Of a stretch of DNA of 64,000 bases, positions 1 to 64,000 are shown piece after piece. Each line of letters starts with the position of its first letter. The first letter of the stretch is position 1. The notes under the pieces were generated by a model, which was not told where the DNA came from, did no database searches, and worked only from the letters and a program-made list of their open reading frames with translations. The stretch comes from a virus. The stretch covers positions 1-64,000 of IMG/VR virus record IMGVR_UViG_3300028800_000059. One strand, written 5' to 3'. The position numbers and the translations under genes are program-made.

Positions 1-146
1 GCATTAGGAAAGGACCTGTTTGTTTTAGTATAGAAGGCTGTTTGATAATGGGCCTTTTGGCGTTTTTCTAAGGAACCAGAGGTGAAGCCAATATAGGCTT
101 TGCCGTTGATAGTATTTGTGGCTCTATATATTGTCGCAATTTTCAT
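1..146 (-). CDS. GIY-YIG homing endonuclease, N-terminal part (runs off the window start)
   Basis: Manual translation MKIATIYRATNTINGKAYIGFTSGSLEKRQKAH has the IY..YIG motif; TAAATA late-promoter core just upstream. Confidence 0.8.
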   Translation of the reverse strand, partial: MKIATIYRATNTINGKAYIGFTSGSLEKRQKAHYQTAFYTKTNRSFPN

Positions 147-171
147 TTCGAATTATTTAGTCAAAACAATA

Positions 172-1245
172 TTAAAAACCTTGAAGAATTCTGGATTTTG
201 TCATTATCTCAATTTCCTGGAACTGCATTTGCAATCTGGTGATTACCGGAGCACCGTCCGAATACGTCGCCCATTGGCCCGTCGCCGCATAATCCACGAA
301 GAAATTGGTCATGACACAGGTGGAAATCTGATGAATGTTTGAATTGATCTGCCCATTGTGTATGAATTGAATGTCGAATTGCGAAGGTGGTATGAAATAG
401 CGCCCGACGAAGCCCGATGCGACCTCGGGAGCCTGATGAAACTTGAACAGGGTAATGATGTTCTGGATGATTGCCGCTTCGGCAGCGTTATTTGGTGCCA
501 GCAGGAAATCAAACTGAAACGTTCTAAGGTCTACTCCGCGGAAGATTACCTGGATTTGAGGGTTCAATGAATACCCAGCGGCAAACAGCGCGACTTGGGA
601 GCCACCGCTGCCTGGTAGAGCCGATCCAGCTTCTTCGGCGGCGACTGGTAGTGAAGCGGCTAGTCCACCTGTCACCTTATCGGACCATACAGTGGAAGCC
701 GCTTTACGAATATCTCCATTCAATATATCTTTGAGGCTGGAAGAACCAGCGAAGGCGGCTAGTTTACCAATATCAGCACCAAAGGCATCGGATAGTCCTG
801 GCGAGTCGTATCCGGCATTATAGGTAACGTTGATGTTGTCTGGCATATAAAGGGCGATGGCTTGTGATATTCGCGAAGTCTTTTGGCCGAATGAGATTGG
901 TTTCGATCCTACAGAACCAAGAGTGCCTATTCCGGATAATTGGTCCCCGGCGGCGTTTTGGAGTTGTTGTGTGAGACCTGAAGTGGCACCTGGCGTCCCT
1001 GAAGGGATTACGGACACTCCTGAAGTTCCTGGGTTGGCCACATAAGCGGAGGAATCTTGGACGTTAATATTAAAGATGATGTAGTGGCCCTTTTGGGGAT
1101 TGGTTCCAAGGTCTGGTGGGAACTTTGCGGACGAGAAATCATAGGAAGACGAGTCTAGTGCGGCTAGTGGACCTGCACCGGCACCGGCTAGCTTTGCAAC
1201 AGGTGATCCGCCTTGAAATAGATTTTGAAGTGTGATTGCTGCCAT
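172..1245 (-). CDS. gp48: Baseplate tail-tube cap, T4 gp48-like
   Basis: IALYMPDNINVTY and NPQIQVIFRGVDLRTFQFDF...FKFHQAPE...YFIPPSQFDIQF motifs; T4 late promoter upstream. Confidence 0.85.
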   Translation of the reverse strand: MAAITLQNLFQGGSPVAKLAGAGAGPLAALDSSSYDFSSAKFPPDLGTNPQKGHYIIFNINVQDSSAYVANPGTSGVSVIPSGTPGATSGLTQQLQNAAGDQLSGIGTLGSVGSKPISFGQKTSRISQAIALYMPDNINVTYNAGYDSPGLSDAFGADIGKLAAFAGSSSLKDILNGDIRKAASTVWSDKVTGGLAASLPVAAEEAGSALPGSGGSQVALFAAGYSLNPQIQVIFRGVDLRTFQFDFLLAPNNAAEAAIIQNIITLFKFHQAPEVASGFVGRYFIPPSQFDIQFIHNGQINSNIHQISTCVMTNFFVDYAATGQWATYSDGAPVITRLQMQFQEIEIMTKSRILQGF

Positions 1246-1250
1246 GGACT

Positions 1251-1258
1251 TATTTATA
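1251..1258 (-). promoter_or_regulatory. T4-type late promoter TATAAATA for gp48
   Basis: Exact TATAAATA on the minus strand just upstream of the gp48 ATG. Confidence 0.8.
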
Positions 1259-1268
1259 AAATATTCCC

Positions 1269-1520
1269 ATGAAAACGTATCGCCAATTTTTGTTCGAGGC
1301 GCGGATAGAAATCCCTGAAACAGGATATGGTTATTGGATTCTAGGGGATGGAACTATTCGGCGGACCTGGGATCATGCCGGAAGTGCCCGCAAGATGAGC
1401 CACTGGATGGTTTGCGGGTCTACCGCCGCAAGAAAGACAGCGTTATCTTCACGGGCCGTTTTCGTGCCGCCCTCGTAATGGATTGGATACCATTCAAGAG
1501 TGCAGACCGGTTCGCCGTCA
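1269..1520 (+). pseudogene. Disrupted internal head protein with a T4-like capsid-targeting N-terminus
   Basis: Starts MKTYRQFLFEA (T4 capsid-targeting sequence is MKTYQEFIAE); protein-like sequence appears to switch frame near 1395 and runs into a converging gene. Confidence 0.45.
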
Positions 1521-1721
1521 GTCGTATAGACTTGGGTGCGATAGGGCGCGGGTGTTCCAGCTTTCCTCCCATTCTGGCTTGGCGACAAACCACCAGTCGG
1601 ACAGAACACATTTCTTGTTCGTCTCCGGGTGACGCCATTGATGCAAGTGGCGATAGAGCTTTTGTTCACAGAACGGGCACGGCAGCAGCGCCACGTCCTC
1701 GGCCTTGGGCGGGGTGGTCAT
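1518..1721 (-). CDS. Lar (restriction alleviation)-like zinc-finger protein
   Basis: LLPCPFC...WNTRA signature. Confidence 0.55.
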   Translation of the reverse strand: MTTPPKAEDVALLPCPFCEQKLYRHLHQWRHPETNKKCVLSDWWFVAKPEWEESWNTRALSHPSLYD

Positions 1722-1870
1722 GCTTCACCTTTCCAAACTGCGTCTAAATAATCGAGGTCACTTTGCTGCGGGCACCAGCCAAGTCCTATGGCCTCGCACC
1801 GCATCAAAAACAGGTTGAACCGCGTCCGCAGTATCCAATAGCGAACGTGACGGATGCCCCATAAATTCAT
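1718..1870 (-). CDS. Small hypothetical protein (50 aa, absent from ORF track)
   Basis: MNLWGIRHVRYW...KGEA; ATGA overlap with the downstream Lar-like gene. Confidence 0.5.
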   Translation of the reverse strand: MNLWGIRHVRYWILRTRFNLFLMRCEAIGLGWCPQQSDLDYLDAVWKGEA

Positions 1871-1895
1871 CGTCTATTCCTCCGCTGTGCGTGCT

Positions 1896-1994
1896 TCACG
1901 GCCATATCCAGTGGTAAGCGAGGAAGATCAGCAACGCGCCTACAAAAGCCTGTACCCAGTACCGATACCGCTCCACTTTCTTTGCGCGCTTCAT
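1896..1994 (-). CDS. Small membrane peptide
   Basis: MKRAKKVERYRYWVQAFVGALLIFLAYHWIWP; ATGA overlap with the upstream gene. Confidence 0.45.
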   Translation of the reverse strand: MKRAKKVERYRYWVQAFVGALLIFLAYHWIWP

Positions 1995-2359
1995 GGGGCA
2001 TCGAGGGCGGCGGATAGGCGCATCCGGTCCAGCGCACTCCGGTTCCAGCCCTTGAACTTCGGCCCATCCATGCAGGCGTCGTATAGGGCGCACTCACGCC
2101 AGCCCGTTACTTCAGCTTCCAGCCTCTTGGCGCGGGCCTCGGCGGCTTCCAATGCGATCCCACACGCTGCATTTATGTCTATCCACTGATCCACCTTGGC
2201 CGTCACCTCTGCCAGCTTCGCCGTGAGCGCAAGATGTGCGCGGGCTAACTTTTGCACGATGTCAGAAGGCCATGACTGATCATCCCCAGCCTCGGCACAT
2301 CTGACTATATCCTGTGCATATCTTACCACCACCACCTCGGCGCCGTGTTCGCTGGTCAT
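1991..2359 (-). CDS. Hypothetical coiled-coil protein, GC-rich, temperate-phage-like
   Basis: Start chosen at MTSEHG (ATGA overlap); C-terminal KGWNRSALDR module recurs near 4940. Confidence 0.55.
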   Translation of the reverse strand: MTSEHGAEVVVVRYAQDIVRCAEAGDDQSWPSDIVQKLARAHLALTAKLAEVTAKVDQWIDINAACGIALEAAEARAKRLEAEVTGWRECALYDACMDGPKFKGWNRSALDRMRLSAALDAP

Positions 2360-2619
2360 GTGCGCCTCTGGGCGGCCGAGATGTCCTGCGGCACGTTCAA
2401 CTTGCACATTGCATTCTTGCAGGAATTCTTCCCGACGAACCCCGGCTTCAACACGGCCGTCCCCGTCATTTCCTGGACATGCCCACAGGCATCGCAACGA
2501 CACTGGAAGAAACGCTCGTGCCGGCGAGAGACGTTGTACCCGCCTCCGCGACTGTAGGCCATGACCGTGAAGTATCCGAACTTCTTTCCAACCAGATTCT
2601 GATGAACTCCCGTAGGCAT
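2356..2619 (-). CDS. Stand-alone N-terminal domain typical of HNH/AP2 homing endonucleases
   Basis: NLVGKKFGYFTV...FQCRCDACG motif; no nuclease domain follows. Confidence 0.55.
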   Translation of the reverse strand: MPTGVHQNLVGKKFGYFTVMAYSRGGGYNVSRRHERFFQCRCDACGHVQEMTGTAVLKPGFVGKNSCKNAMCKLNVPQDISAAQRRT

Positions 2620-2633
2620 TGGATTACTCCTTT

Positions 2634-2813
2634 TTACGCAGGAACTACGACGGCCGACTTCGCGGCCTTTTTATTGAACATCGCTGACTTGGTGAGTGCG
2701 GCCTGGGCCAGCACGGCAGAGGCGAACTCGGTCGCCCTCTCGCGCTCGGAAGTCCAAACCGTGGACCTCAACCAGAACACATTCCCCTGATGGATCAATC
2801 TGGCGACAAACAT
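2634..2813 (-). CDS. Small hypothetical early protein (59 aa)
   Basis: AGGGAG RBS, MFVARLIHQGNVFW...; first gene after the promoter at 2847. Confidence 0.55.
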   Translation of the reverse strand: MFVARLIHQGNVFWLRSTVWTSERERATEFASAVLAQAALTKSAMFNKKAAKSAVVVPA

Positions 2814-2846
2814 TGGAAACTCCCTAGAACAACAACTTACACTCTG

Positions 2847-2893
2847 AATATAGGGTCGCCGTGGTAAACATACAACAACTATGTTTTAGTTGT
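2847..2893 (-). promoter_or_regulatory. Early sigma70-type promoter with upstream palindrome
   Basis: TTGTAT-17-TATATT; ACAACTA-N5-TAGTTGT just upstream of the -35; near-identical copy at 8646-8692. Confidence 0.7.
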
Positions 2894-3099
2894 GTTTCTT
2901 CCTACCCATACAAGAAGTGGTAGAAATCTATCTTGTAATGGAACAGATACAATGTCGGCTGGATACATGAGACGCATTGGCGGATCAAGAGTGCCGCTGG
3001 TAAACTTCATCATAACATAAAGCTTTCATAGACCCAGATGCCCGTCCAAAACACCCACTGGAGTCCCCAAAACCACTTGTCGAATTTCGATGTCTCTGT

Positions 3100-3330
3100 T
3101 CATCGTTGATGATCCTTATAGGCTACGCAGCCGGGGCACAGTCCGTTTGGCTCGTCCGCTGGATAAACCCCACACTCAGGACAAATCTTGGGGAGGCGTT
3201 TCTTCGGGCGCCTCGCGGCAATTTCTCTGATCTTTGCCATCGTCTTTTCCGATTCTCTGCTCATCCCATCACCACATAAAGAAAGATGTAGAGAACCCCA
3301 CAGAGGAACATCAGCGTGCTTGTAAAACAA
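3100..3330 (-). CDS. Hypothetical protein with C-terminal CxxC...CxxC
   Basis: ORF track; true start probably further downstream. Confidence 0.5.
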   Translation of the reverse strand: MFYKHADVPLWGSLHLSLCGDGMSRESEKTMAKIREIAARRPKKRLPKICPECGVYPADEPNGLCPGCVAYKDHQR

Positions 3331-3707
3331 GAATTGGCCGAATGTAACGTGATCATTTTATTCCTCCAAGGCGTCCAAGCGATTTTGGACGATCTTCTTT
3401 TGGTCGTTTAGCCACTGTGCGAATTCATCATCGTTTGGCTTGTCATAAAAAGCATTTTTGACCATAACCAATGTGTCTTTCAGCGCCGTGAGAGTAATTT
3501 TAAAGGCCTCGTTGTTCATGGATTCATTTCCTTTTTCAATTTGGTGAAGGCAATGGCAGCGCGAACTTGTGCCAACACGGCATGACCATAATTCATCTGG
3601 GCGCCTTGTCGTTTAAGGTAATCAATATAATCCTGTAGGGCGCCTTCGGCACTACAAAGCGCCTCGAACATCAGCTTTTCGTGTTTGGTCATGCCGCGGC
3701 TCTACTT

Positions 3708-3896
3708 TCACGAAACGCCGGGGCAGTTCTTAAATTCACTACCGCCACCAAATCGTTGGACTAGTTTGTTCGCGTTGTCGTCATGGACCACATACATGAA
3801 CCCTGGGCGCGCCATCATCCTCGCCCATCCCATCGCATCGACCAGATTGAAAAACTGTGCCTTCTTCAAACCGGAATTATAGACTGAGTAGCGCAT
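3708..3896 (-). CDS. Hypothetical protein
   Basis: ORF track; RBS present; tight packing. Confidence 0.55.
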   Translation of the reverse strand: MRYSVYNSGLKKAQFFNLVDAMGWARMMARPGFMYVVHDDNANKLVQRFGGGSEFKNCPGVS

Positions 3897-3914
3897 TGTG
3901 TGGATTCCTTTTGG

Positions 3915-4175
3915 TTAGTTGATTTGGAGGCAGTAATGTTCTGGCGACCTTGCCATGCTATCTTGGTATGCTGGATTCGCCTGAGCCTGACTAGCCATAA
4001 TGACATAGGCATTCTCACAGGCATTATACGAACGAAATCCTGGAATTACAAGTCCAGTATTGGCTCCACTATCCAGATGTGCCGTGAAAATTATCACTAG
4101 CGAAAAGAGGATGTTCATCGGCTGACCACGTATTTCTTCATGGCCTTCAACATGGCCCCACGGTAAATTTCCCAA
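3915..4175 (-). CDS. Hypothetical secreted protein
   Basis: Hydrophobic MNILFSLVIIF segment (likely true start) and a Cys pair. Confidence 0.5.
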   Translation of the reverse strand: MGNLPWGHVEGHEEIRGQPMNILFSLVIIFTAHLDSGANTGLVIPGFRSYNACENAYVIMASQAQANPAYQDSMARSPEHYCLQIN

Positions 4176-4372
4176 TTGACAGCAGCCTGATTCATTTCAT
4201 GATCATCGGCAATCCAATGATAGGTGTCCTTCAAAAGCTGTAGGACTTCCGGGAAGTCCTTGTAGTCGGGCTTGTAGGGTTTCTTGGAAGCCATTTTTTC
4301 CTCCTTAGAGCATTGCGACGAATTCAGGACCCGGTGGGATTTGCCTCTTACCCACATCTCCCTACTATTCAA
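4115..4372 (-). CDS. Hypothetical protein
   Basis: ORF track; likely start MASKKP after a GGAG RBS. Confidence 0.5.
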   Translation of the reverse strand: MNSREMWVRGKSHRVLNSSQCSKEEKMASKKPYKPDYKDFPEVLQLLKDTYHWIADDHEMNQAAVNWEIYRGAMLKAMKKYVVSR

Positions 4373-4419
4373 ACACTAGCACAGCCCTGGTAGGAATACA
4401 ACAGTTATTTTGGCGCGCG

Positions 4420-4590
4420 CTACCAGAGCCCAGCCAAGTCTCCAAAGGCCCAGATCGCCAGCGTCGGAATTCCTATGTAGACTGCCAGATACCAGCAGGC
4501 AACAGCGGCAAATATCATGAAGAACCATAGGCCTAATACAAGTAAAAGTAGAAGGCCTAGGACTTTCATCAACCATTCTGTAATAAGCAT
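4420..4590 (-). CDS. Small two-TM membrane protein (56 aa)
   Basis: Manual translation MLITEWLMKVLGLLLLLVLGLWFFMIFAAV...; more plausible than the overlapping track ORF 4376-4576. Confidence 0.55.
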   Translation of the reverse strand: MLITEWLMKVLGLLLLLVLGLWFFMIFAAVACWYLAVYIGIPTLAIWAFGDLAGLW

Positions 4591-4683
4591 CTTGTTATTT
4601 ACCTTTCACTAGATAATCTGGAAATTCTTCGCCCAGATAGGTATAGGAATATTTCTCGTTCGAATGTGTCTTGCACCAATGTG

Positions 4684-4890
4684 TCATAATGACTTCCAGG
4701 ACCATGCATCAATGCCACTGATGCCTTTCAGAGTATAGGATACCACTTCTTCATAATTCTTCCCAAAGGACGTTTGGCAACTGAGCAATCCTAGAATAGG
4801 ATAGTTTTCTGATTTCACGTCCGTGGCGATAATGCGAACAGATTGTCCACTTTTGGTCTTGTAGGTCTTTCCAACTTCTAGTTTTGTCAT
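4684..4890 (-). CDS. Hypothetical phage protein (EVGKTYKT..G..VRIIATD family)
   Basis: Recurrent phage motif; a related N-terminus is at 52093-52569. Confidence 0.55.
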   Translation of the reverse strand: MTKLEVGKTYKTKSGQSVRIIATDVKSENYPILGLLSCQTSFGKNYEEVVSYTLKGISGIDAWSWKSL

Positions 4891-5408
4891 GATGTTTCTC
4901 CTTCAGTAGGGGTTTCAATATATTTCTTTCGGCACCGATCCAACGCACTTCGATTCCATCCCTTGCTCACGGTCACCCCATGCTGCAATGTCACGGCGCA
5001 ACTCTTCCCGCTCAGCGGCGCTCGCCGCTGGTGGGCGGCGTCCCACATGGCGCGCCAGATTTCACGCTCGTGGGTGCCGTAATCCTCATTGGTCCATGTA
5101 GCGGCACCAGCTCGCAACATCGCCCCTGTCGGCTCCCTCGGCACTGCCGGGGCAGGCGCGGAGAGGCGGCGGCCGGCTTCGCGGCCTATCGCTTCTGCCT
5201 GTTCAATGTTCATGCAGGTGATGAATTTCAGCTTCTCTGCCAACTCCGCGTCGCTCATCTGGTTCATGGCTTGCTCTCCGAAAGGCTGCAATCGCATGGC
5301 AGAACGCCCATCGAATGATCGAGCGACTGGCAGTCGATATCGTGCTGCTTTGGCGTCCCCGCCGCGATAGCTGCCGATGCCTTGTTGATGGCCCGTTGCA
5401 AACCACAA
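4887..5408 (-). CDS. Mosaic GC-rich hypothetical protein
   Basis: APAVPREPTGAMLRAG...IWRAMWDAA segment fused to an AT-richer KGWNRSALDR tail. Confidence 0.45.
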   Translation of the reverse strand: MWFATGHQQGIGSYRGGDAKAARYRLPVARSFDGRSAMRLQPFGEQAMNQMSDAELAEKLKFITCMNIEQAEAIGREAGRRLSAPAPAVPREPTGAMLRAGAATWTNEDYGTHEREIWRAMWDAAHQRRAPLSGKSCAVTLQHGVTVSKGWNRSALDRCRKKYIETPTEGETS

Positions 5409-5962
5409 TCGCAGGCATATTCCGACACTTGCTCGATTGTTTGGGTGCAGCCCTTCCTGTGTCGTCCATAATATCTAAGGTCACCCAAGAGAGCGGCGCA
5501 TCGGGCCTCTGATGCCTCGGCGCGGGCTTCCAATGCTTCCACACGTTCCACCTTGTCCATGTCGGAATCGAACGCTCGCTGATGTATGTCGCGCAGTTGT
5601 TCCCTCAGCGCCTCGTTCTCGGCGCGCAGGTGACGGATGGCCTTTTCTGCCGAGTCAAGGTTCGGCAACGGCCCATTGCAATGAGGGCAGGTTTCCGGCT
5701 CTACCGGCGCGGGCTGGGCCGGGGTCATGGATGAACCTCGTAGGCAATCTTCGCTCGTCATTCGTTCCGCAACCTGGCGTGTCAACCTCTCAATTTCGTT
5801 GTATCGGGCTTCACATAGGGCGGCAAGGGCGTTGTGTTCGCTAACGGCTTCCTTGGGCGAAAGCGGATCATCCAGACAAGTGCCTTGAACCAACGGATGA
5901 ATTACTCCCATCAATTCAGTCCACTTTCTTGATAGTCTGTTGTCAGGTTCCATCTTTACCAC
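5264..5962 (-). CDS. GC-rich coiled-coil hypothetical protein (Ea22-like style)
   Basis: First gene after the promoter at 5980; heptad repeats and CxxC motifs. Confidence 0.5.
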   Translation of the reverse strand: MVKMEPDNRLSRKWTELMGVIHPLVQGTCLDDPLSPKEAVSEHNALAALCEARYNEIERLTRQVAERMTSEDCLRGSSMTPAQPAPVEPETCPHCNGPLPNLDSAEKAIRHLRAENEALREQLRDIHQRAFDSDMDKVERVEALEARAEASEARCAALLGDLRYYGRHRKGCTQTIEQVSEYACDCGLQRAINKASAAIAAGTPKQHDIDCQSLDHSMGVLPCDCSLSESKP

Positions 5963-5979
5963 CTTTTAGATTTGACTCA

Positions 5980-6008
5980 AGTGTATCATAGGAACGGCGG
6001 GAGTCCAA
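5980..6008 (-). promoter_or_regulatory. Early sigma70-type promoter
   Basis: TTGGAC-17-TACACT. Confidence 0.65.
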
Positions 6009-6029
6009 GTAGGTATTTTCTTTGTCCTC

Positions 6030-6037
6030 TATAAATA
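6030..6037 (+). promoter_or_regulatory. T4-type late promoter TATAAATA
   Basis: Exact match upstream of the small ORF and gp4. Confidence 0.75.
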
Positions 6038-6044
6038 CATTATC

Positions 6045-6182
6045 ATGGATTGGTTTTATTGGGTCGAAGCTATCGTTGGAATTGTCGTAGTATGTTTTGT
6101 TGCATGGGTTGCTATTCGTGCCAATAAATCAAAAAACCCGGGTGACCACGGTGCCAAATTCGATGGTGAGGCTCTGGGCTAA
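6045..6182 (+). CDS. Small late membrane protein (45 aa)
   Basis: MDWFYWVEAIVGIVVVCFVAWVAIRANK; TAATG overlap with gp4. Confidence 0.6.
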   Translation: MDWFYWVEAIVGIVVVCFVAWVAIRANKSKNPGDHGAKFDGEALG

Positions 6183-6637
6183 TGGCATACAAATCCAAAT
6201 ACAAACCTCAAAATCCTGCCAAGTGCATCAACTGTCGGCTGGACGTTCCAATTCAATGTCGCTCGCTCTGGGAACGCAAACTTGCCGAATGGTGTGACCG
6301 CAATCCTAACATTACCGAATGGGGCTCGGAAACAGTGGTAGTGCCTTATATCTGCCGAACCGATCTAAAACAGCATCGCTACTTCGTGGACTTTCAAATC
6401 ACGTTTACGAACGGACAAACTTTCTTGATCGAAGTCAAACCCGAAAAGGAAACCTCGGAACCTCGGCGGAACAAATCTGGGCGCGTCACTTGGCGCTATA
6501 AGAAAGACCTCATGACGTATATCAAGAATTACTCCAAGTGGGAGTTCGCACGATCCTTTGCAAAAACTAAAGGTTGGATATTTGAAACTTGGACAGAAAA
6601 ACATTTACAAAAATTAGGTCTTAAAATTCTAACATGA
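6182..6637 (+). CDS. gp4: Head completion nuclease, T4 gp4-like (TnsA-like)
   Basis: YKSKYKPQNP.K...RSLWERK...W.SE...VPY...HRYFVDF...IEVKP motif. Confidence 0.9.
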   Translation: MAYKSKYKPQNPAKCINCRLDVPIQCRSLWERKLAEWCDRNPNITEWGSETVVVPYICRTDLKQHRYFVDFQITFTNGQTFLIEVKPEKETSEPRRNKSGRVTWRYKKDLMTYIKNYSKWEFARSFAKTKGWIFETWTEKHLQKLGLKILT

Positions 6638-6688
6638 CAGTTTATCATATTCATCATATCCTTCCTAAATATCGAGGCTTTCTATCCT

Positions 6689-7129
6689 TTAGGCGCCGCC
6701 GTTGTCCTCGTTTCTTTGATCGTCCTTGGCGGCATAATATCCATCGAGCCATTCAAGCGCATCATCCGATTCTTCGGGAAAAGGATTCTGAGCAACTGCC
6801 ATGCCGGCGACATAGGCTTCATATCCTTCTTCAAATTCGTCTGTGCCGAACAGAGTATTATCATTAGCCGGCTCTGATGCTGCAACATCTGAAAATTCAG
6901 CATCATTCGGATAAGCAAAAACCATGTCCACCTGGGCAGCGGCATTGTCCAGAACACCGACCATGAATTCATCGAATTTTTCCTTTGGCAGCAAGGCATA
7001 CGCCACGCCAATACTCGCCACAAGTTCGGCGCCAAATTTAACAGTGGACGCCATGACCAAACGAACTTCGCGTTCCGAAAGCGGATCGAATTCGCTCACG
7101 TCATTTACCTTTACAAAATCTTCAAACAT
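6689..7129 (-). CDS. Acidic protein with C-terminal Rmf/CrpP-like motif
   Basis: EEGYEAYVAG...NPFP...EWLDGY resembles the ribosome modulation factor fold. Confidence 0.45.
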   Translation of the reverse strand: MFEDFVKVNDVSEFDPLSEREVRLVMASTVKFGAELVASIGVAYALLPKEKFDEFMVGVLDNAAAQVDMVFAYPNDAEFSDVAASEPANDNTLFGTDEFEEGYEAYVAGMAVAQNPFPEESDDALEWLDGYYAAKDDQRNEDNGGA

Positions 7130-7167
7130 AGCAAGTTCTCCTTCTCTGTGTGTGTTGGGTTAAGTTG

Positions 7168-8154
7168 TTACTTTCGTTTACGCCAGGCATAAGTAGTATC
7201 AACAATTTCATCCAAATAGGAATGTTTCAATTCCCATTTGGCGTCTTGTATGAAGGCACTTGGATCGGCAACCAAATAAGCCGGATCACCTGAGCGTCTA
7301 AATCTTGACATAAATTTAACGCGCTCACGAGTAAGAGATTCTACCGTATGAATTACTTCACGAACTGAATATCCCTTACCGGTTCCTAAATTATATTTGA
7401 CGTTGGTATTTTCTTTTAGAACATTTAGGACTCGAATATGAGCATCGGCTAAATCTTTAACATGCACAAAATCGCGAATCGCCGTTCCATCAGGAGTCGG
7501 GTAATCACTTCCATTGACTACGAACAAGTTACCATTTAGTGCCGCATCGATCACCACAGGAATCAAATGGGTTTCTGGAAAATGATTTTCGCCTAACCTT
7601 CCCTGTGGATCGCATCCAGCCGCGTTGAAATAGCGCAGCGAGGCACATTTCATTCCGTGTGTCTTGGCGGTACAATCCAACACTCGTTCAAACATTAATT
7701 TGGACACACCATAAGGCGATGCCGGGCGAATGATAGCTGTTTCTGACAAAGGAATGACGGCACCTTCACCATAAAAAATTGCGGCCGATGAAGAAAACAC
7801 AAAATTTTGAACTTTGTTTTCGACACATGCCTTGACCAGATTAATTCCATTGCTCACGTTGTCCTCAAAATATTTCAGAGGGTCCGACATACTTTCTGAA
7901 ACAATAGACGACCCGGCCAAATGAAACACGGTTGTGAAAGGTCCAAAAATTTCAAAAACTCGTCTTAGAGAACCTAGGTTCGATAAATCTCCGGGAAAAT
8001 ATGTTAATCCTGGTATGTTTTGTAATCCAGCCGGCATCATAAGTTTATCGAATACCACAACCTCGACGCTCGGCATCCTACGGTCCATTATTTCAGCGGC
8101 CAAATGGCTGCCAATATATCCAGAACCGCCTACGACTAACCATCTTTCTGCCAT
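7168..8154 (-). CDS. galE: UDP-glucose 4-epimerase
   Basis: GGSGYIGSH NAD motif, FSSSAA, YGVSK (YxxxK), LRYFNAAG, RDFVHV.DLA.AH, YNLGTGKG; start moved to MAERW. Confidence 0.9.
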   Translation of the reverse strand: MAERWLVVGGSGYIGSHLAAEIMDRRMPSVEVVVFDKLMMPAGLQNIPGLTYFPGDLSNLGSLRRVFEIFGPFTTVFHLAGSSIVSESMSDPLKYFEDNVSNGINLVKACVENKVQNFVFSSSAAIFYGEGAVIPLSETAIIRPASPYGVSKLMFERVLDCTAKTHGMKCASLRYFNAAGCDPQGRLGENHFPETHLIPVVIDAALNGNLFVVNGSDYPTPDGTAIRDFVHVKDLADAHIRVLNVLKENTNVKYNLGTGKGYSVREVIHTVESLTRERVKFMSRFRRSGDPAYLVADPSAFIQDAKWELKHSYLDEIVDTTYAWRKRK

Positions 8155-8159
8155 GTTTT

Positions 8160-8327
8160 TTAAAAACTCAGCAGCGCGACTTGCCAAGGCAGGGACGAAT
8201 AAGCAAACCATTCCCACAGCTTGAAGAAACGAGACTTCGATTCCTTGGCAGCGGCTACGTGGGACTTGCGGAACGCTTCGCGCTCCTTTGCCAACTGTTC
8301 ATGCATTGCTTTGACGGCGGCACTCAT
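8160..8327 (-). CDS. Small hypothetical protein (55 aa)
   Basis: GGAG RBS; MSAAVKAMHEQLAKE...; directly upstream of galE. Confidence 0.55.
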   Translation of the reverse strand: MSAAVKAMHEQLAKEREAFRKSHVAAAKESKSRFFKLWEWFAYSSLPWQVALLSF

Positions 8328-8460
8328 TTTTTCTCTCCTTTAATCCTTTTCCAAATCTTCTGGAAAAACTCAACCCATATTTCAATCAAATCAAAAGCAC
8401 TAATCATGATTTAAATCTAGCACACTCTTTCGAAACATCCAAGAACTATTTTTAGCTATG

Positions 8461-8489
8461 GAAACCCCGGGAACTCATCCCGGGGTTTC
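8461..8489. terminator. Stem-loop, probable intrinsic terminator
   Basis: GAAACCCCGGGA-ACTCA-TCCCGGGGTTTC, 12-bp perfect stem. Confidence 0.6.
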
Positions 8490-8645
8490 TCGGAGGGGAA
8501 ACAAAACTACTTCGTCCACATAGACTTTCTCCCGACTCATTGACCCAGATTTTCACGGCACTGCCTACGTTTTCCGTTTTCAACAAGCGATTTTCTAGCG
8601 CCTCATGGGACCTTCTCCCTCTCTCTCAATCAAACCAACAAAAGA

Positions 8646-8692
8646 AGTATCGCACAAACGCGGTAAACATCCAACAACTATGTTTTAGTTGT
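8646..8692 (-). promoter_or_regulatory. Early promoter, second copy of the palindrome-bearing family
   Basis: TTGGAT-17-GATACT; GGTAAACAT.CAACAACTATGTTTTAGTTGT shared with 2847-2893. Confidence 0.7.
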
Positions 8693-8709
8693 CTACCTGC
8701 GGCCTTTTG

Positions 8710-8919
8710 CTATCCATAGTAGACTTCCATTATCTTGCCTTTGTTGATGGTTAGGTTTAATCGATCAGGTCTGTAATCCGCCGTAAGCATATAACCAACC
8801 CCATCCCTGGAGACAATACGATATGATTGGAACTTCAAGAATGTTTTAGTCTCCTCCTCAGACGCACCTATCAACGCATTTATATCGCCACAGATAGCAC
8901 TAACTACTACATTATCCAT
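8710..8919 (-). CDS. Peptidase inhibitor I78-like protein
   Basis: RIV...G..LTADYRPDRLNLTI..G.I..V..G motif. Confidence 0.65.
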   Translation of the reverse strand: MDNVVVSAICGDINALIGASEEETKTFLKFQSYRIVSRDGVGYMLTADYRPDRLNLTINKGKIMEVYYG

Positions 8920-9139
8920 GTGCGGCCACTAAGATCGTATAGGAATTGACGACGGCCCAGATAAGAAGCAAGAGCCAAACAAGTTTGATTATGAGGTTCC
9001 CACCACTCTTATTCCAAATGGTGAACATGAACCCGAACCACGCAACAAAGAAAAAAGGCATATAGAAATTCAAGAGAGCCATAATTACCACCTTTTCTGT
9101 TAGAGCATAATCACACTCTATCACAGTCCATACCGACAT
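8912..9139 (-). CDS. Small membrane protein
   Basis: Two hydrophobic helices. Confidence 0.5.
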   Translation of the reverse strand: MSVWTVIECDYALTEKVVIMALLNFYMPFFFVAWFGFMFTIWNKSGGNLIIKLVWLLLLIWAVVNSYTILVAAHG

Positions 9140-9161
9140 TCAACATAAATACATTGACGCC

Positions 9162-9803
9162 ATGGCCTATCAACAAGACAAATACGCTCATTTATATCCA
9201 AGATTGAGTCTCATTCGAAGACTTGAAGTTGGCATGATTGCCTCGGGTATTCCTTATCACACTCAGAGAGCCCGGCGCTGGTTGGCAGGGAAAATTCAAG
9301 AAATAGGCGGGCGGATGAATGTTCCGCAATTCATTGCCCAGCAGACCGCCGACAAAAAGATTGCCTCTCAGGCCATCCAAGGCAAATTGATCTTCTTTTA
9401 TTATGACGCCAAGACCAAGGCCAAGCTTCCGTTCTGGGATAAGTTCCCTTTGGTGCTTCCGATTGAAAAATATCCAGATGGGTTTCTCGGACTTAACTTC
9501 CATTACCTTCCGATGAAATATCGCGCCAAGCTTTTGGACGCCTTGCTTACCAATTTGAACAACGCAAAAATGGATGATTCAACTAAATTCAGAGTCAATT
9601 ATAATCTTTTAAAAAACACGGCAAAATATTGGATGTTTAAACCAACTTTGAAACGATATTTGACGGCTCATATTCGATCTAAAATTATAACTGTAACACC
9701 AGATCAATGGGAAATAGCAATTTTCCTTCCAGCAGAAAGATTTCAGAAAAAATCAAAGGATGAAGTTTGGAAAGATTCTATAAATACCTTGGAACATAAT
9801 TAA
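9162..9803 (+). CDS. gp2: DNA end protector protein, T4 gp2-like
   Basis: FYYDAKTK.KLPFWDKFPLV...GFLGLNFHYLP...R..LLD...LKRYL..HIRS motif. Confidence 0.9.
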   Translation: MAYQQDKYAHLYPRLSLIRRLEVGMIASGIPYHTQRARRWLAGKIQEIGGRMNVPQFIAQQTADKKIASQAIQGKLIFFYYDAKTKAKLPFWDKFPLVLPIEKYPDGFLGLNFHYLPMKYRAKLLDALLTNLNNAKMDDSTKFRVNYNLLKNTAKYWMFKPTLKRYLTAHIRSKIITVTPDQWEIAIFLPAERFQKKSKDEVWKDSINTLEHN

Positions 9804-10318
9804 TGAATACCATATATCGAGCCTATCTTATAGACGATCCAAATAAAGGATATTGTGGCCAAGATTCAAACTGGCCCTCTAGAAAACGCGCCCATTTAAA
9901 TGCCGATGATAATTTTCTTTTTACTAGGGCATTAAAAAAATATGGGGCCGGCGCCTTCGCTTGGGAAATTCTTTATCAAGATGAAGATAAGGACTGGACC
10001 CTTAATGTTATGGAGGAATATTATATTAGAAAATATAAAACTCACATGAGTCATGGTGGATATAATATGACTTGGGGCGGGGAAGGAGCCTTTGGAAGAA
10101 TTGTATTATCAGAAACACGAAATAAAATCAGTAAAGGATTGTTTGGTCATAAGCGATCAGAAGAAACTAAAAAAAGAGTCAGTGTTGCTAAACAAAACCC
10201 ATCTACTTCAACACGCGAAAAAATGCGTTTGGCTAAATTAGGAAAATCTAGAGATAAAAAAACTAGAGAAAAATTAAGCGAATCGCATTGTAAACGCCAT
10301 CAATATTGGGGCGCTTAA
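9803..10318 (+). CDS. GIY-YIG homing endonuclease with NUMOD3 repeats
   Basis: IY..Y.GQ, ALKKYG..AF.WEIL, GYNMT.GGEG, SEETK repeats; TATAAATA at 9779-9786. Confidence 0.8.
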   Translation: MNTIYRAYLIDDPNKGYCGQDSNWPSRKRAHLNADDNFLFTRALKKYGAGAFAWEILYQDEDKDWTLNVMEEYYIRKYKTHMSHGGYNMTWGGEGAFGRIVLSETRNKISKGLFGHKRSEETKKRVSVAKQNPSTSTREKMRLAKLGKSRDKKTREKLSESHCKRHQYWGA

Positions 10319-10321
10319 TAA

Positions 10322-11113
10322 ATGGCAATGGGTGTTCCTTCTATCGATGAATTTAGATCGAATCTTATTGCCCTGGGTGGACCATCAAAGAGCAATCGAT
10401 TCTTGGTGCAGATAGGTCAACCCGGTTCGACTTCTGGGCTGACAAACATTGGCATGGGAAATCCACTGACCAACCTATTTAATCAATTGACGGCCGTGTT
10501 GCTTCCGGGACTCGTTGGAAACTCTCCTGGTCTTCTTTTACAATGTGAGTCTACGGAAATTCCAGGCGTGACGTTGAATACCAATGATGTGAAGATTTAT
10601 GGTCCTTCGTCCAAGTTTCCTTTTCAGAGAACCTACAATGATTGGACGGCTAATTTTATCGTAACCAATTCATTTTCGGAACGCCTTTTCTTCGATACGT
10701 GGATGGACCAAATCAATCCAGTGGAAACTTTTGACTGGGCCTATAAAGACGATTACACGACCACGATTTGTGTTTATCAATTTGATGAAGGTGGATCGAT
10801 TGGAAACGGACCAGGCGCAGTAGCCGGAGGCTTTCTAGAATTTGCTTTGGGTCAACCGAACAATTCATTCATATCAACGCCAAGTCAATTAATTTATCAG
10901 GTAGATATTTTAGAGGCCTTTCCAATAGCCGTTAATTCAATGCCTGTTAGCTGGGCCGACGAAAACTTTCATCGCCTATCGGTTACGTTTGCCTATCGTT
11001 ATTGGGACAATCCAAATTCAGGTCCGGCACTAGGTTCTAGTCCCACCAATGTATTATCTTCACTCGGAATACCTTCACCTACTCCCGGAAGCTTTTCATC
11101 TTCTGGGTCTTAA
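10322..11113 (+). CDS. gp54: Baseplate tail-tube initiator, T4 gp54-like
   Basis: SNRFLVQI, CESTEIPG, FFDTWMDQI, EAFPIAVN, LSVTFAYRYW tube-fold motifs. Confidence 0.75.
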   Translation: MAMGVPSIDEFRSNLIALGGPSKSNRFLVQIGQPGSTSGLTNIGMGNPLTNLFNQLTAVLLPGLVGNSPGLLLQCESTEIPGVTLNTNDVKIYGPSSKFPFQRTYNDWTANFIVTNSFSERLFFDTWMDQINPVETFDWAYKDDYTTTICVYQFDEGGSIGNGPGAVAGGFLEFALGQPNNSFISTPSQLIYQVDILEAFPIAVNSMPVSWADENFHRLSVTFAYRYWDNPNSGPALGSSPTNVLSSLGIPSPTPGSFSSSGS

Positions 11114-11134
11114 TCTTTTATGGAGAATTTATAA

Positions 11135-11881
11135 ATGACTTTACCATTACCTACAATTGACGTTCCTACGTATGAACTAGAACTCCCTTCAAATGGGAAG
11201 AAAATCAAATTCCGTCCTTTTCTCACAAAAGAGGAAAAGATACTGCTTATGGCATTAGAATCTAAAGAGGAATCGGACATGATTTCGGCAGTTCGGCAAA
11301 TCGTGCAAAACTGCATTATTTCGGCATATCCAGGATTTGATGTGAGTGATCTACCTTGGTTCGATTTGGAATATTTCTTTCTGAATCTTAGAGCGCGATC
11401 CATGGGCGAAAAGGTCGAGCCTAAATTTCAATGTAATAGTTTGGATGCCGCAGGAAATGTTTGTGGCAATATCATTACGACAGAAATTGATTTGTTGGCA
11501 GTGAAGGTAGAAAAAGTGCCAGAACATTCCACCAAAATTCTTTTGGCGGGTAATGTTGGCGTGAAAATGAAATATCCTAATTTTGATTCGATTGCTGCCT
11601 TGCGTCAGTTCAAAGAAGGCAATGCCACCGAAGCTACCGAAGATATGATTATTGACCACATCGATTACATTTATATGGGAGACACTGTTTTCCCAGTCAA
11701 AGAACAAAGCCGCGATGATTTAAAGGAGTGGTTGGAGAAATTAACTCAAACCCAGTTCGATAAAATTTCAAACTTCTTTACTGAAATGCCTAAGGTAAAA
11801 ATCAAGAAGGAAGTTAAATGTTCCAAGTGTGGTTTCGATCATGTAATTCCATTTGAGGGAATCGCAAGTTTTTTCGGATAA
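11135..11881 (+). CDS. gp26: Baseplate hub assembly protein, T4 gp26-like
   Basis: LPTIDVPTYELELPSNGKKIKFRPFL.KEEKILLMA, D.EY.FL.LRARS.GE, C.KCG...EG...FF. Confidence 0.9.
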   Translation: MTLPLPTIDVPTYELELPSNGKKIKFRPFLTKEEKILLMALESKEESDMISAVRQIVQNCIISAYPGFDVSDLPWFDLEYFFLNLRARSMGEKVEPKFQCNSLDAAGNVCGNIITTEIDLLAVKVEKVPEHSTKILLAGNVGVKMKYPNFDSIAALRQFKEGNATEATEDMIIDHIDYIYMGDTVFPVKEQSRDDLKEWLEKLTQTQFDKISNFFTEMPKVKIKKEVKCSKCGFDHVIPFEGIASFFG

Positions 11882-11904
11882 CCCTAGGCCACGAAAGCCT
11901 AGGG
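11869..11904 (+). promoter_or_regulatory. Predicted -1 programmed ribosomal frameshift signal
   Basis: Slippery T TTT TTC (11869-11875), 6-nt spacer, perfect 8-bp stem CCCTAGGC/GCCTAGGG; the -1 frame opens into gp51. Confidence 0.7.
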
Positions 11905-11931
11905 AATTACTATAAGACAAACTTTTCGTTA

Positions 11932-12075
11932 ATGTATCATCATAAATGGTCTTTGACAGAATTGGAAAATATGGTGCCGTGGGAACGGGATGTTTATATT
12001 GCACTGTTGATACAAAAAATAGAGGAAGAGACTAAACGAATGAAAGAACAAATTGCTGCTAAAGGAAAAGGATAA
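11932..12075 (+). CDS. gp51: Baseplate hub assembly catalyst, T4 gp51-like (homology extends upstream of this ATG)
   Basis: GHESLGNYYKTNFSLMYHHKWSLTELENMVPWERDVYIALL; missed by the ORF track. Confidence 0.8.
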   Translation: MYHHKWSLTELENMVPWERDVYIALLIQKIEEETKRMKEQIAAKGKG

Positions 12076-12081
12076 TAAATC

Positions 12082-14031
12082 GTGGCTTCACTTGCTTCAA
12101 TGATGACGGAAATATTGGCCGAAGAAGGCGACGTTAGTACCGGCGGCGCCTTGAAGCGAGCCATTGGCCAAAAAATGCGAAACTTCCGTAAAAGCATGGA
12201 AATGCAAAACATAGTTCACTCCATGACTGGCTCGGACCTTTTAGGAGTCATGACGGCCCGGGCGCTTGGGCGAGGTCCTCAGTCCATGCGACGTATGAGA
12301 TTTGGCCGTGACGAATGGGGCAATCCAATTAAATCAAGTTCGGCTGGCGGGAGAAAAGATGCCTTGAGTCCTAACAGCGATTATTATGATGTTCAAAGCA
12401 CCAGAGGCGGGGCCGCAAGAGGCGGGGCGCCGGATACCCCAACAAACAAAATTCTAAGACGAATTTATTCCGAAGTTCAACACACAAACATTCTTCAAAA
12501 GGCACAGCTTGGAGAAATGATGAAGGCGGATTATTTTGATTCGCTTACAAGAGAACACGATAAAGTAACTGAGGAAAATCAACAAGACCAAACACAAAAA
12601 TTTGATGATCTAATTCGTATCTTGGAACGAGGTCATGGTGGTGGTCAAGGTCATGGTGCCGGCATCGATGATATTCTTAAAGGATATCATCCAGGCACCG
12701 GCGGGGTATTGGGCAATCTGGCAACCGGCGCAGAAATAATGGCCGGGGCGGAAGCTGGTGGATGGATTTTAGGTGGATTAGGATTGATATTTCCTGCGTT
12801 AGGCTTCTTGGCAAGTTGGGGTATTCCCATCGCCGCCGCTGGTGATTTGATGTATCACTTTTTCGAAGATTACAGCAAGACCAAAGATGCCAAAAAATCT
12901 TGGACAAATGCATTACGAGGAACTACAACCGATATTCTCAAGGTTCTAGGATTTAGTCCTAAAACAATAAATGATAAATTGAATTACGGTGATATGGCAG
13001 CCAAGTATAATATGCCAAATCCAGACAAGGCCTATGGTGATGTGTATACAAATGGAATAACATACAAGAGTGCGGCAGAACGCGCCAAGGCTGTTGATGA
13101 TTTGAAAAAGAAATATCAACATGATTTGGATGTTGTAGATTCCATGACACCGGCAGAAAGAAATCCCTCTGTCACGAGAGGTATTAATCCTCAAATATAT
13201 CGCGCCGGCAAATCACCAGGACAATCAATTCCAACTCCTCCTGGTGTTACTACATTACCAGGATATGGAACACCCGGAACTTATCCGCCACCAGGATCAA
13301 ACATTGATTCATTAAATTTACAGCGGCTTCCTGCCGCTGGGAGTGCCCCACCAAAATCAACTGTAACACCATTAAGTGGAAATACAGACATTCCTCCAGA
13401 AGGCAAGGCTCTATTAAATAGTATTGCTGTTGGTGAATCTAAAGGTGCTTATGACGTTATCGTGGGTGGTACTAAATTTAACTCTTATGCCGAACATCCG
13501 GGCATTATTGATCCTGCGTTATACAAAAAAACTGGATTCAATTCCGATGCGGCTGGAAAATATCAGTTTCTTTCGACAACATGGAAATGGATTAAAGATA
13601 GATTGAAGTTAGCAGATTTTTCTCCTGAAAATCAAGACAAGGCTGCCTGGTTTCTAGCGCAAAGCGATTATCAAAAAAGAACAGGAAAAAATCTTTTGTC
13701 TTCCTTGAAACAGGGTGACACAATTGGAGTGGCAAATGCTTTATCTCCAACTTGGACTTCTTTGCCTGGAGGAAGTCAACCAAATAGTGCTACAAACGCA
13801 TTTCAAGCAAATTATGCTGCGGCCATTCCAACCGCACCAAATCAATTGGCGGCAGTCTATCATCAATCACAAGCCACTAACGATCAAATCAAAGGAACGC
13901 CGGCGCCGACAGCACCCGTAATTATTTCTAACAAGATCGATCAAAGTCGGAAACAATCAATCACTAATAATATGTCCGGTGGGGCTGATCCTTGGAATCC
14001 AGAAAACACCTCACGTCCTGATTTAGGATAA
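12082..14031 (+). CDS. Tape-measure/baseplate hub protein (gp29 position) with C-terminal lambda-type lysozyme domain
   Basis: Synteny after gp26/gp51; ALLNSIA.GES...Y...AAGKYQFL..TW...DFSPENQD.AA. Confidence 0.7.
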   Translation: MASLASMMTEILAEEGDVSTGGALKRAIGQKMRNFRKSMEMQNIVHSMTGSDLLGVMTARALGRGPQSMRRMRFGRDEWGNPIKSSSAGGRKDALSPNSDYYDVQSTRGGAARGGAPDTPTNKILRRIYSEVQHTNILQKAQLGEMMKADYFDSLTREHDKVTEENQQDQTQKFDDLIRILERGHGGGQGHGAGIDDILKGYHPGTGGVLGNLATGAEIMAGAEAGGWILGGLGLIFPALGFLASWGIPIAAAGDLMYHFFEDYSKTKDAKKSWTNALRGTTTDILKVLGFSPKTINDKLNYGDMAAKYNMPNPDKAYGDVYTNGITYKSAAERAKAVDDLKKKYQHDLDVVDSMTPAERNPSVTRGINPQIYRAGKSPGQSIPTPPGVTTLPGYGTPGTYPPPGSNIDSLNLQRLPAAGSAPPKSTVTPLSGNTDIPPEGKALLNSIAVGESKGAYDVIVGGTKFNSYAEHPGIIDPALYKKTGFNSDAAGKYQFLSTTWKWIKDRLKLADFSPENQDKAAWFLAQSDYQKRTGKNLLSSLKQGDTIGVANALSPTWTSLPGGSQPNSATNAFQANYAAAIPTAPNQLAAVYHQSQATNDQIKGTPAPTAPVIISNKIDQSRKQSITNNMSGGADPWNPENTSRPDLG

Positions 14032-14036
14032 AAAAA

Positions 14037-14058
14037 TCCCCGGAATTTCTTCCGGGGA
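14037..14058 (-). terminator. Intrinsic terminator between converging genes
   Basis: TCCCCGGAA-TTTC-TTCCGGGGA with a T-run on the minus strand. Confidence 0.7.
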
Positions 14059-14078
14059 CTGGGGGCCTACGAATTTCC

Positions 14079-15026
14079 TTATTCTTCGTTTAGACCAGCG
14101 AAGAATGCATCATAGTTGGTATTATCTTCTTTATCAGTAGATTTGGTTGGCTTGGAAGTTTCTTCCAAACGAGAACCATCTTCCGCTTCGGCACTCTTAT
14201 TAACTCGCCGTTGTGTCTCTGTCGTCTTAGGAGCGGCCTGTGGTGTTTCTCCACCAGCAAATCCCATGACACTATCGAAACGAGTCTTTAGTTCATCGTA
14301 GCTTTTAAACTTATCGGCAGCAACAACCTTCAAGAGAGAATATTCCTTCTTCCAAAGTTCCTCTTGTTTGTTTTCATCGCCATCAAACAAAGCCGATGAA
14401 TCTTCAAATTCAGACTTATCATAGTTACGATAACCAGCAACCATTTTCGCCTTCAATTTGAAGTTTGCTCCCTCATTCATATCGAATGGATTAAGTCTTG
14501 TTTCGTCTTCGAATTCAGGATTCATTTTTTCTGAAATCTTGTCCATGATCTTGGCGCCGTAACGGAACTTGAATACCTTTCCTTCGGCACTAGGATTTTT
14601 CGAATCTTCAACTACCAAAATGTTGGACACATAATGCAACCGACGCTTGGACTTCTGTTGAACGAAATCGCGATTGGCTTGGATGCCAGTGGCCCAAAGT
14701 TCACGATTATATTCGGAAACTGGGTCCTTATGTCCTAAAGTTGTGAGAGAATTTTCGATGTACCATTTGCCAGACTTAGGATGTTGAAATCCATGATCCC
14801 AATAACGGACCCAAGGCAGCCCATCTTCACCATCAACGAAAGCCGCTGGCAGAAAACGAATAACGGCATGACCATTGCCAGCCTTATCGACTGAAAGAGT
14901 CCAATATTCTTCCGCGTCGGCATTCTTGCCCTGACCTGAACCTTTTTCGTTCATCTTGGCAAGTTCCTGAGAAAGCTTATCGATGTTGGAGGATTTTTTG
15001 AGTGAATTTAGAGTATATGTAGACAT
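14079..15026 (-). CDS. gp32: Single-stranded DNA-binding protein, T4 gp32
   Basis: W...DKAGNG.AVIRFLPA, WYIENSLTTLG.KDPV.E.N, YVSNILVV.D, NYDKSEF; acidic tail. Confidence 0.95.
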   Translation of the reverse strand: MSTYTLNSLKKSSNIDKLSQELAKMNEKGSGQGKNADAEEYWTLSVDKAGNGHAVIRFLPAAFVDGEDGLPWVRYWDHGFQHPKSGKWYIENSLTTLGHKDPVSEYNRELWATGIQANRDFVQQKSKRRLHYVSNILVVEDSKNPSAEGKVFKFRYGAKIMDKISEKMNPEFEDETRLNPFDMNEGANFKLKAKMVAGYRNYDKSEFEDSSALFDGDENKQEELWKKEYSLLKVVAADKFKSYDELKTRFDSVMGFAGGETPQAAPKTTETQRRVNKSAEAEDGSRLEETSKPTKSTDKEDNTNYDAFFAGLNEE

Positions 15027-15100
15027 TTGTATTTCCTTTCCTATATGGTTGTATATTTTTGTTTATGTAAACGTATAAGTTGTATTGCAGACTGTCAAAT

Positions 15101-15129
15101 ATTATATATCCAACCGGATACATTGTCAA
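15101..15129 (-). promoter_or_regulatory. Consensus sigma70 promoter for gp32
   Basis: TTGACA-17-TATAAT exact. Confidence 0.85.
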
Positions 15130-15722
15130 TAGTTATTTTTATCTATTGCGTCTTTTTCTTCTGAGGTCAGTTCCAGGAATGGAGTCATTCTTTCCATTCT
15201 GAAACGAAATGCCGGCCAGACTAACGTATCGCCGGCATAATATTCTTCGGTAATCCATTTGAAAATTTCACCATTGAAAATTTGATTGGCAATCATCAAT
15301 GTGTCCGGATGAAGTTTTTTAGATTTGGTCAACGCTAATAGAGTATGCGCCCTGTGTCCTAGTGTGCCCATAACTTCTTTCATGTCTTCATTATAATAAT
15401 AGACCCGCGCCTCTTTTCGTTTTGCCCATGCCAAATAAAGATCATGACATTCGTTTGCTAAAAGATCGCCAACCCACGGTGCTTTAGATTGAGTGAAGAA
15501 ATTCACAGCCAAGAAAAATTTATATTCGCCCAGCGTTGGATACTTCTTAGCCAATTTGACATACATATAGTGGCCTGGAGTTTTTTCGTGAGTCTCCAAA
15601 CTCAATTTGAAGCCACCATCATATTTGAAATAATTGTATGTCGAATTTGGTTTGAAATGATTCTTGACGGCCAAATAATTTTTATGGGCTTCGTAGCCAT
15701 CAATTTTTTTTGAATCGTTCAA
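15126..15722 (-). CDS. gp59: Helicase loader, T4 gp59-like
   Basis: GYEA.K.YLAVK.HF...YNYFKY.G; directly upstream of gp32. Confidence 0.85.
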   Translation of the reverse strand: MNDSKKIDGYEAHKNYLAVKNHFKPNSTYNYFKYDGGFKLSLETHEKTPGHYMYVKLAKKYPTLGEYKFFLAVNFFTQSKAPWVGDLLANECHDLYLAWAKRKEARVYYYNEDMKEVMGTLGHRAHTLLALTKSKKLHPDTLMIANQIFNGEIFKWITEEYYAGDTLVWPAFRFRMERMTPFLELTSEEKDAIDKNNY

Positions 15723-15933
15723 TTGAATATGTTCCTATACATTTGTGAATTGGAATTCTAAGAAACTGATAAAGCCGGCCTATCCATCCTATGGCAGCGC
15801 CGCAGTTCTGACAGGCCCATGAGGGATAATTAGGTTTCAAGATTTCCTCCGGATTTAATTCAGGCCACAATTCAGAAAACATCTTATATACGGATTTAAA
15901 TCTTTCGCCGTCATAATCTTCATGATAAGGCAT
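15700..15933 (-). CDS. Hypothetical protein with CxxC
   Basis: ORF track. Confidence 0.5.
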   Translation of the reverse strand: MPYHEDYDGERFKSVYKMFSELWPELNPEEILKPNYPSWACQNCGAAIGWIGRLYQFLRIPIHKCIGTYSIERFKKN

Positions 15934-16116
15934 TTAAGATTCTCCGTCATTTTTATAAGAGCCCATTTTTATGAAGGTGTCTAAACGTTGATGTAATTTC
16001 AAATCGGCTCTGGCATTGGCCGCCTCTTGATATGTATCGTAAATCACATTATCAATAGGGCCTTCGGAAAATGCTATGTAGTAATAGAATTTTTCTTTAA
16101 GTCTATGTCTGCCCAT
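15934..16116 (-). CDS. Hypothetical protein
   Basis: Start reassigned to MGRHRL just after the upstream stop. Confidence 0.5.
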   Translation of the reverse strand: MGRHRLKEKFYYYIAFSEGPIDNVIYDTYQEAANARADLKLHQRLDTFIKMGSYKNDGES

Positions 16117-16117
16117 T

Positions 16118-16324
16118 TTATTGATCCTCACACCAATGTTTTCCACAATCCAAACAATCAATATCAATCCAATAAGAATCGCAACTAGGATCATAATTTC
16201 CAGTATTGGACTTGTATTTTTTATTTTTGTTTTGATGCGGACAAGAATCTTGAATGTCGTTAATTTTTTCTCTTAATTTTTGTATTTTTATCAAAATGTT
16301 TTGAACTTGTTTAATTGCTTTCAT
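16118..16324 (-). CDS. Small zinc-binding hypothetical protein
   Basis: IQDSCPH...NTGNYDPS.DSYW...C.DCGK.W. Confidence 0.55.
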   Translation of the reverse strand: MKAIKQVQNILIKIQKLREKINDIQDSCPHQNKNKKYKSNTGNYDPSCDSYWIDIDCLDCGKHWCEDQ

Positions 16325-16325
16325 T

Positions 16326-16523
16326 TCAATAATCGCTCCCTGGTTGGCCAGTGTCATTGCTATGAGTGCAAATATTTTCGTGCCAAGTTGCCTTCGGACA
16401 ACGTTTGTTTCCACATTCGCGACAGACAATAAACATGCGACCAAAAATTTGATCCATGTCACTCAATTTGGAAAGGTCCTCTTCTTCGCAACGTCGGCAA
16501 CAACGTCTTACGTTTTCAATCAT
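16326..16523 (-). CDS. Cys-rich hypothetical protein
   Basis: C.RC...MFIVC.ECGNKRCPKATWH...CT.SN..GQPGS.Y. Confidence 0.6.
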   Translation of the reverse strand: MIENVRRCCRRCEEEDLSKLSDMDQIFGRMFIVCRECGNKRCPKATWHENICTHSNDTGQPGSDY

Positions 16524-16747
16524 ACTGGCAATTTCCTCTTTTTGGATTTTTTGACCAAATTAAGCGCCTCGGCCTGTTCTAATAATCTCGCCTTCACTGT
16601 TAGGCTTAACAATTTTGCTGCCGTCTCAATTTCAATTTTTTTCTTTTCGGCTAATGTTTGAATAGCTTCCAAATAAGTAAATCGCTCATTGAAAACTAAA
16701 TTTTCTACCGCTTGACTAAAATCCTTGATTTCCTGTTTCGTTGGCAT
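16520..16747 (-). CDS. gp33: Late-transcription coactivator, T4 gp33-like
   Basis: F...VE......TYLEAI......IE.E..AKLLS..VK..L..EAE.LNL. Confidence 0.85.
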   Translation of the reverse strand: MPTKQEIKDFSQAVENLVFNERFTYLEAIQTLAEKKKIEIETAAKLLSLTVKARLLEQAEALNLVKKSKKRKLPV

Positions 16748-17276
16748 TGGCTTCCTTGTAAAATATATGGTTACCCAGAACCAGAGTTTTCACAAGTTTC
16801 ATATGCCAGCGTGGCTTGCATTTCAAAGTATGGTAATAAAGGGCACCGTCTGTTATGTCAATTAATTGATTATAATGTAAATCCACCGCGGAAGCAAGTG
16901 AATAAATTTGATCCCATATGACTTTATTATAGGATTTCTTTAAATCAATATGTGGTCTCTTATGTCCATTGTATACCGAAAAGGCCAATGGTTCATATAC
17001 CACTTCACAGATAGATTTCCCTGATTTAATCGAACGATTTTTGATTACGAATGCCACGGCAAGTTGCCCTGTCATTGGTTGATTGGCCGCCTCTAGAAAA
17101 ATCGTTTTGGTCATACAAGCCAATTGGGCCGCTTCGGCAACAAGTTCTCCACGATCATAGTCATGGATGGTATGTATAGTCATTGGAATGGTAGTTGGTT
17201 GAACAACGGAAAGGCAGAAAAGAATTCCGCTTAAAAGTAAGAGTGACGAATATTTTGTAATGAGAGCATGAAACAT
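16716..17276 (-). CDS. Cell-wall hydrolase, SleB/Hydrolase_2 family
   Basis: CM..TIF.EA..QP..GQ.AVA.VI.NR, GALYYH, LGNHIFYK; N-terminal anchor. Confidence 0.85.
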   Translation of the reverse strand: MFHALITKYSSLLLLSGILFCLSVVQPTTIPMTIHTIHDYDRGELVAEAAQLACMTKTIFLEAANQPMTGQLAVAFVIKNRSIKSGKSICEVVYEPLAFSVYNGHKRPHIDLKKSYNKVIWDQIYSLASAVDLHYNQLIDITDGALYYHTLKCKPRWHMKLVKTLVLGNHIFYKEANANETGNQGF

Positions 17277-17304
17277 ACTTTGATTTCTCCTTGAAAATTA
17301 CGGG

Positions 17305-17334
17305 AAAAGAAAAAGGGCTTGTTTAGAGCCCTTT
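17305..17334 (-). terminator. Intrinsic terminator after tmRNA
   Basis: AAAGGGCT-N7-AGCCCTTT followed by a T-run on the minus strand. Confidence 0.7.
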
Positions 17335-17339
17335 CCCTC

Positions 17340-17722
17340 TATCCTCTATTCTGTTGCCACGTCGAAGATCATACGCCTGGAAGTTTAGACTTTCCTTAGG
17401 CAGCCAAAGCTACTGGAGAGAAAGTCCGTGCCCGAAGTGGAAGTGGTTGCCCACTCTTTCGTGCCTTCACGGAAAAACGATTGTCTCGTTTTGCATTTAA
17501 CATTTTGAACAAATTTACGGTCGTATCTTACCGGTCAACTACCCTGATTTTATTCCACACGGATCGATCCTAGTTCTGTCCCACGAAACACACTGACTCT
17601 TTAGATCGCGAATCCTAATTTGGCTGAAATTAAAAGTATCAGTCTGCCAATGTGCTTGGTGGAACAGCCGGGAATTGCACCCGGGTCTCCAATGTCTTTA
17701 TGTCAGTATCAAACGCTGACGT
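17340..17722 (-). ncRNA. ssrA: Circularly permuted (two-piece) tmRNA
   Basis: Acceptor piece ends CCCGGCTGTTCCACCA at 17657; coding piece starts GGGACAG at 17582 (G3.U pair); tag ORF 17494-17396 ends VALAA*. Confidence 0.9.
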
Positions 17723-17740
17723 AGTATTTAGCATTATACA

Positions 17741-18448
17741 CTATCTATTTGGTAGGAACAAACACATTTTTGGGCTTTTTCCCTTCCAATGTTCAATTGC
17801 TTTCACAAGATTAATCACATGCCGTTTTGAAATGTCCTCCACGAATACCTGAGGTTCATGGTCAAACACGGCCACTAGAATAACAAGCTTTTTAGGATTC
17901 CATCCAGATCGTTCATGGAGCATTCGCTGATATGCGGTTGCTTGAATGAAATGACTCTCGACATATTCTGGTAACTTGGGCTTGCGAGCATTTTTGAAAT
18001 CGATGATAGCTTCGTCACCATCAAACGAACCGGCAACGTCCATCGTTCCAGCAATACCCAGTTGTTCGGAATAAACTGGAAGTTCAATTCCACGAATATC
18101 ATTGATACGATCTAATACAGGCTGCCATGCCTTGAATTGAATTATCTGGTCCGGCATTACTCCAGTGAGTGCCTGTTTGGCATCACCAGTAATCAAATAT
18201 TTTTCAGATATGGCATGGAGAGATTTGCCACGCGATGCCGAACTATTTTTGATCGTGTCGGCTGCCTTATCGCCAAGTCTCTGGCGCCATCTATCAAGAC
18301 CTCGGGAAGATTTGGCGCTTAAAATGGTCGTGATAGAAGGGAAAACAGTGGCGATGCCTGGGACTTGATAATAGTGGCCTTCGCCATATCCTTCAACAAG
18401 TTTAGGTCTGTCCCAGGTTATAGGGATAGGATCATGACGAAATATCAA
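17741..18448 (-). CDS. PD-(D/E)xK exonuclease (Cas4-like phage exonuclease)
   Basis: PSITTIL...W, RG..LH...E.YL, AGT.D, IIDFK, Q..AY. Confidence 0.8.
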   Translation of the reverse strand: MIFRHDPIPITWDRPKLVEGYGEGHYYQVPGIATVFPSITTILSAKSSRGLDRWRQRLGDKAADTIKNSSASRGKSLHAISEKYLITGDAKQALTGVMPDQIIQFKAWQPVLDRINDIRGIELPVYSEQLGIAGTMDVAGSFDGDEAIIDFKNARKPKLPEYVESHFIQATAYQRMLHERSGWNPKKLVILVAVFDHEPQVFVEDISKRHVINLVKAIEHWKGKSPKMCLFLPNR

Positions 18449-18449
18449 T

Positions 18450-19217
18450 TTATTCCTTCCAATGTGCGAGAATCCACTCCTTACAGAAGCCAGACCTCAC
18501 AATTTCATTTACTCCAAATTCTACATCTATCACTGATGGTAAAGACCGTAGGACATTCAACGAGGCCCTAATCGAATTGTTGATGCCTGTGTCCACGAAA
18601 TCGCTTTGGCGATAATCACCAGCCACGATTACGCGACTGTTCTCACCAATACGGGTCATGACGGTATTGAATTCCCCGCCTGACAAATTTTGAACTTCAT
18701 CCAGAAAGACGATTGTATCATGGAAGTTCATACCCCGCAAGAAGGAAGTGGTTGTAAATTCCACGTCGCCTTTGTTTGTTAGAATTTCATAGGCATCGCC
18801 ACGATCATAAAGTTCGGTACAGATTGCCTTGTAAGGGTCTTCATAGGCGGCTGATTTTTCTTTTTCGTTGCCCGGCAAGAAACCCATGTCTCGACTAGGA
18901 ACAACGGATCGGATAATCAGAAGTTTTTTGTATTTGTTTGTCCGACTTAATTCATCCAAAGAAAGATAGAGGGCGAGCAAGGTTTTGCCTGTGCCCGCCA
19001 CTCCATGCAACAGCAAATTCTTGCCATCATCATAGGCATCAAATGCGTCTTCTTGTTTTGAATTTAACGGCTTGATTTTTTTAAGGAAGAAAGGTTGTGT
19101 TTGAGTAGTATTTTGGTGATTCTTTTTACGCTTGGCCGACATGGCTTTTTGATCTTCTTTCTTTTTTAGTGCCAAATCCCGTTTGAAGAAAGTAATTTCT
19201 TTCATACTATCAGTCAT
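18450..19217 (-). CDS. phoH: PhoH-like ATPase
   Basis: G.AGTGKT, RSVV..RDMGFLPG, FLRG, DEVQN, TRIGENS..I..GD..Q.D, IVRSG. Confidence 0.9.
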   Translation of the reverse strand: MTDSMKEITFFKRDLALKKKEDQKAMSAKRKKNHQNTTQTQPFFLKKIKPLNSKQEDAFDAYDDGKNLLLHGVAGTGKTLLALYLSLDELSRTNKYKKLLIIRSVVPSRDMGFLPGNEKEKSAAYEDPYKAICTELYDRGDAYEILTNKGDVEFTTTSFLRGMNFHDTIVFLDEVQNLSGGEFNTVMTRIGENSRVIVAGDYRQSDFVDTGINNSIRASLNVLRSLPSVIDVEFGVNEIVRSGFCKEWILAHWKE

Positions 19218-19219
19218 AT

Positions 19220-19486
19220 TTATATTCCAGCTTTATGCTCTAATGTTCTGTCCTCAATAAATTGAGAAAGGTCGCGCATACATGTCTCTTCAAAAATACA
19301 ATCGGGCTCAGGAAAGAAACTATATTTCCTCCATTTAGCAAACCATTTAATTTCACCAAGAAACCCACCATATTTTGATTCAATATTCCATCGTGACGTT
19401 TTTTGCCCTTTGACAATTCCAGTGGGAATGAATTGTATATGGGTTCCATCCCATCTAGAAGGATCATTACCAATTTGTTCCAACAT
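19220..19486 (-). CDS. Hypothetical protein
   Basis: ORF track; G.IKW...WR.Y.F.P phage motif. Confidence 0.6.
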   Translation of the reverse strand: MLEQIGNDPSRWDGTHIQFIPTGIVKGQKTSRWNIESKYGGFLGEIKWFAKWRKYSFFPEPDCIFEETCMRDLSQFIEDRTLEHKAGI

Positions 19487-19740
19487 TAAATTTCCTTTGG
19501 TACCTTGAATTTTGTTTCGTGATTTTTTCCATATTTTTCCTGCATTGGCGCGATGACGCCCTTCATGAAATCAGCCGGAGGTTTCTTGATACCGAGTTTT
19601 ATGGGATCGCCAATATTCATTTTGACGAAAACTTGAACAATGTCAGGATTGTTCCGAAGAAAATCCTCAAATTCCTTCATCTTCAAATCTACATCATATT
19701 GTTTATCTGTCTTTGTGTTTCGTACTGTGTAAATTGGCAT
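19486..19740 (-). CDS. Conserved T4-like small protein upstream of phoH (FmdB-like, Cys-free)
   Basis: MPIYT..NTKT......E...FL..NP...Q; synteny. Confidence 0.65.
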   Translation of the reverse strand: MPIYTVRNTKTDKQYDVDLKMKEFEDFLRNNPDIVQVFVKMNIGDPIKLGIKKPPADFMKGVIAPMQEKYGKNHETKFKVPKEI

Positions 19741-19881
19741 CGTGTTCCTTTAACATATATTGCTGGGCTATTGTTCGAACCTCGGGTCTTAAACCTTCAT
19801 ATAATTTCAAGGCTTCCTTCGATTCAGGAAATCTTTGGATGAACGAAAGTATAGAAGATTCTTGACCGCTAATTTGCAACA

Positions 19882-20964
19882 TCAAGGACTAACTCCTAAG
19901 GTTAGGGTTCCAGTGAGAGTGTTCCAAATACCAGCCATATTTCGCTTGATGATAAATGGGATTGGTTTGCCTGCTGGCATAAGAGAAATATCGTGTACGG
20001 CCCCATCAAGCAAACTAAATTCTTCTCCGTTCAATGATAATAGAACATCGCCAGCCCGCAATCCAGCCTTATCGGCTTCGCCGTCAATAACGGTATCAAC
20101 TATTTGAACGCGCATAATATGATCATCATCAATGATTTTTGAAATATGAACACCAAGTTTAGAAAACATAAATTTACCATATTTTTTATATTGATCGATA
20201 AAATTTGCAACGTCATTAGATGGAATGGCAAATCCGATGCCTACGCTGCCTGAGGTTGGACTGTAAATTGATGAATCAATACCAATTACTTTTCCATCCA
20301 TATCGAATAACGGCCCGCCTGAATTTCCAGGATTGATAGGAGCATCAATTTGAAGAATGGCATATCCTCCACCCTTATATTCTTTAGTTTGCGAAACTCT
20401 GCCAAAGGTGTGAGTTTGAGGAAGTTCATATGGGGCACCAATAGCCATTACATAATCACCAATTTGAACCTTAGATGAATCTTCCAAATCAGATTGATGT
20501 AAAACTACATTTACAGGAAGATCATCGACAATTTCAATAATGGCCAAATCAAATCTTTCGTTGCCATATACTAATCTGGCTTTCAGATAGTATTTGTTTT
20601 GTAAAACGACAGTAATGTTTTTTGTATCATTGCTTACGACATGATAATTAGTAATGATATATTTTTTAGCAGCATCGAAAATAACTCCGGAACCCTCTTC
20701 GATCTTATTATCTAATTTTCCACTTGCGGCATCATCCGCAAATTTTTTCGAGGTATCAAGATTATTGATTATAATACCATCAAAAATTTGAACCACTGAA
20801 TCGGAAACTTTATTCACAAGCGGAGCCAGAGAAACTTCGGAAGGCGATTGAACCGCCACAGAAACAGGAAGAGTTACATGCGGAGTGTTTTGATAGGCAA
20901 CAAATCCAGCAAATGCAAGGAGACAAACAAAGACAAGGCCTAGATATTTTTTCATGGAGAACAT
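19882..20964 (-). CDS. degP: DegP/HtrA-family periplasmic serine protease with PDZ domain
   Basis: Signal anchor; GSG...ITNYHV, DLA, IQ.DAPINPGNSGGPL; C-terminal PDZ (A.KAGL..GDV...NG). Confidence 0.9.
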   Translation of the reverse strand: MFSMKKYLGLVFVCLLAFAGFVAYQNTPHVTLPVSVAVQSPSEVSLAPLVNKVSDSVVQIFDGIIINNLDTSKKFADDAASGKLDNKIEEGSGVIFDAAKKYIITNYHVVSNDTKNITVVLQNKYYLKARLVYGNERFDLAIIEIVDDLPVNVVLHQSDLEDSSKVQIGDYVMAIGAPYELPQTHTFGRVSQTKEYKGGGYAILQIDAPINPGNSGGPLFDMDGKVIGIDSSIYSPTSGSVGIGFAIPSNDVANFIDQYKKYGKFMFSKLGVHISKIIDDDHIMRVQIVDTVIDGEADKAGLRAGDVLLSLNGEEFSLLDGAVHDISLMPAGKPIPFIIKRNMAGIWNTLTGTLTLGVSP

Positions 20965-20979
20965 CCTTTCAGTTCTTAT

Positions 20980-21498
20980 TTATTCGTTGATATAGACCAC
21001 CTTGTCGAAATAATCCAACAAATTTTTGGTGCCGTTGGCCAAAGGCTTATAGTTCTCCACCATCTGCATAAAGACGTTGTTCGGAATATTCTTACCGGGG
21101 CGCAATTTCTGTCTCTCGACACAAAGAGCCGGATCGGTCAGAAACAATATGGCCACGGTTTCGTAACCGGCCTTTTTGACTCGATCCAATTTGAATTTCC
21201 AGGCCTTTTCGGTAAGATTGGTTTGATCCCAAAGAATATTCCATTTGTTCGAAATTGCTTCTTCAAGCTGACGGTGCATCAATTGGGACGCCGTGGGAAC
21301 ATATTCCTTGAACACATCATCATAAGTCCGAAAAGTTTTATGAGCATAAGCTTCGATCCATTCGTCCGAAGAAACGACCTGAAAGAGCCCGTGGATGGAA
21401 GACAACACACCAATCGTCTTGTTGCGCCAAGTAGTTTTGCCACAACCAGGCAGACCAACGAGCATATAACAAATAGGTTTCTCAATCTTAATTTCCAT
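20980..21498 (-). CDS. Polynucleotide 5'-kinase-like P-loop protein (AAA_33)
   Basis: MLVGLPGCGKTTW, VSSD, WDQTN; adjacent to RNA ligase. Confidence 0.8.
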   Translation of the reverse strand: MEIKIEKPICYMLVGLPGCGKTTWRNKTIGVLSSIHGLFQVVSSDEWIEAYAHKTFRTYDDVFKEYVPTASQLMHRQLEEAISNKWNILWDQTNLTEKAWKFKLDRVKKAGYETVAILFLTDPALCVERQKLRPGKNIPNNVFMQMVENYKPLANGTKNLLDYFDKVVYINE

Positions 21499-22750
21499 TG
21501 GCTAATCCTTTCCACGTCACGCAACCAAACAAGCCGCGCACCTTATCGACATTTTTCTGTGTGCCAAGATTTTTTCGAATAGCGTCCAGGATAGACTCCT
21601 TAGCATCCATTCCTGAATACATCTTGAACATGATTGATCGTAATGATGGATCAATTTTTTCGTTTACCCAAAGAGCAAAATTCTTTTTCTTTAAACGTTC
21701 TACTTCTTCTAAATTTTCACATAAGACTGCATTGATGCCATTAGAAATCCAATTTTGTTTTTGATCGTCCCAATAATCAAAGAAATCATCTTCAACTGAA
21801 TGAACAGTTTTTTGGACGCCAATATTAAAGGCATCGGCATATTCATCGACCGCTTCACGATCCACGGGCTCCAGAACCGCCTTCAAATCATCCAGCTTTT
21901 CGTCAAGAATTAATTCGATCAATCCCTTTTCTTGCATCAGGGCGGCCTTGGCCTTGTGAAGTGCAAGATACCAATCGCATTTGATCTTCACCATATGTCC
22001 ATCCGTCCAACGGAGAACATAGCCTTCGGTGTTTTCCATGGCGGCGACATGATCCTGAAAGTGTTTCATATCTTCGATTTTAATTTTCTGGTAAATAGGC
22101 TGAACCAAATCAATTCCCCATTCATTACCCACTTGTTCCAAAACTGGTTGAGTATAATAATTACCAGAACGATTGACTCGCATTCCTGTCAACACAAGGC
22201 GATCTTGTGGATAATCCAAAACAATTTTTTGCGAACGCGAACACCATTCGAATAGTGGTGTGCAATCAATACTAAGATAGACTTCTGCAAAACGCACATA
22301 ATTTGTCCGAGCCACAGCAAACGCCTCGGCAGGCATCGCAACATCTGTCAGACCCATCTTCGTGCCCCAACGAATTTGTCCATTCACATAGAAAGGGCGG
22401 ATCATCGAACCATCAAGTTTTTCCAAAATCACATGTGGCCAAAGAATGTTCAATTCTTCGCTTAGTGTTTCGGCGCGTTCGTTCACATTGAAAAATTTGT
22501 GATATGGACGAGAAATAAGTCTGCCTGTAGACGTTTCGAAAATGATGCCGCGACATTCACGGCGCACCCGGGCATAATGATCGTCCACGCCATCAACTAT
22601 TGGAGGGAAAGTATCCTTGGTCGCCATGTGATAATTGACGACAGTGTATCCGCCTTCTTTCTCGGACACGGCAAACTCTGGCGCGTCCTTAATCGCCGGC
22701 AGCACATCAGAAATATTTTCGATGATAGGAAACTTATAGAAGTGTTTCAT
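21488..22750 (-). CDS. rnlA: RNA ligase 1, T4 RnlA-like
   Basis: RECRGIIF...ISRPYHKFFNVNE, EKLDGS (motif I), TPLFEW, EGYV...MVKIK..WY. Confidence 0.9.
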   Translation of the reverse strand: MKHFYKFPIIENISDVLPAIKDAPEFAVSEKEGGYTVVNYHMATKDTFPPIVDGVDDHYARVRRECRGIIFETSTGRLISRPYHKFFNVNERAETLSEELNILWPHVILEKLDGSMIRPFYVNGQIRWGTKMGLTDVAMPAEAFAVARTNYVRFAEVYLSIDCTPLFEWCSRSQKIVLDYPQDRLVLTGMRVNRSGNYYTQPVLEQVGNEWGIDLVQPIYQKIKIEDMKHFQDHVAAMENTEGYVLRWTDGHMVKIKCDWYLALHKAKAALMQEKGLIELILDEKLDDLKAVLEPVDREAVDEYADAFNIGVQKTVHSVEDDFFDYWDDQKQNWISNGINAVLCENLEEVERLKKKNFALWVNEKIDPSLRSIMFKMYSGMDAKESILDAIRKNLGTQKNVDKVRGLFGCVTWKGLANGN

Positions 22751-22759
22751 TTATTGTTC

Positions 22760-23086
22760 TCAACTGTAGTGGGAAAAGAAATGATATTCGAATTTCTTGT
22801 CTTTAATCAGATGTTCAAAATCAGGCAAGAGTTTCTTAAACTTGGCACGATATTCGGCTTCTTTGGATACAAACGTTTCAGGATCGAGGACATAATCAAC
22901 TGCCTCGGCATAATCACCACTGGCTAGAATATTTCCAAACCACATATATTCGCCGCCCATGGCATCCAATACCATTGAATCATTCATCGCGGCATAAAGT
23001 GGATCGTCATTCAACGCTTCATTCAAATCATCGTCCCAATCAATTTTAACGCCGTGCATGAGATAGATGGTGCAATCAACGCCCAT
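22760..23086 (-). CDS. Hypothetical acidic protein
   Basis: Start set at MGVDCT after a GGAG RBS. Confidence 0.55.
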   Translation of the reverse strand: MGVDCTIYLMHGVKIDWDDDLNEALNDDPLYAAMNDSMVLDAMGGEYMWFGNILASGDYAEAVDYVLDPETFVSKEAEYRAKFKKLLPDFEHLIKDKKFEYHFFSHYS

Positions 23087-23100
23087 GATTTCCTCCTGGT

Positions 23101-23565
23101 TTAAAAATCTCCTGGTGCAACTTGAAGACAAATCAATCCATTACGTCGCCACATTTCCACGACCGAGTTTCGATCATCGAATACCACCGTTGGATCGTAG
23201 CCATCGGCACGAATCTTCGCGAGCAATTCTTCCTTCACGATATAATCCGCGCGATTGTCCTTGGCAGGGCGCATGTAGAGACCATGAAAAGGAATAGCAT
23301 GTTCCTTCAACCAATCTTCGGTCACCTTGCGCTGTTCCTCGCCTCGCCCAGAGCAAATGACGACTTTATTGGGTTGATCATTTTCGCCCTGTTCGCAACC
23401 GAAATAGAAAACAATTTGGATTAGGTCCACGACCGGCTGATTTGGCTTGTCCAGATGCATCGTCGCATTGAACGCCGCCCAATTCTTAGGCTTCGTTGCA
23501 ACAAAATGACGCCGGTGACTGATATCTGCCAGCGTCCCGTCAAGATCAAAAATGTAACAGGTCAT
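23101..23565 (-). CDS. HAD-family 3'-phosphatase (C-terminal half of T4 PseT/PNK)
   Basis: FDLDGTLAD, SGR.E..R..TE.WL, MRPAKDNR.D..VK, VFDDR..VV.MWR..GL.C.QVA.GDF. Confidence 0.85.
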   Translation of the reverse strand: MTCYIFDLDGTLADISHRRHFVATKPKNWAAFNATMHLDKPNQPVVDLIQIVFYFGCEQGENDQPNKVVICSGRGEEQRKVTEDWLKEHAIPFHGLYMRPAKDNRADYIVKEELLAKIRADGYDPTVVFDDRNSVVEMWRRNGLICLQVAPGDF

Positions 23566-23596
23566 GGAATTATCTTACCACATCGATTGAAAAATT

Positions 23597-24046
23597 TCAA
23601 GCCTTAAATCCTGTAATCATGATAAATCCCATGCCGGCGGTATTTTTGGCTTCGTCGCCTGTCATTCCAAAAAAGGCTGGGGTGATTACCTTCCACAATC
23701 CAAGAACCTGACCAAGCGCAAATAACTGAAACGCTGCGCCCTGATCGCCAACGGCCGCACCGACTTCCATATAATTTGGTCCTCCGGCGAGCCGTTCTGG
23801 CTCTGGATATTCCTTGAGAATTGCCACCAATTCGTCCTTGTATTTCTCGGCAGCAACCTTGTCCACGCCGACGCTCAAAAGCACCATATCGACCACTACC
23901 AGGCTAGGGCGCGCCGCAGAAACAGGCGGATTGATGTTCATATCCACGACGCGAACCGGACCATCTTCGATTGTTAGTTCCTCGGCCTGGTTGCGAAACT
24001 GTGCCGTTGTCGCGGCGAGAATTTCATAGAGGCGATCTAAATTCAT
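23597..24046 (-). CDS. Conserved hypothetical protein
   Basis: Start at MNLDRL; GGPNY.EVGA..GDQG.A..LFALG..LGLW motif. Confidence 0.6.
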   Translation of the reverse strand: MNLDRLYEILAATTAQFRNQAEELTIEDGPVRVVDMNINPPVSAARPSLVVVDMVLLSVGVDKVAAEKYKDELVAILKEYPEPERLAGGPNYMEVGAAVGDQGAAFQLFALGQVLGLWKVITPAFFGMTGDEAKNTAGMGFIMITGFKA

Positions 24047-24294
24047 TTTCTTATCTCCCAAAAAATAGAATGAAAAAATCCAATCACTAAACGAATTATC
24101 AAGAGCCAAACAAGAGCCCAGATAATCATAGGCGAGAAACACCACCAATAGGAAAGCGTCCAACCCTCAGGATTTCCATGGGACACTTGCATCCATCGTG
24201 CCAGCAGAAGAAGCACAGTGGCGCCAGCGGCAAAATGAAAGCCAAGAATTTTCATGTTACGACCACATAAGCCATAACGGTCCGCAAAAGCCAA
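24043..24294 (-). CDS. Membrane protein
   Basis: Two TM segments; WSWWW-like SYWWCFSP motif. Confidence 0.5.
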   Translation of the reverse strand: MAFADRYGLCGRNMKILGFHFAAGATVLLLLARWMQVSHGNPEGWTLSYWWCFSPMIIWALVWLLIIRLVIGFFHSIFWEIRK

Positions 24295-24449
24295 TCATAA
24301 TCGCCAGCCATTGCCATGATACGAAAATTCTTTCGTTCCTCTTCGGGAACTCTCGCCTTTCGAAGTGCCGCTAGAACAGCCCCGATAATATAGAAAGCAT
24401 TTCCAGACTGCCCGATCAATTCGACTTCGATATCAGGATATTTTGGCAT
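24252..24449 (-). CDS. Conserved small hypothetical protein
   Basis: V.L.G..GNAF.I.G.V..AL...F...A..GDYD.LL. Confidence 0.65.
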   Translation of the reverse strand: MPKYPDIEVELIGQSGNAFYIIGAVLAALRKARVPEEERKNFRIMAMAGDYDWLLRTVMAYVVVT

Positions 24450-24459
24450 TTGATTTCTC

Positions 24460-24825
24460 TCAATCGTTATAGATAATCATTTTGCAAAGGCCGTTATTTT
24501 CTGTGTTTGCAGGTTCAAGTTTCCAACAAACAATATCATCGTCGGCATCTTTTAATGTATCCACGAGCAACATTAGCATCGGTTTTTGTGTTCGGGCCGA
24601 AACAAGAACCAAGCCGACGTTTGTTGCATCATTGGGATAAATCTGTTCGAACTCGAAATCCTTTCCAAGATCGGACATTTCGGCTACGAATATTTTGGTA
24701 GCCTTATCCCAAATGAATTTCTTCGTGGAGATATTCATCATGCCACCATAAATTTGAGATAGGACACTGGCGCCTTGTGCATCTTCCCCGTCCGAACATT
24801 CTTGATCTGGAGAGGAAACTTCCAA
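24460..24825 (-). CDS. Hypothetical protein
   Basis: ORF track; start likely MMNIST. Confidence 0.5.
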   Translation of the reverse strand: MEVSSPDQECSDGEDAQGASVLSQIYGGMMNISTKKFIWDKATKIFVAEMSDLGKDFEFEQIYPNDATNVGLVLVSARTQKPMLMLLVDTLKDADDDIVCWKLEPANTENNGLCKMIIYND

Positions 24826-25097
24826 CGAGACGCCTTCACCCCGGTCAATTCGAACATTTCTCCCGTGGGCGACTTAATCATCTTCCCGATCATTTCGGGC
24901 TTGACGCCGAGAGAATTCCATTCGAGATTTTCGAGGACTGAAACCTTCCCGGGCTCTTTCAATTCAAACTTGCCCTTGAAAAAATTTTCGCCGAAAGAAC
25001 TCTTGCCGAGCGCCACGACAAGTCCATGTTTCTTGGCGAATTCATTCGCCAAGAAACCGAATTCTGAGTGGAGCATTTGCGCTTTTGCGCGTTCCAT
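24738..25097 (-). CDS. Hypothetical protein
   Basis: ORF track; GGAG RBS. Confidence 0.6.
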   Translation of the reverse strand: MERAKAQMLHSEFGFLANEFAKKHGLVVALGKSSFGENFFKGKFELKEPGKVSVLENLEWNSLGVKPEMIGKMIKSPTGEMFELTGVKASRWKFPLQIKNVRTGKMHKAPVSYLKFMVA

Positions 25098-25098
25098 T

Positions 25099-25392
25099 TT
25101 ATTCCTCCATCTTCATGACGGCGCTGACCTCAACTGAATGAATCTTATTCTTCTTGATCCACTTTGTCAACTGCCCACGCCCAAAATTTGCCGACAACAG
25201 CGAAGGAAACGAAAAGTTCAAATGGCGCTGACTTGGCCCATTCTTTCCGAACCCTTTCTTCCCGACAAGAGTTTCATACGTGTTATCACAAAACGCGATA
25301 TATGCCGGGGAAGCTGCCTCCTCTGCGATGGGCCCTCCAACTGTCTGGATCATCTTTGGCCCGATCCCATAGCTGACTGAGAATTCAAACAT
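25099..25392 (-). CDS. Hypothetical early protein
   Basis: Start reassigned to MFEFSV, downstream of a TTGGAC-17-CATACT promoter near 25420-25448. Confidence 0.5.
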   Translation of the reverse strand: MFEFSVSYGIGPKMIQTVGGPIAEEAASPAYIAFCDNTYETLVGKKGFGKNGPSQRHLNFSFPSLLSANFGRGQLTKWIKKNKIHSVEVSAVMKMEE

Positions 25393-25795
25393 GGAAAACT
25401 CCTTACAAAGACTATCGATAGTATGCGCTTTTCTGGGTAAAAGTCCAAGAAAAATCTTTGTAATTTTATTGCGTGTTTTGAGGAATTTTGGCAACAAAAA
25501 AAGGACCCTAAAAAGGACCCTTTTTGATCGCGGGTGAAGACAGTTCTGGAAACCACTCCACCAAGAAAATAGAAAACGAGAAAACAAAAAAAGGGGAAGC
25601 ATCTTATGCCGGCTTCGATGCTTCGATGATGTTTTGGCGATTGCATGGACGGCGCCGTCGCCCATCTGGCGACTTGCAGACTTTCTCCACTGTGTAGAGA
25701 AAAACTCGCCGGATTGGCGAGGCTGCTAATAGTCTGATGCCTCACATTCGAAAATGTTTATCATCAGGGGCCAATGATAAATCATTGGCGTGGAT

Positions 25796-25869
25796 TGGCG
25801 AAGGTGCCAGGATTTGAACCCAGAATAACGGAGTTGGAGGCCGTTGTGTTACCGTTACACTACACCGAC
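25796..25869 (-). tRNA. tRNA-Trp(CCA)
   Basis: Cloverleaf, loop CTCCAAC, encoded CCA; two acceptor-stem mismatches. Confidence 0.8.
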
Positions 25870-25875
25870 GTAAAT

Positions 25876-25949
25876 TGGGAGCGGGGGCTGGATTTGCACC
25901 AACGTCTCATGGGTATGAACCAAGCAAGGAACTTCTCCTCTACCCCGCA
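25876..25949 (-). tRNA. tRNA-Met(CAT), initiator-like
   Basis: Loop TTCATAC; 1:72 mismatch; T-loop TGCAAAT. Confidence 0.75.
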
Positions 25950-26004
25950 TTAAAAATCGATGTATGTTTTTCTCATTTTATGGATACCACATACAAACCT
26001 AGAA

Positions 26005-26080
26005 TGGCGCGTCCAGTGGGAATCGAACCCAGACTTCATCTGGTTGGAAGCCAGAGGCAAATCCAATCTACTATAGACGC
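26005..26080 (-). tRNA. tRNA-Gly(TCC)
   Basis: TCTGG-CTTCCAA-CCAGA; GTTCGA T-loop; CCA. Confidence 0.9.
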
Positions 26081-26091
26081 ATTAAAAAACT

Positions 26092-26168
26092 TGGCCGCGA
26101 ACCACCGGATGGTAGAACGCTCTAATGTTTTTCAAAAAGGACGGTAGCCCCGTATCCTTTTCGCGGTC
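26092..26168 (-). ncRNA. Small structured non-tRNA RNA ending in CCA
   Basis: 7-bp closing stem CCGCGAA/TTCGCGG followed by CCA; two internal hairpins. Confidence 0.45.
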
Positions 26169-26250
26169 AAAGCCTTTGGAAGCATCTGCTAACTATCTTC
26201 CAAGGCCCATTAGATAAAAACCGCTTATAGGCCAAATACTAAATCATTCA

Positions 26251-26377
26251 TGGAGAGAATTGTGACGTTGCCCGGTCATTATCATCCGGGGTCGTATCTC
26301 TCGCCTCTGGCTTCGGCACATTTCCAGAACATCTATGTGGACCGGACAACTTGCTAACATAGGGCGATAATTTCCCC
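26251..26377 (-). ncRNA. ~127-nt rod-like structured RNA ending in CCA
   Basis: 10-bp helix TTGTCCGGTC/GACCGGGCAA, inner TCTGG/CCAGA helix, 3' TCTCCA. Confidence 0.45.
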
Positions 26378-26409
26378 ACGGCCATGAATGAACTCTAAAA
26401 AAAACATGG

Positions 26410-26526
26410 AATTAAACTGCACAGACTTGTCAACCGGCCGGGCAACTTTATAACGCCCGCAACTTCGTTTTTTCTCCCATCCGCGCGGTACAATCCGCGG
26501 GCAAGCCACCCTTCTATCGGGTGGCA
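26410..26526 (-). ncRNA. GC-rich multi-hairpin RNA candidate
   Basis: GCCACCC/GGGTGGC and CGCGG/CCGCG hairpins between tRNA-like units. Confidence 0.35.
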
Positions 26527-26533
26527 AGAAACT

Positions 26534-26607
26534 TGGTGGACCTGGAAGGAATCGAACCCTCAATTGATCGGTGCAAGCGAACCGGTATCCCGTTTACCTA
26601 CAAGCCC
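26534..26607 (-). tRNA. tRNA-Ala(TGC)
   Basis: Loop CTTGCAC; G3.U70; CCA. Confidence 0.9.
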
Positions 26608-26613
26608 AAACTA

Positions 26614-26691
26614 AACGTTAGAGCCCAGATTTGCACTGGTTAGCATCGCACTAGTAGCGATCCCCCGGCCGATGGCCAAGTGTTCCTCTAA
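26614..26691 (-). ncRNA. tRNA-like cloverleaf with central CUA in the anticodon loop
   Basis: ATCGC-TACTAGT-GCGAT arm, CCAG-TGCAAAT-CTGG T-arm, TTAGAG/CTCTAA acceptor; no encoded CCA. Confidence 0.45.
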
Positions 26692-26720
26692 TTTTCAACG
26701 ATACTCTAACACAAACTTTA

Positions 26721-27670
26721 TGGCGGGCGATGGACGTGGGAACGCTCCATCATTTCTCTCAAACGCGAATGAGAACCAGCCAATTGTTTTAGCCACGCAT
26801 CTTTTCAGATGGCCGTATGCAGCAATTCAATCTCGGTTTCTGTTGATTGGCGCGACATATAAAACCGTCCCTCATTTCAGACTTTCGGTCGGATAAGGCT
26901 AATTTTTAAAGGGCGACGGCTTCATAGCCGGTCTTTTAAATGTGAGGGGTTTTCACCCAACATCCCGTATTTTCATATCCCCGGCTGGTTCGCTAGTCCA
27001 GCACCTCCCGTCCCGTGACGGATGTTCTTATGCGATTAAACTACAGGAATTCTATAGGTGCCCCGGGTGCCCTTTCAGACACGATAGCTTGTCTTATTTG
27101 CGTAAGACTTCTATCCTCACTGGCCTGGCCCAGCCCTTTTTCGCAAAAATTAGGACAATATTCGGCCATCAGGATCAAGGACGTAAAGGCGCCCAGAGTT
27201 TTCTGGAGTTTCACCATGCGCCTCTGAGCGGGGCAATCTTTATATTTCTTTCGTCAGAACTGATTACTCATAGTGGAATTGCGCCACTACCTCCGGTTTT
27301 GTAACCGGCGTCCTCCTATTAGACTAATGAACTTCTACAGAGGTCTTGCAAGACACTCACGGCCACGATGGGCACTCAAAGAATCAGCCCTGACGAAAGA
27401 AATATTCCACAATGTAAGCGACAGAAAAGCGTCAGGCGGGCTTATACCGCAACATCAATCTTTATGCGAAGTTTGATGTTAGTGCAATTCGCTACTTACT
27501 CAATCACCTTGCAAGGAGTAATTTCTTTTCCCGATTTTGTTTTTGTTCGCCCTTTCGAGGAAACATGCCGGATCATTACCGGTCTCGATGGAATTTATAT
27601 CCCGCGCCACTCTACCGCGGTCAAAATTACTGATCGTGTAGACGCCTTCCTGACGTTTACATTGTGGTTT
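26721..27670 (-). ncRNA. Giant ornate ncRNA candidate (GOLLD/ROOL-like) with embedded tRNA-like domain
   Basis: No credible ORF; many GNRA hairpins and long-range helices; 24-bp stalk 27242-27265/27382-27405. Confidence 0.65.
27266..27332 (-). tRNA. Degenerate tRNA-Val(TAC)-like element inside the large RNA
   Basis: D-arm, CCGGT-TACAAA-ACCGG arm (6-nt loop), AGTGG-CGCAATT-CCACT T-arm. Confidence 0.4.
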
Positions 27671-27676
27671 AGAAAT

Positions 27677-27753
27677 TGGCCGGGGCGGCGGGATTTAAAC
27701 CCACGTCACCTTCCTTGAGAGGGAAGCATCCTAGATCGCTAGACGACGCCTCG
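27677..27753 (-). tRNA. tRNA-Glu(CTC)
   Basis: CTTCC-CTCTCAA-GGAAG; CCA. Confidence 0.85.
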
Positions 27754-27784
27754 GCAGATTTCTCGTTTTCTATTAACTTGTCAA

Positions 27785-28197
27785 ACAGCGGTAGTTTCTC
27801 TTTTCGCAATTACCGAACTTCTAAAGATAAGAGCCTGTGGCCCAGGTTTATCAAATAATTTACTTCGGTAACTGGGAAAAGAGAGGGACACACACATAGT
27901 CCCAACTCTTTCCTTTACTCTAAGGCGAACTAGCCACCCAGACTTGCTGTTCGCACCTGATGCCCCGGCTTTGCATTGGCATCTTTCCCTTGTTTCATTT
28001 TCTCTCCAGTGTCCCCAATGCCGGGGCTTAAAAATGAAAATGAAACAATCTTCAAATAACCTTTCACTTCGATGGGCTCATGCCCTCCATGAAAGGGTAA
28101 TTAGTTCTTAATGTGTTATTCTACATTTAATCCGAAGCGATTTTCTACCTAGTCATTTCACACCTTCCCTGTCTAGAAATTACCAACCGATTTAACT
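27785..28197 (-). ncRNA. Structured 5' leader/ncRNA of the RNA operon, with interleaved helices
   Basis: Hairpins plus crossing pairings 27962-27979/28015-28027 and 27990-28001/28037-28048. Confidence 0.5.
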
Positions 28198-28202
28198 TTT
28201 GC

Positions 28203-28231
28203 AGTATATCAGAAACAAAAGTGGTATTCAA
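28203..28231 (-). promoter_or_regulatory. Sigma70 promoter driving the RNA operon
   Basis: TTGAAT-17-TATACT. Confidence 0.7.
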
Positions 28232-28333
28232 CAAAAAAATGTAATCGATCTAATTGTTTTTTGGTAATCTAAAAATGTGATAGAGAGAGCGTAGTTATAT
28301 ATATGCGCGAAACAAAAAAATTCTAGAAAAAAT

Positions 28334-28633
28334 TTAATGGTTGTTAGGCACGAAAGCTAAAGCAATTCCATAGGCCTGATCCGATTTATATAACCAGCCA
28401 CCAGGAACTTCTATTCGGGATAATTCGTAACAAACACGTTCCCAATGTTTGGTTGGGTCCTTGGCGGGCGGTAAATCTCCCGCCAAATGATCCGGTAGTG
28501 GTTCTACGGCAGCATGATATGGTGCAGGATCGGCATATGGGTCTACTCCTTCACTCATATTTTTTCTCCTAAATGGTTTTATAAAAACTTCATCGAACTT
28601 ATCATCAGACCACAGGGCAGGATGACAAGCCAT
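28334..28633 (-). CDS. Hypothetical protein
   Basis: C-terminal R.EVPGGWLY...AFVP motif; start probably MSEGVD. Confidence 0.55.
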   Translation of the reverse strand: MACHPALWSDDKFDEVFIKPFRRKNMSEGVDPYADPAPYHAAVEPLPDHLAGDLPPAKDPTKHWERVCYELSRIEVPGGWLYKSDQAYGIALAFVPNNH

Positions 28634-28641
28634 TGAAATTT

Positions 28642-29316
28642 TTACTGGTCGCTAACTACAGTGCCGCTCGTCCGATCCATGAACGCCGGAAGTTCCGGCA
28701 TTTCATCAAATGCTGGATCGACGCCAGGAGTATCCAACGTCTTAGGAAGTGCCGGGGCAGCAGTATTTGCCGCTGGGACATCCTTCTTTGGACCAACCGC
28801 CACAACTTTCTTTGTGGACTTTGGAGCATCCGCAGGCTTTGCCGGCACCGTAGGAGCCATCACAACACTCTTAGGCTTCGTAGGTGCCTTGACTTTCTTG
28901 ACCGCAGGCTTCGGAGCCGCAGGCTTTGCAACTTTCTTGGCAGGCTTGGCGGCCTTCTTCTTCGCCGCAGCAGCTTTCGCCATGTTCGTCACAACAGCAG
29001 CATCAACACTGGCCGTAGTCTGCGGGCCAGTCTTCGGAAGATTCTTTGTTGGCTCTGTTCCAGGCTTGACACCAGCCTTGAAGCCAGTGAACTTCTCCGC
29101 GTTGACTAGCTTGTAACCAGTCACCTTGCGGCCGTCCTTCTGGGTCTCGACCTTGCCCTTTGCCTTATTGGCAATCTCCCAAACATATGTTGAAAGACGC
29201 TGGGCGACCATTCCTGTCTTGGCCATCAGAGCCTCGACCTTTGCCATGGCGACGAATTCACCTGGATGTGCTGCCAGAAGTTCCAGCAGGTGTTCATATT
29301 GTTTCGTTTTCATCAT
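28642..29316 (-). CDS. Winged-helix DNA-binding protein with histone H1-like Lys/Ala/Pro tail
   Basis: RLSTYVWEI...G.VE..KDGRKVTGYKL followed by AKPAKKVAKPAAPKPAVKK repeats; first gene after a TTGAAG-17-TAGACT promoter. Confidence 0.6.
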   Translation of the reverse strand: MMKTKQYEHLLELLAAHPGEFVAMAKVEALMAKTGMVAQRLSTYVWEIANKAKGKVETQKDGRKVTGYKLVNAEKFTGFKAGVKPGTEPTKNLPKTGPQTTASVDAAVVTNMAKAAAAKKKAAKPAKKVAKPAAPKPAVKKVKAPTKPKSVVMAPTVPAKPADAPKSTKKVVAVGPKKDVPAANTAAPALPKTLDTPGVDPAFDEMPELPAFMDRTSGTVVSDQ

Positions 29317-29660
29317 ATTTCTCCATCATGTTGTTGTGGCAATATTGCCTTCAAATTCGATTCAGTCTAACATAGTTCTAGGTGGACTTCAACTATTATT
29401 CCTCCTCTAGAATTTCGTCGGCATAAAGTTCCTGACAGCCGAGACACCAACATGCCTCGTCCTTTTTATTTTTAAGACGGACCCATGATTCCACATCAAA
29501 ATCCGTGTCAATTAGTACGTCGCCGCATTTTTGGCACCACATGACACTCATTAGATTTTTCTCCAAATCCAAATGGCGATTTCTCGCATGAACAAGTAAG
29601 CGGCGAAACTCATTAAAAGAGCAACCAGCCCGTATGTAATGTCGGCGCCTAGATCAACGC

Positions 29661-29855
29661 TCATGCGATCATCCTCAATTCTGATTTCGAGCGCCCTTTA
29701 TATTTTTCGAAATACGAAAGGGCAGATGCCTTATTGTTAAACACATAAGTACCGCGCTTGTTCAACGAAACTTTGAAAAGATTTGGTGAAGTTTGTACGA
29801 CCATTGCCCCGGTCATTTCACATTTCTTGATTACGGTGGGATTAAAAACACTCAT
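29661..29855 (-). CDS. Hypothetical protein
   Basis: ORF track. Confidence 0.5.
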   Translation of the reverse strand: MSVFNPTVIKKCEMTGAMVVQTSPNLFKVSLNKRGTYVFNNKASALSYFEKYKGRSKSELRMIA

Positions 29856-30052
29856 ATACTAACAACCTTTGCCAATCCCATAAATCCAGCGGCCCCTTCA
29901 TATACGCGCTTCATTAATCCAGCTTCGATCAATTCATCCACCACTGCCAATTCTTCCTCGCGAAGCATTCCCTCAAAGAAAGGAGTGTTGCAGAAATTCA
30001 AAAGTTCTGCAACAACCTCCGATTTCTTTTTGAGATATATCCAGGGCTTCAT
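29852..30052 (-). CDS. Hypothetical protein
   Basis: Start reassigned to MKPWIY. Confidence 0.5.
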   Translation of the reverse strand: MKPWIYLKKKSEVVAELLNFCNTPFFEGMLREEELAVVDELIEAGLMKRVYEGAAGFMGLAKVVSI

Positions 30053-30053
30053 T

Positions 30054-30374
30054 TTACGCCATTGGCATTGGATAAAGATCAGGCGCCTCGTCCCAATCGT
30101 CCTTGGTCGCAAAGCGATTGTTGCCGCGACCCATAATGCCGCCAGTACGTTCACCAAGAACTTCATTCTCAAAATCAGGACGATTTAGAAAATTCCAGTC
30201 CTCGGAATTCATCTGTTCGCGAACCTGTTTGAGAGATTCCTCCATGCCCTTCTGGACTGATTCCTTGGTTGGATACTGCCCAACCGGAAGAGTGTAAGTG
30301 ACCACGGCAGTCTGATTGCCGTCAGTCATGCGAATCTTCAAATCGACCTCAAATGGTCCGTGCATATCACTCAT
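30054..30374 (-). CDS. Hypothetical protein
   Basis: ORF track; higher-GC, early-gene-like codon usage. Confidence 0.55.
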   Translation of the reverse strand: MSDMHGPFEVDLKIRMTDGNQTAVVTYTLPVGQYPTKESVQKGMEESLKQVREQMNSEDWNFLNRPDFENEVLGERTGGIMGRGNNRFATKDDWDEAPDLYPMPMA

Positions 30375-30562
30375 ATTTTTTCTCCTGGTTTATCTACAAA
30401 CACATTATGCAACCTATCGAGAATTGCCCTGTCCTCTGGCAAAAACATGCCTCGGTTAGTCTGGGCGATTGCCTTTTGAATTATTCGGGCTTCCTCCCAT
30501 GAAAGAATCATTTTATAATTGCCGGATAAGAGCCCTGCAACTTTATGTAGCTTGATTTCCAT
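30371..30562 (-). CDS. Hypothetical protein
   Basis: ORF track. Confidence 0.5.
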   Translation of the reverse strand: MEIKLHKVAGLLSGNYKMILSWEEARIIQKAIAQTNRGMFLPEDRAILDRLHNVFVDKPGEKI

Positions 30563-30732
30563 TTCTTAATCCTTGCAATCCGTTTCGGCTTCCATCTGCG
30601 CCCAAAGACTTTCATACGGACTCAGGTCGCCCTCATAGTCGATGGAACGAGCCTGTTTGAAATATCCCATATCGGCCAACATTTTTCGAAAGGCCGCTAA
30701 AATTTCACGTTTGTTCCAATCAGGTAATTCCA

Positions 30733-30948
30733 TCACAGCTTCTCCGCAAACCTCGCCGTGGGATGTTTCAGCGTCTTATGATTCTCGTCTGCCATCTTGA
30801 GGACCACAGCCCCAAACTGGCGACTGACTTCATACGCCGCAACCCAAGCCTTCTCCTCCGTCTCCGCCACAATCTTGGCGACCTTTTGTTTGCTGGCCTT
30901 CTCCTTCGGCTCGATAGGATAGAGCATCGTTGCATAGAAAGTTTTCAT
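30733..30948 (-). CDS. Hypothetical protein
   Basis: ORF track; AGGAG RBS. Confidence 0.55.
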   Translation of the reverse strand: MKTFYATMLYPIEPKEKASKQKVAKIVAETEEKAWVAAYEVSRQFGAVVLKMADENHKTLKHPTARFAEKL

Positions 30949-31254
30949 ATCACATTACTCCTTCTTTGCGGCGCGGAGCGCCATCTGTTCTGGCGTGGTC
31001 TTCCACACCAACCACTTCATCAACTCTTCCTCATATCGCCTCTTTTCAGCGGCAATCTGGGCGGTAGTCATGACACAATCTCCTTATTTCTCACTGTTAG
31101 ATTGTCTCATAAAACCAATCAAAATACACGAAAAAAGAAGAGTAATTTTATTGCTTTTTTACCTCTAAAGCGGCAATTGCCTTTTCTAAGACTTTCACCC
31201 TTTCATTCAAAAAATAGAGAAAAAACAATGCGAGGAATCCCAGTGCCATTTTTT

Positions 31255-31479
31255 TCACCACCCTAATGATTTTGAAATTTCTGGCGTAAATCCACCAACT
31301 TCATCCATTCGTTCCTTGATGCGATTCATAATCACCACTTGACGATTTAGCACGTCTTCAAAGGAATCCATTCCGATGGCTTCCATTCCAGGACTGTCAA
31401 GAAACCGCCACCAATAACATAGATCATATCTGGAAGCGGCTTCGACTTCGGCCATCGTTGGATAGGATTCTTTCCTCAT
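31255..31479 (-). CDS. Hypothetical protein
   Basis: YPT.AEVEAA.R..L..W.RFL.SPG...GG.TPEISK..GW motif. Confidence 0.6.
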   Translation of the reverse strand: MRKESYPTMAEVEAASRYDLCYWWRFLDSPGMEAIGMDSFEDVLNRQVVIMNRIKERMDEVGGFTPEISKSLGW

Positions 31480-31680
31480 GAAACACGGCCAAAAATTTGT
31501 TTGTGCATCCTCTTCGCAATTTCGGAGAGCCGGTGACGCTCAGCCTTGTATTCCGCATGTTGTTTGATCCACGAACCGACGCCGCAGGTATCCTTGGTGT
31601 CTTCGATGGCCTGGTCAAGATCGGCCAGGCGCACCAGCATTTTTTCATATTGAACGCGAATATCACTCACTTCCTTCTCC

Positions 31681-32205
31681 TTACTTGGACGCGACCTCAG
31701 CGTCAGCCCTATTCTTAGCACGTTCCATGGCTTCATTCAAGTCCAAATACTGGGCGGGATTTTCAACGACCACGTTCCGTTCCCAGACCCAAATCGGGAG
31801 ATAAACTTCGACCTTCCCGACGCCGCCCTGACCATTGCGCCTAGACACAACGCGAACGACCTTACCCTTTTCAGGCTTTTCAGCCGCTTCCTGCTGGCGC
31901 CTCACGTTCTCATTGTAGTATTTCTGAACCAGCCATGCGCGATAGGCTTCCACGACTTCGGGAGTGGCATCGACATTTGCCTTTCCCTGCGGGCCGCCTT
32001 CCGTGTGCTGATAGACGACTTGCTTGGCGGCGTTGCCGTCCCAGACAAGAGCCCACCACTGAGTGCCCCAAATATCAGACATGACCTGCCAGGGGCCACT
32101 GGACAACTTTAGAACCGCGCCCTCATATTCAGTCACAAAAGCGCCCTGCTCCTCCTTGGGATATTTCCAGGACTCTTCCTTGTAAACGTATCGAGTGACG
32201 GACAT
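31681..32205 (-). CDS. Hypothetical early protein
   Basis: Start MSVTRY; VDATPEVVEAYRAW...KGKVVRVV motif. Confidence 0.6.
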   Translation of the reverse strand: MSVTRYVYKEESWKYPKEEQGAFVTEYEGAVLKLSSGPWQVMSDIWGTQWWALVWDGNAAKQVVYQHTEGGPQGKANVDATPEVVEAYRAWLVQKYYNENVRRQQEAAEKPEKGKVVRVVSRRNGQGGVGKVEVYLPIWVWERNVVVENPAQYLDLNEAMERAKNRADAEVASK

Positions 32206-32533
32206 TTTGGCGTCCCTTTCGTTCTTTCGATGCTCATAATCTAGCATAGAACGACGGAAATATAATTGCGTTGTTTTATTAACTTTTGTAATTAAATTAC
32301 GCGCTCATTAGAAGGCTTTTGGGTGCGTTCTGGAAAGCGGTATGACTGATTGCCTATGCTCTACTACCAAAACCACCCAGTGACCGTCTAATAGAGCCAG
32401 GAAAATCCAGTCTCATTAGAAGGTCGTACAGCGGTCTAGAGACTGTTCTATAGGACTTCATAAGCCGATATACGGCAAAGCCGCCCTGGAGCCCGGAAAA
32501 CCATACGTAATTTTATTGCGCGTTTTGCATCAA

Positions 32534-32571
32534 AAATCCCTTTCTATCATTTTACTGATAGAAAGGGATTT
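32534..32571. terminator. Strong stem-loop terminator
   Basis: AAATCCCTTTCTATCA-N6-TGATAGAAAGGGATTT, 16-bp perfect stem. Confidence 0.7.
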
Positions 32572-32607
32572 CATCATCACCTAAAAATTCACATGCTCAA
32601 ATATTTG

Positions 32608-32976
32608 CTAATGTGATCTGTGATGGTATCCTTCATTGTAATAAGGATCATATCCGCGATTTTGATATTGCCCCTCATTATCATATCCTCTACTGTTATA
32701 TCTCCTCTCGGTATGTCGGAAATGACTTCGACTGTCCCTGTCATTGTGCCAATAATTCCATTCAACCGGACTTCTGTCCCGATTGTAACCGTTACAATCC
32801 TGATATAGGAAAATGTTTCCTACCGACGTTGTTTCACAATCGACGGTTCTCAGGTAATTAGGATTGAACATGGTATCGCTCACTGGAGCGGCCGAGGCCA
32901 ATGGAATGGCTCCTACACAAAGAGCAAGACCAAAAAGGGGCGCCAAAATTAAATTTTTCATTTTAAAAATCCTCAT
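32608..32976 (-). CDS. Secreted Tyr/Arg/His/Asn-rich protein
   Basis: Signal peptide (ASA-APV) and low-complexity tail. Confidence 0.55.
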   Translation of the reverse strand: MRIFKMKNLILAPLFGLALCVGAIPLASAAPVSDTMFNPNYLRTVDCETTSVGNIFLYQDCNGYNRDRSPVEWNYWHNDRDSRSHFRHTERRYNSRGYDNEGQYQNRGYDPYYNEGYHHRSH

Positions 32977-33120
32977 AATATTTGGATTTACGTTTTACGT
33001 AATCAATTCACATTCACCAAAAATTCAATGTGATAATGGAAGTGCCATAGGCCCTTGTCCATTCTTTTAATTATACTGTACTTGGGATTTATTGTATGTT
33101 CACTTAAAGACAGAAGGAAT

Positions 33121-33573
33121 TTATATTTGGACGCCAAACTTTGCAAGTTTTGGTCCCCATGCCAAGAAATTTTGGCCGTGCCCCATTGTCTGTCCTGTTA
33201 GATATTCGTAAATATGAACACACTCATGAGCCAAGACTGAAAGGAAGTGTTTATGGCTTTTGAATCGGTGATTGATACTCAGATTGATTACAACAGTTTC
33301 TTGCCCATCTTCATTCAAAACATATCCACCAGTTTCAGCCCAGCACTTGTGCCGGCGGCGGACTTCGATTTTATCTGGCTTTCTCAATTGTCCGCTAAAC
33401 ACTTCCTTGTTGATTATGGCAAACCATTTTTCCACATAGTCAACAGTGGGACGAAAAGGACAATGTTTGGGAGATTCTACGAAATAGGCATCGGCCATCA
33501 TGGCCTTGGCAAGTTTGCTTTTGGCAATAATGGATTTCTTTGGTCTTACGGAGACAGTTACGCCTTTTGCCAT
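33121..33573 (-). CDS. SprT-like zinc metalloprotease
   Basis: LAHECVH (HExxH) ... HG.NF..W. Confidence 0.8.
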   Translation of the reverse strand: MAKGVTVSVRPKKSIIAKSKLAKAMMADAYFVESPKHCPFRPTVDYVEKWFAIINKEVFSGQLRKPDKIEVRRRHKCWAETGGYVLNEDGQETVVINLSINHRFKSHKHFLSVLAHECVHIYEYLTGQTMGHGQNFLAWGPKLAKFGVQI

Positions 33574-33628
33574 ACCAGTTTCCCTCTCTACTCCTATTTA
33601 TCCTTTGAGAGGGCTTTGGAACAAATTT

Positions 33629-34123
33629 CTAATTTTTAGTAGGAGCGTCAGTTCTGGGATCAAAAGGATGGGTCTGAAAATCATTCAATCCATTATATCC
33701 TTGTTTATCGTCCTTTTTGCCAGCGCCCTTCATACCAAAAACAACAATACCGTTTTTAACCTGTTCCTCTGCCTTTTCCAAGGCATCTTCCTCATTTTTA
33801 GTTCTAGGTATAACATAGGTTTGTGGTGGAAATGTATCGGTTGCTTTTTTGGCCGAAAACAAATCATCCACGTTGATTAGCCATAGATAGATTTTATTTC
33901 CTTGAACCATGTGATGAAGGAATTGAAATTTCTCACCAGCCGGCACCCCAACAATAGGCTGGGCTCTGAAATAATCCTCGGCTCGCCAACTGTAAAGCGA
34001 AAACATTAGAACAATTGGAATTAAAATAATTAATACCCAGCGTCGGCTTACTGTGAAAAACGTCAAAAGCCCTAATCCAAAAAGCGAAAAGGCAACCGAA
34101 AGAATAAGGAGTGAATCAAACAT
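33629..34123 (-). CDS. Membrane-anchored partner of the MotA/MotB-like pair
   Basis: Two N-terminal TMs, soluble C-terminal domain; translationally coupled. Confidence 0.6.
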   Translation of the reverse strand: MFDSLLILSVAFSLFGLGLLTFFTVSRRWVLIILIPIVLMFSLYSWRAEDYFRAQPIVGVPAGEKFQFLHHMVQGNKIYLWLINVDDLFSAKKATDTFPPQTYVIPRTKNEEDALEKAEEQVKNGIVVFGMKGAGKKDDKQGYNGLNDFQTHPFDPRTDAPTKN

Positions 34124-34761
34124 TATTGGGGTGCCCTCCCGCCTTCATGAAACAAGCTTCTGAAAGGTTCGGTCGTTAAATTGACCACATTTTTATCTTG
34201 ATCGAACGTTATTCGAGCCAATGTTTTTTCCTGAGCCATCGTATCAAAATCGACTGTTTGAGTATAGATGATCTTGTAAGTTGGCAGATACGTAATGACG
34301 GTAATTTTTACGCTAACTGGAACCCGTTCATCGCTCTTGGTATAAAATTGTGCATTGAAAATATATTCGCCTGGAATAATTTTATTGATGGTCATGACTT
34401 CGCGGCGATAATCTGTTTTAACCACTTGGCCATTGACTACTTCGGTATCCGTAGCATTTCCTCTATCGTCTCTATCCAAGGACATAAACCCTGCCTGCCG
34501 CTGATAGAAATAACACAGGGCGTTGTTTGGATCGGCTGCCCACAAATCTATATCGTCATTATAACCATCGTTCCATTCCAAAATGACCTGCATTTCGGCC
34601 TGCGGTTTAATGTTTTCGGTTTTATGTGGATTGATTACAATCAACAACATGACGGCCAAGATAAGAACCAGCCGCATGGTCATATTCAGGATCATATCCG
34701 TGAACCCAATATCTTGGCGATATCGAGCCCGCTTGCCTTGCTTGGCAAATTTCCGCGACAT
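34123..34761 (-). CDS. MotB/ExbD-like single-TM protein with YfaP/DUF2135-like domain
   Basis: GFTDMI TM with Asp; LEW...DIDLW..DP...LDRDD.G...E...PGEY..N. Confidence 0.6.
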   Translation of the reverse strand: MSRKFAKQGKRARYRQDIGFTDMILNMTMRLVLILAVMLLIVINPHKTENIKPQAEMQVILEWNDGYNDDIDLWAADPNNALCYFYQRQAGFMSLDRDDRGNATDTEVVNGQVVKTDYRREVMTINKIIPGEYIFNAQFYTKSDERVPVSVKITVITYLPTYKIIYTQTVDFDTMAQEKTLARITFDQDKNVVNLTTEPFRSLFHEGGRAPQ

Positions 34762-34764
34762 GAA

Positions 34765-35250
34765 TTACTCTTCTACTTCGTGGAAATGTTCGACAATGCG
34801 AAGTTGAATTTTCATAATCTGGGAACAGACCAAGCCAGCCAGAGTTGCCCAGAGAGCCGTGGACATACCAATGACAAGAATTGGAACGGTATCTTGAATG
34901 TTTGTGGCATGAGACAGAACGATCTTAAACGCTTCAAGACTGATAATGAATCCAATGACGGTTCCAATCATTCCAAAATTCACGGCACTATCGGCCTTGA
35001 ACCAGAAATTTTCTAGGCGAAGGACCTTTCGTTTCCAGGTACTTATTTTCTCAAAATTGAATACCTGCCAGCACAAAATAGTTTGTGCTACTAGACAAGC
35101 GCCAGTGATAAAGAATGTCAGGAAGGTTGGATCGGCATCTAAAATTTTATCTTGAATGCCGTAATGATAACAAACGGCCACTCCAAACCAGGACAAACAA
35201 TAGATGAACCAGCAAAGAATCGTAGCCTGAAACTTTTTGAAATTATCCAT
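34765..35250 (-). CDS. MotA/TolQ/ExbB proton-channel family protein
   Basis: GMIGTVIGFII...GMSTALWATLAGLV.S signature. Confidence 0.8.
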   Translation of the reverse strand: MDNFKKFQATILCWFIYCLSWFGVAVCYHYGIQDKILDADPTFLTFFITGACLVAQTILCWQVFNFEKISTWKRKVLRLENFWFKADSAVNFGMIGTVIGFIISLEAFKIVLSHATNIQDTVPILVIGMSTALWATLAGLVCSQIMKIQLRIVEHFHEVEE

Positions 35251-35680
35251 TTAACACTCCTGGAAAAACTTTGTTTACCATGTCGGTGGTGATACCATAA
35301 ACTTGGCCAATTCGTTTCTCCAGAAGTTCACAAAAGACTTTGCTTTCACTTGGCTCCATTGCTTCAAGCATCTGGATAAGAATTTCGGTCTTGCGTTTTT
35401 CAGTCAATCCAACTGGCGTCCGAGGATTACCTTTTTCGAACAAATAAATTCTTGGAAGTTCCAGATTGATTGAGGTCCAACCCATGCCATTGGTTGAATT
35501 TGGATCGTTTTTATATGGTGGGATTGTTTCCACAGTGTAATGAATATGTGGATGAAATGAGCCCCTAAGAACCAGAGACAGTCCGGGGCAATTTTGATTG
35601 GCAGCTAAGATTTGAAGTTTTTCTTCGGGACTTTCAACAGCACCAATTTCTTTTAGAATCTCACTGATTAATTTTACCAT
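35243..35680 (-). CDS. Conserved T4-like hypothetical protein (DUF6433-like)
   Basis: LISEIL..I......EK..IL...R.E..FIQMLE....E. Confidence 0.6.
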   Translation of the reverse strand: MVKLISEILKEIGAVESPEEKLQILAANQNCPGLSLVLRGSFHPHIHYTVETIPPYKNDPNSTNGMGWTSINLELPRIYLFEKGNPRTPVGLTEKRKTEILIQMLEAMEPSESKVFCELLEKRIGQVYGITTDMVNKVFPGVLNG

Positions 35681-36118
35681 CCTAATTCCTTCTATTGTTT
35701 ATTTATGCTTTGCGCTCGTAGGCGTTGATAACAGCCTGGCGAGTGTTTGCCATGTATTTGCCTAAGGATTTCAAAATTTTTGCTCTAGGTGGAACATAAT
35801 GTCCTTCCTCAATTACCAAAGCAACTGAGGCGTAATGAAACTTGTTCAAAAGTTTTTCAAAATCAGATAGGCGCTTGGTCATTACTTTTTCTCCGCCAAG
35901 GCAATGATGAAATTTTCTAGGGCGCGGCGAGCGTTTCGCGCACGATCCGCATAGGTTTCTTTCAATATTTTTGGTGAAACGGCATATGCCGCTCTAAGCG
36001 AAATATTAAATTCGAAGTTATCCAATAGATCATTCATCTGTTCGATTTCAGGCCGGGTCATGAATTATCTCCATTTCCATTTCATTTATTATACAGCAAA
36101 TCAAAACCCTGTTCAAAC

Positions 36119-36559
36119 TTATTCTTCTGGTATTAATTCCACAACATCTTCTTCGGACAACTTGTCATATGTGACATGGTAGGATTCATCGGTGGCATCA
36201 TAAACAAAATGTTCGTCCACAAATCCTTGAAGTTGGTGTTTGATGCCGTAATGGCGCAGCAAGGCACTTTTCAGTGCCGCACAAACGAAATAAAAATCCG
36301 TTTTAAATTGTGTGGATTCTTCGTCTATCGAGACGCCAGCTTGTTGCAGATTATTATAAAGAAGGGTGGTATAATCATCCACCACTTCATTGACAAAAAC
36401 TAACTTGTGGTTTTTCAAGGCCTTCTTGAAGGCTTGAGGACTGGCTGGATGTTCGCGAACGATTTTGTGTTTAGGAAACGGTATGATCTTTGCGCCGCTG
36501 TTTTGTGGCTTTGGATCGTTTGTGTTTGCCGTCGTTGCGGCGGTGTTCTTTTTTGCCAT
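36119..36559 (-). CDS. Conserved T4-like hypothetical protein
   Basis: IIPFPK...F..D..F....LKS.L.R..G..H.LQ. Confidence 0.6.
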   Translation of the reverse strand: MAKKNTAATTANTNDPKPQNSGAKIIPFPKHKIVREHPASPQAFKKALKNHKLVFVNEVVDDYTTLLYNNLQQAGVSIDEESTQFKTDFYFVCAALKSALLRHYGIKHQLQGFVDEHFVYDATDESYHVTYDKLSEEDVVELIPEE

Positions 36560-36716
36560 TTAGTTCTTTCTCTAAAAACTGTACGCAAGCTTCCAGATTA
36601 TTTAGAACAAATTCTTGGTCACTTTCCAGGTACTCCTGGAACAAGGGATTGCTGCAACGATAATCACCAGTAACATGATATCGGCGCGGATTAATTTTCA
36701 TGTCGAATATCCACAA
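36471..36716 (-). CDS. Hypothetical protein
   Basis: ORF track; start uncertain. Confidence 0.4.
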   Translation of the reverse strand: MWIFDMKINPRRYHVTGDYRCSNPLFQEYLESDQEFVLNNLEACVQFLEKELNGKKEHRRNDGKHKRSKATKQRRKDHTVS

Positions 36717-36904
36717 TCTGGACAGTGGGTTCCAGGATCACCCATGCAAGACGTTGCATATTGATTTGGATGATCGCATTCGCGTTGGAGACCTCGGATA
36801 GAGCCTCGAATTGTTTCCACGACGCCCTGCGCCTTGCGAAGTTCGCGTTTGATGACCTCGCTTCGCTGGCGAATATCCGCCTGATATGTTGGGTCGTTAC
36901 TCAT
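36698..36904 (-). CDS. Small zinc-binding hypothetical protein
   Basis: LQRECDH...CPDCG; similar to 16118-16324. Confidence 0.55.
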   Translation of the reverse strand: MSNDPTYQADIRQRSEVIKRELRKAQGVVETIRGSIRGLQRECDHPNQYATSCMGDPGTHCPDCGYST

Positions 36905-36917
36905 TATCGTCCTCCAT

Positions 36918-37190
36918 TCATGGGTCCAACAAATTAGCCATTACGAGCAAATTTTTATCTCGTTTACTAGGATCACATTCCATGTAATAACCTCGCATGG
37001 CCATGCCAACGATTTTAGATACATCATATCCACGATCCTTGGCACAATGACAAAGATTAATCATGGCGTGACGAAATATGCCTTCCTTTTCCACTCCTTT
37101 ATATTTGGTACGGATTTGATATTCGGGAGTAGCAAAATAAGACATTTCTTCTACAATTGATACCGCATCTGGATCGATTTTCGATTTCAT
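36918..37190 (-). CDS. Hypothetical protein
   Basis: Start reassigned to MKSKID (ATGA overlap). Confidence 0.5.
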   Translation of the reverse strand: MKSKIDPDAVSIVEEMSYFATPEYQIRTKYKGVEKEGIFRHAMINLCHCAKDRGYDVSKIVGMAMRGYYMECDPSKRDKNLLVMANLLDP

Positions 37191-38365
37191 TTCACCACCC
37201 TCAAAAGAAGTGTGTCGGCGTTGATTCTTGGCTTTGGGAGGGCTGCCTTCGCGTTGATGCTTTCCATGACCTTTCGCAGCGCAACCTTGCCACCGCTCAC
37301 TACGCCCGGCAGCACCTTCTCCGGCTTGCGAAGTTTCTTGCTGGTCGCCTTCGCCCAATTCTGGATGGTCGTGCCTTTCATCGAAAGCCCACCGGCATCC
37401 ATGGCTTCAAAGACTGCCAGCTTGCGCGTTTTCGTATTGAACGTCCAAAGTTCCAACGCACCCACAATGTTGCTAGGATGAACACTGGTAATTTTGTACG
37501 TATCATCCGAAGCCTTGAACTTGACTTTGCCCGTCAACTGCGCGGCGCTCTTTACTTTCTTGGCGCGGGGCTTGCGTGAAGCCTTCGCCATCATTGCACG
37601 AGCCTCGGCGGCTTCGATAAATTCTTTGAGAAACTGGACGTAGCCCTTCAATGCTTTGGGCTTGGCGAAAGCCTCGGTCAACTGAGCGTCTTTCTTTTTG
37701 GACGCTGCCGTTGCTTCCTTGAGCATGGGCTTGTAAAATTCCGCGATCTTCTTTGCCTGCGGCCCTTTGATTTCCTGTTCGGCCAGCCAATCAGCCGGCT
37801 TGAACTGGAACTTTTTCACATTGAAGTCCACAAGCATCGCCTTATCCAACATTTCCTCGGACCCGGCGAGATATTCGCTTAACTGGGCCGCCATATGATC
37901 CTGAACCGAGAGGCGGGGCACTTCATTATCATCTTTAACAGCCGGCGCCTTGATCGATTTGCCTTCGCTGACCAGACTGTCAAATTTAGTCTGATACCAA
38001 GCCATACTCGTGGCTGGAAGTTTGCCGCCGCGCATCTGAATACGAGACGACCAACCAAACGTGATGAATTTCGATTCATGGACGGCATTGATGACGTCCA
38101 TGATTGCCTTCTTGGTCCCAATCGACTTTAGATATTCGAGAGCGAATTGTTTGGCGACCGGAGCCGCCTGAGACGCTTTTTCGAACATGGCATTGTACCA
38201 ATTATATGCCTTGATTAGTTCGAACGTCCCAAGTTCCTTGCCGTCATAATTGGCTTCGCTGCCAAGTTGCGACTGGAGAAGTTTCTCTGAAACTTTGCGC
38301 CCAGACTTCTTGAATTTCTTTGCCGGGGCTGCCAAAACAGACTTTGGTTTGGTTCTGAATTTCAT
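37187..38365 (-). CDS. Conserved basic protein of large T4-like phages
   Basis: A.NWYN; C-terminal IVGA.ELWTFNTKTRKL..F.A...GL.MKGTTI...SKKLRKP. Confidence 0.7.
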   Translation of the reverse strand: MKFRTKPKSVLAAPAKKFKKSGRKVSEKLLQSQLGSEANYDGKELGTFELIKAYNWYNAMFEKASQAAPVAKQFALEYLKSIGTKKAIMDVINAVHESKFITFGWSSRIQMRGGKLPATSMAWYQTKFDSLVSEGKSIKAPAVKDDNEVPRLSVQDHMAAQLSEYLAGSEEMLDKAMLVDFNVKKFQFKPADWLAEQEIKGPQAKKIAEFYKPMLKEATAASKKKDAQLTEAFAKPKALKGYVQFLKEFIEAAEARAMMAKASRKPRAKKVKSAAQLTGKVKFKASDDTYKITSVHPSNIVGALELWTFNTKTRKLAVFEAMDAGGLSMKGTTIQNWAKATSKKLRKPEKVLPGVVSGGKVALRKVMESINAKAALPKPRINADTLLLRVVK

Positions 38366-38544
38366 TAGTCGATTACCCAGTCTTTTGCAAGCACCGGGTC
38401 CTCCTTGCGAAGTTTACGGACACATTTTTCGTGAGCCAATTCGAAATGAACGTCACTCACATCTTCTGGATTGATAATTAGTCTAAAGCCAACACGGGCT
38501 CTTGGACTGACGGCTCGTTCACAGAAGGGACAAATGACTCGCAT
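38365..38544 (-). CDS. Small zinc-binding protein (59 aa)
   Basis: AAGGAG RBS; MRVICPFC...AHEKC; TAATG overlap. Confidence 0.6.
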   Translation of the reverse strand: MRVICPFCERAVSPRARVGFRLIINPEDVSDVHFELAHEKCVRKLRKEDPVLAKDWVID

Positions 38545-38613
38545 GACAAAACACTCCTTTACTCACGCAAAGAAAGTCTATCACAGTTTTGGTAGATATC
38601 CAAGAGAAAAAAT

Positions 38614-38688
38614 TGGTCGGACCACGGGGTGCTGCCCCCCGTCCCCCGGCTTGAAAGGCCAGTATTCTAGCTGGTAAACTATGATCCG
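38614..38688 (-). tRNA. tRNA-Glu(TTC)
   Basis: CTGGC-CTTTCAA-GCCGG; atypical T-loop GGCAGCA; CCA. Confidence 0.8.
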
Positions 38689-39074
38689 TAATGTTCCTTG
38701 CGATGGCAATTGGAACATAAAACCTCACATTTTGCAACTTCTTTCATCAAACGAGCCCAGCCATACCAAGTTAATTTATGGCCTATATTGAAATCTTTTT
38801 TTCCGTTAATATGATGAAAATCAAGACATGCTGGGTGATTTTCCCCGCATTTTACACAATTTAAAGTGGCTTTAAAGGCTCGCCACCTTTTTATTTTTTC
38901 TTTTTTCCTTAATCGAGTATCTTCAATATATTTAGATTTATTCTGTTGATAATGTGATTGATGATATTCCTTATTGCATTGAATACAATAAGCTTGTCTG
39001 TTTTTAGTAGGATGTATTCTAAAATTTTCTAGTGTTTTTGTCTGTTTACATCGATAACAAGTTTTTGTTTCCAT
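38679..39074 (-). CDS. HNH homing endonuclease
   Basis: KTCYRC...C..C; C.KCGENHPACLDFHH...KCEVLCSNCHRKEH; start METKTC. Confidence 0.8.
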   Translation of the reverse strand: METKTCYRCKQTKTLENFRIHPTKNRQAYCIQCNKEYHQSHYQQNKSKYIEDTRLRKKEKIKRWRAFKATLNCVKCGENHPACLDFHHINGKKDFNIGHKLTWYGWARLMKEVAKCEVLCSNCHRKEHYGS

Positions 39075-39326
39075 ACACGTATTTAGACTTTCAAAAAAGT
39101 CAAGAAGTGAAAACGAGAGAAGGACGCCGAAATTCTCGGGACGGTCTTTTAGAACCACGCTCTCTATTGCGGGTGTCCTTCGCTCTTTCAAACTCGGGGC
39201 GTTTTAAGCCCGCCCCGTAAGGCGTATGAGTATTTTGGGCTCCACTTCACTCCCTCAACTCACATAAAGTCTAGCACAGACCACACGAAATATGATTACG
39301 TTGTTTGTGCCGTTTTAGCAATTAAA

Positions 39327-39524
39327 TTACCCTTTGCAATGATGCTGATCGTGCTTTGATCCATTCACCGGGGTAGGGGCTTCATGATTTCCGCATGGAT
39401 GCCATGATGCAAACGCGCCTTCTGTAGTCGAACAATTATTCGGCCGACCATTATCAGCCGCAATTGCCATTCCAGAAAATCCCATGGCAACAATTAATGC
39501 CATACCTAAAATCAACTTATTCAT
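39327..39524 (-). CDS. Small secreted protein
   Basis: Signal peptide (AIA-AD), Cys residues. Confidence 0.55.
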   Translation of the reverse strand: MNKLILGMALIVAMGFSGMAIAADNGRPNNCSTTEGAFASWHPCGNHEAPTPVNGSKHDQHHCKG

Positions 39525-39614
39525 AACAAATTCCTTTCAAAGAAAAAATTCACATTGGCGAAATTGCCAATTCATCATTATATCACTTTAGAAAGGCAGT
39601 TACGAGAGCTAAAT

Positions 39615-39971
39615 TTAAGCGTCCAAAAGGGTAGTTACGATTGAGTAAAACAAACCATCTTTCAATTGCTGTTCTGCTGGCAAATCTTCGTATGGAACGA
39701 AACATGGATGTTCTTTCTTCTCCACGTCTTTCACGGAACCATATGTCCAACCGTCGGCTTCTTTATCTTTGAGCCAGTTATTGTGGCTCGCATCTGGGCC
39801 TGCGGAGAGATTTTCGGCTAGAAAATTCACCCCTGAGATACAAGAATTTTTCTGCCAATCTGGAGCCGAATCCCAATCGTTCTGAGAAAAATCTCCTAGC
39901 GATTCACAATAGGCTTTGTTGGCTTGATGGGCGATTTTTGCAATATCTTCGATTGTCATTTTAAATATCAC
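39615..39971 (-). CDS. Stand-alone RyR (ryanodine receptor repeat) domain protein
   Basis: A..AH...W...HNNW...K..DGW.YG..KD..KK.HPC.VPY..LP..Q..KD. Confidence 0.8.
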   Translation of the reverse strand: MIFKMTIEDIAKIAHQANKAYCESLGDFSQNDWDSAPDWQKNSCISGVNFLAENLSAGPDASHNNWLKDKEADGWTYGSVKDVEKKEHPCFVPYEDLPAEQQLKDGLFYSIVTTLLDA

Positions 39972-40059
39972 CTACGCCCTTAATGCCAATAGGCCGGCCG
40001 CCTTCAATAAAGATTGGAATGTAAGCAGGAAAATCTCTAATTCTCATTTTTATTTCTCC

Positions 40060-41004
40060 TTAGTTCAAAGTGTTAGTGTCTTCATTGCGGTTTCTTAGAT
40101 ACAAATCCCACTCGTGTTGAAGGTCTGGTTTGTTGCCAGCAAATTCATAAACACCATAGGAATTTCTCTTCAAATCATTATCGGGATTGAATTGATGTTT
40201 TACGAACATATCCCAACGGTCGATGTATTTTCTATCTGTCTTTCGGCCATGGAAGAAGTGTTCGATGGTGCCCCAAACAAATCCAATGTTTTTGTTAACA
40301 TGACGCAACGCCCGGGCTTCCCAACGCTTCAAGTGAGCCAAATATCCTTGTGTTACTCCACCGGGAACCGAACGGTCAACTTCACCGATCAAGGAAAGTG
40401 CCATATGATGATCTGCCGATCCCATTGCACAAATATCCAAAAGTCCGCCTAACCATTCTAAGGTAACTCGATTGGCTGCCCAACAGAATCCAGTGTGCGG
40501 ATAGGCATATGGTCCGCCGTCATGCTTCCAGAAATTCTTTTGATTAGGAATTACTGGTTGACGATTCCACCACTGATAGCAGAATGATTTATGTGCCTGG
40601 ATATGTTCATCGTTAGGGCCTAGATCGTAGGCATCTGTCCATGGTTGGACAATATCATATTGTTGAAGTGCGTGGACGGTATCCGCCGCCCATGAATTTT
40701 TTCTGAATTCGATATCGGCGTCACTCCAACAAATGTATTTCGCCTCTGGAATTCTTGCAATTCCGATGTTAAGCAAGTTTTCCTTATTCCATGTCTGTGT
40801 CTTGGCACGGACTGGAATATGATTGACGAATTTGTTGGTAGGGATAAGATCATGTGGACGTTCACCATATTGACATTCGACCACTGTCAGATTCACTCCA
40901 GAATCCAACATATGTTCCTCAAATTGTTTATAGAGATTTATTCGGGAGTCCCATCGGACAGGATTTGATATAGCAGTTACAACATGGAGCAATTCTGATT
41001 TCAT
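40060..41004 (-). CDS. GT-A fold glycosyltransferase-like protein
   Basis: WNKENLLNIG...KYI.W.DAD..F (DxD motif), G..H..HG...R.Y..RW. Confidence 0.65.
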   Translation of the reverse strand: MKSELLHVVTAISNPVRWDSRINLYKQFEEHMLDSGVNLTVVECQYGERPHDLIPTNKFVNHIPVRAKTQTWNKENLLNIGIARIPEAKYICWSDADIEFRKNSWAADTVHALQQYDIVQPWTDAYDLGPNDEHIQAHKSFCYQWWNRQPVIPNQKNFWKHDGGPYAYPHTGFCWAANRVTLEWLGGLLDICAMGSADHHMALSLIGEVDRSVPGGVTQGYLAHLKRWEARALRHVNKNIGFVWGTIEHFFHGRKTDRKYIDRWDMFVKHQFNPDNDLKRNSYGVYEFAGNKPDLQHEWDLYLRNRNEDTNTLN

Positions 41005-41023
41005 TTTTTTCCCTTTTCAAATA

Positions 41024-41098
41024 TGGTGCTTCCGTCTGGATTTGAACCAAATCCTTTCGCCTTATGAGGACGCCGTGCTGCCGTTACACCACAGAAGC
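41024..41098 (-). tRNA. tRNA(CAT), Met or Ile2
   Basis: Loop CTCATAA; canonical cloverleaf; CCA. Confidence 0.8.
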
Positions 41099-41126
41099 GG
41101 CACAACCATATTTAGTCGAAGGGAAA

Positions 41127-41582
41127 TCAGAAATCTAGAAATTTTGTGAATAATTTTCCAGCCAGTCCTAGGATGGGATTGAACAACATGACCCAATCCC
41201 AAATCTGTAACAATCTAGTTGCCAATACCACAAAAAATCCATTGATGCCAATTGTTACGACGACCGTAGGAAACCAAAACCCAGCCCTATAATCAGAATC
41301 ATCAGATTCACGTTTATCTTTGGCCCATTCACAATTCCACCATCGTTTCATTCCGATTTTCCAAAAAACAATCAGTCCAACCAGGCCCATCAATCCTAAG
41401 AAAATACTACTAGCAGCGTTCAATCGAAGAACCCACATAAAAGTATCGGCAATATCAGGACCGTATTTTATGGCTGCATCTTTCAAGAAACCACCTAAGT
41501 TTGCCATGGCATCTTGAATAGAATGTGAATTGCTAACCAAGGTACTAAGAATGTCTGTTGGTGTATTTGTTGGATCGGCCAT
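41127..41582 (-). CDS. Membrane protein
   Basis: Two or three TM segments. Confidence 0.55.
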   Translation of the reverse strand: MADPTNTPTDILSTLVSNSHSIQDAMANLGGFLKDAAIKYGPDIADTFMWVLRLNAASSIFLGLMGLVGLIVFWKIGMKRWWNCEWAKDKRESDDSDYRAGFWFPTVVVTIGINGFFVVLATRLLQIWDWVMLFNPILGLAGKLFTKFLDF

Positions 41583-41906
41583 TTATTGTAACTCCTCAGA
41601 TGAATATTTTTGCAATAAGACACAATTAATTCTGGCAATCATTTCCTTGCCTTTAGTTTTTTTTGGTTTGAATTCTTTGGCTCGCGACCAAATAAATCGT
41701 CTGTCTGTTCCAGATAATGTTGGAATATTGTGGTCTTTCAAACTCATTCGATCCAAGCATAATCCATAGGCACTGTTGGCTATCCATATAGATATTTGTG
41801 CCTTATGATGCTTCAAATTAAATCTGTCACATTCCCATCCTTTCGGATCATCTTCCAAAAGACACACAATCGCTTTGGCTAATTCCGACGGTCTAAAAAA
41901 CATCAT
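41583..41906 (-). CDS. Hypothetical protein
   Basis: ORF track; GGAG RBS. Confidence 0.55.
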   Translation of the reverse strand: MMFFRPSELAKAIVCLLEDDPKGWECDRFNLKHHKAQISIWIANSAYGLCLDRMSLKDHNIPTLSGTDRRFIWSRAKEFKPKKTKGKEMIARINCVLLQKYSSEELQ

Positions 41907-41925
41907 TATTCTCCATTAAAAAATC

Positions 41926-41978
41926 TGGGTCGAGGAAGGAATCGAACCTCCCAGCTAGGCCAGTCCAGACTTCGACCC
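41926..41978 (-). ncRNA. 53-nt mini-tRNA (acceptor stem plus T-arm, no full D or anticodon arm)
   Basis: GGGTCGA/TCGACCC-A acceptor; GGGAG-GTTCGATT-CCTTCC T-arm. Confidence 0.55.
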
Positions 41979-41985
41979 GCAAACT

Positions 41986-42081
41986 TTAGCCCTTGTGACG
42001 ATTCTTGCGACGTTCTTTGCGCTTGGTGCTGCCAATCTTGCGGCGACCTTTACGGGGGCGATTCTTATGCGGCCATGCCAA
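41986..42081 (-). CDS. Highly basic 31-aa peptide
   Basis: GGAG RBS, TTG start; MAWPHKNRPRKGRRKIGSTKRKERRKNRHKG. Confidence 0.6.
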   Translation of the reverse strand: MAWPHKNRPRKGRRKIGSTKRKERRKNRHKG

Positions 42082-42098
42082 GATGATTTCTCCAATTA

Positions 42099-42106
42099 TA
42101 TAAATA
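42099..42106 (+). promoter_or_regulatory. T4 late promoter for the inserted endonuclease
   Basis: TATAAATA exact. Confidence 0.7.
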
Positions 42107-42142
42107 CTCTACCCCAATAAGAAACCAAATGAGGAGATTGGT

Positions 42143-42820
42143 ATGATCATAGAAAACAAATATTCAAAGTGGTATTACTCTATCATAAAGAAGGCGGTAA
42201 TACAAGAAAGAAAAAGACTATCGAGAGAATCTGGTAAATACATCTATTATGAAAAACATCATATTTTACCTAAATGTCTTGATGGTAGTAATGAAGCAAT
42301 CAATCTTGTTTTGCTTACTGGTAAGGAACATTTTATTTGTCATTTATTGCTTCCTAAAATGGTGAATAATTTGGGAGAAAAAGCAAAATTGATAAATGCG
42401 TTGATTAAAATGGTTTTCGCAAAATCAAAAGGACAAAAAAGATATACATCCAAATCTTATGAATTAATTCGTAAAATGATTGCAGAAAAAAATAGCATTA
42501 TGTTTAAAGGAAAAAAGAAATCATTACAAATGAGAAAAAGATTATCTAAGACCAGAACGGGAATGAAATTTTCTGAATCGCATCGTAAAAATCTTGGTAT
42601 AGCTAATAGTAAAAGAATAGGAGAAAAAAATCCCTTTTTTGGAAAACATCATACAAAAAAATCAATGGATAAAAGAACTGCTACTAGAAAAAAGAATGGA
42701 TGGCCCGGTAAAGTTAGCACTAAAGGATATAAATGGTATAATGATGGAAATATTGAAAGTATTTCCAAAATTCCTATTTTTGGATGGAAGCCAGGACGTA
42801 TTGGTTGGAAAAAATCTTAA
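42143..42820 (+). CDS. HNH/NUMOD3 homing endonuclease (MobE-like)
   Basis: Y..WY..II..A...YEKHHILPKCLDGSN...NLV.LT.KEHFICH.LL; SESHR, NPFFGKHH repeats; opposite strand to its neighbours. Confidence 0.85.
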   Translation: MIIENKYSKWYYSIIKKAVIQERKRLSRESGKYIYYEKHHILPKCLDGSNEAINLVLLTGKEHFICHLLLPKMVNNLGEKAKLINALIKMVFAKSKGQKRYTSKSYELIRKMIAEKNSIMFKGKKKSLQMRKRLSKTRTGMKFSESHRKNLGIANSKRIGEKNPFFGKHHTKKSMDKRTATRKKNGWPGKVSTKGYKWYNDGNIESISKIPIFGWKPGRIGWKKS

Positions 42821-43092
42821 AATTCGTCGCCAAATCCACCGGCAACATTTTCTAGATATTCTGCAAGAGCATCATAGCCGCCGATGTATTGAGCATGTTG
42901 ACCATCAGGATTTGTGAAAATCTGTGGTACTAATTTCTTGTCGGTGTATTCTTCAATGATCTTATAAAATTCTCGGACAGAAATATCTCGCCCAATCACA
43001 ACTTCCCTGTAGATATGTCCAAGTCTCTTTAAAAGTTCCTTGGCCTTTTCGCACCAGGAACAATTCGGTTGTGTGTAAATGGTGAATTTCAT
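42817..43092 (-). CDS. Glutaredoxin
   Basis: CSWC active site, VPQIF, IGGYD.L. Confidence 0.9.
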   Translation of the reverse strand: MKFTIYTQPNCSWCEKAKELLKRLGHIYREVVIGRDISVREFYKIIEEYTDKKLVPQIFTNPDGQHAQYIGGYDALAEYLENVAGGFGDEF

Positions 43093-43334
43093 GGTCGTAT
43101 TACCGGGTAAGAACCATATTGAACAAACGCATCGTTACATGCCTGTTTTAATTCTGGCGTAAAATTCGAATTGTATTCATACACGTTGTATTTTTTGCAT
43201 AGATTGTATGTTCTATATAAGGTTTCTAATTTTGGGTCTTTATAGGTTGGTCCCTGGGCAGCGAGAAATAACAAAACAAAAATCTCGACAACAAAAGATA
43301 ATATCAAACCAACAAGAATATGTGATTGTTTCAT
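43089..43334 (-). CDS. Small membrane-anchored protein
   Basis: N-terminal TM. Confidence 0.5.
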   Translation of the reverse strand: MKQSHILVGLILSFVVEIFVLLFLAAQGPTYKDPKLETLYRTYNLCKKYNVYEYNSNFTPELKQACNDAFVQYGSYPVIRP

Positions 43335-44551
43335 TATTGCAACTCCGTTGTTTCGCCTTTTCGCATCAGATAGGCGTCATTGATACTCTTGACAATTACG
43401 CGATGATGATAACGATTCTTGCGCCCAGAAAGATGTTCGATGGCCGGCTTGATAACAATGCCTTCGCGAATATGAACATTAAATCCAATCTCGGTATTGC
43501 CGGAGGTATACATATCTAACACGATTTTGGAATATGGACCTGTATAAAGAACCGGAACACTAGGCAAATCAAAATATTTCAAATTTCCAAACAACGTCGC
43601 AAAATCCATGAAGGTGCCATTGGCGATTGTTTCGTCCCAACAGTAAATATCAAACACACGAAATTCTGGTTTGTCCAAATCATAATGTAGGTCCTGAATG
43701 CCGCGCCCGGCAATTTCGCCACATACAATGAATGAGCCGCCCATGAAATCACGTAAAAATTCTAATTTTTCCTTATGTTCTTTGAAGGCTCGCGTATAGA
43801 CGTTATCAGTCTTTTCCAGGTCAAACACGTAACCCTTGGCACCTAGACCCTTCGACGCAACGTACCAGCCCTTGTCAGGATGATAGCCAATCTGACAGAA
43901 GGTGCCGTGAAGTTTCTCGGTCATAACAACTTCCTCGCCTTCTTCAAAGGCGTCTGGCCAAGACTTGATATTGTCGATATCGTAATTCAACGTATAGCCA
44001 AAGAAATCGCCGCGAACAACTCCCTGCATAGAACCTGGAATTGGTGGTTCGTATTTCGTGATACCTAGAACTTCGGCAACATCATCGCCTTCTTCGACCA
44101 TCACGTCCTGAGTATATTCACCATTTCTGTCCTTTGTGAAAAAAGGATCACCTTCCAGAACTGACGTGGGCAAAGGAATGTTCTTGATCCAATTTTCTTC
44201 CCAAGACCCACCAGATTCAGAATGTTCCTCGGTGACAACTGGAACCAAGATGCCCTGTGAAACAACGCCACGAAGGCGGATGGCCTTGACGCGATTGTAT
44301 CCAGCGCCAGAAAGCATACCACGATTGGTTGACTCGTCCCAGAAACCCTGGCTTTTCAGAAGCCATTCCGGCACAAGTGAAGCTTCTGGAACATAGGCGA
44401 CAAGATCACCTACTTTATATCGTGGTGAACCATCTTCAAGTTTGCCAGAAATACAGGTCCATCCTCGTACAGTCACGAGAGAAAGCCTGTCGGCATTTGG
44501 ATGATTTTCTACCGCATCGACGCGGACGATTGGAACTTCAAAGTGAGACAT
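43334..44551 (-). CDS. RNA ligase, DRB0094/Rnl5 family
   Basis: HPNADRL, RVKAIRLRG.VSQG, TEKLHGT (motif I), GEI.G.GIQ, FDI, REG.VIK, KSI...YL. Confidence 0.85.
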   Translation of the reverse strand: MSHFEVPIVRVDAVENHPNADRLSLVTVRGWTCISGKLEDGSPRYKVGDLVAYVPEASLVPEWLLKSQGFWDESTNRGMLSGAGYNRVKAIRLRGVVSQGILVPVVTEEHSESGGSWEENWIKNIPLPTSVLEGDPFFTKDRNGEYTQDVMVEEGDDVAEVLGITKYEPPIPGSMQGVVRGDFFGYTLNYDIDNIKSWPDAFEEGEEVVMTEKLHGTFCQIGYHPDKGWYVASKGLGAKGYVFDLEKTDNVYTRAFKEHKEKLEFLRDFMGGSFIVCGEIAGRGIQDLHYDLDKPEFRVFDIYCWDETIANGTFMDFATLFGNLKYFDLPSVPVLYTGPYSKIVLDMYTSGNTEIGFNVHIREGIVIKPAIEHLSGRKNRYHHRVIVKSINDAYLMRKGETTELQ

Positions 44552-44855
44552 TATATTTTTTCCTACATGTAATATAAATGCTGGACGCTACCAGGCCCGC
44601 AACTAGAGTAAGTATCGTTAATCCTATTGTAGTTAAAACTCCACAGGCATAAAAAGAAGGTGTATCTTCGACTCTAAATTGATTTGGTGTATTCAACAAC
44701 CAAAGCACGAACATTCCAAGATAATAAAATCCCCATACACAATAAGAAATAAAGAATGTTCCTAGTGTCACCATTATACCAGGAATTGCGACATACCAAG
44801 GAAGTTTACCTACAAAACATAATTTCTTCAACATGAATATATCTCCCATTTTCAA
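44538..44855 (-). CDS. Membrane protein
   Basis: Hydrophobic helices. Confidence 0.5.
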   Translation of the reverse strand: MKMGDIFMLKKLCFVGKLPWYVAIPGIMVTLGTFFISYCVWGFYYLGMFVLWLLNTPNQFRVEDTPSFYACGVLTTIGLTILTLVAGLVASSIYITCRKKYNVSL

Positions 44856-44860
44856 AAAAT

Positions 44861-44935
44861 TGGCTCCAGGCTCAGGTTTCGAACCTGTCTCTCGAAATTC
44901 AGAGTTTCGCGTTCTACCGAATAAACTATCCTGGA
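44861..44935 (-). tRNA. tRNA-Gln(CTG)
   Basis: CGAAA-CTCTGAA-TTTCG; CCA. Confidence 0.85.
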
Positions 44936-44958
44936 ATAAAAATATTTAGACTGTCGGA

Positions 44959-45216
44959 TCAAATCAAATCAGGATCGTTTTCTGGTCCGATTTTCATTCT
45001 GAAACCTGGACCTCCACGAGCCGCCATATCAACAAACATCTTAAATTTGTCGAAGGCGTTTTTTAAACCAAATTCTTTATCCACGCCTTCCATCAACACA
45101 AACTGAAATCCTGCCGGCACGGAATAAAAATATGTCGAATCATCTGGACGAACTCTGGAAAAAAGCGTCCAGGTTCCTAGAGTTTCAATATTTGTGTCGG
45201 TGTTTGTTTCAGTCAT
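44959..45216 (-). CDS. Hypothetical protein
   Basis: ORF track; AAGGAG RBS. Confidence 0.55.
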   Translation of the reverse strand: MTETNTDTNIETLGTWTLFSRVRPDDSTYFYSVPAGFQFVLMEGVDKEFGLKNAFDKFKMFVDMAARGGPGFRMKIGPENDPDLI

Positions 45217-45237
45217 TTTTTTCTCCTTGTTAAAAAC

Positions 45238-45327
45238 TGGTGCCTTGAGGAGGACTTGCGCCTCTCGTCTACTACCCCATTTGTTTAATGACAGCGGAGT
45301 TACAGGCCGCCAACGGGAACTCTCGGC
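45238..45327 (-). tRNA. tRNA-Tyr(GTA), divergent
   Basis: Loop CTGTAAC; long variable arm; weak D-arm and acceptor stem; T-loop GCGCAAG. Confidence 0.65.
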
Positions 45328-45671
45328 ATTTTAGTGAATCGGAACAACAGAATATGTTGCAGTACCTAACACAAGCAATGTCAATGCAGCACCTAAAATC
45401 ATACCAATAAACACGGCAATCAACACATGTAATTTAGTAAACATTAATTCTGCCTTTTCAAAAAATAGGATGTGAAGTCCACACTCGGCAACAATTTGCC
45501 CAGGTACATAATACAGTTCCTAATAGTATCATAGTCCAGAATAATATCCAAATGATTTTTTTGAACATGATGAATTTGGCGGAAAGTTGTGTTCCTGCCA
45601 CACACTCCTTTTTCAGGAGCCATTCGTTTAGCAAACGATGATGGGGCCTCGCCCACTTAACTTTCCAATAA

Positions 45672-45761
45672 TGGCGGGCAGCCGAGGTATCGATCCCCAA
45701 ACCTTTTTCAGATTCCAGCCGCTTTCGAGGCGGTGGCTTGCGCCAGCAAACTTGACTACCC
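45672..45761 (-). tRNA. tRNA-Ser(CGA)
   Basis: CCGC-CTCGAAA-GCGG; long variable arm; G73. Confidence 0.8.
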
Positions 45762-45770
45762 TTAAAAAAA

Positions 45771-45858
45771 TGGCGGAGTTCGGAGGTCTTGATCCCCAAT
45801 CGATTTCTCGGTCGTTGCGCTTTCCAGGCGAACCTGATCCCTGACCAGTTCAAACTCC
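45771..45858 (-). tRNA. tRNA-Ser(GGA)
   Basis: Loop CTGGAAA; long variable arm; G73. Confidence 0.8.
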
Positions 45859-45875
45859 TAAATTCTATTTTCTAT

Positions 45876-46082
45876 TTAGTACCAAAATCTTCTATATTCC
45901 CAGGCCCAATAATCATGATCCCAACAATCATTTTTAAACCATCTTCTTTCAACCCATTCAAACCAACGACAATCATGATAGCCTAGACGAACAGGATACC
46001 AGGCAAACCATCGATGCCATTCCTGTGAGGCCAGATATTTTTTATATCGCCAATCACTGAATTTATCACAATTGAATCTCAT
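45876..46082 (-). CDS. Trp-rich small phage protein
   Basis: WHRWFAWYPV...WFEWVERR; paralogue at 56594. Confidence 0.6.
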   Translation of the reverse strand: MRFNCDKFSDWRYKKYLASQEWHRWFAWYPVRLGYHDCRWFEWVERRWFKNDCWDHDYWAWEYRRFWY

Positions 46083-46248
46083 ACTCCATAATCCTCTGTC
46101 GAATCATGAAATTCCTTCTCGGACATTTCTCGACACGAAATTATCCTCTTGCTGATTTCCTCGTTAATCAACTGACGAATTTGTTCCCAAAGTGCCGGAG
46201 ACATACTTGTTGCATAATCATTAGAAGCTGTCGGTGCGCCACTATCCA

Positions 46249-46782
46249 TTATAATCCCGGCGTCAAAAGTCTGTTGATAATCTTGGCAGCATCTTCCAAA
46301 TTATCTACTCGGTGCGAAGCCTGTCCACGAATAAAGGCGTGGTCATTTGGATTGCCTTCTTTTTCCATGATAATCACAATAGGCTTTTGCAGCAACCAAG
46401 CCCATGAAACTTCCCCACCCATTCCAATTGATCGTGCCTTGGCTCCAAGATAATTCATGACAAGAGCATCGGATTGTTTCACGTCATTGAAGTCCTGGCG
46501 AACAATGCCATCGTCCGTCGTCATAGGATTGTCGTCATAACACTTGGTCGTAATTACCATTCCATTATTCACTTCGCCGTCGTCATATCCGCGCAATGGT
46601 GAATAGGCGTGAATATGTGGCAGAAGCAATTTCTTGAAACCTGGCTGCCACGACCAACGAGCCTGTTCAATTGTCAGGTCTGTAATTATGGTACCTAGAT
46701 AGATTTGTCTAGGTAGATAAGTTTGTCTGACAAAATCACCATATTGGATGCTTCTAAAATCATCATGATCATTAATATGCAT
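46249..46782 (-). CDS. Nucleoside 2-deoxyribosyltransferase-like protein
   Basis: YSPLRG...D..DV..SD.LV.N...SIG...EV..A....KPIV; start MHIND. Confidence 0.7.
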   Translation of the reverse strand: MHINDHDDFRSIQYGDFVRQTYLPRQIYLGTIITDLTIEQARWSWQPGFKKLLLPHIHAYSPLRGYDDGEVNNGMVITTKCYDDNPMTTDDGIVRQDFNDVKQSDALVMNYLGAKARSIGMGGEVSWAWLLQKPIVIIMEKEGNPNDHAFIRGQASHRVDNLEDAAKIINRLLTPGL

Positions 46783-46783
46783 T

Positions 46784-47020
46784 TTAATACACATCTCCAT
46801 TCTCTTGAATTTTTGTGTCTTCATAAGGCGCGGCTACACGGCGATAAAATTCCTGTTTGGCGCCTTCAAGAGCGCCAACAATATCATTGATCGTTTGATA
46901 TTTTAATCCTTTGACTTTCAAATATTCCAGACATTTCATTGTTAGGTGATAATTCAAATCACCTGCCTCACTGGCAAATCCAATAGGAAGTCCTCTTCGT
47001 TCCTCTTTCACATATGGCAT
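46784..47020 (-). CDS. DUF6899-like conserved phage protein
   Basis: MPYVK..R...GDLNY.LT...Y..IN...GALE.AK.EFYRR..APYED.KI.ENGDVY. Confidence 0.7.
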   Translation of the reverse strand: MPYVKEERRGLPIGFASEAGDLNYHLTMKCLEYLKVKGLKYQTINDIVGALEGAKQEFYRRVAAPYEDTKIQENGDVY

Positions 47021-47023
47021 ATT

Positions 47024-47278
47024 TTAATTCTCCAAAGCTTTTATGTGTGGCATGTCCACTTCTTTAATTTTGTATTGAAATTTACAAACAGTAACGTTTT
47101 GGGATTTAAAATGCCTAATCAAAGCTGAGGCCATTTCACAACCACCATTAACATCGGAAGTATCATATTTGAAAACTACATATTTCTTGGTATGTTTGAA
47201 GAACCAACCTGTCGGTAAAGGTGCAGGTCCTGCACCTTCTATACGACTGACCCAGATTTTGAACTGAAAATATTGCAT
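47024..47278 (-). CDS. Hypothetical protein
   Basis: ORF track. Confidence 0.5.
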   Translation of the reverse strand: MQYFQFKIWVSRIEGAGPAPLPTGWFFKHTKKYVVFKYDTSDVNGGCEMASALIRHFKSQNVTVCKFQYKIKEVDMPHIKALEN

Positions 47279-47318
47279 ATTCCTTCAATTATAAAGAATG
47301 ACGGCGGCAATGTCAAGA

Positions 47319-47393
47319 TGGTAGTCCCTGTTGGGATCGAACCAACTACCTCCACCGTGTCGAGGTGGCATTCTACCGGTGAACTAAGGGACT
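47319..47393 (-). tRNA. tRNA-Val(GAC)
   Basis: CCACC-TCGACAC-GGTGG; CCA. Confidence 0.85.
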
Positions 47394-47665
47394 TCGTTTG
47401 CAATCCTCAGAAGTGTTTCGCCATGGCAACGTTTCGGATGACACCAACAAACAAGGTCTTTGCCGGCAAGGTCTTTCTTGGCTTTTTTTATGACGCCTGG
47501 AAAATGTTTAATCCAGTTTTCAAATTGATCGCATACCATATTTCGTTCATTCTCATTTTCCATTTTGAACATATTTCCCCAAAATGTGGTCCGATCAATC
47601 AGAACGGCATCCTTAGGAATATTCTTATCAATTCGTTTGTTATAGAGACGTGGGAACAGAGACAT
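47384..47665 (-). CDS. DUF4326 domain protein
   Basis: IDR...WGN.F...R..VC..FE...L.GKDLVCWCHPKRCHGE.L...AN. Confidence 0.8.
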   Translation of the reverse strand: MSLFPRLYNKRIDKNIPKDAVLIDRTTFWGNMFKMENENERNMVCDQFENWIKHFPGVIKKAKKDLAGKDLVCWCHPKRCHGETLLRIANEVP

Positions 47666-47872
47666 TTTTCTTTCCTTTATTCCAAGGAATAATTTTCTTT
47701 AATTTCTCTAAGGTTTCGACCGAATACACTCCAGTTTTTCCTTTATTCCAAGGCGTGCGTCCTTTCATTTTTTTAGAATGAGATATCCGTCGGCAAGATC
47801 GTTTGTTTTATGAGACCCAACATAAACCTTGCCATTCTTTACGTTGGTCGTTTTATAGATGATAAAATACAT
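47660..47872 (-). pseudogene. Collapsed GIY-YIG (Seg-like) homing endonuclease
   Basis: MYFIIYKTTNVKNGKVYVGSHKT..L.DGYL then a stop; two PWNKG NUMOD remnants (17-bp direct repeat 47671-47687/47737-47753). Confidence 0.7.
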
Positions 47873-48056
47873 GCGAAAATTTCCTGCATGTATTTAGTCA
47901 CCTCTATGTACCCAATGACGGTACTTCCCCGCCTTCTCCGCCATGTAAGGGCGGCGTCTTAATTTCTGAACCCATCGGGCTTTATTCCAATTGGTAGACC
48001 GTGGGAATTCTGCCATCCCGACTTCCAAATTAAGAGTTTGGCACTCTGCTTCTGAG

Positions 48057-48413
48057 TTAACGGTCCTTATTTCTTTTATTTGCGTCACTTCGATATTTTT
48101 TTATTTCCAATTCAATATTGGGATCAAATCGTTTATAATTTTTTGGTATAGTGACCAAACCCGCATGATATTCTATATGACAATTGAAACACAATAAAAC
48201 ACATTTTTTAATTTCTTCGGAAACCCTTTCCCAACTCATGGTATTGGAAGTTCCTAAGGCAAACTTCTTTTGTTTAGGATCAATATGATGAAAAGTTAAT
48301 GCTTCAATGCTTTTATCATATCCACATATTTGACAACAATCGCCCATGGCTCTCACCATTCTTGATTTTTGTCGTTTTCTAAAACTTCTTACCCTACCAG
48401 AATTTATAGACAT
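48057..48413 (-). CDS. HNH homing endonuclease
   Basis: C.ICGY...ALTFHHIDP..K.F...W...E..KC.LLC.NCH.E.H. Confidence 0.8.
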   Translation of the reverse strand: MSINSGRVRSFRKRQKSRMVRAMGDCCQICGYDKSIEALTFHHIDPKQKKFALGTSNTMSWERVSEEIKKCVLLCFNCHIEYHAGLVTIPKNYKRFDPNIELEIKKYRSDANKRNKDR

Positions 48414-48454
48414 TGCTAAATTAACCTCTAAGGTTATTTAGCAATGTTTAGGCT

Positions 48455-48733
48455 TTATTCCTGCAAAAGCTTGATCTTCTTTTCCTTCTTGGCCTTCTTA
48501 TTGGCCTTGCGAGTCTTTTCATATTTTTCAAAGGCAGCATCAATCATTTTCTGCATTTGCTTTAGAAGTTCTTTCTTGTCGTCGGTGCTGCAATCCGGTT
48601 CACCATTGACCTTATCGAGCACTTTGGCGGCATCGATAAGTTTTTTATAATCCCTCCAATCTGGATAGGTATATTCTTTTAATGGCCAGTGTTCATCGAA
48701 AGGTCTCTGTATCATTGCACTCATTACACACAT
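48455..48733 (-). CDS. Hypothetical protein
   Basis: MC..S...L...A...D...G.PDC...K phage motif. Confidence 0.55.
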   Translation of the reverse strand: MCVMSAMIQRPFDEHWPLKEYTYPDWRDYKKLIDAAKVLDKVNGEPDCSTDDKKELLKQMQKMIDAAFEKYEKTRKANKKAKKEKKIKLLQE

Positions 48734-48755
48734 CTATTTTTCTCCCTTAAAAAAT

Positions 48756-48830
48756 TGGTAGGCCGTGAGAATTTCGAAATCTCGACACCGGGGTTAAAAG
48801 TCCCGCGCTCTGCCTCTGAGCTAACGGCCT
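48756..48830 (-). tRNA. tRNA-Lys(TTT)
   Basis: CGGGA-CTTTTAA-CCCCG; CCA. Confidence 0.9.
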
Positions 48831-48836
48831 ATGTTT

Positions 48837-49652
48837 TTAAATCTCAATCACCATTCCAGGATTAAACTTTAGATTTTCCTGGTAGTGGGCATATCCTCTA
48901 GGGTTACAAATTACCCGCGTTGTATTTATCATATAATCGTAATTATCATGGGTGTGACCATGAAACCACAACTTTACATTTGGACTCATCAAAGACTCTA
49001 AATTCGAAGAATACGCTCCATTTGTAATAAATTCAGTTTTGAATCTTGGATGCGTCGATTGCTTCGAAGGCGACATATGAGTAAACACGATCACTTTAAG
49101 CTGTGCAAATTCCTTGATTTTTTCTTCCAACCAAGCCCGTGAAGTCTTGTGAAGTTCATAGGCATCTTCTGGCTGGAAAGTTTTCCCTGGAACACTCTGC
49201 ATAATCTGGTAGTCATTTAGTTCATATTTGATTTGATGTAATGTGGTTGGATCGCCTTCATTGAAATCAGTCCATAACGTTGCACCAAGAAATACATACT
49301 CAGGAAATTTTCCAATCCATAGATGTTCATTTTCCATGATACGAACATTAGGATAATCCTTTAGAAATTCGCTGATGTTAGGTCTTGCATCGCGAACATT
49401 ATATCCATAGGCTTCATGATTACCAAAACAATACAGGATGTTTTCATATTTCTTGCTGGCGGCATCAAAAAATGCCGCAACATTCTTTTTATGGGCGCGA
49501 GATTCCTTATCGGTACGCGCCTCACTCAAATATTTGGCAACGCAAATATCTCCAGGCAAAAGCAACACGTCGGCATCTGGAAGTCCCTTGATTAATTCAT
49601 CAATTCCACCTGGAAATTCCAAATGTAAATCTGACATTTCTGCAATTCGCAT
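48837..49652 (-). CDS. Calcineurin-like metallophosphoesterase
   Basis: SDLHLE, L.GDI, GNHE.Y, TLWTDF, THM.PS, W.HGHTH, CNPRGY. Confidence 0.85.
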   Translation of the reverse strand: MRIAEMSDLHLEFPGGIDELIKGLPDADVLLLPGDICVAKYLSEARTDKESRAHKKNVAAFFDAASKKYENILYCFGNHEAYGYNVRDARPNISEFLKDYPNVRIMENEHLWIGKFPEYVFLGATLWTDFNEGDPTTLHQIKYELNDYQIMQSVPGKTFQPEDAYELHKTSRAWLEEKIKEFAQLKVIVFTHMSPSKQSTHPRFKTEFITNGAYSSNLESLMSPNVKLWFHGHTHDNYDYMINTTRVICNPRGYAHYQENLKFNPGMVIEI

Positions 49653-49806
49653 ATCAACTCCTAACTTCATTGTATTCTCATGATTTCTTCCAATTAGCAA
49701 CAAAACAAGACATTTTTTTCAAATCAGGTCCTAATGCAATCGCTGCCAATAAAAATGCCTGATACAGCTTTGTTTCTAGTTCTTTCATTTGTTATCCTTC
49801 AAAAAA

Positions 49807-49881
49807 TGGCGATCTATCCGGGAGTTGAACCCGGCTTTTCCGCTAGACAGGCGGGCGTAATAGCCGATATACCAATAGACC
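49807..49881 (-). tRNA. tRNA-Asp(GTC)
   Basis: CCGC-CTGTCTA-GCGG; G73. Confidence 0.85.
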
Positions 49882-49918
49882 ATTCTATCACAAAATCACA
49901 ATCAATCCAAGCAAAAAA

Positions 49919-49993
49919 TGGTGCCGTGGTGTGGTGCTGCCCCACAATCTGGCCCTTACCAAAGGCCCGTTTTACTGTTGATACTACCTCGGC
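49919..49993 (-). tRNA. tRNA-Thr(GGT)
   Basis: GGCCT-TTGGTAA-GGGCC; T-loop GGCAGCA. Confidence 0.8.
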
Positions 49994-49998
49994 AAATT

Positions 49999-50072
49999 TG
50001 GTGCCAGAGCAAGGAATTGAACCCTGATAAGTTGATTACGAATCAACCGTAATGCCTTTATACGACACTGGC
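49999..50072 (-). tRNA. tRNA-Thr(CGT)
   Basis: GTTGA-TTCGTAA-TCAAC. Confidence 0.85.
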
Positions 50073-50139
50073 AATTATATCTTCCTGGCGTCGAGAGTTT
50101 CCCGCATATGTCCCCGTAGCGACAACACCAGTAGGATTT

Positions 50140-50214
50140 TGGGGTGAATGGAGAATTACGATATCTCGATTAGACCTTCACAGGGTCGCGTGTTTCCTCT
50201 ACACTACATTCACC
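50140..50214 (-). tRNA. tRNA-His(GTG) with G-1:C73
   Basis: GACC-CTGTGAA-GGTC; extra 5' G opposite C73. Confidence 0.85.
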
Positions 50215-50225
50215 ATAATCTCTTT

Positions 50226-50303
50226 TGGTCCCTCTGATTGGACTTGCACCAATCTTTTTAGCCTTATGAGGGCTCGACACACCTATCTCTGTCTCACAGA
50301 GGA
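50226..50303 (-). tRNA. tRNA(CAT), Met or Ile2
   Basis: AGCC-CTCATAA-GGCT; T-loop TGCAAGT. Confidence 0.75.
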
Positions 50304-50549
50304 TCGCCAACTTTCAATTCCCATTTTATAAATCAATCTATTTTTAATTGCTCTTTTTTGTTTTTTTATGACACTCTTTACATTTCATGGTCTATCCAGC
50401 GTAAAAAATTTGAAACACACCTATTAGATATGTTTCGACAGTGGGGGCTATCATAGTCACTGAATCACCCTGCCAACGGCTTGGCGCCTTCATCCAAAAA
50501 TCTGACGAAGATTTTTGTCCAGCATTGAACAAGTCCCGTCCCTCATAAA

Positions 50550-50625
50550 TGGTGCCGCCTCAACGGATCGAACGTCATTCTCCGCGTCTTCAGCGCGGCG
50601 TGAGAACCATCTTCACCAAAGCGGC
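50550..50625 (-). tRNA. tRNA-Phe(GAA)
   Basis: CCGCG-CTGAAGA-CGCGG. Confidence 0.85.
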
Positions 50626-50720
50626 ATTATTTTTTCAATAATTTAACAACCTGATAGATTGTAATACAAACTATCAAAACAATTACAGGCACATATTGCA
50701 TAATTTTTCTCCTCTAAAAA

Positions 50721-50802
50721 TGGTGCCCTAGGAGGGACTTGAACCCCCATGCTTTCGCGCTTGCTCCTAAGGCAAGTGTGTCTGCCATTTCACCACCAGG
50801 GC
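50721..50802 (-). tRNA. tRNA-Leu(TAG)
   Basis: TTGC-CTTAGGA-GCAA; variable arm. Confidence 0.9.
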
Positions 50803-50808
50803 TTATTT

Positions 50809-50895
50809 TGGTGTCTCTGGAGGGAATTGAACCCCCACCCCGATTAAGGGAGCAGATTTTGAGTCTGCCGCGTCTGCCTGTTTCGCCACAAAGAC
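50809..50895 (-). tRNA. tRNA-Leu(CAA)
   Basis: GCAGA-CTCAAAA-TCTGC; variable arm. Confidence 0.9.
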
Positions 50896-50896
50896 C

Positions 50897-51181
50897 TTAT
50901 AGTGTTCCTCTTGATCCAAGACCACAAGGACAATTCGAATTTGAACAATAATACCACATGGCCGCAGCCAGTTTCAATCCACACTTAGGACACTTACCAA
51001 AATCTCTCTCTTTTAGTATATAGTCCTCATCGTTCAAATTTGGGCATCCTTCATCCACCATTCTTTCTTCATAATCACCAGGTCTAGGAAAAAAATGATT
51101 ATAGACTACCTGATGTAAACTTGGAACATCTTCAAAATTTCTATATTGTTTCATTATTTCCTTCCTCTCGGATTTTCCCAA
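50897..51181 (-). CDS. Hypothetical protein with C-terminal zinc ribbon
   Basis: CPKCG...YYCSN.NCPCGLG. Confidence 0.55.
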   Translation of the reverse strand: MGKSERKEIMKQYRNFEDVPSLHQVVYNHFFPRPGDYEERMVDEGCPNLNDEDYILKERDFGKCPKCGLKLAAAMWYYCSNSNCPCGLGSRGTL

Positions 51182-51378
51182 ATATTTTCTGGATTTCTGT
51201 TTCGTAATTTATCGGCAATGAACCAAACCCAAAGAAAAATTACAATCAAGCCTCCTTCGATATGAGTGGATTTATCCCAGAAAAGGAAAAACCCAGCGCC
51301 GAGAGAGAAAAAGATTTTTTCCCATTTGTGCGGTCTCTCCCAAATCCACGTCAACCAATCATCAAAACTATCTTTCAT
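51154..51378 (-). CDS. Small membrane protein
   Basis: Two TM segments. Confidence 0.5.
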   Translation of the reverse strand: MKDSFDDWLTWIWERPHKWEKIFFSLGAGFFLFWDKSTHIEGGLIVIFLWVWFIADKLRNRNPENIWENPRGRK

Positions 51379-51762
51379 TTATTTTCCCTTATGTGCCTCA
51401 CAACGAGTTCTCCACCAACCTTTTTCTTCGGTATTGGTACCTGGTGAACCACAAATTTCACAAATTTTGCCGCTTAATAATTCGGCCATTCTTATATAGC
51501 CATTCATTTCATCAGTAGAAAAGGAATCTAAATAAAATCTCAAACATCCAAATTTTTCTTTTACTTGAAATGCCGCAGGTTGCTTTGCCTTATTCCATTT
51601 AACATCGTTTTGAATAGCAAAACAAAGGCTATCAATTATATCATACCAACCATCGCCACAACTAAAACCCCAACACATAGCCGTTTGATTCTCTGGCGCA
51701 TGACGATCCTTGAAAATTTCAGGATAGTCGGCACAAAGTTTATCATCAAGTTCTTTTCTCAT
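51379..51762 (-). CDS. Conserved phage hypothetical protein
   Basis: CGDGW...QVKEKFG.LRFY...CE.CG.PG...W.RTRC..H. Confidence 0.7.
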   Translation of the reverse strand: MRKELDDKLCADYPEIFKDRHAPENQTAMCWGFSCGDGWYDIIDSLCFAIQNDVKWNKAKQPAAFQVKEKFGCLRFYLDSFSTDEMNGYIRMAELLSGKICEICGSPGTNTEEKGWWRTRCEAHKGK

Positions 51763-51781
51763 AAATCACTCCTTTAAAAAA

Positions 51782-51855
51782 TGGTGCGCCAGCATGGTTC
51801 TGCCCCACGGTTCCACGGTTATCGGCCGCGTTTCCTGCTATTGGAAGACAAGCGC
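51782..51855 (-). tRNA. tRNA-Ile(GAT)
   Basis: GCGG-CCGATAA-CCGT; T-loop GGCAGAA. Confidence 0.8.
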
Positions 51856-52029
51856 ATTTAATCCTGAAAGAAAATCGTTTTTGGCCTTTACACAAACCGG
51901 ACAATTATTACTCTTATCATGCGGACATTCGATCTTCCGAGCCAAAAATTCTTTTCGTTTGCTCTTGTAATAGTCAAGCGATTGACTAGGAAATGTCTGA
52001 TAACTAAACATATTTATCTCCTTGGTAAC

Positions 52030-52072
52030 AAAAAACGCAAGACGTTCATTCAAAAACAATCTTGCGTTTTTT
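52030..52072. terminator. Stem-loop terminator candidate
   Basis: AAAAAACGCAAGA...TCTTGCGTTTTTT. Confidence 0.5.
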
Positions 52073-52092
52073 CGCCATGCAAGATCGTATTT

Positions 52093-52569
52093 TTACTCGG
52101 CCTTATGATCCTCAATTGTCACAGACTGTAATGTCCATGCTTCATTAACGCCCTTTGGCTTTACGAAAGTCAGTTTCAAAGTTGAATTAACTTCAACCCC
52201 ACCATGCTGAGGCATCCTTGCTAGTTCGGCTTTGGAATCCCAAAGGCTTTTACCAACATGAATGCCATTAACATAGTCATTATAGACATTCAAATAACCG
52301 ACTTTGGTTTCGACTGGGCGAACCAAGGCATATTCATCGTCATTCTTAGTGTATCCCTGGGAACTCAAATCATAATTATTAGATGGATTTCCATCATAAT
52401 CAACCCAGGAAACAAACTCAGGAACTCCAACACGCAACGAATATTGCGGCTTCACATTATAACGAATCATCAGAAGATCGGAATTAGCCGAGCCTCCCAT
52501 TACCTTGGCGTCATAATATCCACCTTTGGTTTCATAAACTTCACCAGTCTTAAATACGCTCTTACTCAT
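52093..52569 (-). CDS. Hypothetical protein
   Basis: FKTGEVYETKGG N-terminus like 4684-4890. Confidence 0.55.
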   Translation of the reverse strand: MSKSVFKTGEVYETKGGYYDAKVMGGSANSDLLMIRYNVKPQYSLRVGVPEFVSWVDYDGNPSNNYDLSSQGYTKNDDEYALVRPVETKVGYLNVYNDYVNGIHVGKSLWDSKAELARMPQHGGVEVNSTLKLTFVKPKGVNEAWTLQSVTIEDHKAE

Positions 52570-52572
52570 TGT

Positions 52573-52797
52573 CTATTTTCCTTTCTTTGGTTTCTCTATT
52601 GGTGCGGCCAATAATGCTTCTAGCACATCAATCTTGGACTTTTGATATAGATACGCTCGACAGACATTGATGGTTTCAACATCATAATTTCCGGCATCAT
52701 CGTCAACTACGGTGCGCGCAAAAACATCAGCGCCGGGCATATCGACATACATAGGAATTTCCAAATACATGTTATTAGTTTTTGCTTTGTCGCTCAT
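52573..52797 (-). CDS. Hypothetical protein
   Basis: ORF track. Confidence 0.5.
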   Translation of the reverse strand: MSDKAKTNNMYLEIPMYVDMPGADVFARTVVDDDAGNYDVETINVCRAYLYQKSKIDVLEALLAAPIEKPKKGK

Positions 52798-53275
52798 TTG
52801 ATTTTAATCCTTCACTCAAAATAATTGTCGCCCATTCAGAAATTCCAGGATTTGTTCGTTCGCGATTTCCTGCAACGTTCAACGTCACAATGCGATAGTC
52901 CTGAATAAATCTCCGTATCAAAAATATGGCTTCCTGTAGATCATAGGTGCGGCGAATTTTCAGAAATTTTCTATCTTCTTCGCAACAATATCTATGGGTC
53001 AGCTTGCAACCAGGCGATCCCAGATCACCCATAATCAACGTGCCATCAGAAATTTTTACGTTCAATCTAGTTCTTGGTGGATACGTTGGCGATGAATGTG
53101 CCAAGAGTCCATATTCTTTTGCGAACTCTGGATTTGGACCTTCGTCGGTCTTAAATCCCTGTGGCATCCAACCACCAGTTTTCAATCCAAGCACCTTGGC
53201 AACTTTCAGCGCAGTTTGATCCACGCCAGTTTGCCCACCAGATACAACTCTTTTAAGGGGCCAAGGTTTAATCAA
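52775..53275 (-). CDS. SLOG-superfamily 'putative molybdenum carrier' protein
   Basis: VVSGGQTGVDQ.AL...GGW.P.G..T..G...Y..RT..NV..SDGTLI...LNVAGNRE. Confidence 0.85.
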   Translation of the reverse strand: MIKPWPLKRVVSGGQTGVDQTALKVAKVLGLKTGGWMPQGFKTDEGPNPEFAKEYGLLAHSSPTYPPRTRLNVKISDGTLIMGDLGSPGCKLTHRYCCEEDRKFLKIRRTYDLQEAIFLIRRFIQDYRIVTLNVAGNRERTNPGISEWATIILSEGLKSNERQSKN

Positions 53276-53610
53276 AATATCTCCAATACCAACTTTTCAT
53301 ATTTGGGTTGCCTTCTGGCATCAATGAATATCTCGACGCAACCCTACGATATTTTTTGAACCCAATAAACCTAAGCCATTTTGGGGTACGCGCATAAATC
53401 CCATATTTAATTTCATCGTCAGTATATGACTTGAACATTGCTCACCATTCGACAAGCCACTGTGGAAATTGTTTTTTGAAAGTAGAATATTCCCAATAAC
53501 TCAAACCTGGCATGATAGATCGAAAACGTCTAAGATTTGATTTGCCTAAAAAAAATCTTAAATACCAAGGAGTAATTTGCCAATGTCCCGTTATTAAATT
53601 CATTCTTTAA

Positions 53611-53639
53611 AGTGTATCACATGTTCTAGTGGTATTCAA
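53611..53639 (-). promoter_or_regulatory. Sigma70-type early promoter
   Basis: TTGAAT-17-TACACT; shares TTGAATACCACT with the promoter at 28203. Confidence 0.65.
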
Positions 53640-53648
53640 CAATTATTT

Positions 53649-53723
53649 TGGACAACCGGGCGGTATCTGCCTCCGCATTTCGGGATTTGCAGTCCCGCAC
53701 ATTTCTAGGTCTGTCACCGGCTG
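53649..53723 (-). tRNA. tRNA-Cys(GCA)
   Basis: CGGGA-CTGCAAA-TCCCG; U73; T-loop GGCAGAT. Confidence 0.85.
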
Positions 53724-53731
53724 GTAGTAGT

Positions 53732-53800
53732 TGATCCTTGGCGAGGAATCGAACCTCGCGTTCTCCCGTCGGCGCATAGCCCACTAATGCTACAAGGATC
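53732..53800 (-). ncRNA. Truncated tRNA-like element (shortened anticodon arm)
   Basis: GATCCTTG/CAAGGATC acceptor, TAGC/GCTA D-arm, CGAGG-TTCGATT-CCTCG T-arm; only 18 nt between D- and T-arms. Confidence 0.5.
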
Positions 53801-53803
53801 AAT

Positions 53804-53879
53804 TGGTGGTCCCAGAAAGATTCGAACTTTCAATAGAGGATTCGTAGTCCTCAGGTTTGTCCAGTTAGCCTATGAGACC
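53804..53879 (-). tRNA. tRNA-Arg(ACG)
   Basis: GAGGA-CTACGAA-TCCTC. Confidence 0.9.
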
Positions 53880-53901
53880 GTATATTTTTACCTGCATAAA
53901 T

Positions 53902-53977
53902 TGGTCTTCCCGCGAGGACTCGAACCCCGAACTGTTCATTAGGAGTGAACCGTTATTTCCAGTTTCACTACGAGAAG
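53902..53977 (-). tRNA. tRNA-Arg(CCT)
   Basis: GTTCA-CTCCTAA-TGAAC. Confidence 0.9.
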
Positions 53978-53980
53978 GTT

Positions 53981-54055
53981 TGGCGATCCCGGAGAGATTC
54001 GAACTCCCACCGCCGGGTTCGAAGCCCGGAATTCTATCCATTATACTACGAGACC
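53981..54055 (-). tRNA. tRNA-Arg(TCG)
   Basis: CCGGG-CTTCGAA-CCCGG. Confidence 0.9.
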
Positions 54056-54060
54056 AAAAA

Positions 54061-54136
54061 TGGCTCCCATCCTACGTACCGCCCGTAGCCAATTCTGATT
54101 AACAGTCAGACCTCGTCGCTTGCTGAGTCGATGGGA
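54061..54136 (-). tRNA. tRNA-Asn(GTT)
   Basis: TCTGA-CTGTTAA-TCAGA; aberrant T-loop GGCGGTA. Confidence 0.75.
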
Positions 54137-54147
54137 ATAATTCTTAA

Positions 54148-54255
54148 TTGCAGGTTGGGCTCGACACCAACTGGCTGCCCCCATCTATACGGTTCTTGTT
54201 TATCAGCCGATTCCCGTAGTCATCGAAGGGTGCGTGTCCATCCACGCCGCTGCAA
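54148..54255 (-). ncRNA. Expanded tRNA-like RNA (Leu-type D-arm, enlarged anticodon loop and variable arm)
   Basis: TTGCAG/CTGCAA acceptor; GCGTGGATGGACACGC D-arm; GGCTG/CAGCC arm; GTTGG/CCAAC T-arm. Confidence 0.5.
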
Positions 54256-54270
54256 ACTCTTTAAACCTCT

Positions 54271-54351
54271 TGGTACAGGTGGCAGGATTTGAACCTGCGA
54301 AGACTCCTGATCCCAAATCAGGCGGACTAGACCAGACTATCCCACACCTAT
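54271..54351 (-). tRNA. tRNA-Pro(TGG)
   Basis: CCTGA-TTTGGGA-TCAGG; CCA. Confidence 0.85.
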
Positions 54352-54377
54352 ACAAAGAGGTCTATGTTTTATTTATA

Positions 54378-54674
54378 TCAATTCTTGAAAATTTTCGTGT
54401 TGCAATCAGGTAAATATGTCTTGGCGAGATACCAAAGGCCACGAGCAATCAACACAAACGCCGACCCAAATAATCCCAAATATCCAAATGCGCCGGCCGC
54501 CAAGCCCTTAAACAATTCACAATATGTCAGGCCTTTGATTAAAGGACCGTAGTTTTTACACCCAACATAACGATCATCAGGAAATTCTAGAATCCAAAAC
54601 CAACGATATAGAAAGGCACCTAACAAACCAGACAGATACCATGAAACAACAAGAATTGCAATATTGATATTCAT
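54378..54674 (-). CDS. Membrane protein
   Basis: Two TM segments. Confidence 0.55.
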   Translation of the reverse strand: MNINIAILVVSWYLSGLLGAFLYRWFWILEFPDDRYVGCKNYGPLIKGLTYCELFKGLAAGAFGYLGLFGSAFVLIARGLWYLAKTYLPDCNTKIFKN

Positions 54675-54907
54675 TATACCACCTTCATTCTCTTTTTAAG
54701 TTCCTGGCGAATATGTGCCGCACGTTCTTTTGCATCGTTGATATAGGCATTCATCGAATGATCGTTTTTGGAATAAACTGGATTGCGTTTTGCGTTCAAT
54801 TCTTCCAATTCTCTGACAAGTTTATCGGTGTCGATTGCTTCCTTTAGCAAATCTTCCGATGCCATGTTCATAAGATCAAGTGTATCAGAAAAACTGCCCA
54901 TGTTCAA
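54674..54907 (-). CDS. Hypothetical protein
   Basis: ORF track; TAATG coupling. Confidence 0.55.
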   Translation of the reverse strand: MNMGSFSDTLDLMNMASEDLLKEAIDTDKLVRELEELNAKRNPVYSKNDHSMNAYINDAKERAAHIRQELKKRMKVV

Positions 54908-55072
54908 ATGATTTTATGGTTCTTGAGGATAATATTTACGGCCCCGGTTTGTCCCAATACCATCAACAAAAATCCAATCAGAACAATTTTCCAATCAGTT
55001 TCAGTGACAAATAATCGAAGTCCCGTTCCAAAGGCACACCAAAGAGCAACAAACCCAAGAAGGGCAACAATT

Positions 55073-55450
55073 TTACTTTTCATCTGCGTTCCTTGTCAAA
55101 AAATTAATCACGTCGGTTGCCGTCATATAACCAAGAGAATTGCTTTCGATGGATTTACCAATTAGATATTCTCGCGGTCCACTGGACATGAATCTCGTAA
55201 TTTCAATTCCCTCAATCCAAATGGTCTGGCCATCCCTCATGACCAATAGATTTGGCAGATATTCTACTTTATTGCGCGTTGACATAAGGTTTGACTTCCG
55301 AACAATCGTGCCAAATCCAAGTGTTAAATCCAGTCTGTCCCATCCATTTTCGATAAATTTCATTATAGGAAGTTTCACATGCCTGGGCAGACATATATGG
55401 TAGCGGCAAAGTGACTGCGCTGCCGCCTGAACCAACACCCAAAAACACAA
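55073..55450 (-). CDS. Hypothetical protein (true start probably MSTRNK)
   Basis: ORF track; the 5' part overlaps the next gene. Confidence 0.4.
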   Translation of the reverse strand: MCFWVLVQAAAQSLCRYHICLPRHVKLPIMKFIENGWDRLDLTLGFGTIVRKSNLMSTRNKVEYLPNLLVMRDGQTIWIEGIEITRFMSSGPREYLIGKSIESNSLGYMTATDVINFLTRNADEK

Positions 55451-55472
55451 TTAAAATCCACGTTGCTATCAT
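55269..55472 (-). CDS. Small secreted protein
   Basis: Signal-like N-terminus and a Cys pair. Confidence 0.55.
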   Translation of the reverse strand: MIATWILIVFLGVGSGGSAVTLPLPYMSAQACETSYNEIYRKWMGQTGFNTWIWHDCSEVKPYVNAQ

Positions 55473-55792
55473 TGTGAGTGTCCTCCTAATTGACTAAATT
55501 GAAACTGATAATATTCCGCATCATGTCTGGCCTGTTTGAGGTCTTTTTTTAATTCATCGATTTCTTTTTTGTAGGCAAGAATCGTCTTTTTCAATTGACG
55601 ATTCTGCCATACCAATCCTTCATCGGGAGGAATGGCATCAATCCTTTTTTCCATAGGATCGATGCCAGTTGATCCATCCGACATAACTACTGTTGAACCT
55701 GATTTGCTGGAGCCTCGTAAGGCAGCGCCAGAATATTTGGTTCCGAATAAACCGGATGTGGCTTCTTGTCCGGACCAATACACATGACCCAC
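55469..55792 (-). CDS. Coiled-coil hypothetical protein
   Basis: ORF track; start likely further downstream. Confidence 0.4.
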   Translation of the reverse strand: MGHVYWSGQEATSGLFGTKYSGAALRGSSKSGSTVVMSDGSTGIDPMEKRIDAIPPDEGLVWQNRQLKKTILAYKKEIDELKKDLKQARHDAEYYQFQFSQLGGHSQ

Positions 55793-56244
55793 GTTCCAGC
55801 CGCCGCTGCCGGCATATTCAATCCATTGGGTTCAGACTGTGGAAGACGAGCCACGCCATAACGCCAGCTATCAGTAGAACCTCCGCCGGATGGCGTCACG
55901 TTGTAATACTGCATACTCTCTGGCGCCGAATATTGAGTAGCATATGGAATTGGATATCCAATTGATTCACAGAGAAACACCAGCTTTCCAGTCATAACAT
56001 TTTCACGATACGACCATGTTGCCAGATCGGCCTGGTCGCGCATTTCGTAAATCGTCTTTAGGAGACGCATTTCACGAAAATGTGTGATATTGGGCATACC
56101 AACTTCCGAGGCAGCTTCGGTCGTAATTCGATTTTGCTGATCACGTTGCAAATCGTTGGCGGTCGGCGTTGGCGTACAAGAATCTGCCGCGCAAAGAATG
56201 AAAGCCATTCCAGCCAGAGCATAACCAAGAGAACGGAATTTCAT
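55687..56244 (-). CDS. Conserved phage lipoprotein-like protein
   Basis: Signal peptide with Cys; IYEMRD, SIGYPIPYATQY..PE, LPQ.EPNGL, GTWVMC, PVY.EP. Confidence 0.65.
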   Translation of the reverse strand: MKFRSLGYALAGMAFILCAADSCTPTPTANDLQRDQQNRITTEAASEVGMPNITHFREMRLLKTIYEMRDQADLATWSYRENVMTGKLVFLCESIGYPIPYATQYSAPESMQYYNVTPSGGGSTDSWRYGVARLPQSEPNGLNMPAAAAGTWVMCIGPDKKPHPVYSEPNILALPYEAPANQVQQ

Positions 56245-56245
56245 G

Positions 56246-56581
56246 TTAGTTCACTCCCTGATCCTGTTTGACTTGCTCATAAAATGCCCGCAAGTCGGGT
56301 GGCATACGAGTTTCATCATAACTAGCGTAGTTGTGAAGGATCAAGGAACCAATCGCTGGCTTATGATCCTTGTCGGCACTAATATATTCTTCCTGCATTC
56401 TTCGAAGGTCCTGCATCATGCCTTCATTATAAGGCGCAGTATTTTCGAAAGTCTTTCGTTGAACATCGGCATATTTTGGCGCGAAATACTGATAGAGGAA
56501 GAAATCATTGCCTTGGAATAACCACGTCATTCCTAGGACAAAAACGATAACTGCTAGAAAGCCTAAAATTCCTTTGAACAT
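56246..56581 (-). CDS. Membrane-anchored partner of the lipoprotein
   Basis: N-terminal TM; VQRKTFE.T..YN.GM.QDL...Q.EY. Confidence 0.6.
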   Translation of the reverse strand: MFKGILGFLAVIVFVLGMTWLFQGNDFFLYQYFAPKYADVQRKTFENTAPYNEGMMQDLRRMQEEYISADKDHKPAIGSLILHNYASYDETRMPPDLRAFYEQVKQDQGVN

Positions 56582-56593
56582 TTTTATCTCCTT

Positions 56594-56779
56594 TTAAAGT
56601 TCTTTACCACTTATTGGTATTTGAGCGCCCCATCGCTTGTAAGTATATGTGAAAGGATCGAAACGGCCATTATACCAACGCTCAGCCCATTCCAGCCAAA
56701 TTCTTTCGCCGGCAAGAGTGGTTACAGGATGCCAAGCAAACCATGGCTGCCAACCAGAATCTTTTTGTTTAAGTATCAT
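56594..56779 (-). CDS. Trp-rich small phage protein
   Basis: WQPWFAWHPV...IWLEW.ER; paralogue of 45876. Confidence 0.6.
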   Translation of the reverse strand: MILKQKDSGWQPWFAWHPVTTLAGERIWLEWAERWYNGRFDPFTYTYKRWGAQIPISGKEL

Positions 56780-57039
56780 TTTTGTTGTGAGTCCTGAATA
56801 ATCAATGTTACTCTTGTCTCAATTAAATCTATATTGGCTTGAAGGCAGTCCGGCATAATCTGTCTTTCTTTAGGCAATTGATTGCATTGATTGACCAAAT
56901 TCTCTAAGTGATTGATTTTATCCCAAAGAATTTCATCAGGGGATTGGATCATATTCCATTTAACTATGCCAAATACCACACATCCTAGAATAACTATGGC
57001 GGCACATAGTCCCAATCCAAACTTGGTATCTGACTCCAT
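56776..57039 (-). CDS. Membrane-anchored hypothetical protein
   Basis: N-terminal TM. Confidence 0.5.
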   Translation of the reverse strand: MESDTKFGLGLCAAIVILGCVVFGIVKWNMIQSPDEILWDKINHLENLVNQCNQLPKERQIMPDCLQANIDLIETRVTLIIQDSQQK

Positions 57040-57279
57040 CTACCAAACACCTTGCAGAACAATATTCTTATCTGCCAGAGCCCGGCCAACGTCTTTCAAG
57101 TCAGCCTTGGCACGACCGATTGCGGCCATGCACTGAGTTGGTGAACCTCTCCAGGCTCGTTTGATTTCTGCCATTTCATCTTCGGAACCTTCTGGTGCCC
57201 GGGCAGCATCCCAGAACCCATGTTCCTCGTACCAATTCTTCACGGCATCCCAGCTTGGGTCAACATGCTTAATCATCAT
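57040..57279 (-). CDS. Hypothetical protein
   Basis: ORF track; AGGAG RBS. Confidence 0.55.
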   Translation of the reverse strand: MMIKHVDPSWDAVKNWYEEHGFWDAARAPEGSEDEMAEIKRAWRGSPTQCMAAIGRAKADLKDVGRALADKNIVLQGVW

Positions 57280-57310
57280 AAACTCCTAATGTTTAATGGT
57301 GGTAAGTGTA

Positions 57311-57844
57311 TCACACTTCTTCGGTAGGTTCAACAGCTAATTCCAACAGATGGTGAAATTCATGACCGTTGCGAATTTCTTCACCAATGGCAATTAATTC
57401 GCCATTGAACCCTAGATACCAATCTGCATATTTCAACATCAAACGATTTGGATGGGCAAGCGGGCGAATTTTAAGAAGATATTTCATCGCCTCGCTCGGT
57501 GGCATTCCATGCTGCGCCATGACAGAAAGAGCAATTGCGGTAGACCTGGAAATTCCTGCCTCACAATTAATTAGAAGTGTATGATTTTCGTGATGGAGAA
57601 TGCCATATGTCCATTTAAGGATTTCGTTCACTTGTTCCTGTGTCGGGGAAAATTCGTGTTTATATTCGATATCATGGAACTTACGAATGATAAGACATTC
57701 TTGAATGCGCGGTGGAATAGTAAAAGACGTTCCAGGATATCCAGGAGTAGTCGGATCGAGCATCGAAAGAAGATGTGTCGGATTCACACTGCCTGCCTTT
57801 GCCAATACTTCATCGCGGCCACATACAAAGATTTTACCCTGCAT
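57311..57844 (-). CDS. Cys-based (PTP/DSP-like) phosphatase
   Basis: LLINCEAGISRSTAIA (CX5R), RP.AHPNRLM. Confidence 0.8.
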   Translation of the reverse strand: MQGKIFVCGRDEVLAKAGSVNPTHLLSMLDPTTPGYPGTSFTIPPRIQECLIIRKFHDIEYKHEFSPTQEQVNEILKWTYGILHHENHTLLINCEAGISRSTAIALSVMAQHGMPPSEAMKYLLKIRPLAHPNRLMLKYADWYLGFNGELIAIGEEIRNGHEFHHLLELAVEPTEEV

Positions 57845-58403
57845 TTTTTAGTGCCTCTTTGAGCGCCTTCAAAAACTTATTGCCTTCTGCGGCGCGTTTG
57901 ATTGCCTTTTCACGATTTTCTGTGTGGATTTTGATATCGTTTTTGGTTCGACGCATTGTTTCTTCCAACCATTCCATTCCACTTAATTTTGTGGGTAGGG
58001 TTGGATGATATTCATATTTTGTAGATTCTTCAATTTGTTGAAGCATGAATTTTCTTAATGCCTCTAATTCCACCGGCACCTTCCAATTCACAACTTTACT
58101 ATTCATATTCTCATATTTTTCAGAAGTGTCGCGGGCATCCAAACAACTTTGTAAATATTCTTTGTATTTTTTCTTGTGGTCTTTTTCGGCTGCCTGTTGA
58201 CAATCGGAAATTGACATGTTTCGACAACGATCCAGCGTCTTTTCGGCTTCGGCAATTTCTTCATCATCCCATGCCGTATCAGCCACGAATTTTTCTGGTA
58301 ATTGATCCATGTCATAGAAAAATGCACATGCCACCTTCGTGGCGTATTGTTTCAATGTTTTGATTCTGCCGTCTTCGATGCCGGCTGTGTATCCTGTTGG
58401 CAT
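57834..58403 (-). CDS. Conserved large-phage hypothetical protein
   Basis: MPTGYTA.I.DG...Y...ACAF...W..P..L..L..FM..QI.ES. Confidence 0.65.
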   Translation of the reverse strand: MPTGYTAGIEDGRIKTLKQYATKVACAFFYDMDQLPEKFVADTAWDDEEIAEAEKTLDRCRNMSISDCQQAAEKDHKKKYKEYLQSCLDARDTSEKYENMNSKVVNWKVPVELEALRKFMLQQIEESTKYEYHPTLPTKLSGMEWLEETMRRTKNDIKIHTENREKAIKRAAEGNKFLKALKEALKNAG

Positions 58404-58404
58404 T

Positions 58405-58617
58405 TTATAATCCCTTTTCTATGATGTATTCGATTGCTTTAGATGCAAAAACGTTTTCAGCATGACCACCCGTGATTCCTGCTAGTTTGCAAGAAGTCGC
58501 ATAGGCCCATGCCGGAGTGATTTTGTTTTGTGAATCCTTAAACAGTCTATCGAATAACTGCAAAGCCAGAGTTACCTTTTCATGGCATCGAGGATCGATT
58601 TCGTGTGTCATTACCAA
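58405..58617 (-). CDS. Hypothetical protein
   Basis: ORF track. Confidence 0.45.
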   Translation of the reverse strand: MVMTHEIDPRCHEKVTLALQLFDRLFKDSQNKITPAWAYATSCKLAGITGGHAENVFASKAIEYIIEKGL

Positions 58618-58632
58618 ACAGTATATGAGAAA

Positions 58633-59235
58633 TTAAAGAGGAATACAACTGCTATCTTTTAGTTGTGTTTCCCATCCATATCTCGCCAACAAATAGGAAT
58701 CGGCTATATCACTCAAAGGCGATGTATCATAAGGTTTTTTGCCTTCATAAAAGAAGGTCTTTGCAAGATCGATGCCAGTCCATTCTTTGAATTTGATTCC
58801 CATGGCGTCTTTCTTACCACCACCAGAACCAGTTGCCCATTTTTTCAATGTTGTTGGAGGCACGTCTTCCCATACAAATTCGTTTTGATGCATGAGATAT
58901 TTTAGGATTGCCGTATTCTCGGCAATATGAAATACCTTTCCGCGAGAGCCCATCGAATATCCTTCCAGAAATATCTTGGGTCGTGTCTCACGCCAGTTAG
59001 GTCTTTCGGCAATGATGCCCATAAACAAACAAGCCAACTCGATATAACGATCCATTGGTGTTTTCCAATTGGGATATGGATGACCAACAAGCTTCTTGTG
59101 CGCGTATTTGCCTTGGTATTTTTCTTTGTCTGTGACGTAATGAATTGTGGTATTCGCCCAGTCATTCCCACCACTTAATAAGGTGAGTGCCGGACATGTC
59201 ATGCTATAATCAAAAGCCGCAATATATGGTGTCAT
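58633..59235 (-). CDS. RuvC/Ydc2-like Holliday junction resolvase
   Basis: AFDYSMTCPA, IFLEGYSMGS.G.VF.IAENT..LK, PPTT.KK.ATG.G..K, DI.DSY. Confidence 0.75.
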   Translation of the reverse strand: MTPYIAAFDYSMTCPALTLLSGGNDWANTTIHYVTDKEKYQGKYAHKKLVGHPYPNWKTPMDRYIELACLFMGIIAERPNWRETRPKIFLEGYSMGSRGKVFHIAENTAILKYLMHQNEFVWEDVPPTTLKKWATGSGGGKKDAMGIKFKEWTGIDLAKTFFYEGKKPYDTSPLSDIADSYLLARYGWETQLKDSSCIPL

Positions 59236-59243
59236 GCATATAT

Positions 59244-61169
59244 TTAGCTTCCTAAATCAACAACCTCACAGGCTCCATCCGATGAACTACAGGCAAATTG
59301 CTGAGCCCCAAGCGTCATATCCGTGGCTTCGTAGTTGGCCAGTTTCTCCCAATCTACATTCTTGGGCATCTTACCAAGCCATTCCTTGTATTCTTTCTCG
59401 GTAATTTCTTGATATGGCATTTGCCGATAGGACGAATCAGAATAAGGCAAGAAAGAAATTCCAGAAATAGAATCAAAATTATTCCACACCCAGGCTGCAA
59501 CTTCTACCCATTCTTCTGGCCGAACATTGATAGTTACAGAAGGCTTGTGTTCACACCAATTATCCTGAAAAGCCTTCCAGAGGGTTAGATGATCCAATGC
59601 CGTTAAATTATCTCTAAAGACTCCTGATTTAGGGGCAACAATAGGGAAACTAAAGACCGAAGTGTATTCAGGTTTGTTGACCTCAGGCTCCCATGGGAAA
59701 CCAGCTTCTTTCATGAATTTGCAAAGCGGGTCTTTATTGTCGGCGCGCACTGTTCGAATATAAAAAGGCGAATGGCGAGGATGCATTCCAGATGCTGAGT
59801 CCACCAGTTGGCTTACAGTGCCGGATGGTTTAACACAAGTGATTGCCACTGATTGATTGATGCCTAGGTCCTTGGCCCATTTCTTGTTTATCTTGATGGC
59901 ATGATCTTTGAATTGTTCGAGCCCACCAAAAGCGGTTTCCGTTAAGAAGGAACAATCAAAAATACCCGTGATCGAAACACCAAGAAGTCTTTCTTCTTCA
60001 CAGTTTTCTTTCCATTTACGAGAAAGATATTTGAAATCTGTCAGAGTGGATTGCCAAGTTCCAAAGATCGTAGCTATTTCAATTTTTTCTTTGAGGGTTT
60101 CTGGCGTATCATCTGGACGAGCCACTACTTCGGACAGATTGCAGAATTGCTTGTTACGGAGAATGATTTCAGAACATGGATTGGTTCCAAATTCCTGATT
60201 AGGGTCGCGTCGGCCATTCTTGGCGGCCTGTTTACGCGCAGCAGCCCGCGAGAAAATTCCGCGTTCGCCTGACTTAGAATTATAGAGCGATAGCCATTCT
60301 TTCATAAACACGCCAACATCTGGCTTGTTTTCCACGACATAAGAAATATTAGCCAAGGCTCTTTGTGCATGATTTTCCCACCAGCGACCACTCTTGGCAT
60401 CGCGCATAAGATCATCATTCAAATCTGAAAGACAGATAAGAGCCGACCGGCGAACACCACCAACAACCACAATTTCAGCGATCTTGCAAACAATATCGTG
60501 AACTTCCAGTGTTGTGAGTTTACGGCCAGCAGCATTTTGAAACGTTTTTACAACGAATTTGAAAAGGTCTTCAAGAGGACCTGGACCAGATGCTCGTCCA
60601 CCAAATGTCTTTAGAGGCGCACCAGCGACACGAAGTTTGCTTGTGTCCCACTGTGGAATTTGTCCACCATAAAGCAAATGAATTATTTCTTTGAGACTTC
60701 GCGCCCAGCCTAATTTGGAATCAGCAACAACAATCGTTGTGTCGGTAGTATGAAAATCTTCGGCCACCACAGGAAGTTGATTGACGTATCTAGTTTCTAC
60801 CGAATAACCAACGCCTGTTCCATTCATCAAAATATAGAGAATTTCATCGAAGGCGCGTGGATTATCAATGGCTGTATAGGAACAATTATAGGCACAAACA
60901 TTTTCACGTTCCAATGCCGTTCCTGCGGTCATTAAACAACGCATGGAAGGCATTACCTTCAAAGTCAGGACAGCATCCTCCAGCCATTTTCGGTCGCGTG
61001 GAGATAGATCGTATTTACAATTTTCTTTTAGGTGTGTCTGGAAAAAATCGAAATATCTTTTAACAGTTTCAGGCCATGTTTCGCGTCTATTTTCATCCCA
61101 AAGCCAACGAGCATATCGCGAAGTATAGATAAAATTTTGATATTCTGTAGGAAGATATTGATTATTCAT
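59244..61169 (-). CDS. nrdJ: Class II (B12-dependent) ribonucleotide reductase
   Basis: YNCSY, LMNG.GVG, VVVGGVRRSALI, TNPCSEI.L...QFCNLSE, TCVKPSGTVSQL, W.EHKPS.T; uninterrupted. Confidence 0.92.
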   Translation of the reverse strand: MNNQYLPTEYQNFIYTSRYARWLWDENRRETWPETVKRYFDFFQTHLKENCKYDLSPRDRKWLEDAVLTLKVMPSMRCLMTAGTALERENVCAYNCSYTAIDNPRAFDEILYILMNGTGVGYSVETRYVNQLPVVAEDFHTTDTTIVVADSKLGWARSLKEIIHLLYGGQIPQWDTSKLRVAGAPLKTFGGRASGPGPLEDLFKFVVKTFQNAAGRKLTTLEVHDIVCKIAEIVVVGGVRRSALICLSDLNDDLMRDAKSGRWWENHAQRALANISYVVENKPDVGVFMKEWLSLYNSKSGERGIFSRAAARKQAAKNGRRDPNQEFGTNPCSEIILRNKQFCNLSEVVARPDDTPETLKEKIEIATIFGTWQSTLTDFKYLSRKWKENCEEERLLGVSITGIFDCSFLTETAFGGLEQFKDHAIKINKKWAKDLGINQSVAITCVKPSGTVSQLVDSASGMHPRHSPFYIRTVRADNKDPLCKFMKEAGFPWEPEVNKPEYTSVFSFPIVAPKSGVFRDNLTALDHLTLWKAFQDNWCEHKPSVTINVRPEEWVEVAAWVWNNFDSISGISFLPYSDSSYRQMPYQEITEKEYKEWLGKMPKNVDWEKLANYEATDMTLGAQQFACSSSDGACEVVDLGS

Positions 61170-61380
61170 GATTGCCTTTTGTTGTTGTTTTTTTTAGAAA
61201 TGAAGGACTATTAGTCGTGGGAAAAGAAAAGTTTGACCATCAAATTTGGTGTTGTATCCAGAGAATGTTTCCATGAAAGAACATCCAGTTACCAACACCA
61301 ATAAGAGGCCGAGGATAAAATTGCGCCACCCTGTGCCGCATAGACTATTGCGAAAATTAAAATACATATGCAGCCCCAAA

Positions 61381-62406
61381 TCAGAATTTTTTCCATCGGG
61401 AGATTTCAAACTTTGCTTGAATACCTGAATATGTATATTTATCTATTAGGCCTTGTACGAAAGACGGAGAAAGATTTCCGTCCTTGATCATGTCATTGAT
61501 ATCCTTAAATCCTTCCAGTTGCTTCGGCCAAACACAAATATCAAATTTAAGATCAATAGATTTTTCCATGTTATGAACCACTTCACGATTGCGTGGCTCG
61601 TTATCATAGACCAAAACTGTATTAGGAGCGTTCACCCAACGCCTCACGTTATAAAGTGCCGAGTCGGTAGTTGCAATTCCATTTTGCAAAAACATTGCAT
61701 CGAATGGACCTTCGACAACATAAATTCTTTTTGTTAAATCGATTCTGTTCAATCCCCATACCTTAGGATTTTCTTCGTCTAATTTAATCGTGATATATTT
61801 TATGGATTTATCTACCTTTAAGAGAGAACGGCCTTGAAATCCAATCAGTAAATTGTTAGCATCAAAAAACGGGATGATAATCCTGGGTTCTTCATTAGGG
61901 AAAGTCTCCACGTCTTTGCCTGGGACCATGTGGCGCACTGTGTCCTTGAAATCAGAACAAAAGCTAATGTCGGATAAAAAATCTGTAGGAATTTTGCGAT
62001 CCAATATGTAACGAACTGCCCAGTGGTCTTTAGGTAGATCGGAGATTCTATCGCAACCAAATAAGGACCTCGCGGATCGAGGGGCGCTAATTGGAGGGTC
62101 GATCCTAACACTTCGATCTTCCGTTCTTTTGTTATCATGCTCATATTTCTCCATCACGAATTGTTTGTATAGCGTCGGGTCAAGGTGTTTTAGAAACTTA
62201 CCAAAGGTCGTTCCTGTCTCGCAATTATGACAACGAAAAAACAGATTGTTTTCCTTGCGATAGATATAGCCTCGCGCCTTCGAAGTTGATTTTTTTGAGT
62301 CGCCACAATACGGGCACCGACAATTCCATAAGAACTCGGATTTTTGTTTGAATTTGTCTAGTCTGGACGAGACCAGAGACAAGAATTTTTTATCTGTGTA
62401 TATCAT
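61381..62406 (-). CDS. gp61: DNA primase, T4 gp61-like
   Basis: CRCPYCGDSKKS..KARGY...F.CHNC zinc ribbon; IIIPF..GFQGR; VVEGPFD.MF; D.E.RN; KDINDM. Confidence 0.93.
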   Translation of the reverse strand: MIYTDKKFLSLVSSRLDKFKQKSEFLWNCRCPYCGDSKKSTSKARGYIYRKENNLFFRCHNCETGTTFGKFLKHLDPTLYKQFVMEKYEHDNKRTEDRSVRIDPPISAPRSARSLFGCDRISDLPKDHWAVRYILDRKIPTDFLSDISFCSDFKDTVRHMVPGKDVETFPNEEPRIIIPFFDANNLLIGFQGRSLLKVDKSIKYITIKLDEENPKVWGLNRIDLTKRIYVVEGPFDAMFLQNGIATTDSALYNVRRWVNAPNTVLVYDNEPRNREVVHNMEKSIDLKFDICVWPKQLEGFKDINDMIKDGNLSPSFVQGLIDKYTYSGIQAKFEISRWKKF

Positions 62407-62419
62407 AGGAAGACCCTGT

Positions 62420-62447
62420 ATTATAGACCTTTACAAGGCGAAGTCAA
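62420..62447 (-). promoter_or_regulatory. Sigma70 promoter for primase
   Basis: TTGACT-16-TATAAT. Confidence 0.65.
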
Positions 62448-62455
62448 GAAAGACT

Positions 62456-62881
62456 TTATCGTTTAGGTAGAGGCGGTAAACCTAAAGAGGCTGGCGTTTG
62501 ATTTTGAAAAAATTCAAAAAATTTGACCAAATCAATATGTCCCACAAACCACGAAAATACATAGGCACCACCAATGATCATCCAGTGCCATGTTTTCAGT
62601 TCATCGATAAAGTTACCAATGCTCTTTTTTTGTTTAAGAGTTATTCCATCATAATTGCCGTTGCCGTTTTTCTTTTTGGCAATTTTTAATTCGGTAATAT
62701 CTTCTTCAAGGTATTTGAATTTTTGCTCGTGGAGTTCTATGAGCCGAGTCAATGATTGAGAAACTCCTTCAAGTTTTTCCAAAGTCTGATCGAGTTTATC
62801 CACGACCTTACTTAGAATAATAACGTCCTTTTGGAGGCCGGCAATATTAATTGCGGTCTGAAATTCTTCATTCGACGGCAT
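62456..62881 (-). CDS. Coiled-coil membrane protein in the lysis cassette
   Basis: Heptad region and C-terminal TM. Confidence 0.55.
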   Translation of the reverse strand: MPSNEEFQTAINIAGLQKDVIILSKVVDKLDQTLEKLEGVSQSLTRLIELHEQKFKYLEEDITELKIAKKKNGNGNYDGITLKQKKSIGNFIDELKTWHWMIIGGAYVFSWFVGHIDLVKFFEFFQNQTPASLGLPPLPKR

Positions 62882-63492
62882 TAGTTAGTCGCACTTGGAT
62901 TAGTGAAACCTGGATTGTTTAATTGGTTCCAACGGATGATCATCGAATTAGTCAATGGTTTCTTAGTATCAGCCATTGCCTGGTCATAGGTTCTTTGTGT
63001 ATTAATGGTTTGAATTGTATTTTGAACTTGTGCCAAAAGGTCTGACGAAACAGCATTGCCAACACCTGGTTTTGCGTCAAGTAACATACGAGAACCAAAC
63101 CAGAAGCCAACAATGGCCAAAAGAATGTACCACATGTTGGATGGCATTAACGCAAGAGCGGCCATGTCAGCCGAGAATTTTACTGGATCGGCTACACAAT
63201 ACACAAACAAAGCGATAGTGCCATAAGTGAAAATAGGACGAACCAAACGATTCATTCCATCAACAAAAATATTGAACCATTCTTTCTTTTCGGGCGCGGC
63301 CATTTCGGCAGCATAAGATGCCTGCACGGCTTGTTGTTCGGCCGACATTGCAGTTTCTGTCTGTGCCGCAAGAGCGGCGGATGCTGTGTCGCGCTGAAGT
63401 TTTGATCCCCAAATAGAAGTGATAATAGTATTGATGCCACTTGCCAGAGCGCCAAAACCACCACTAAAGAAGCTTAAAAGAAAGGTCCACAT
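62881..63492 (-). CDS. Holin, 3TM GTA-type
   Basis: NRLVRPIFTY...P...W.IL....FWFGSR; follows the endolysin. Confidence 0.75.
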   Translation of the reverse strand: MWTFLLSFFSGGFGALASGINTIITSIWGSKLQRDTASAALAAQTETAMSAEQQAVQASYAAEMAAPEKKEWFNIFVDGMNRLVRPIFTYGTIALFVYCVADPVKFSADMAALALMPSNMWYILLAIVGFWFGSRMLLDAKPGVGNAVSSDLLAQVQNTIQTINTQRTYDQAMADTKKPLTNSMIIRWNQLNNPGFTNPSATN

Positions 63493-63493
63493 G

Positions 63494-64000
63494 TTAGTTG
63501 CTGGTTACTCCTGGAATTGGCTGTGAAAATGATTCGGCTCGATTAATCCAGCCAATCAAAAATACTTGTTGTGACGGATCATTCGCGACTCGATCCTTAT
63601 AATAACTCACTCGTTCCTCGACAAATGCATTAGTGAAATATGGACCCATGGCAACATAAGCCTTGGTAATTGCCCCTTGCGATTGTGGACCCAGAACACC
63701 ATCCTGATCGATTGGACCAAATCCAGCCTGATTGACTATTTGTTGCATGATCTGAATACTCCAAGCTGGACCATGAAGAATTCCTGTATCAACCGCGATT
63801 GATTGAAGGCCTGTTGGAAGAGAATCAAATCTTGGTTTCAAATAGTAATTTCGATAGTAAATTTCTTCGGCCTGATCCACACTCAAATTTCGAACATCAT
63901 CAATACTGGCTTGCCGACCCATATACGTGGAAAGAGTTCTTTGGGTAATTCCCATGTTAGTGGCACCACCAGCATCGGCCGGCTGATTAGAAAAACCACC
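63494..64000 (-). CDS. Endolysin, glycoside hydrolase 108 with PG-binding domain (5' end outside the window)
   Basis: GGFSN.P.D.GG.TN.GIT..T, A..IY...Y, DG..GP, F..GW.NR. Confidence 0.85.
   Translation of the reverse strand, partial: GGFSNQPADAGGATNMGITQRTLSTYMGRQASIDDVRNLSVDQAEEIYYRNYYLKPRFDSLPTGLQSIAVDTGILHGPAWSIQIMQQIVNQAGFGPIDQDGVLGPQSQGAITKAYVAMGPYFTNAFVEERVSYYKDRVANDPSQQVFLIGWINRAESFSQPIPGVTSN

Follow-up and report, generated by a model that had tools for sequence, protein, structure and literature searches.

A 950-nt segment in a tRNA operon of an uncultured T4-like phage (positions 26721–27670 of the window, i.e., of the whole 64,000-nt stretch of DNA analysed here) is supported as a real, uncatalogued structured RNA region that carries a tRNA-like module on a long stalk. 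Computation delimited its modules and revealed two long closing stems, a mimic derived from tRNA-Val, and a third block rich in GNRA hairpins. Our preferred reading, to which we assign a probability of roughly 0.45, is that of a modular precursor: host RNase III would cleave its long stems and thereby set free two orphan RNAs and a decoy that displays a tRNA elbow but cannot decode. This reading, like every functional one considered below, is inferred from a single sequence.

The segment lies within a phage RNA operon

The first-pass annotation had assigned the DNA to a T4-like phage, and gp23 bore this out. The record comprises 177,318 nt, of which the window is the first 64 kb, and its copy in ENA is identical to the sequence analysed. 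Since the permuted tmRNA of the phage scores on the alphaproteobacterial as well as the permuted model, the host is probably an alphaproteobacterium. The tag of this tmRNA (17340–17775) is unusually long and basic.

On the minus strand, an ORF-free stretch of about 2.5 kb extends from a promoter candidate to a terminator candidate (Table 1) and holds, in order, a structured leader, tRNA-Glu(CTC), the 950-nt segment, a CUA tRNA-like element, tRNA-Ala, three more structured units, and tRNA-Gly, -Met, and -Trp. The CUA element has a 7-bp acceptor stem, a CUA-centred loop, and an enlarged D region, and is without CCA. The operon leader (27785–28197) folds locally more strongly than any other part of the region, with z as low as −6.7; a homologue of it was not found. 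As the first-pass annotation had stated, the segment itself contains no credible ORF: a 116-aa antisense ORF called in the ENA record gave weak partial matches only, the best being to a repeat protein, and the remaining ORFs matched no protein family.

Table 1 Features of the RNA operon and of the 950-nt segment, listed in the direction of transcription (window coordinates)
Feature	Position	Strand	Remarks
Sigma-70-type promoter candidate, extended −10, at the head of the operon	28203–28231	−	Consensus match only
tRNA-Glu(CTC)	27677–27753	−	3′ end 9 nt ahead of block I
Block I, 261 nt	27407–27667	−	Closing stem 27667–27641/27433–27407 around a 207-nt multibranch interior
Block II	27242–27405	−	Uninterrupted 24-bp stalk 27405–27382/27265–27242, 1 nt from block I
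48-nt insert between stalk and tRNA mimic	27334–27381	−	Two small hairpins, one a 12-nt palindrome (27354–27343)
tRNA-Val(UAC)-derived mimic (D, anticodon, and T arms)	27264–27333	−	3′ end continues into the 3′ strand of the stalk
Block III, multibranch region of ~520 nt	26721–27241	−	GNRA hairpins 27149–27136, 27082–27067, 26958–26947, 26811–26798
3′ arm of candidate long-range pseudoknot	26842–26863	−	Partner 27615–27594; blocks I and III
Terminal three-way junction ending in CCA	26721–26782	−	z −2.8; CCA itself paired in the predicted fold
CUA tRNA-like element, unit after block III	26618–26710	−	Enlarged D region 26695–26671
Intrinsic terminator candidate after tRNA-Trp (operon end)	25705–25721	−	

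Folding is concentrated in two stems and a set of GNRA hairpins

The region as a whole folds better than its shuffles (z −4.4), with helices favouring the minus strand, and the four long-range helices and three GNRA hairpins described in the first-pass annotation are all present, as is the CCA in which the segment ends (26723–26721), a putative 3′ end. The accompanying description of dense pairing was overstated, since the signal is concentrated: strong helices (−10 kcal/mol) number 42 in the region vs. 39 in shuffles, and 120-nt windows across it are mostly weaker than z −2. What exceeds the shuffles is contributed by the two long stems and, in block III, by the GNRA hairpins.

The first of these stems closes block I. 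Its 11-bp and 12-bp helices are joined by a mostly paired 4×4 loop into a quasi-continuous helix of 27 bp; the block scores z −5.0, while its interior alone is unremarkable (z −0.2). A 7-bp helix proposed earlier (27430–27436/27649–27655) does pair as described. It represents, however, an alternative register excluded by the 12-bp helix 27652–27641/27433–27422, with pairing probabilities of 0.00 and 1.00, respectively. Both strands of the stem show an 11-nt periodicity—one helical turn—which accounts for the alternative register.

The second stem, the stalk of block II, was likewise recovered as annotated, with 22 Watson–Crick pairs and two G·U pairs. Because the latter exist only on the minus strand, they identify the strand of the RNA. 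A search of the 177-kb genome (span ≤600 nt) found no other uninterrupted helix as long as this 24-bp stalk, the next longest, like the shuffle maximum, having 17 bp; block II scores z −7.7 on the minus and −5.9 on the plus strand. One 7-nt box is common to the block I stem (27655–27649) and the stalk (27395–27389), lying 10–12 bp from the stem base, a similar height for which a hand count gives a chance of roughly 0.04. In addition, blocks I and II have one 8-nt palindrome in common (p = 0.04, uncorrected).

Overall folding of block III is weak (z −2.2) and its internal fold ambiguous. What distinguishes it are GNRA hairpins of at least 4 bp: four occur, all on the minus strand, where 0.44 would be expected (p = 0.003), a number that equals the genome-wide maximum for 950-nt windows. 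Forcing all four costs merely 4.7 kcal/mol, which leaves the long-range helices of this block uncertain. Among these, the previously noted 8-bp helix 26808–26815/27163–27170 is present, but it shares 26808–26811 with the GAAA hairpin 26798–26811, so that the two are mutually exclusive.

A tRNA-Val-derived mimic that keeps the elbow

The cloverleaf borne by the stalk scored 36.3 bits on the Rfam tRNA model, above the 29-bit cut-off, and all four arms are recognisable. In the first-pass annotation it figured as tRNA-Val(TAC)-like. The Val label stands as ancestry, since, among the tRNAs of the compared phage loci, the closest match comes from phage record L155, a tRNA-Val(TAC) whose T-loop is recoded; the anticodon does not, as the 5-bp anticodon stem is closed by a loop of 6 nt, with no TAC at positions 34–36. 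There is, moreover, an A1–A72 mismatch and no CCA, and the mimic thus lacks both the 7-nt anticodon loop and the free CCA end of a functional tRNA. As encoded, it can neither decode nor be charged. Its D- and T-loops permit G19–C56 and are compatible with the A18/G55 register that several tRNAs of the same phage show. Folded alone, the mimic scores z −1.0, and in context forming its acceptor stem rather than an extended stalk costs 6.8 kcal/mol when tertiary contacts are left out of the calculation.

A separate, intact tRNA-Val(TAC) is encoded near 47,910–47,980. We considered an antisense role of the segment's 3′ end against this tRNA and rejected it: the pairing was strong relative to shuffles, but foreign tRNAs reached equal energies over the whole RNA.

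The blocks as modules of a proposed precursor

When the surrounding operon was folded, the segment was predicted to form three independent blocks, with 84 (I), 56 (II), and 144 (III) expected base pairs inside them vs. 0.0 (I–II), 0.6 (I–III), and 0.0 (II–III) between them, and with no helix joining the 5′ and 3′ ends. This near-zero pairing between blocks and the missing end-joining helix, together with the shared 7-nt box and the length of the stalk, support the modular reading, as do the neighbouring positions of the two helices, both longer than two turns and each marking off one domain of a tRNA transcript. RNase III processing stems flank rRNAs and occur in T7 early RNA; the present stems resemble them as long-range helices of at least two turns that close a domain within a polycistronic precursor, and differ in enclosing orphan RNAs and a tRNA mimic, and in that their cleavage is putative. 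The primary RNase III determinant is a helix of two or more turns (PMC1540722), and the stems measure 24 and 27 bp. Such processing stems are further characterised by permissive proximal and distal boxes and by cuts with 2-nt 3′ overhangs.

The segment would accordingly be one portion of a 2.5-kb polycistronic transcript of tRNAs and small RNAs, comprising three separately folded modules. Host RNase E and RNase P may free it while maturing the flanking tRNAs, and host RNase III might then cut the 27-bp and 24-bp stems as it does those flanking rRNA, to yield an RNA of ~230 nt from block I, a stem-capped tRNA mimic of ~140 nt from block II, and an RNA of ~520 nt from block III. Any such processing would fall to the host, as genes for RNase III, Ro60, and a CCA enzyme were not found in the phage (the Ro60 search with working controls). 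For the released mimic, which keeps the elbow but cannot decode or be charged, the simplest role we can guess at is that of a decoy, conceivably one for host defence proteins that cleave or sense tRNAs. This guess is consistent with the tRNA-repair-type genes near the segment, namely an RNA ligase, a kinase, and a HAD phosphatase downstream and a second RNA ligase upstream. If the modular reading is true, the phage offers a clean case of rRNA-style processing stems releasing a tRNA decoy.

Against it we counted the gaps between blocks of just 1 and 7 nt, the 6.8 kcal/mol cost of the acceptor stem, and two cross-block complementarities with p = 0.02. One of these is the candidate I–III pseudoknot (27615–27594/26863–26842), a 22-nt complementarity of −23.3 kcal/mol (p = 0.02, uncorrected, one of eight tests), both arms of which have local partners as well. 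In the other, the D region of the CUA element (26695–26671) can pair with 27170–27146 in block III (p = 0.02, uncorrected, among the eight tests, and p ~0.05 in another comparison). Both are too weak to decide between a precursor and a single RNA.

Possible alternatives: one large RNA or a decayed cassette

The closest rival reading, not far behind in probability, takes the whole 950 nt as a single multi-domain RNA of a new class. Such an RNA would combine a GOLLD-like layout (5′ domain, embedded tRNA, 3′ domain) with unrelated sequence; its stems would stack to a rod of ~50 bp, blocks I and III would join in a pseudoknot, GNRA loops would dock in helices, and palindromic loops could drive self-assembly, GOLLD being an RNA that assembles into an RNA-only cage. 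The segment starts 9 nt past tRNA-Glu, agrees in size and order with tRNA-containing phage GOLLDs, and has a 1-nt linker between its stems; the enrichment of GNRA hairpins and the palindrome shared by blocks I and II point the same way, and the candidate pseudoknot does so weakly. Yet the blocks fold independently, the pseudoknot arms have local alternatives, the p-values are uncorrected, no homologue was found, and a perfect 24-bp helix would lie exposed to RNase III. Only slightly less probable is the fuller version of this proposal, a new giant phage RNA class converging on the GOLLD layout in which a rigid arm would show the tRNA elbow, the pseudoknot would lock the 5′ and 3′ domains, and the palindromes might permit self-assembly.

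How far the likeness to GOLLD goes can be stated in terms of architecture. Like GOLLD, the segment lies in a phage tRNA cluster directly behind a tRNA, falls within 800–1000 nt (the GOLLD minimum being at least 800 nt), and has a tRNA, optional in GOLLD, between its 5′ and 3′ parts. The GOLLD tRNA, however, sits in a single-stranded linker ~350 nt from the 3′ end (10.1101/2024.12.08.627333; PMC12990946), whereas here a broken mimic is held by a 24-bp helix at a distance of ~540 nt from the 3′ end, and sequence, motifs, and models do not match. Judged from these comparisons, the resemblance is one of layout only. The functions of GOLLD, ROOL, and their embedded tRNAs are open questions, and a sequence-unrelated RNA with this layout, if the segment is one, would speak for convergent selection for a tRNA shape on a large scaffold. 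The reach of either reading is limited, as the phage is uncultured and the segment a singleton. At 11900–12790 of phage record L155 (complete, 181 kb) lies a GOLLD RNA in which a tRNA-His-like sequence is embedded.

We regard it as unlikely that the segment is a partly decayed cassette, in which selection would act on the stems and perhaps block III, the mimic would be a dying tRNA-Val pseudogene, and the interior of block I mere spacer. The poor folding of that interior and of the isolated mimic, the broken anticodon loop, the orphan status of the segment, and the intact tRNA-Val(TAC) elsewhere in the genome would all fit such decay. They are set against four tRNA arms that still pair, a perfect stalk, strand-specific GNRA hairpins, and a G+C content of 47%, which exceeds both that of the genome (42%) and that of the intergenic stretch upstream (27%).

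Comparison with known RNA families

Still more improbable is a catalytic RNA—a group I or II intron or an RNase P RNA—too diverged for Rfam. Its size, its GNRA loops, and a few short motifs that look alike by eye are reminiscent of such RNAs, but the Rfam models for introns, RNase P, and OLE, proposed as a check in the first-pass annotation, gave no match at E ≤ 10 or E ≤ 1 in a comparison whose positive controls were GOLLD and ROOL only, no split tRNA exons flank the segment, and neither the P4 core of RNase P nor the P7/J8-7 core of group I introns could be built by inspection.

Membership in GOLLD or ROOL, as the first-pass annotation had suggested, is refuted, and even a highly diverged member is the least probable of all explanations despite the similar context, size, and embedded tRNA and the frequency of GOLLD in alphaproteobacterial phages: the GOLLD model RF02032 (conserved 3′ domain) gave no match at E ≤ 10 while six controls scored 151–216 bits, a full-length profile built from eight phage GOLLDs missed the segment while all leave-one-out controls matched (E ≤ 3e-19), none of nine GOLLD hallmark motifs is present, and the ROOL model RF03087 found nothing while its control, pMP118, reached 130 bits. 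ROOL is similar in being a large structured phage RNA close to tRNA islands, and differs in its length of ~580 nt and in that the literature consulted describes no embedded tRNA for it.

Among smaller RNAs, T4 RNA C and RNA D are small stable RNAs of phage tRNA clusters. Like them, the segment is a non-tRNA unit predicted to be co-transcribed with tRNAs in a T4-like phage, but it is much larger and has no sequence match to annotated phages. The bacterial Y RNAs YrlA and Yrn1 carry a tRNA-like D/T domain on a long stem and occur in phages, and in the model of Deinococcus Yrn1 the anticodon stem has 5 bp and its loop 6 nt (PMC4201824). The segment shares this design down to the 6-nt loop; it differs in that the phage lacks a Ro60/TROVE gene, that neither the GNCGAAN0-1G motif nor a bulged Ro-binding helix is present (the stalk has no bulge), and that the arms of the mimic follow the order of an ordinary tRNA rather than that of YrlA. 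The Y RNA models of Rfam did not match.

Homologue searches and other features of the phage tRNA repertoire

The first-pass annotation had proposed collecting homologues from related phages to look for covariation, by which ornate RNA classes are defined; the search for homologues yielded none. Searches by blastn found no homologue in GenBank phages and plasmids or in 81 phage records picked by RNA ligase, gp23, or recoded tRNA-Glu, nor did nhmmer in 2.85 Mb of phage loci or three single-sequence covariance models in 62–80 records (two of them also in 0.9 Mb of loci). Exact and gapped patterns run against IMG/VR, metagenomes, and GTDB genomes returned only matches judged on inspection to be chance. 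Searches of these kinds miss distant relatives, and their outcome is no proof of absence. The phage itself lacks a close relative in the collections: identity to the best relative is at most 52–53% for RNA ligase, 54% for PhoH, and 78% for gp23, and the adjacent ORF is a singleton.

Elsewhere in the operon, the structured unit at ~26392–26240 can pair over 15 nt with the D-stem/anticodon arm of the downstream tRNA-Gly(TCC) (26314–26300/26061–26047, minus strand). The predicted energy of −26.2 kcal/mol was reached by none of 300 shuffles, and the best among 121 foreign tRNAs came to −19.3; the unit may serve to mask a phage tRNA or to control it in antisense. Further along the window, in 38614–54137, lie at least seven tRNA genes whose T-loops are recoded; ARAGORN misses all of these, and Rfam most. 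A tRNA-Glu(TTC) with the same recoded T-loop was present in ~30 IMG/VR phage records, arguing that this type of tRNA is widespread in phages.
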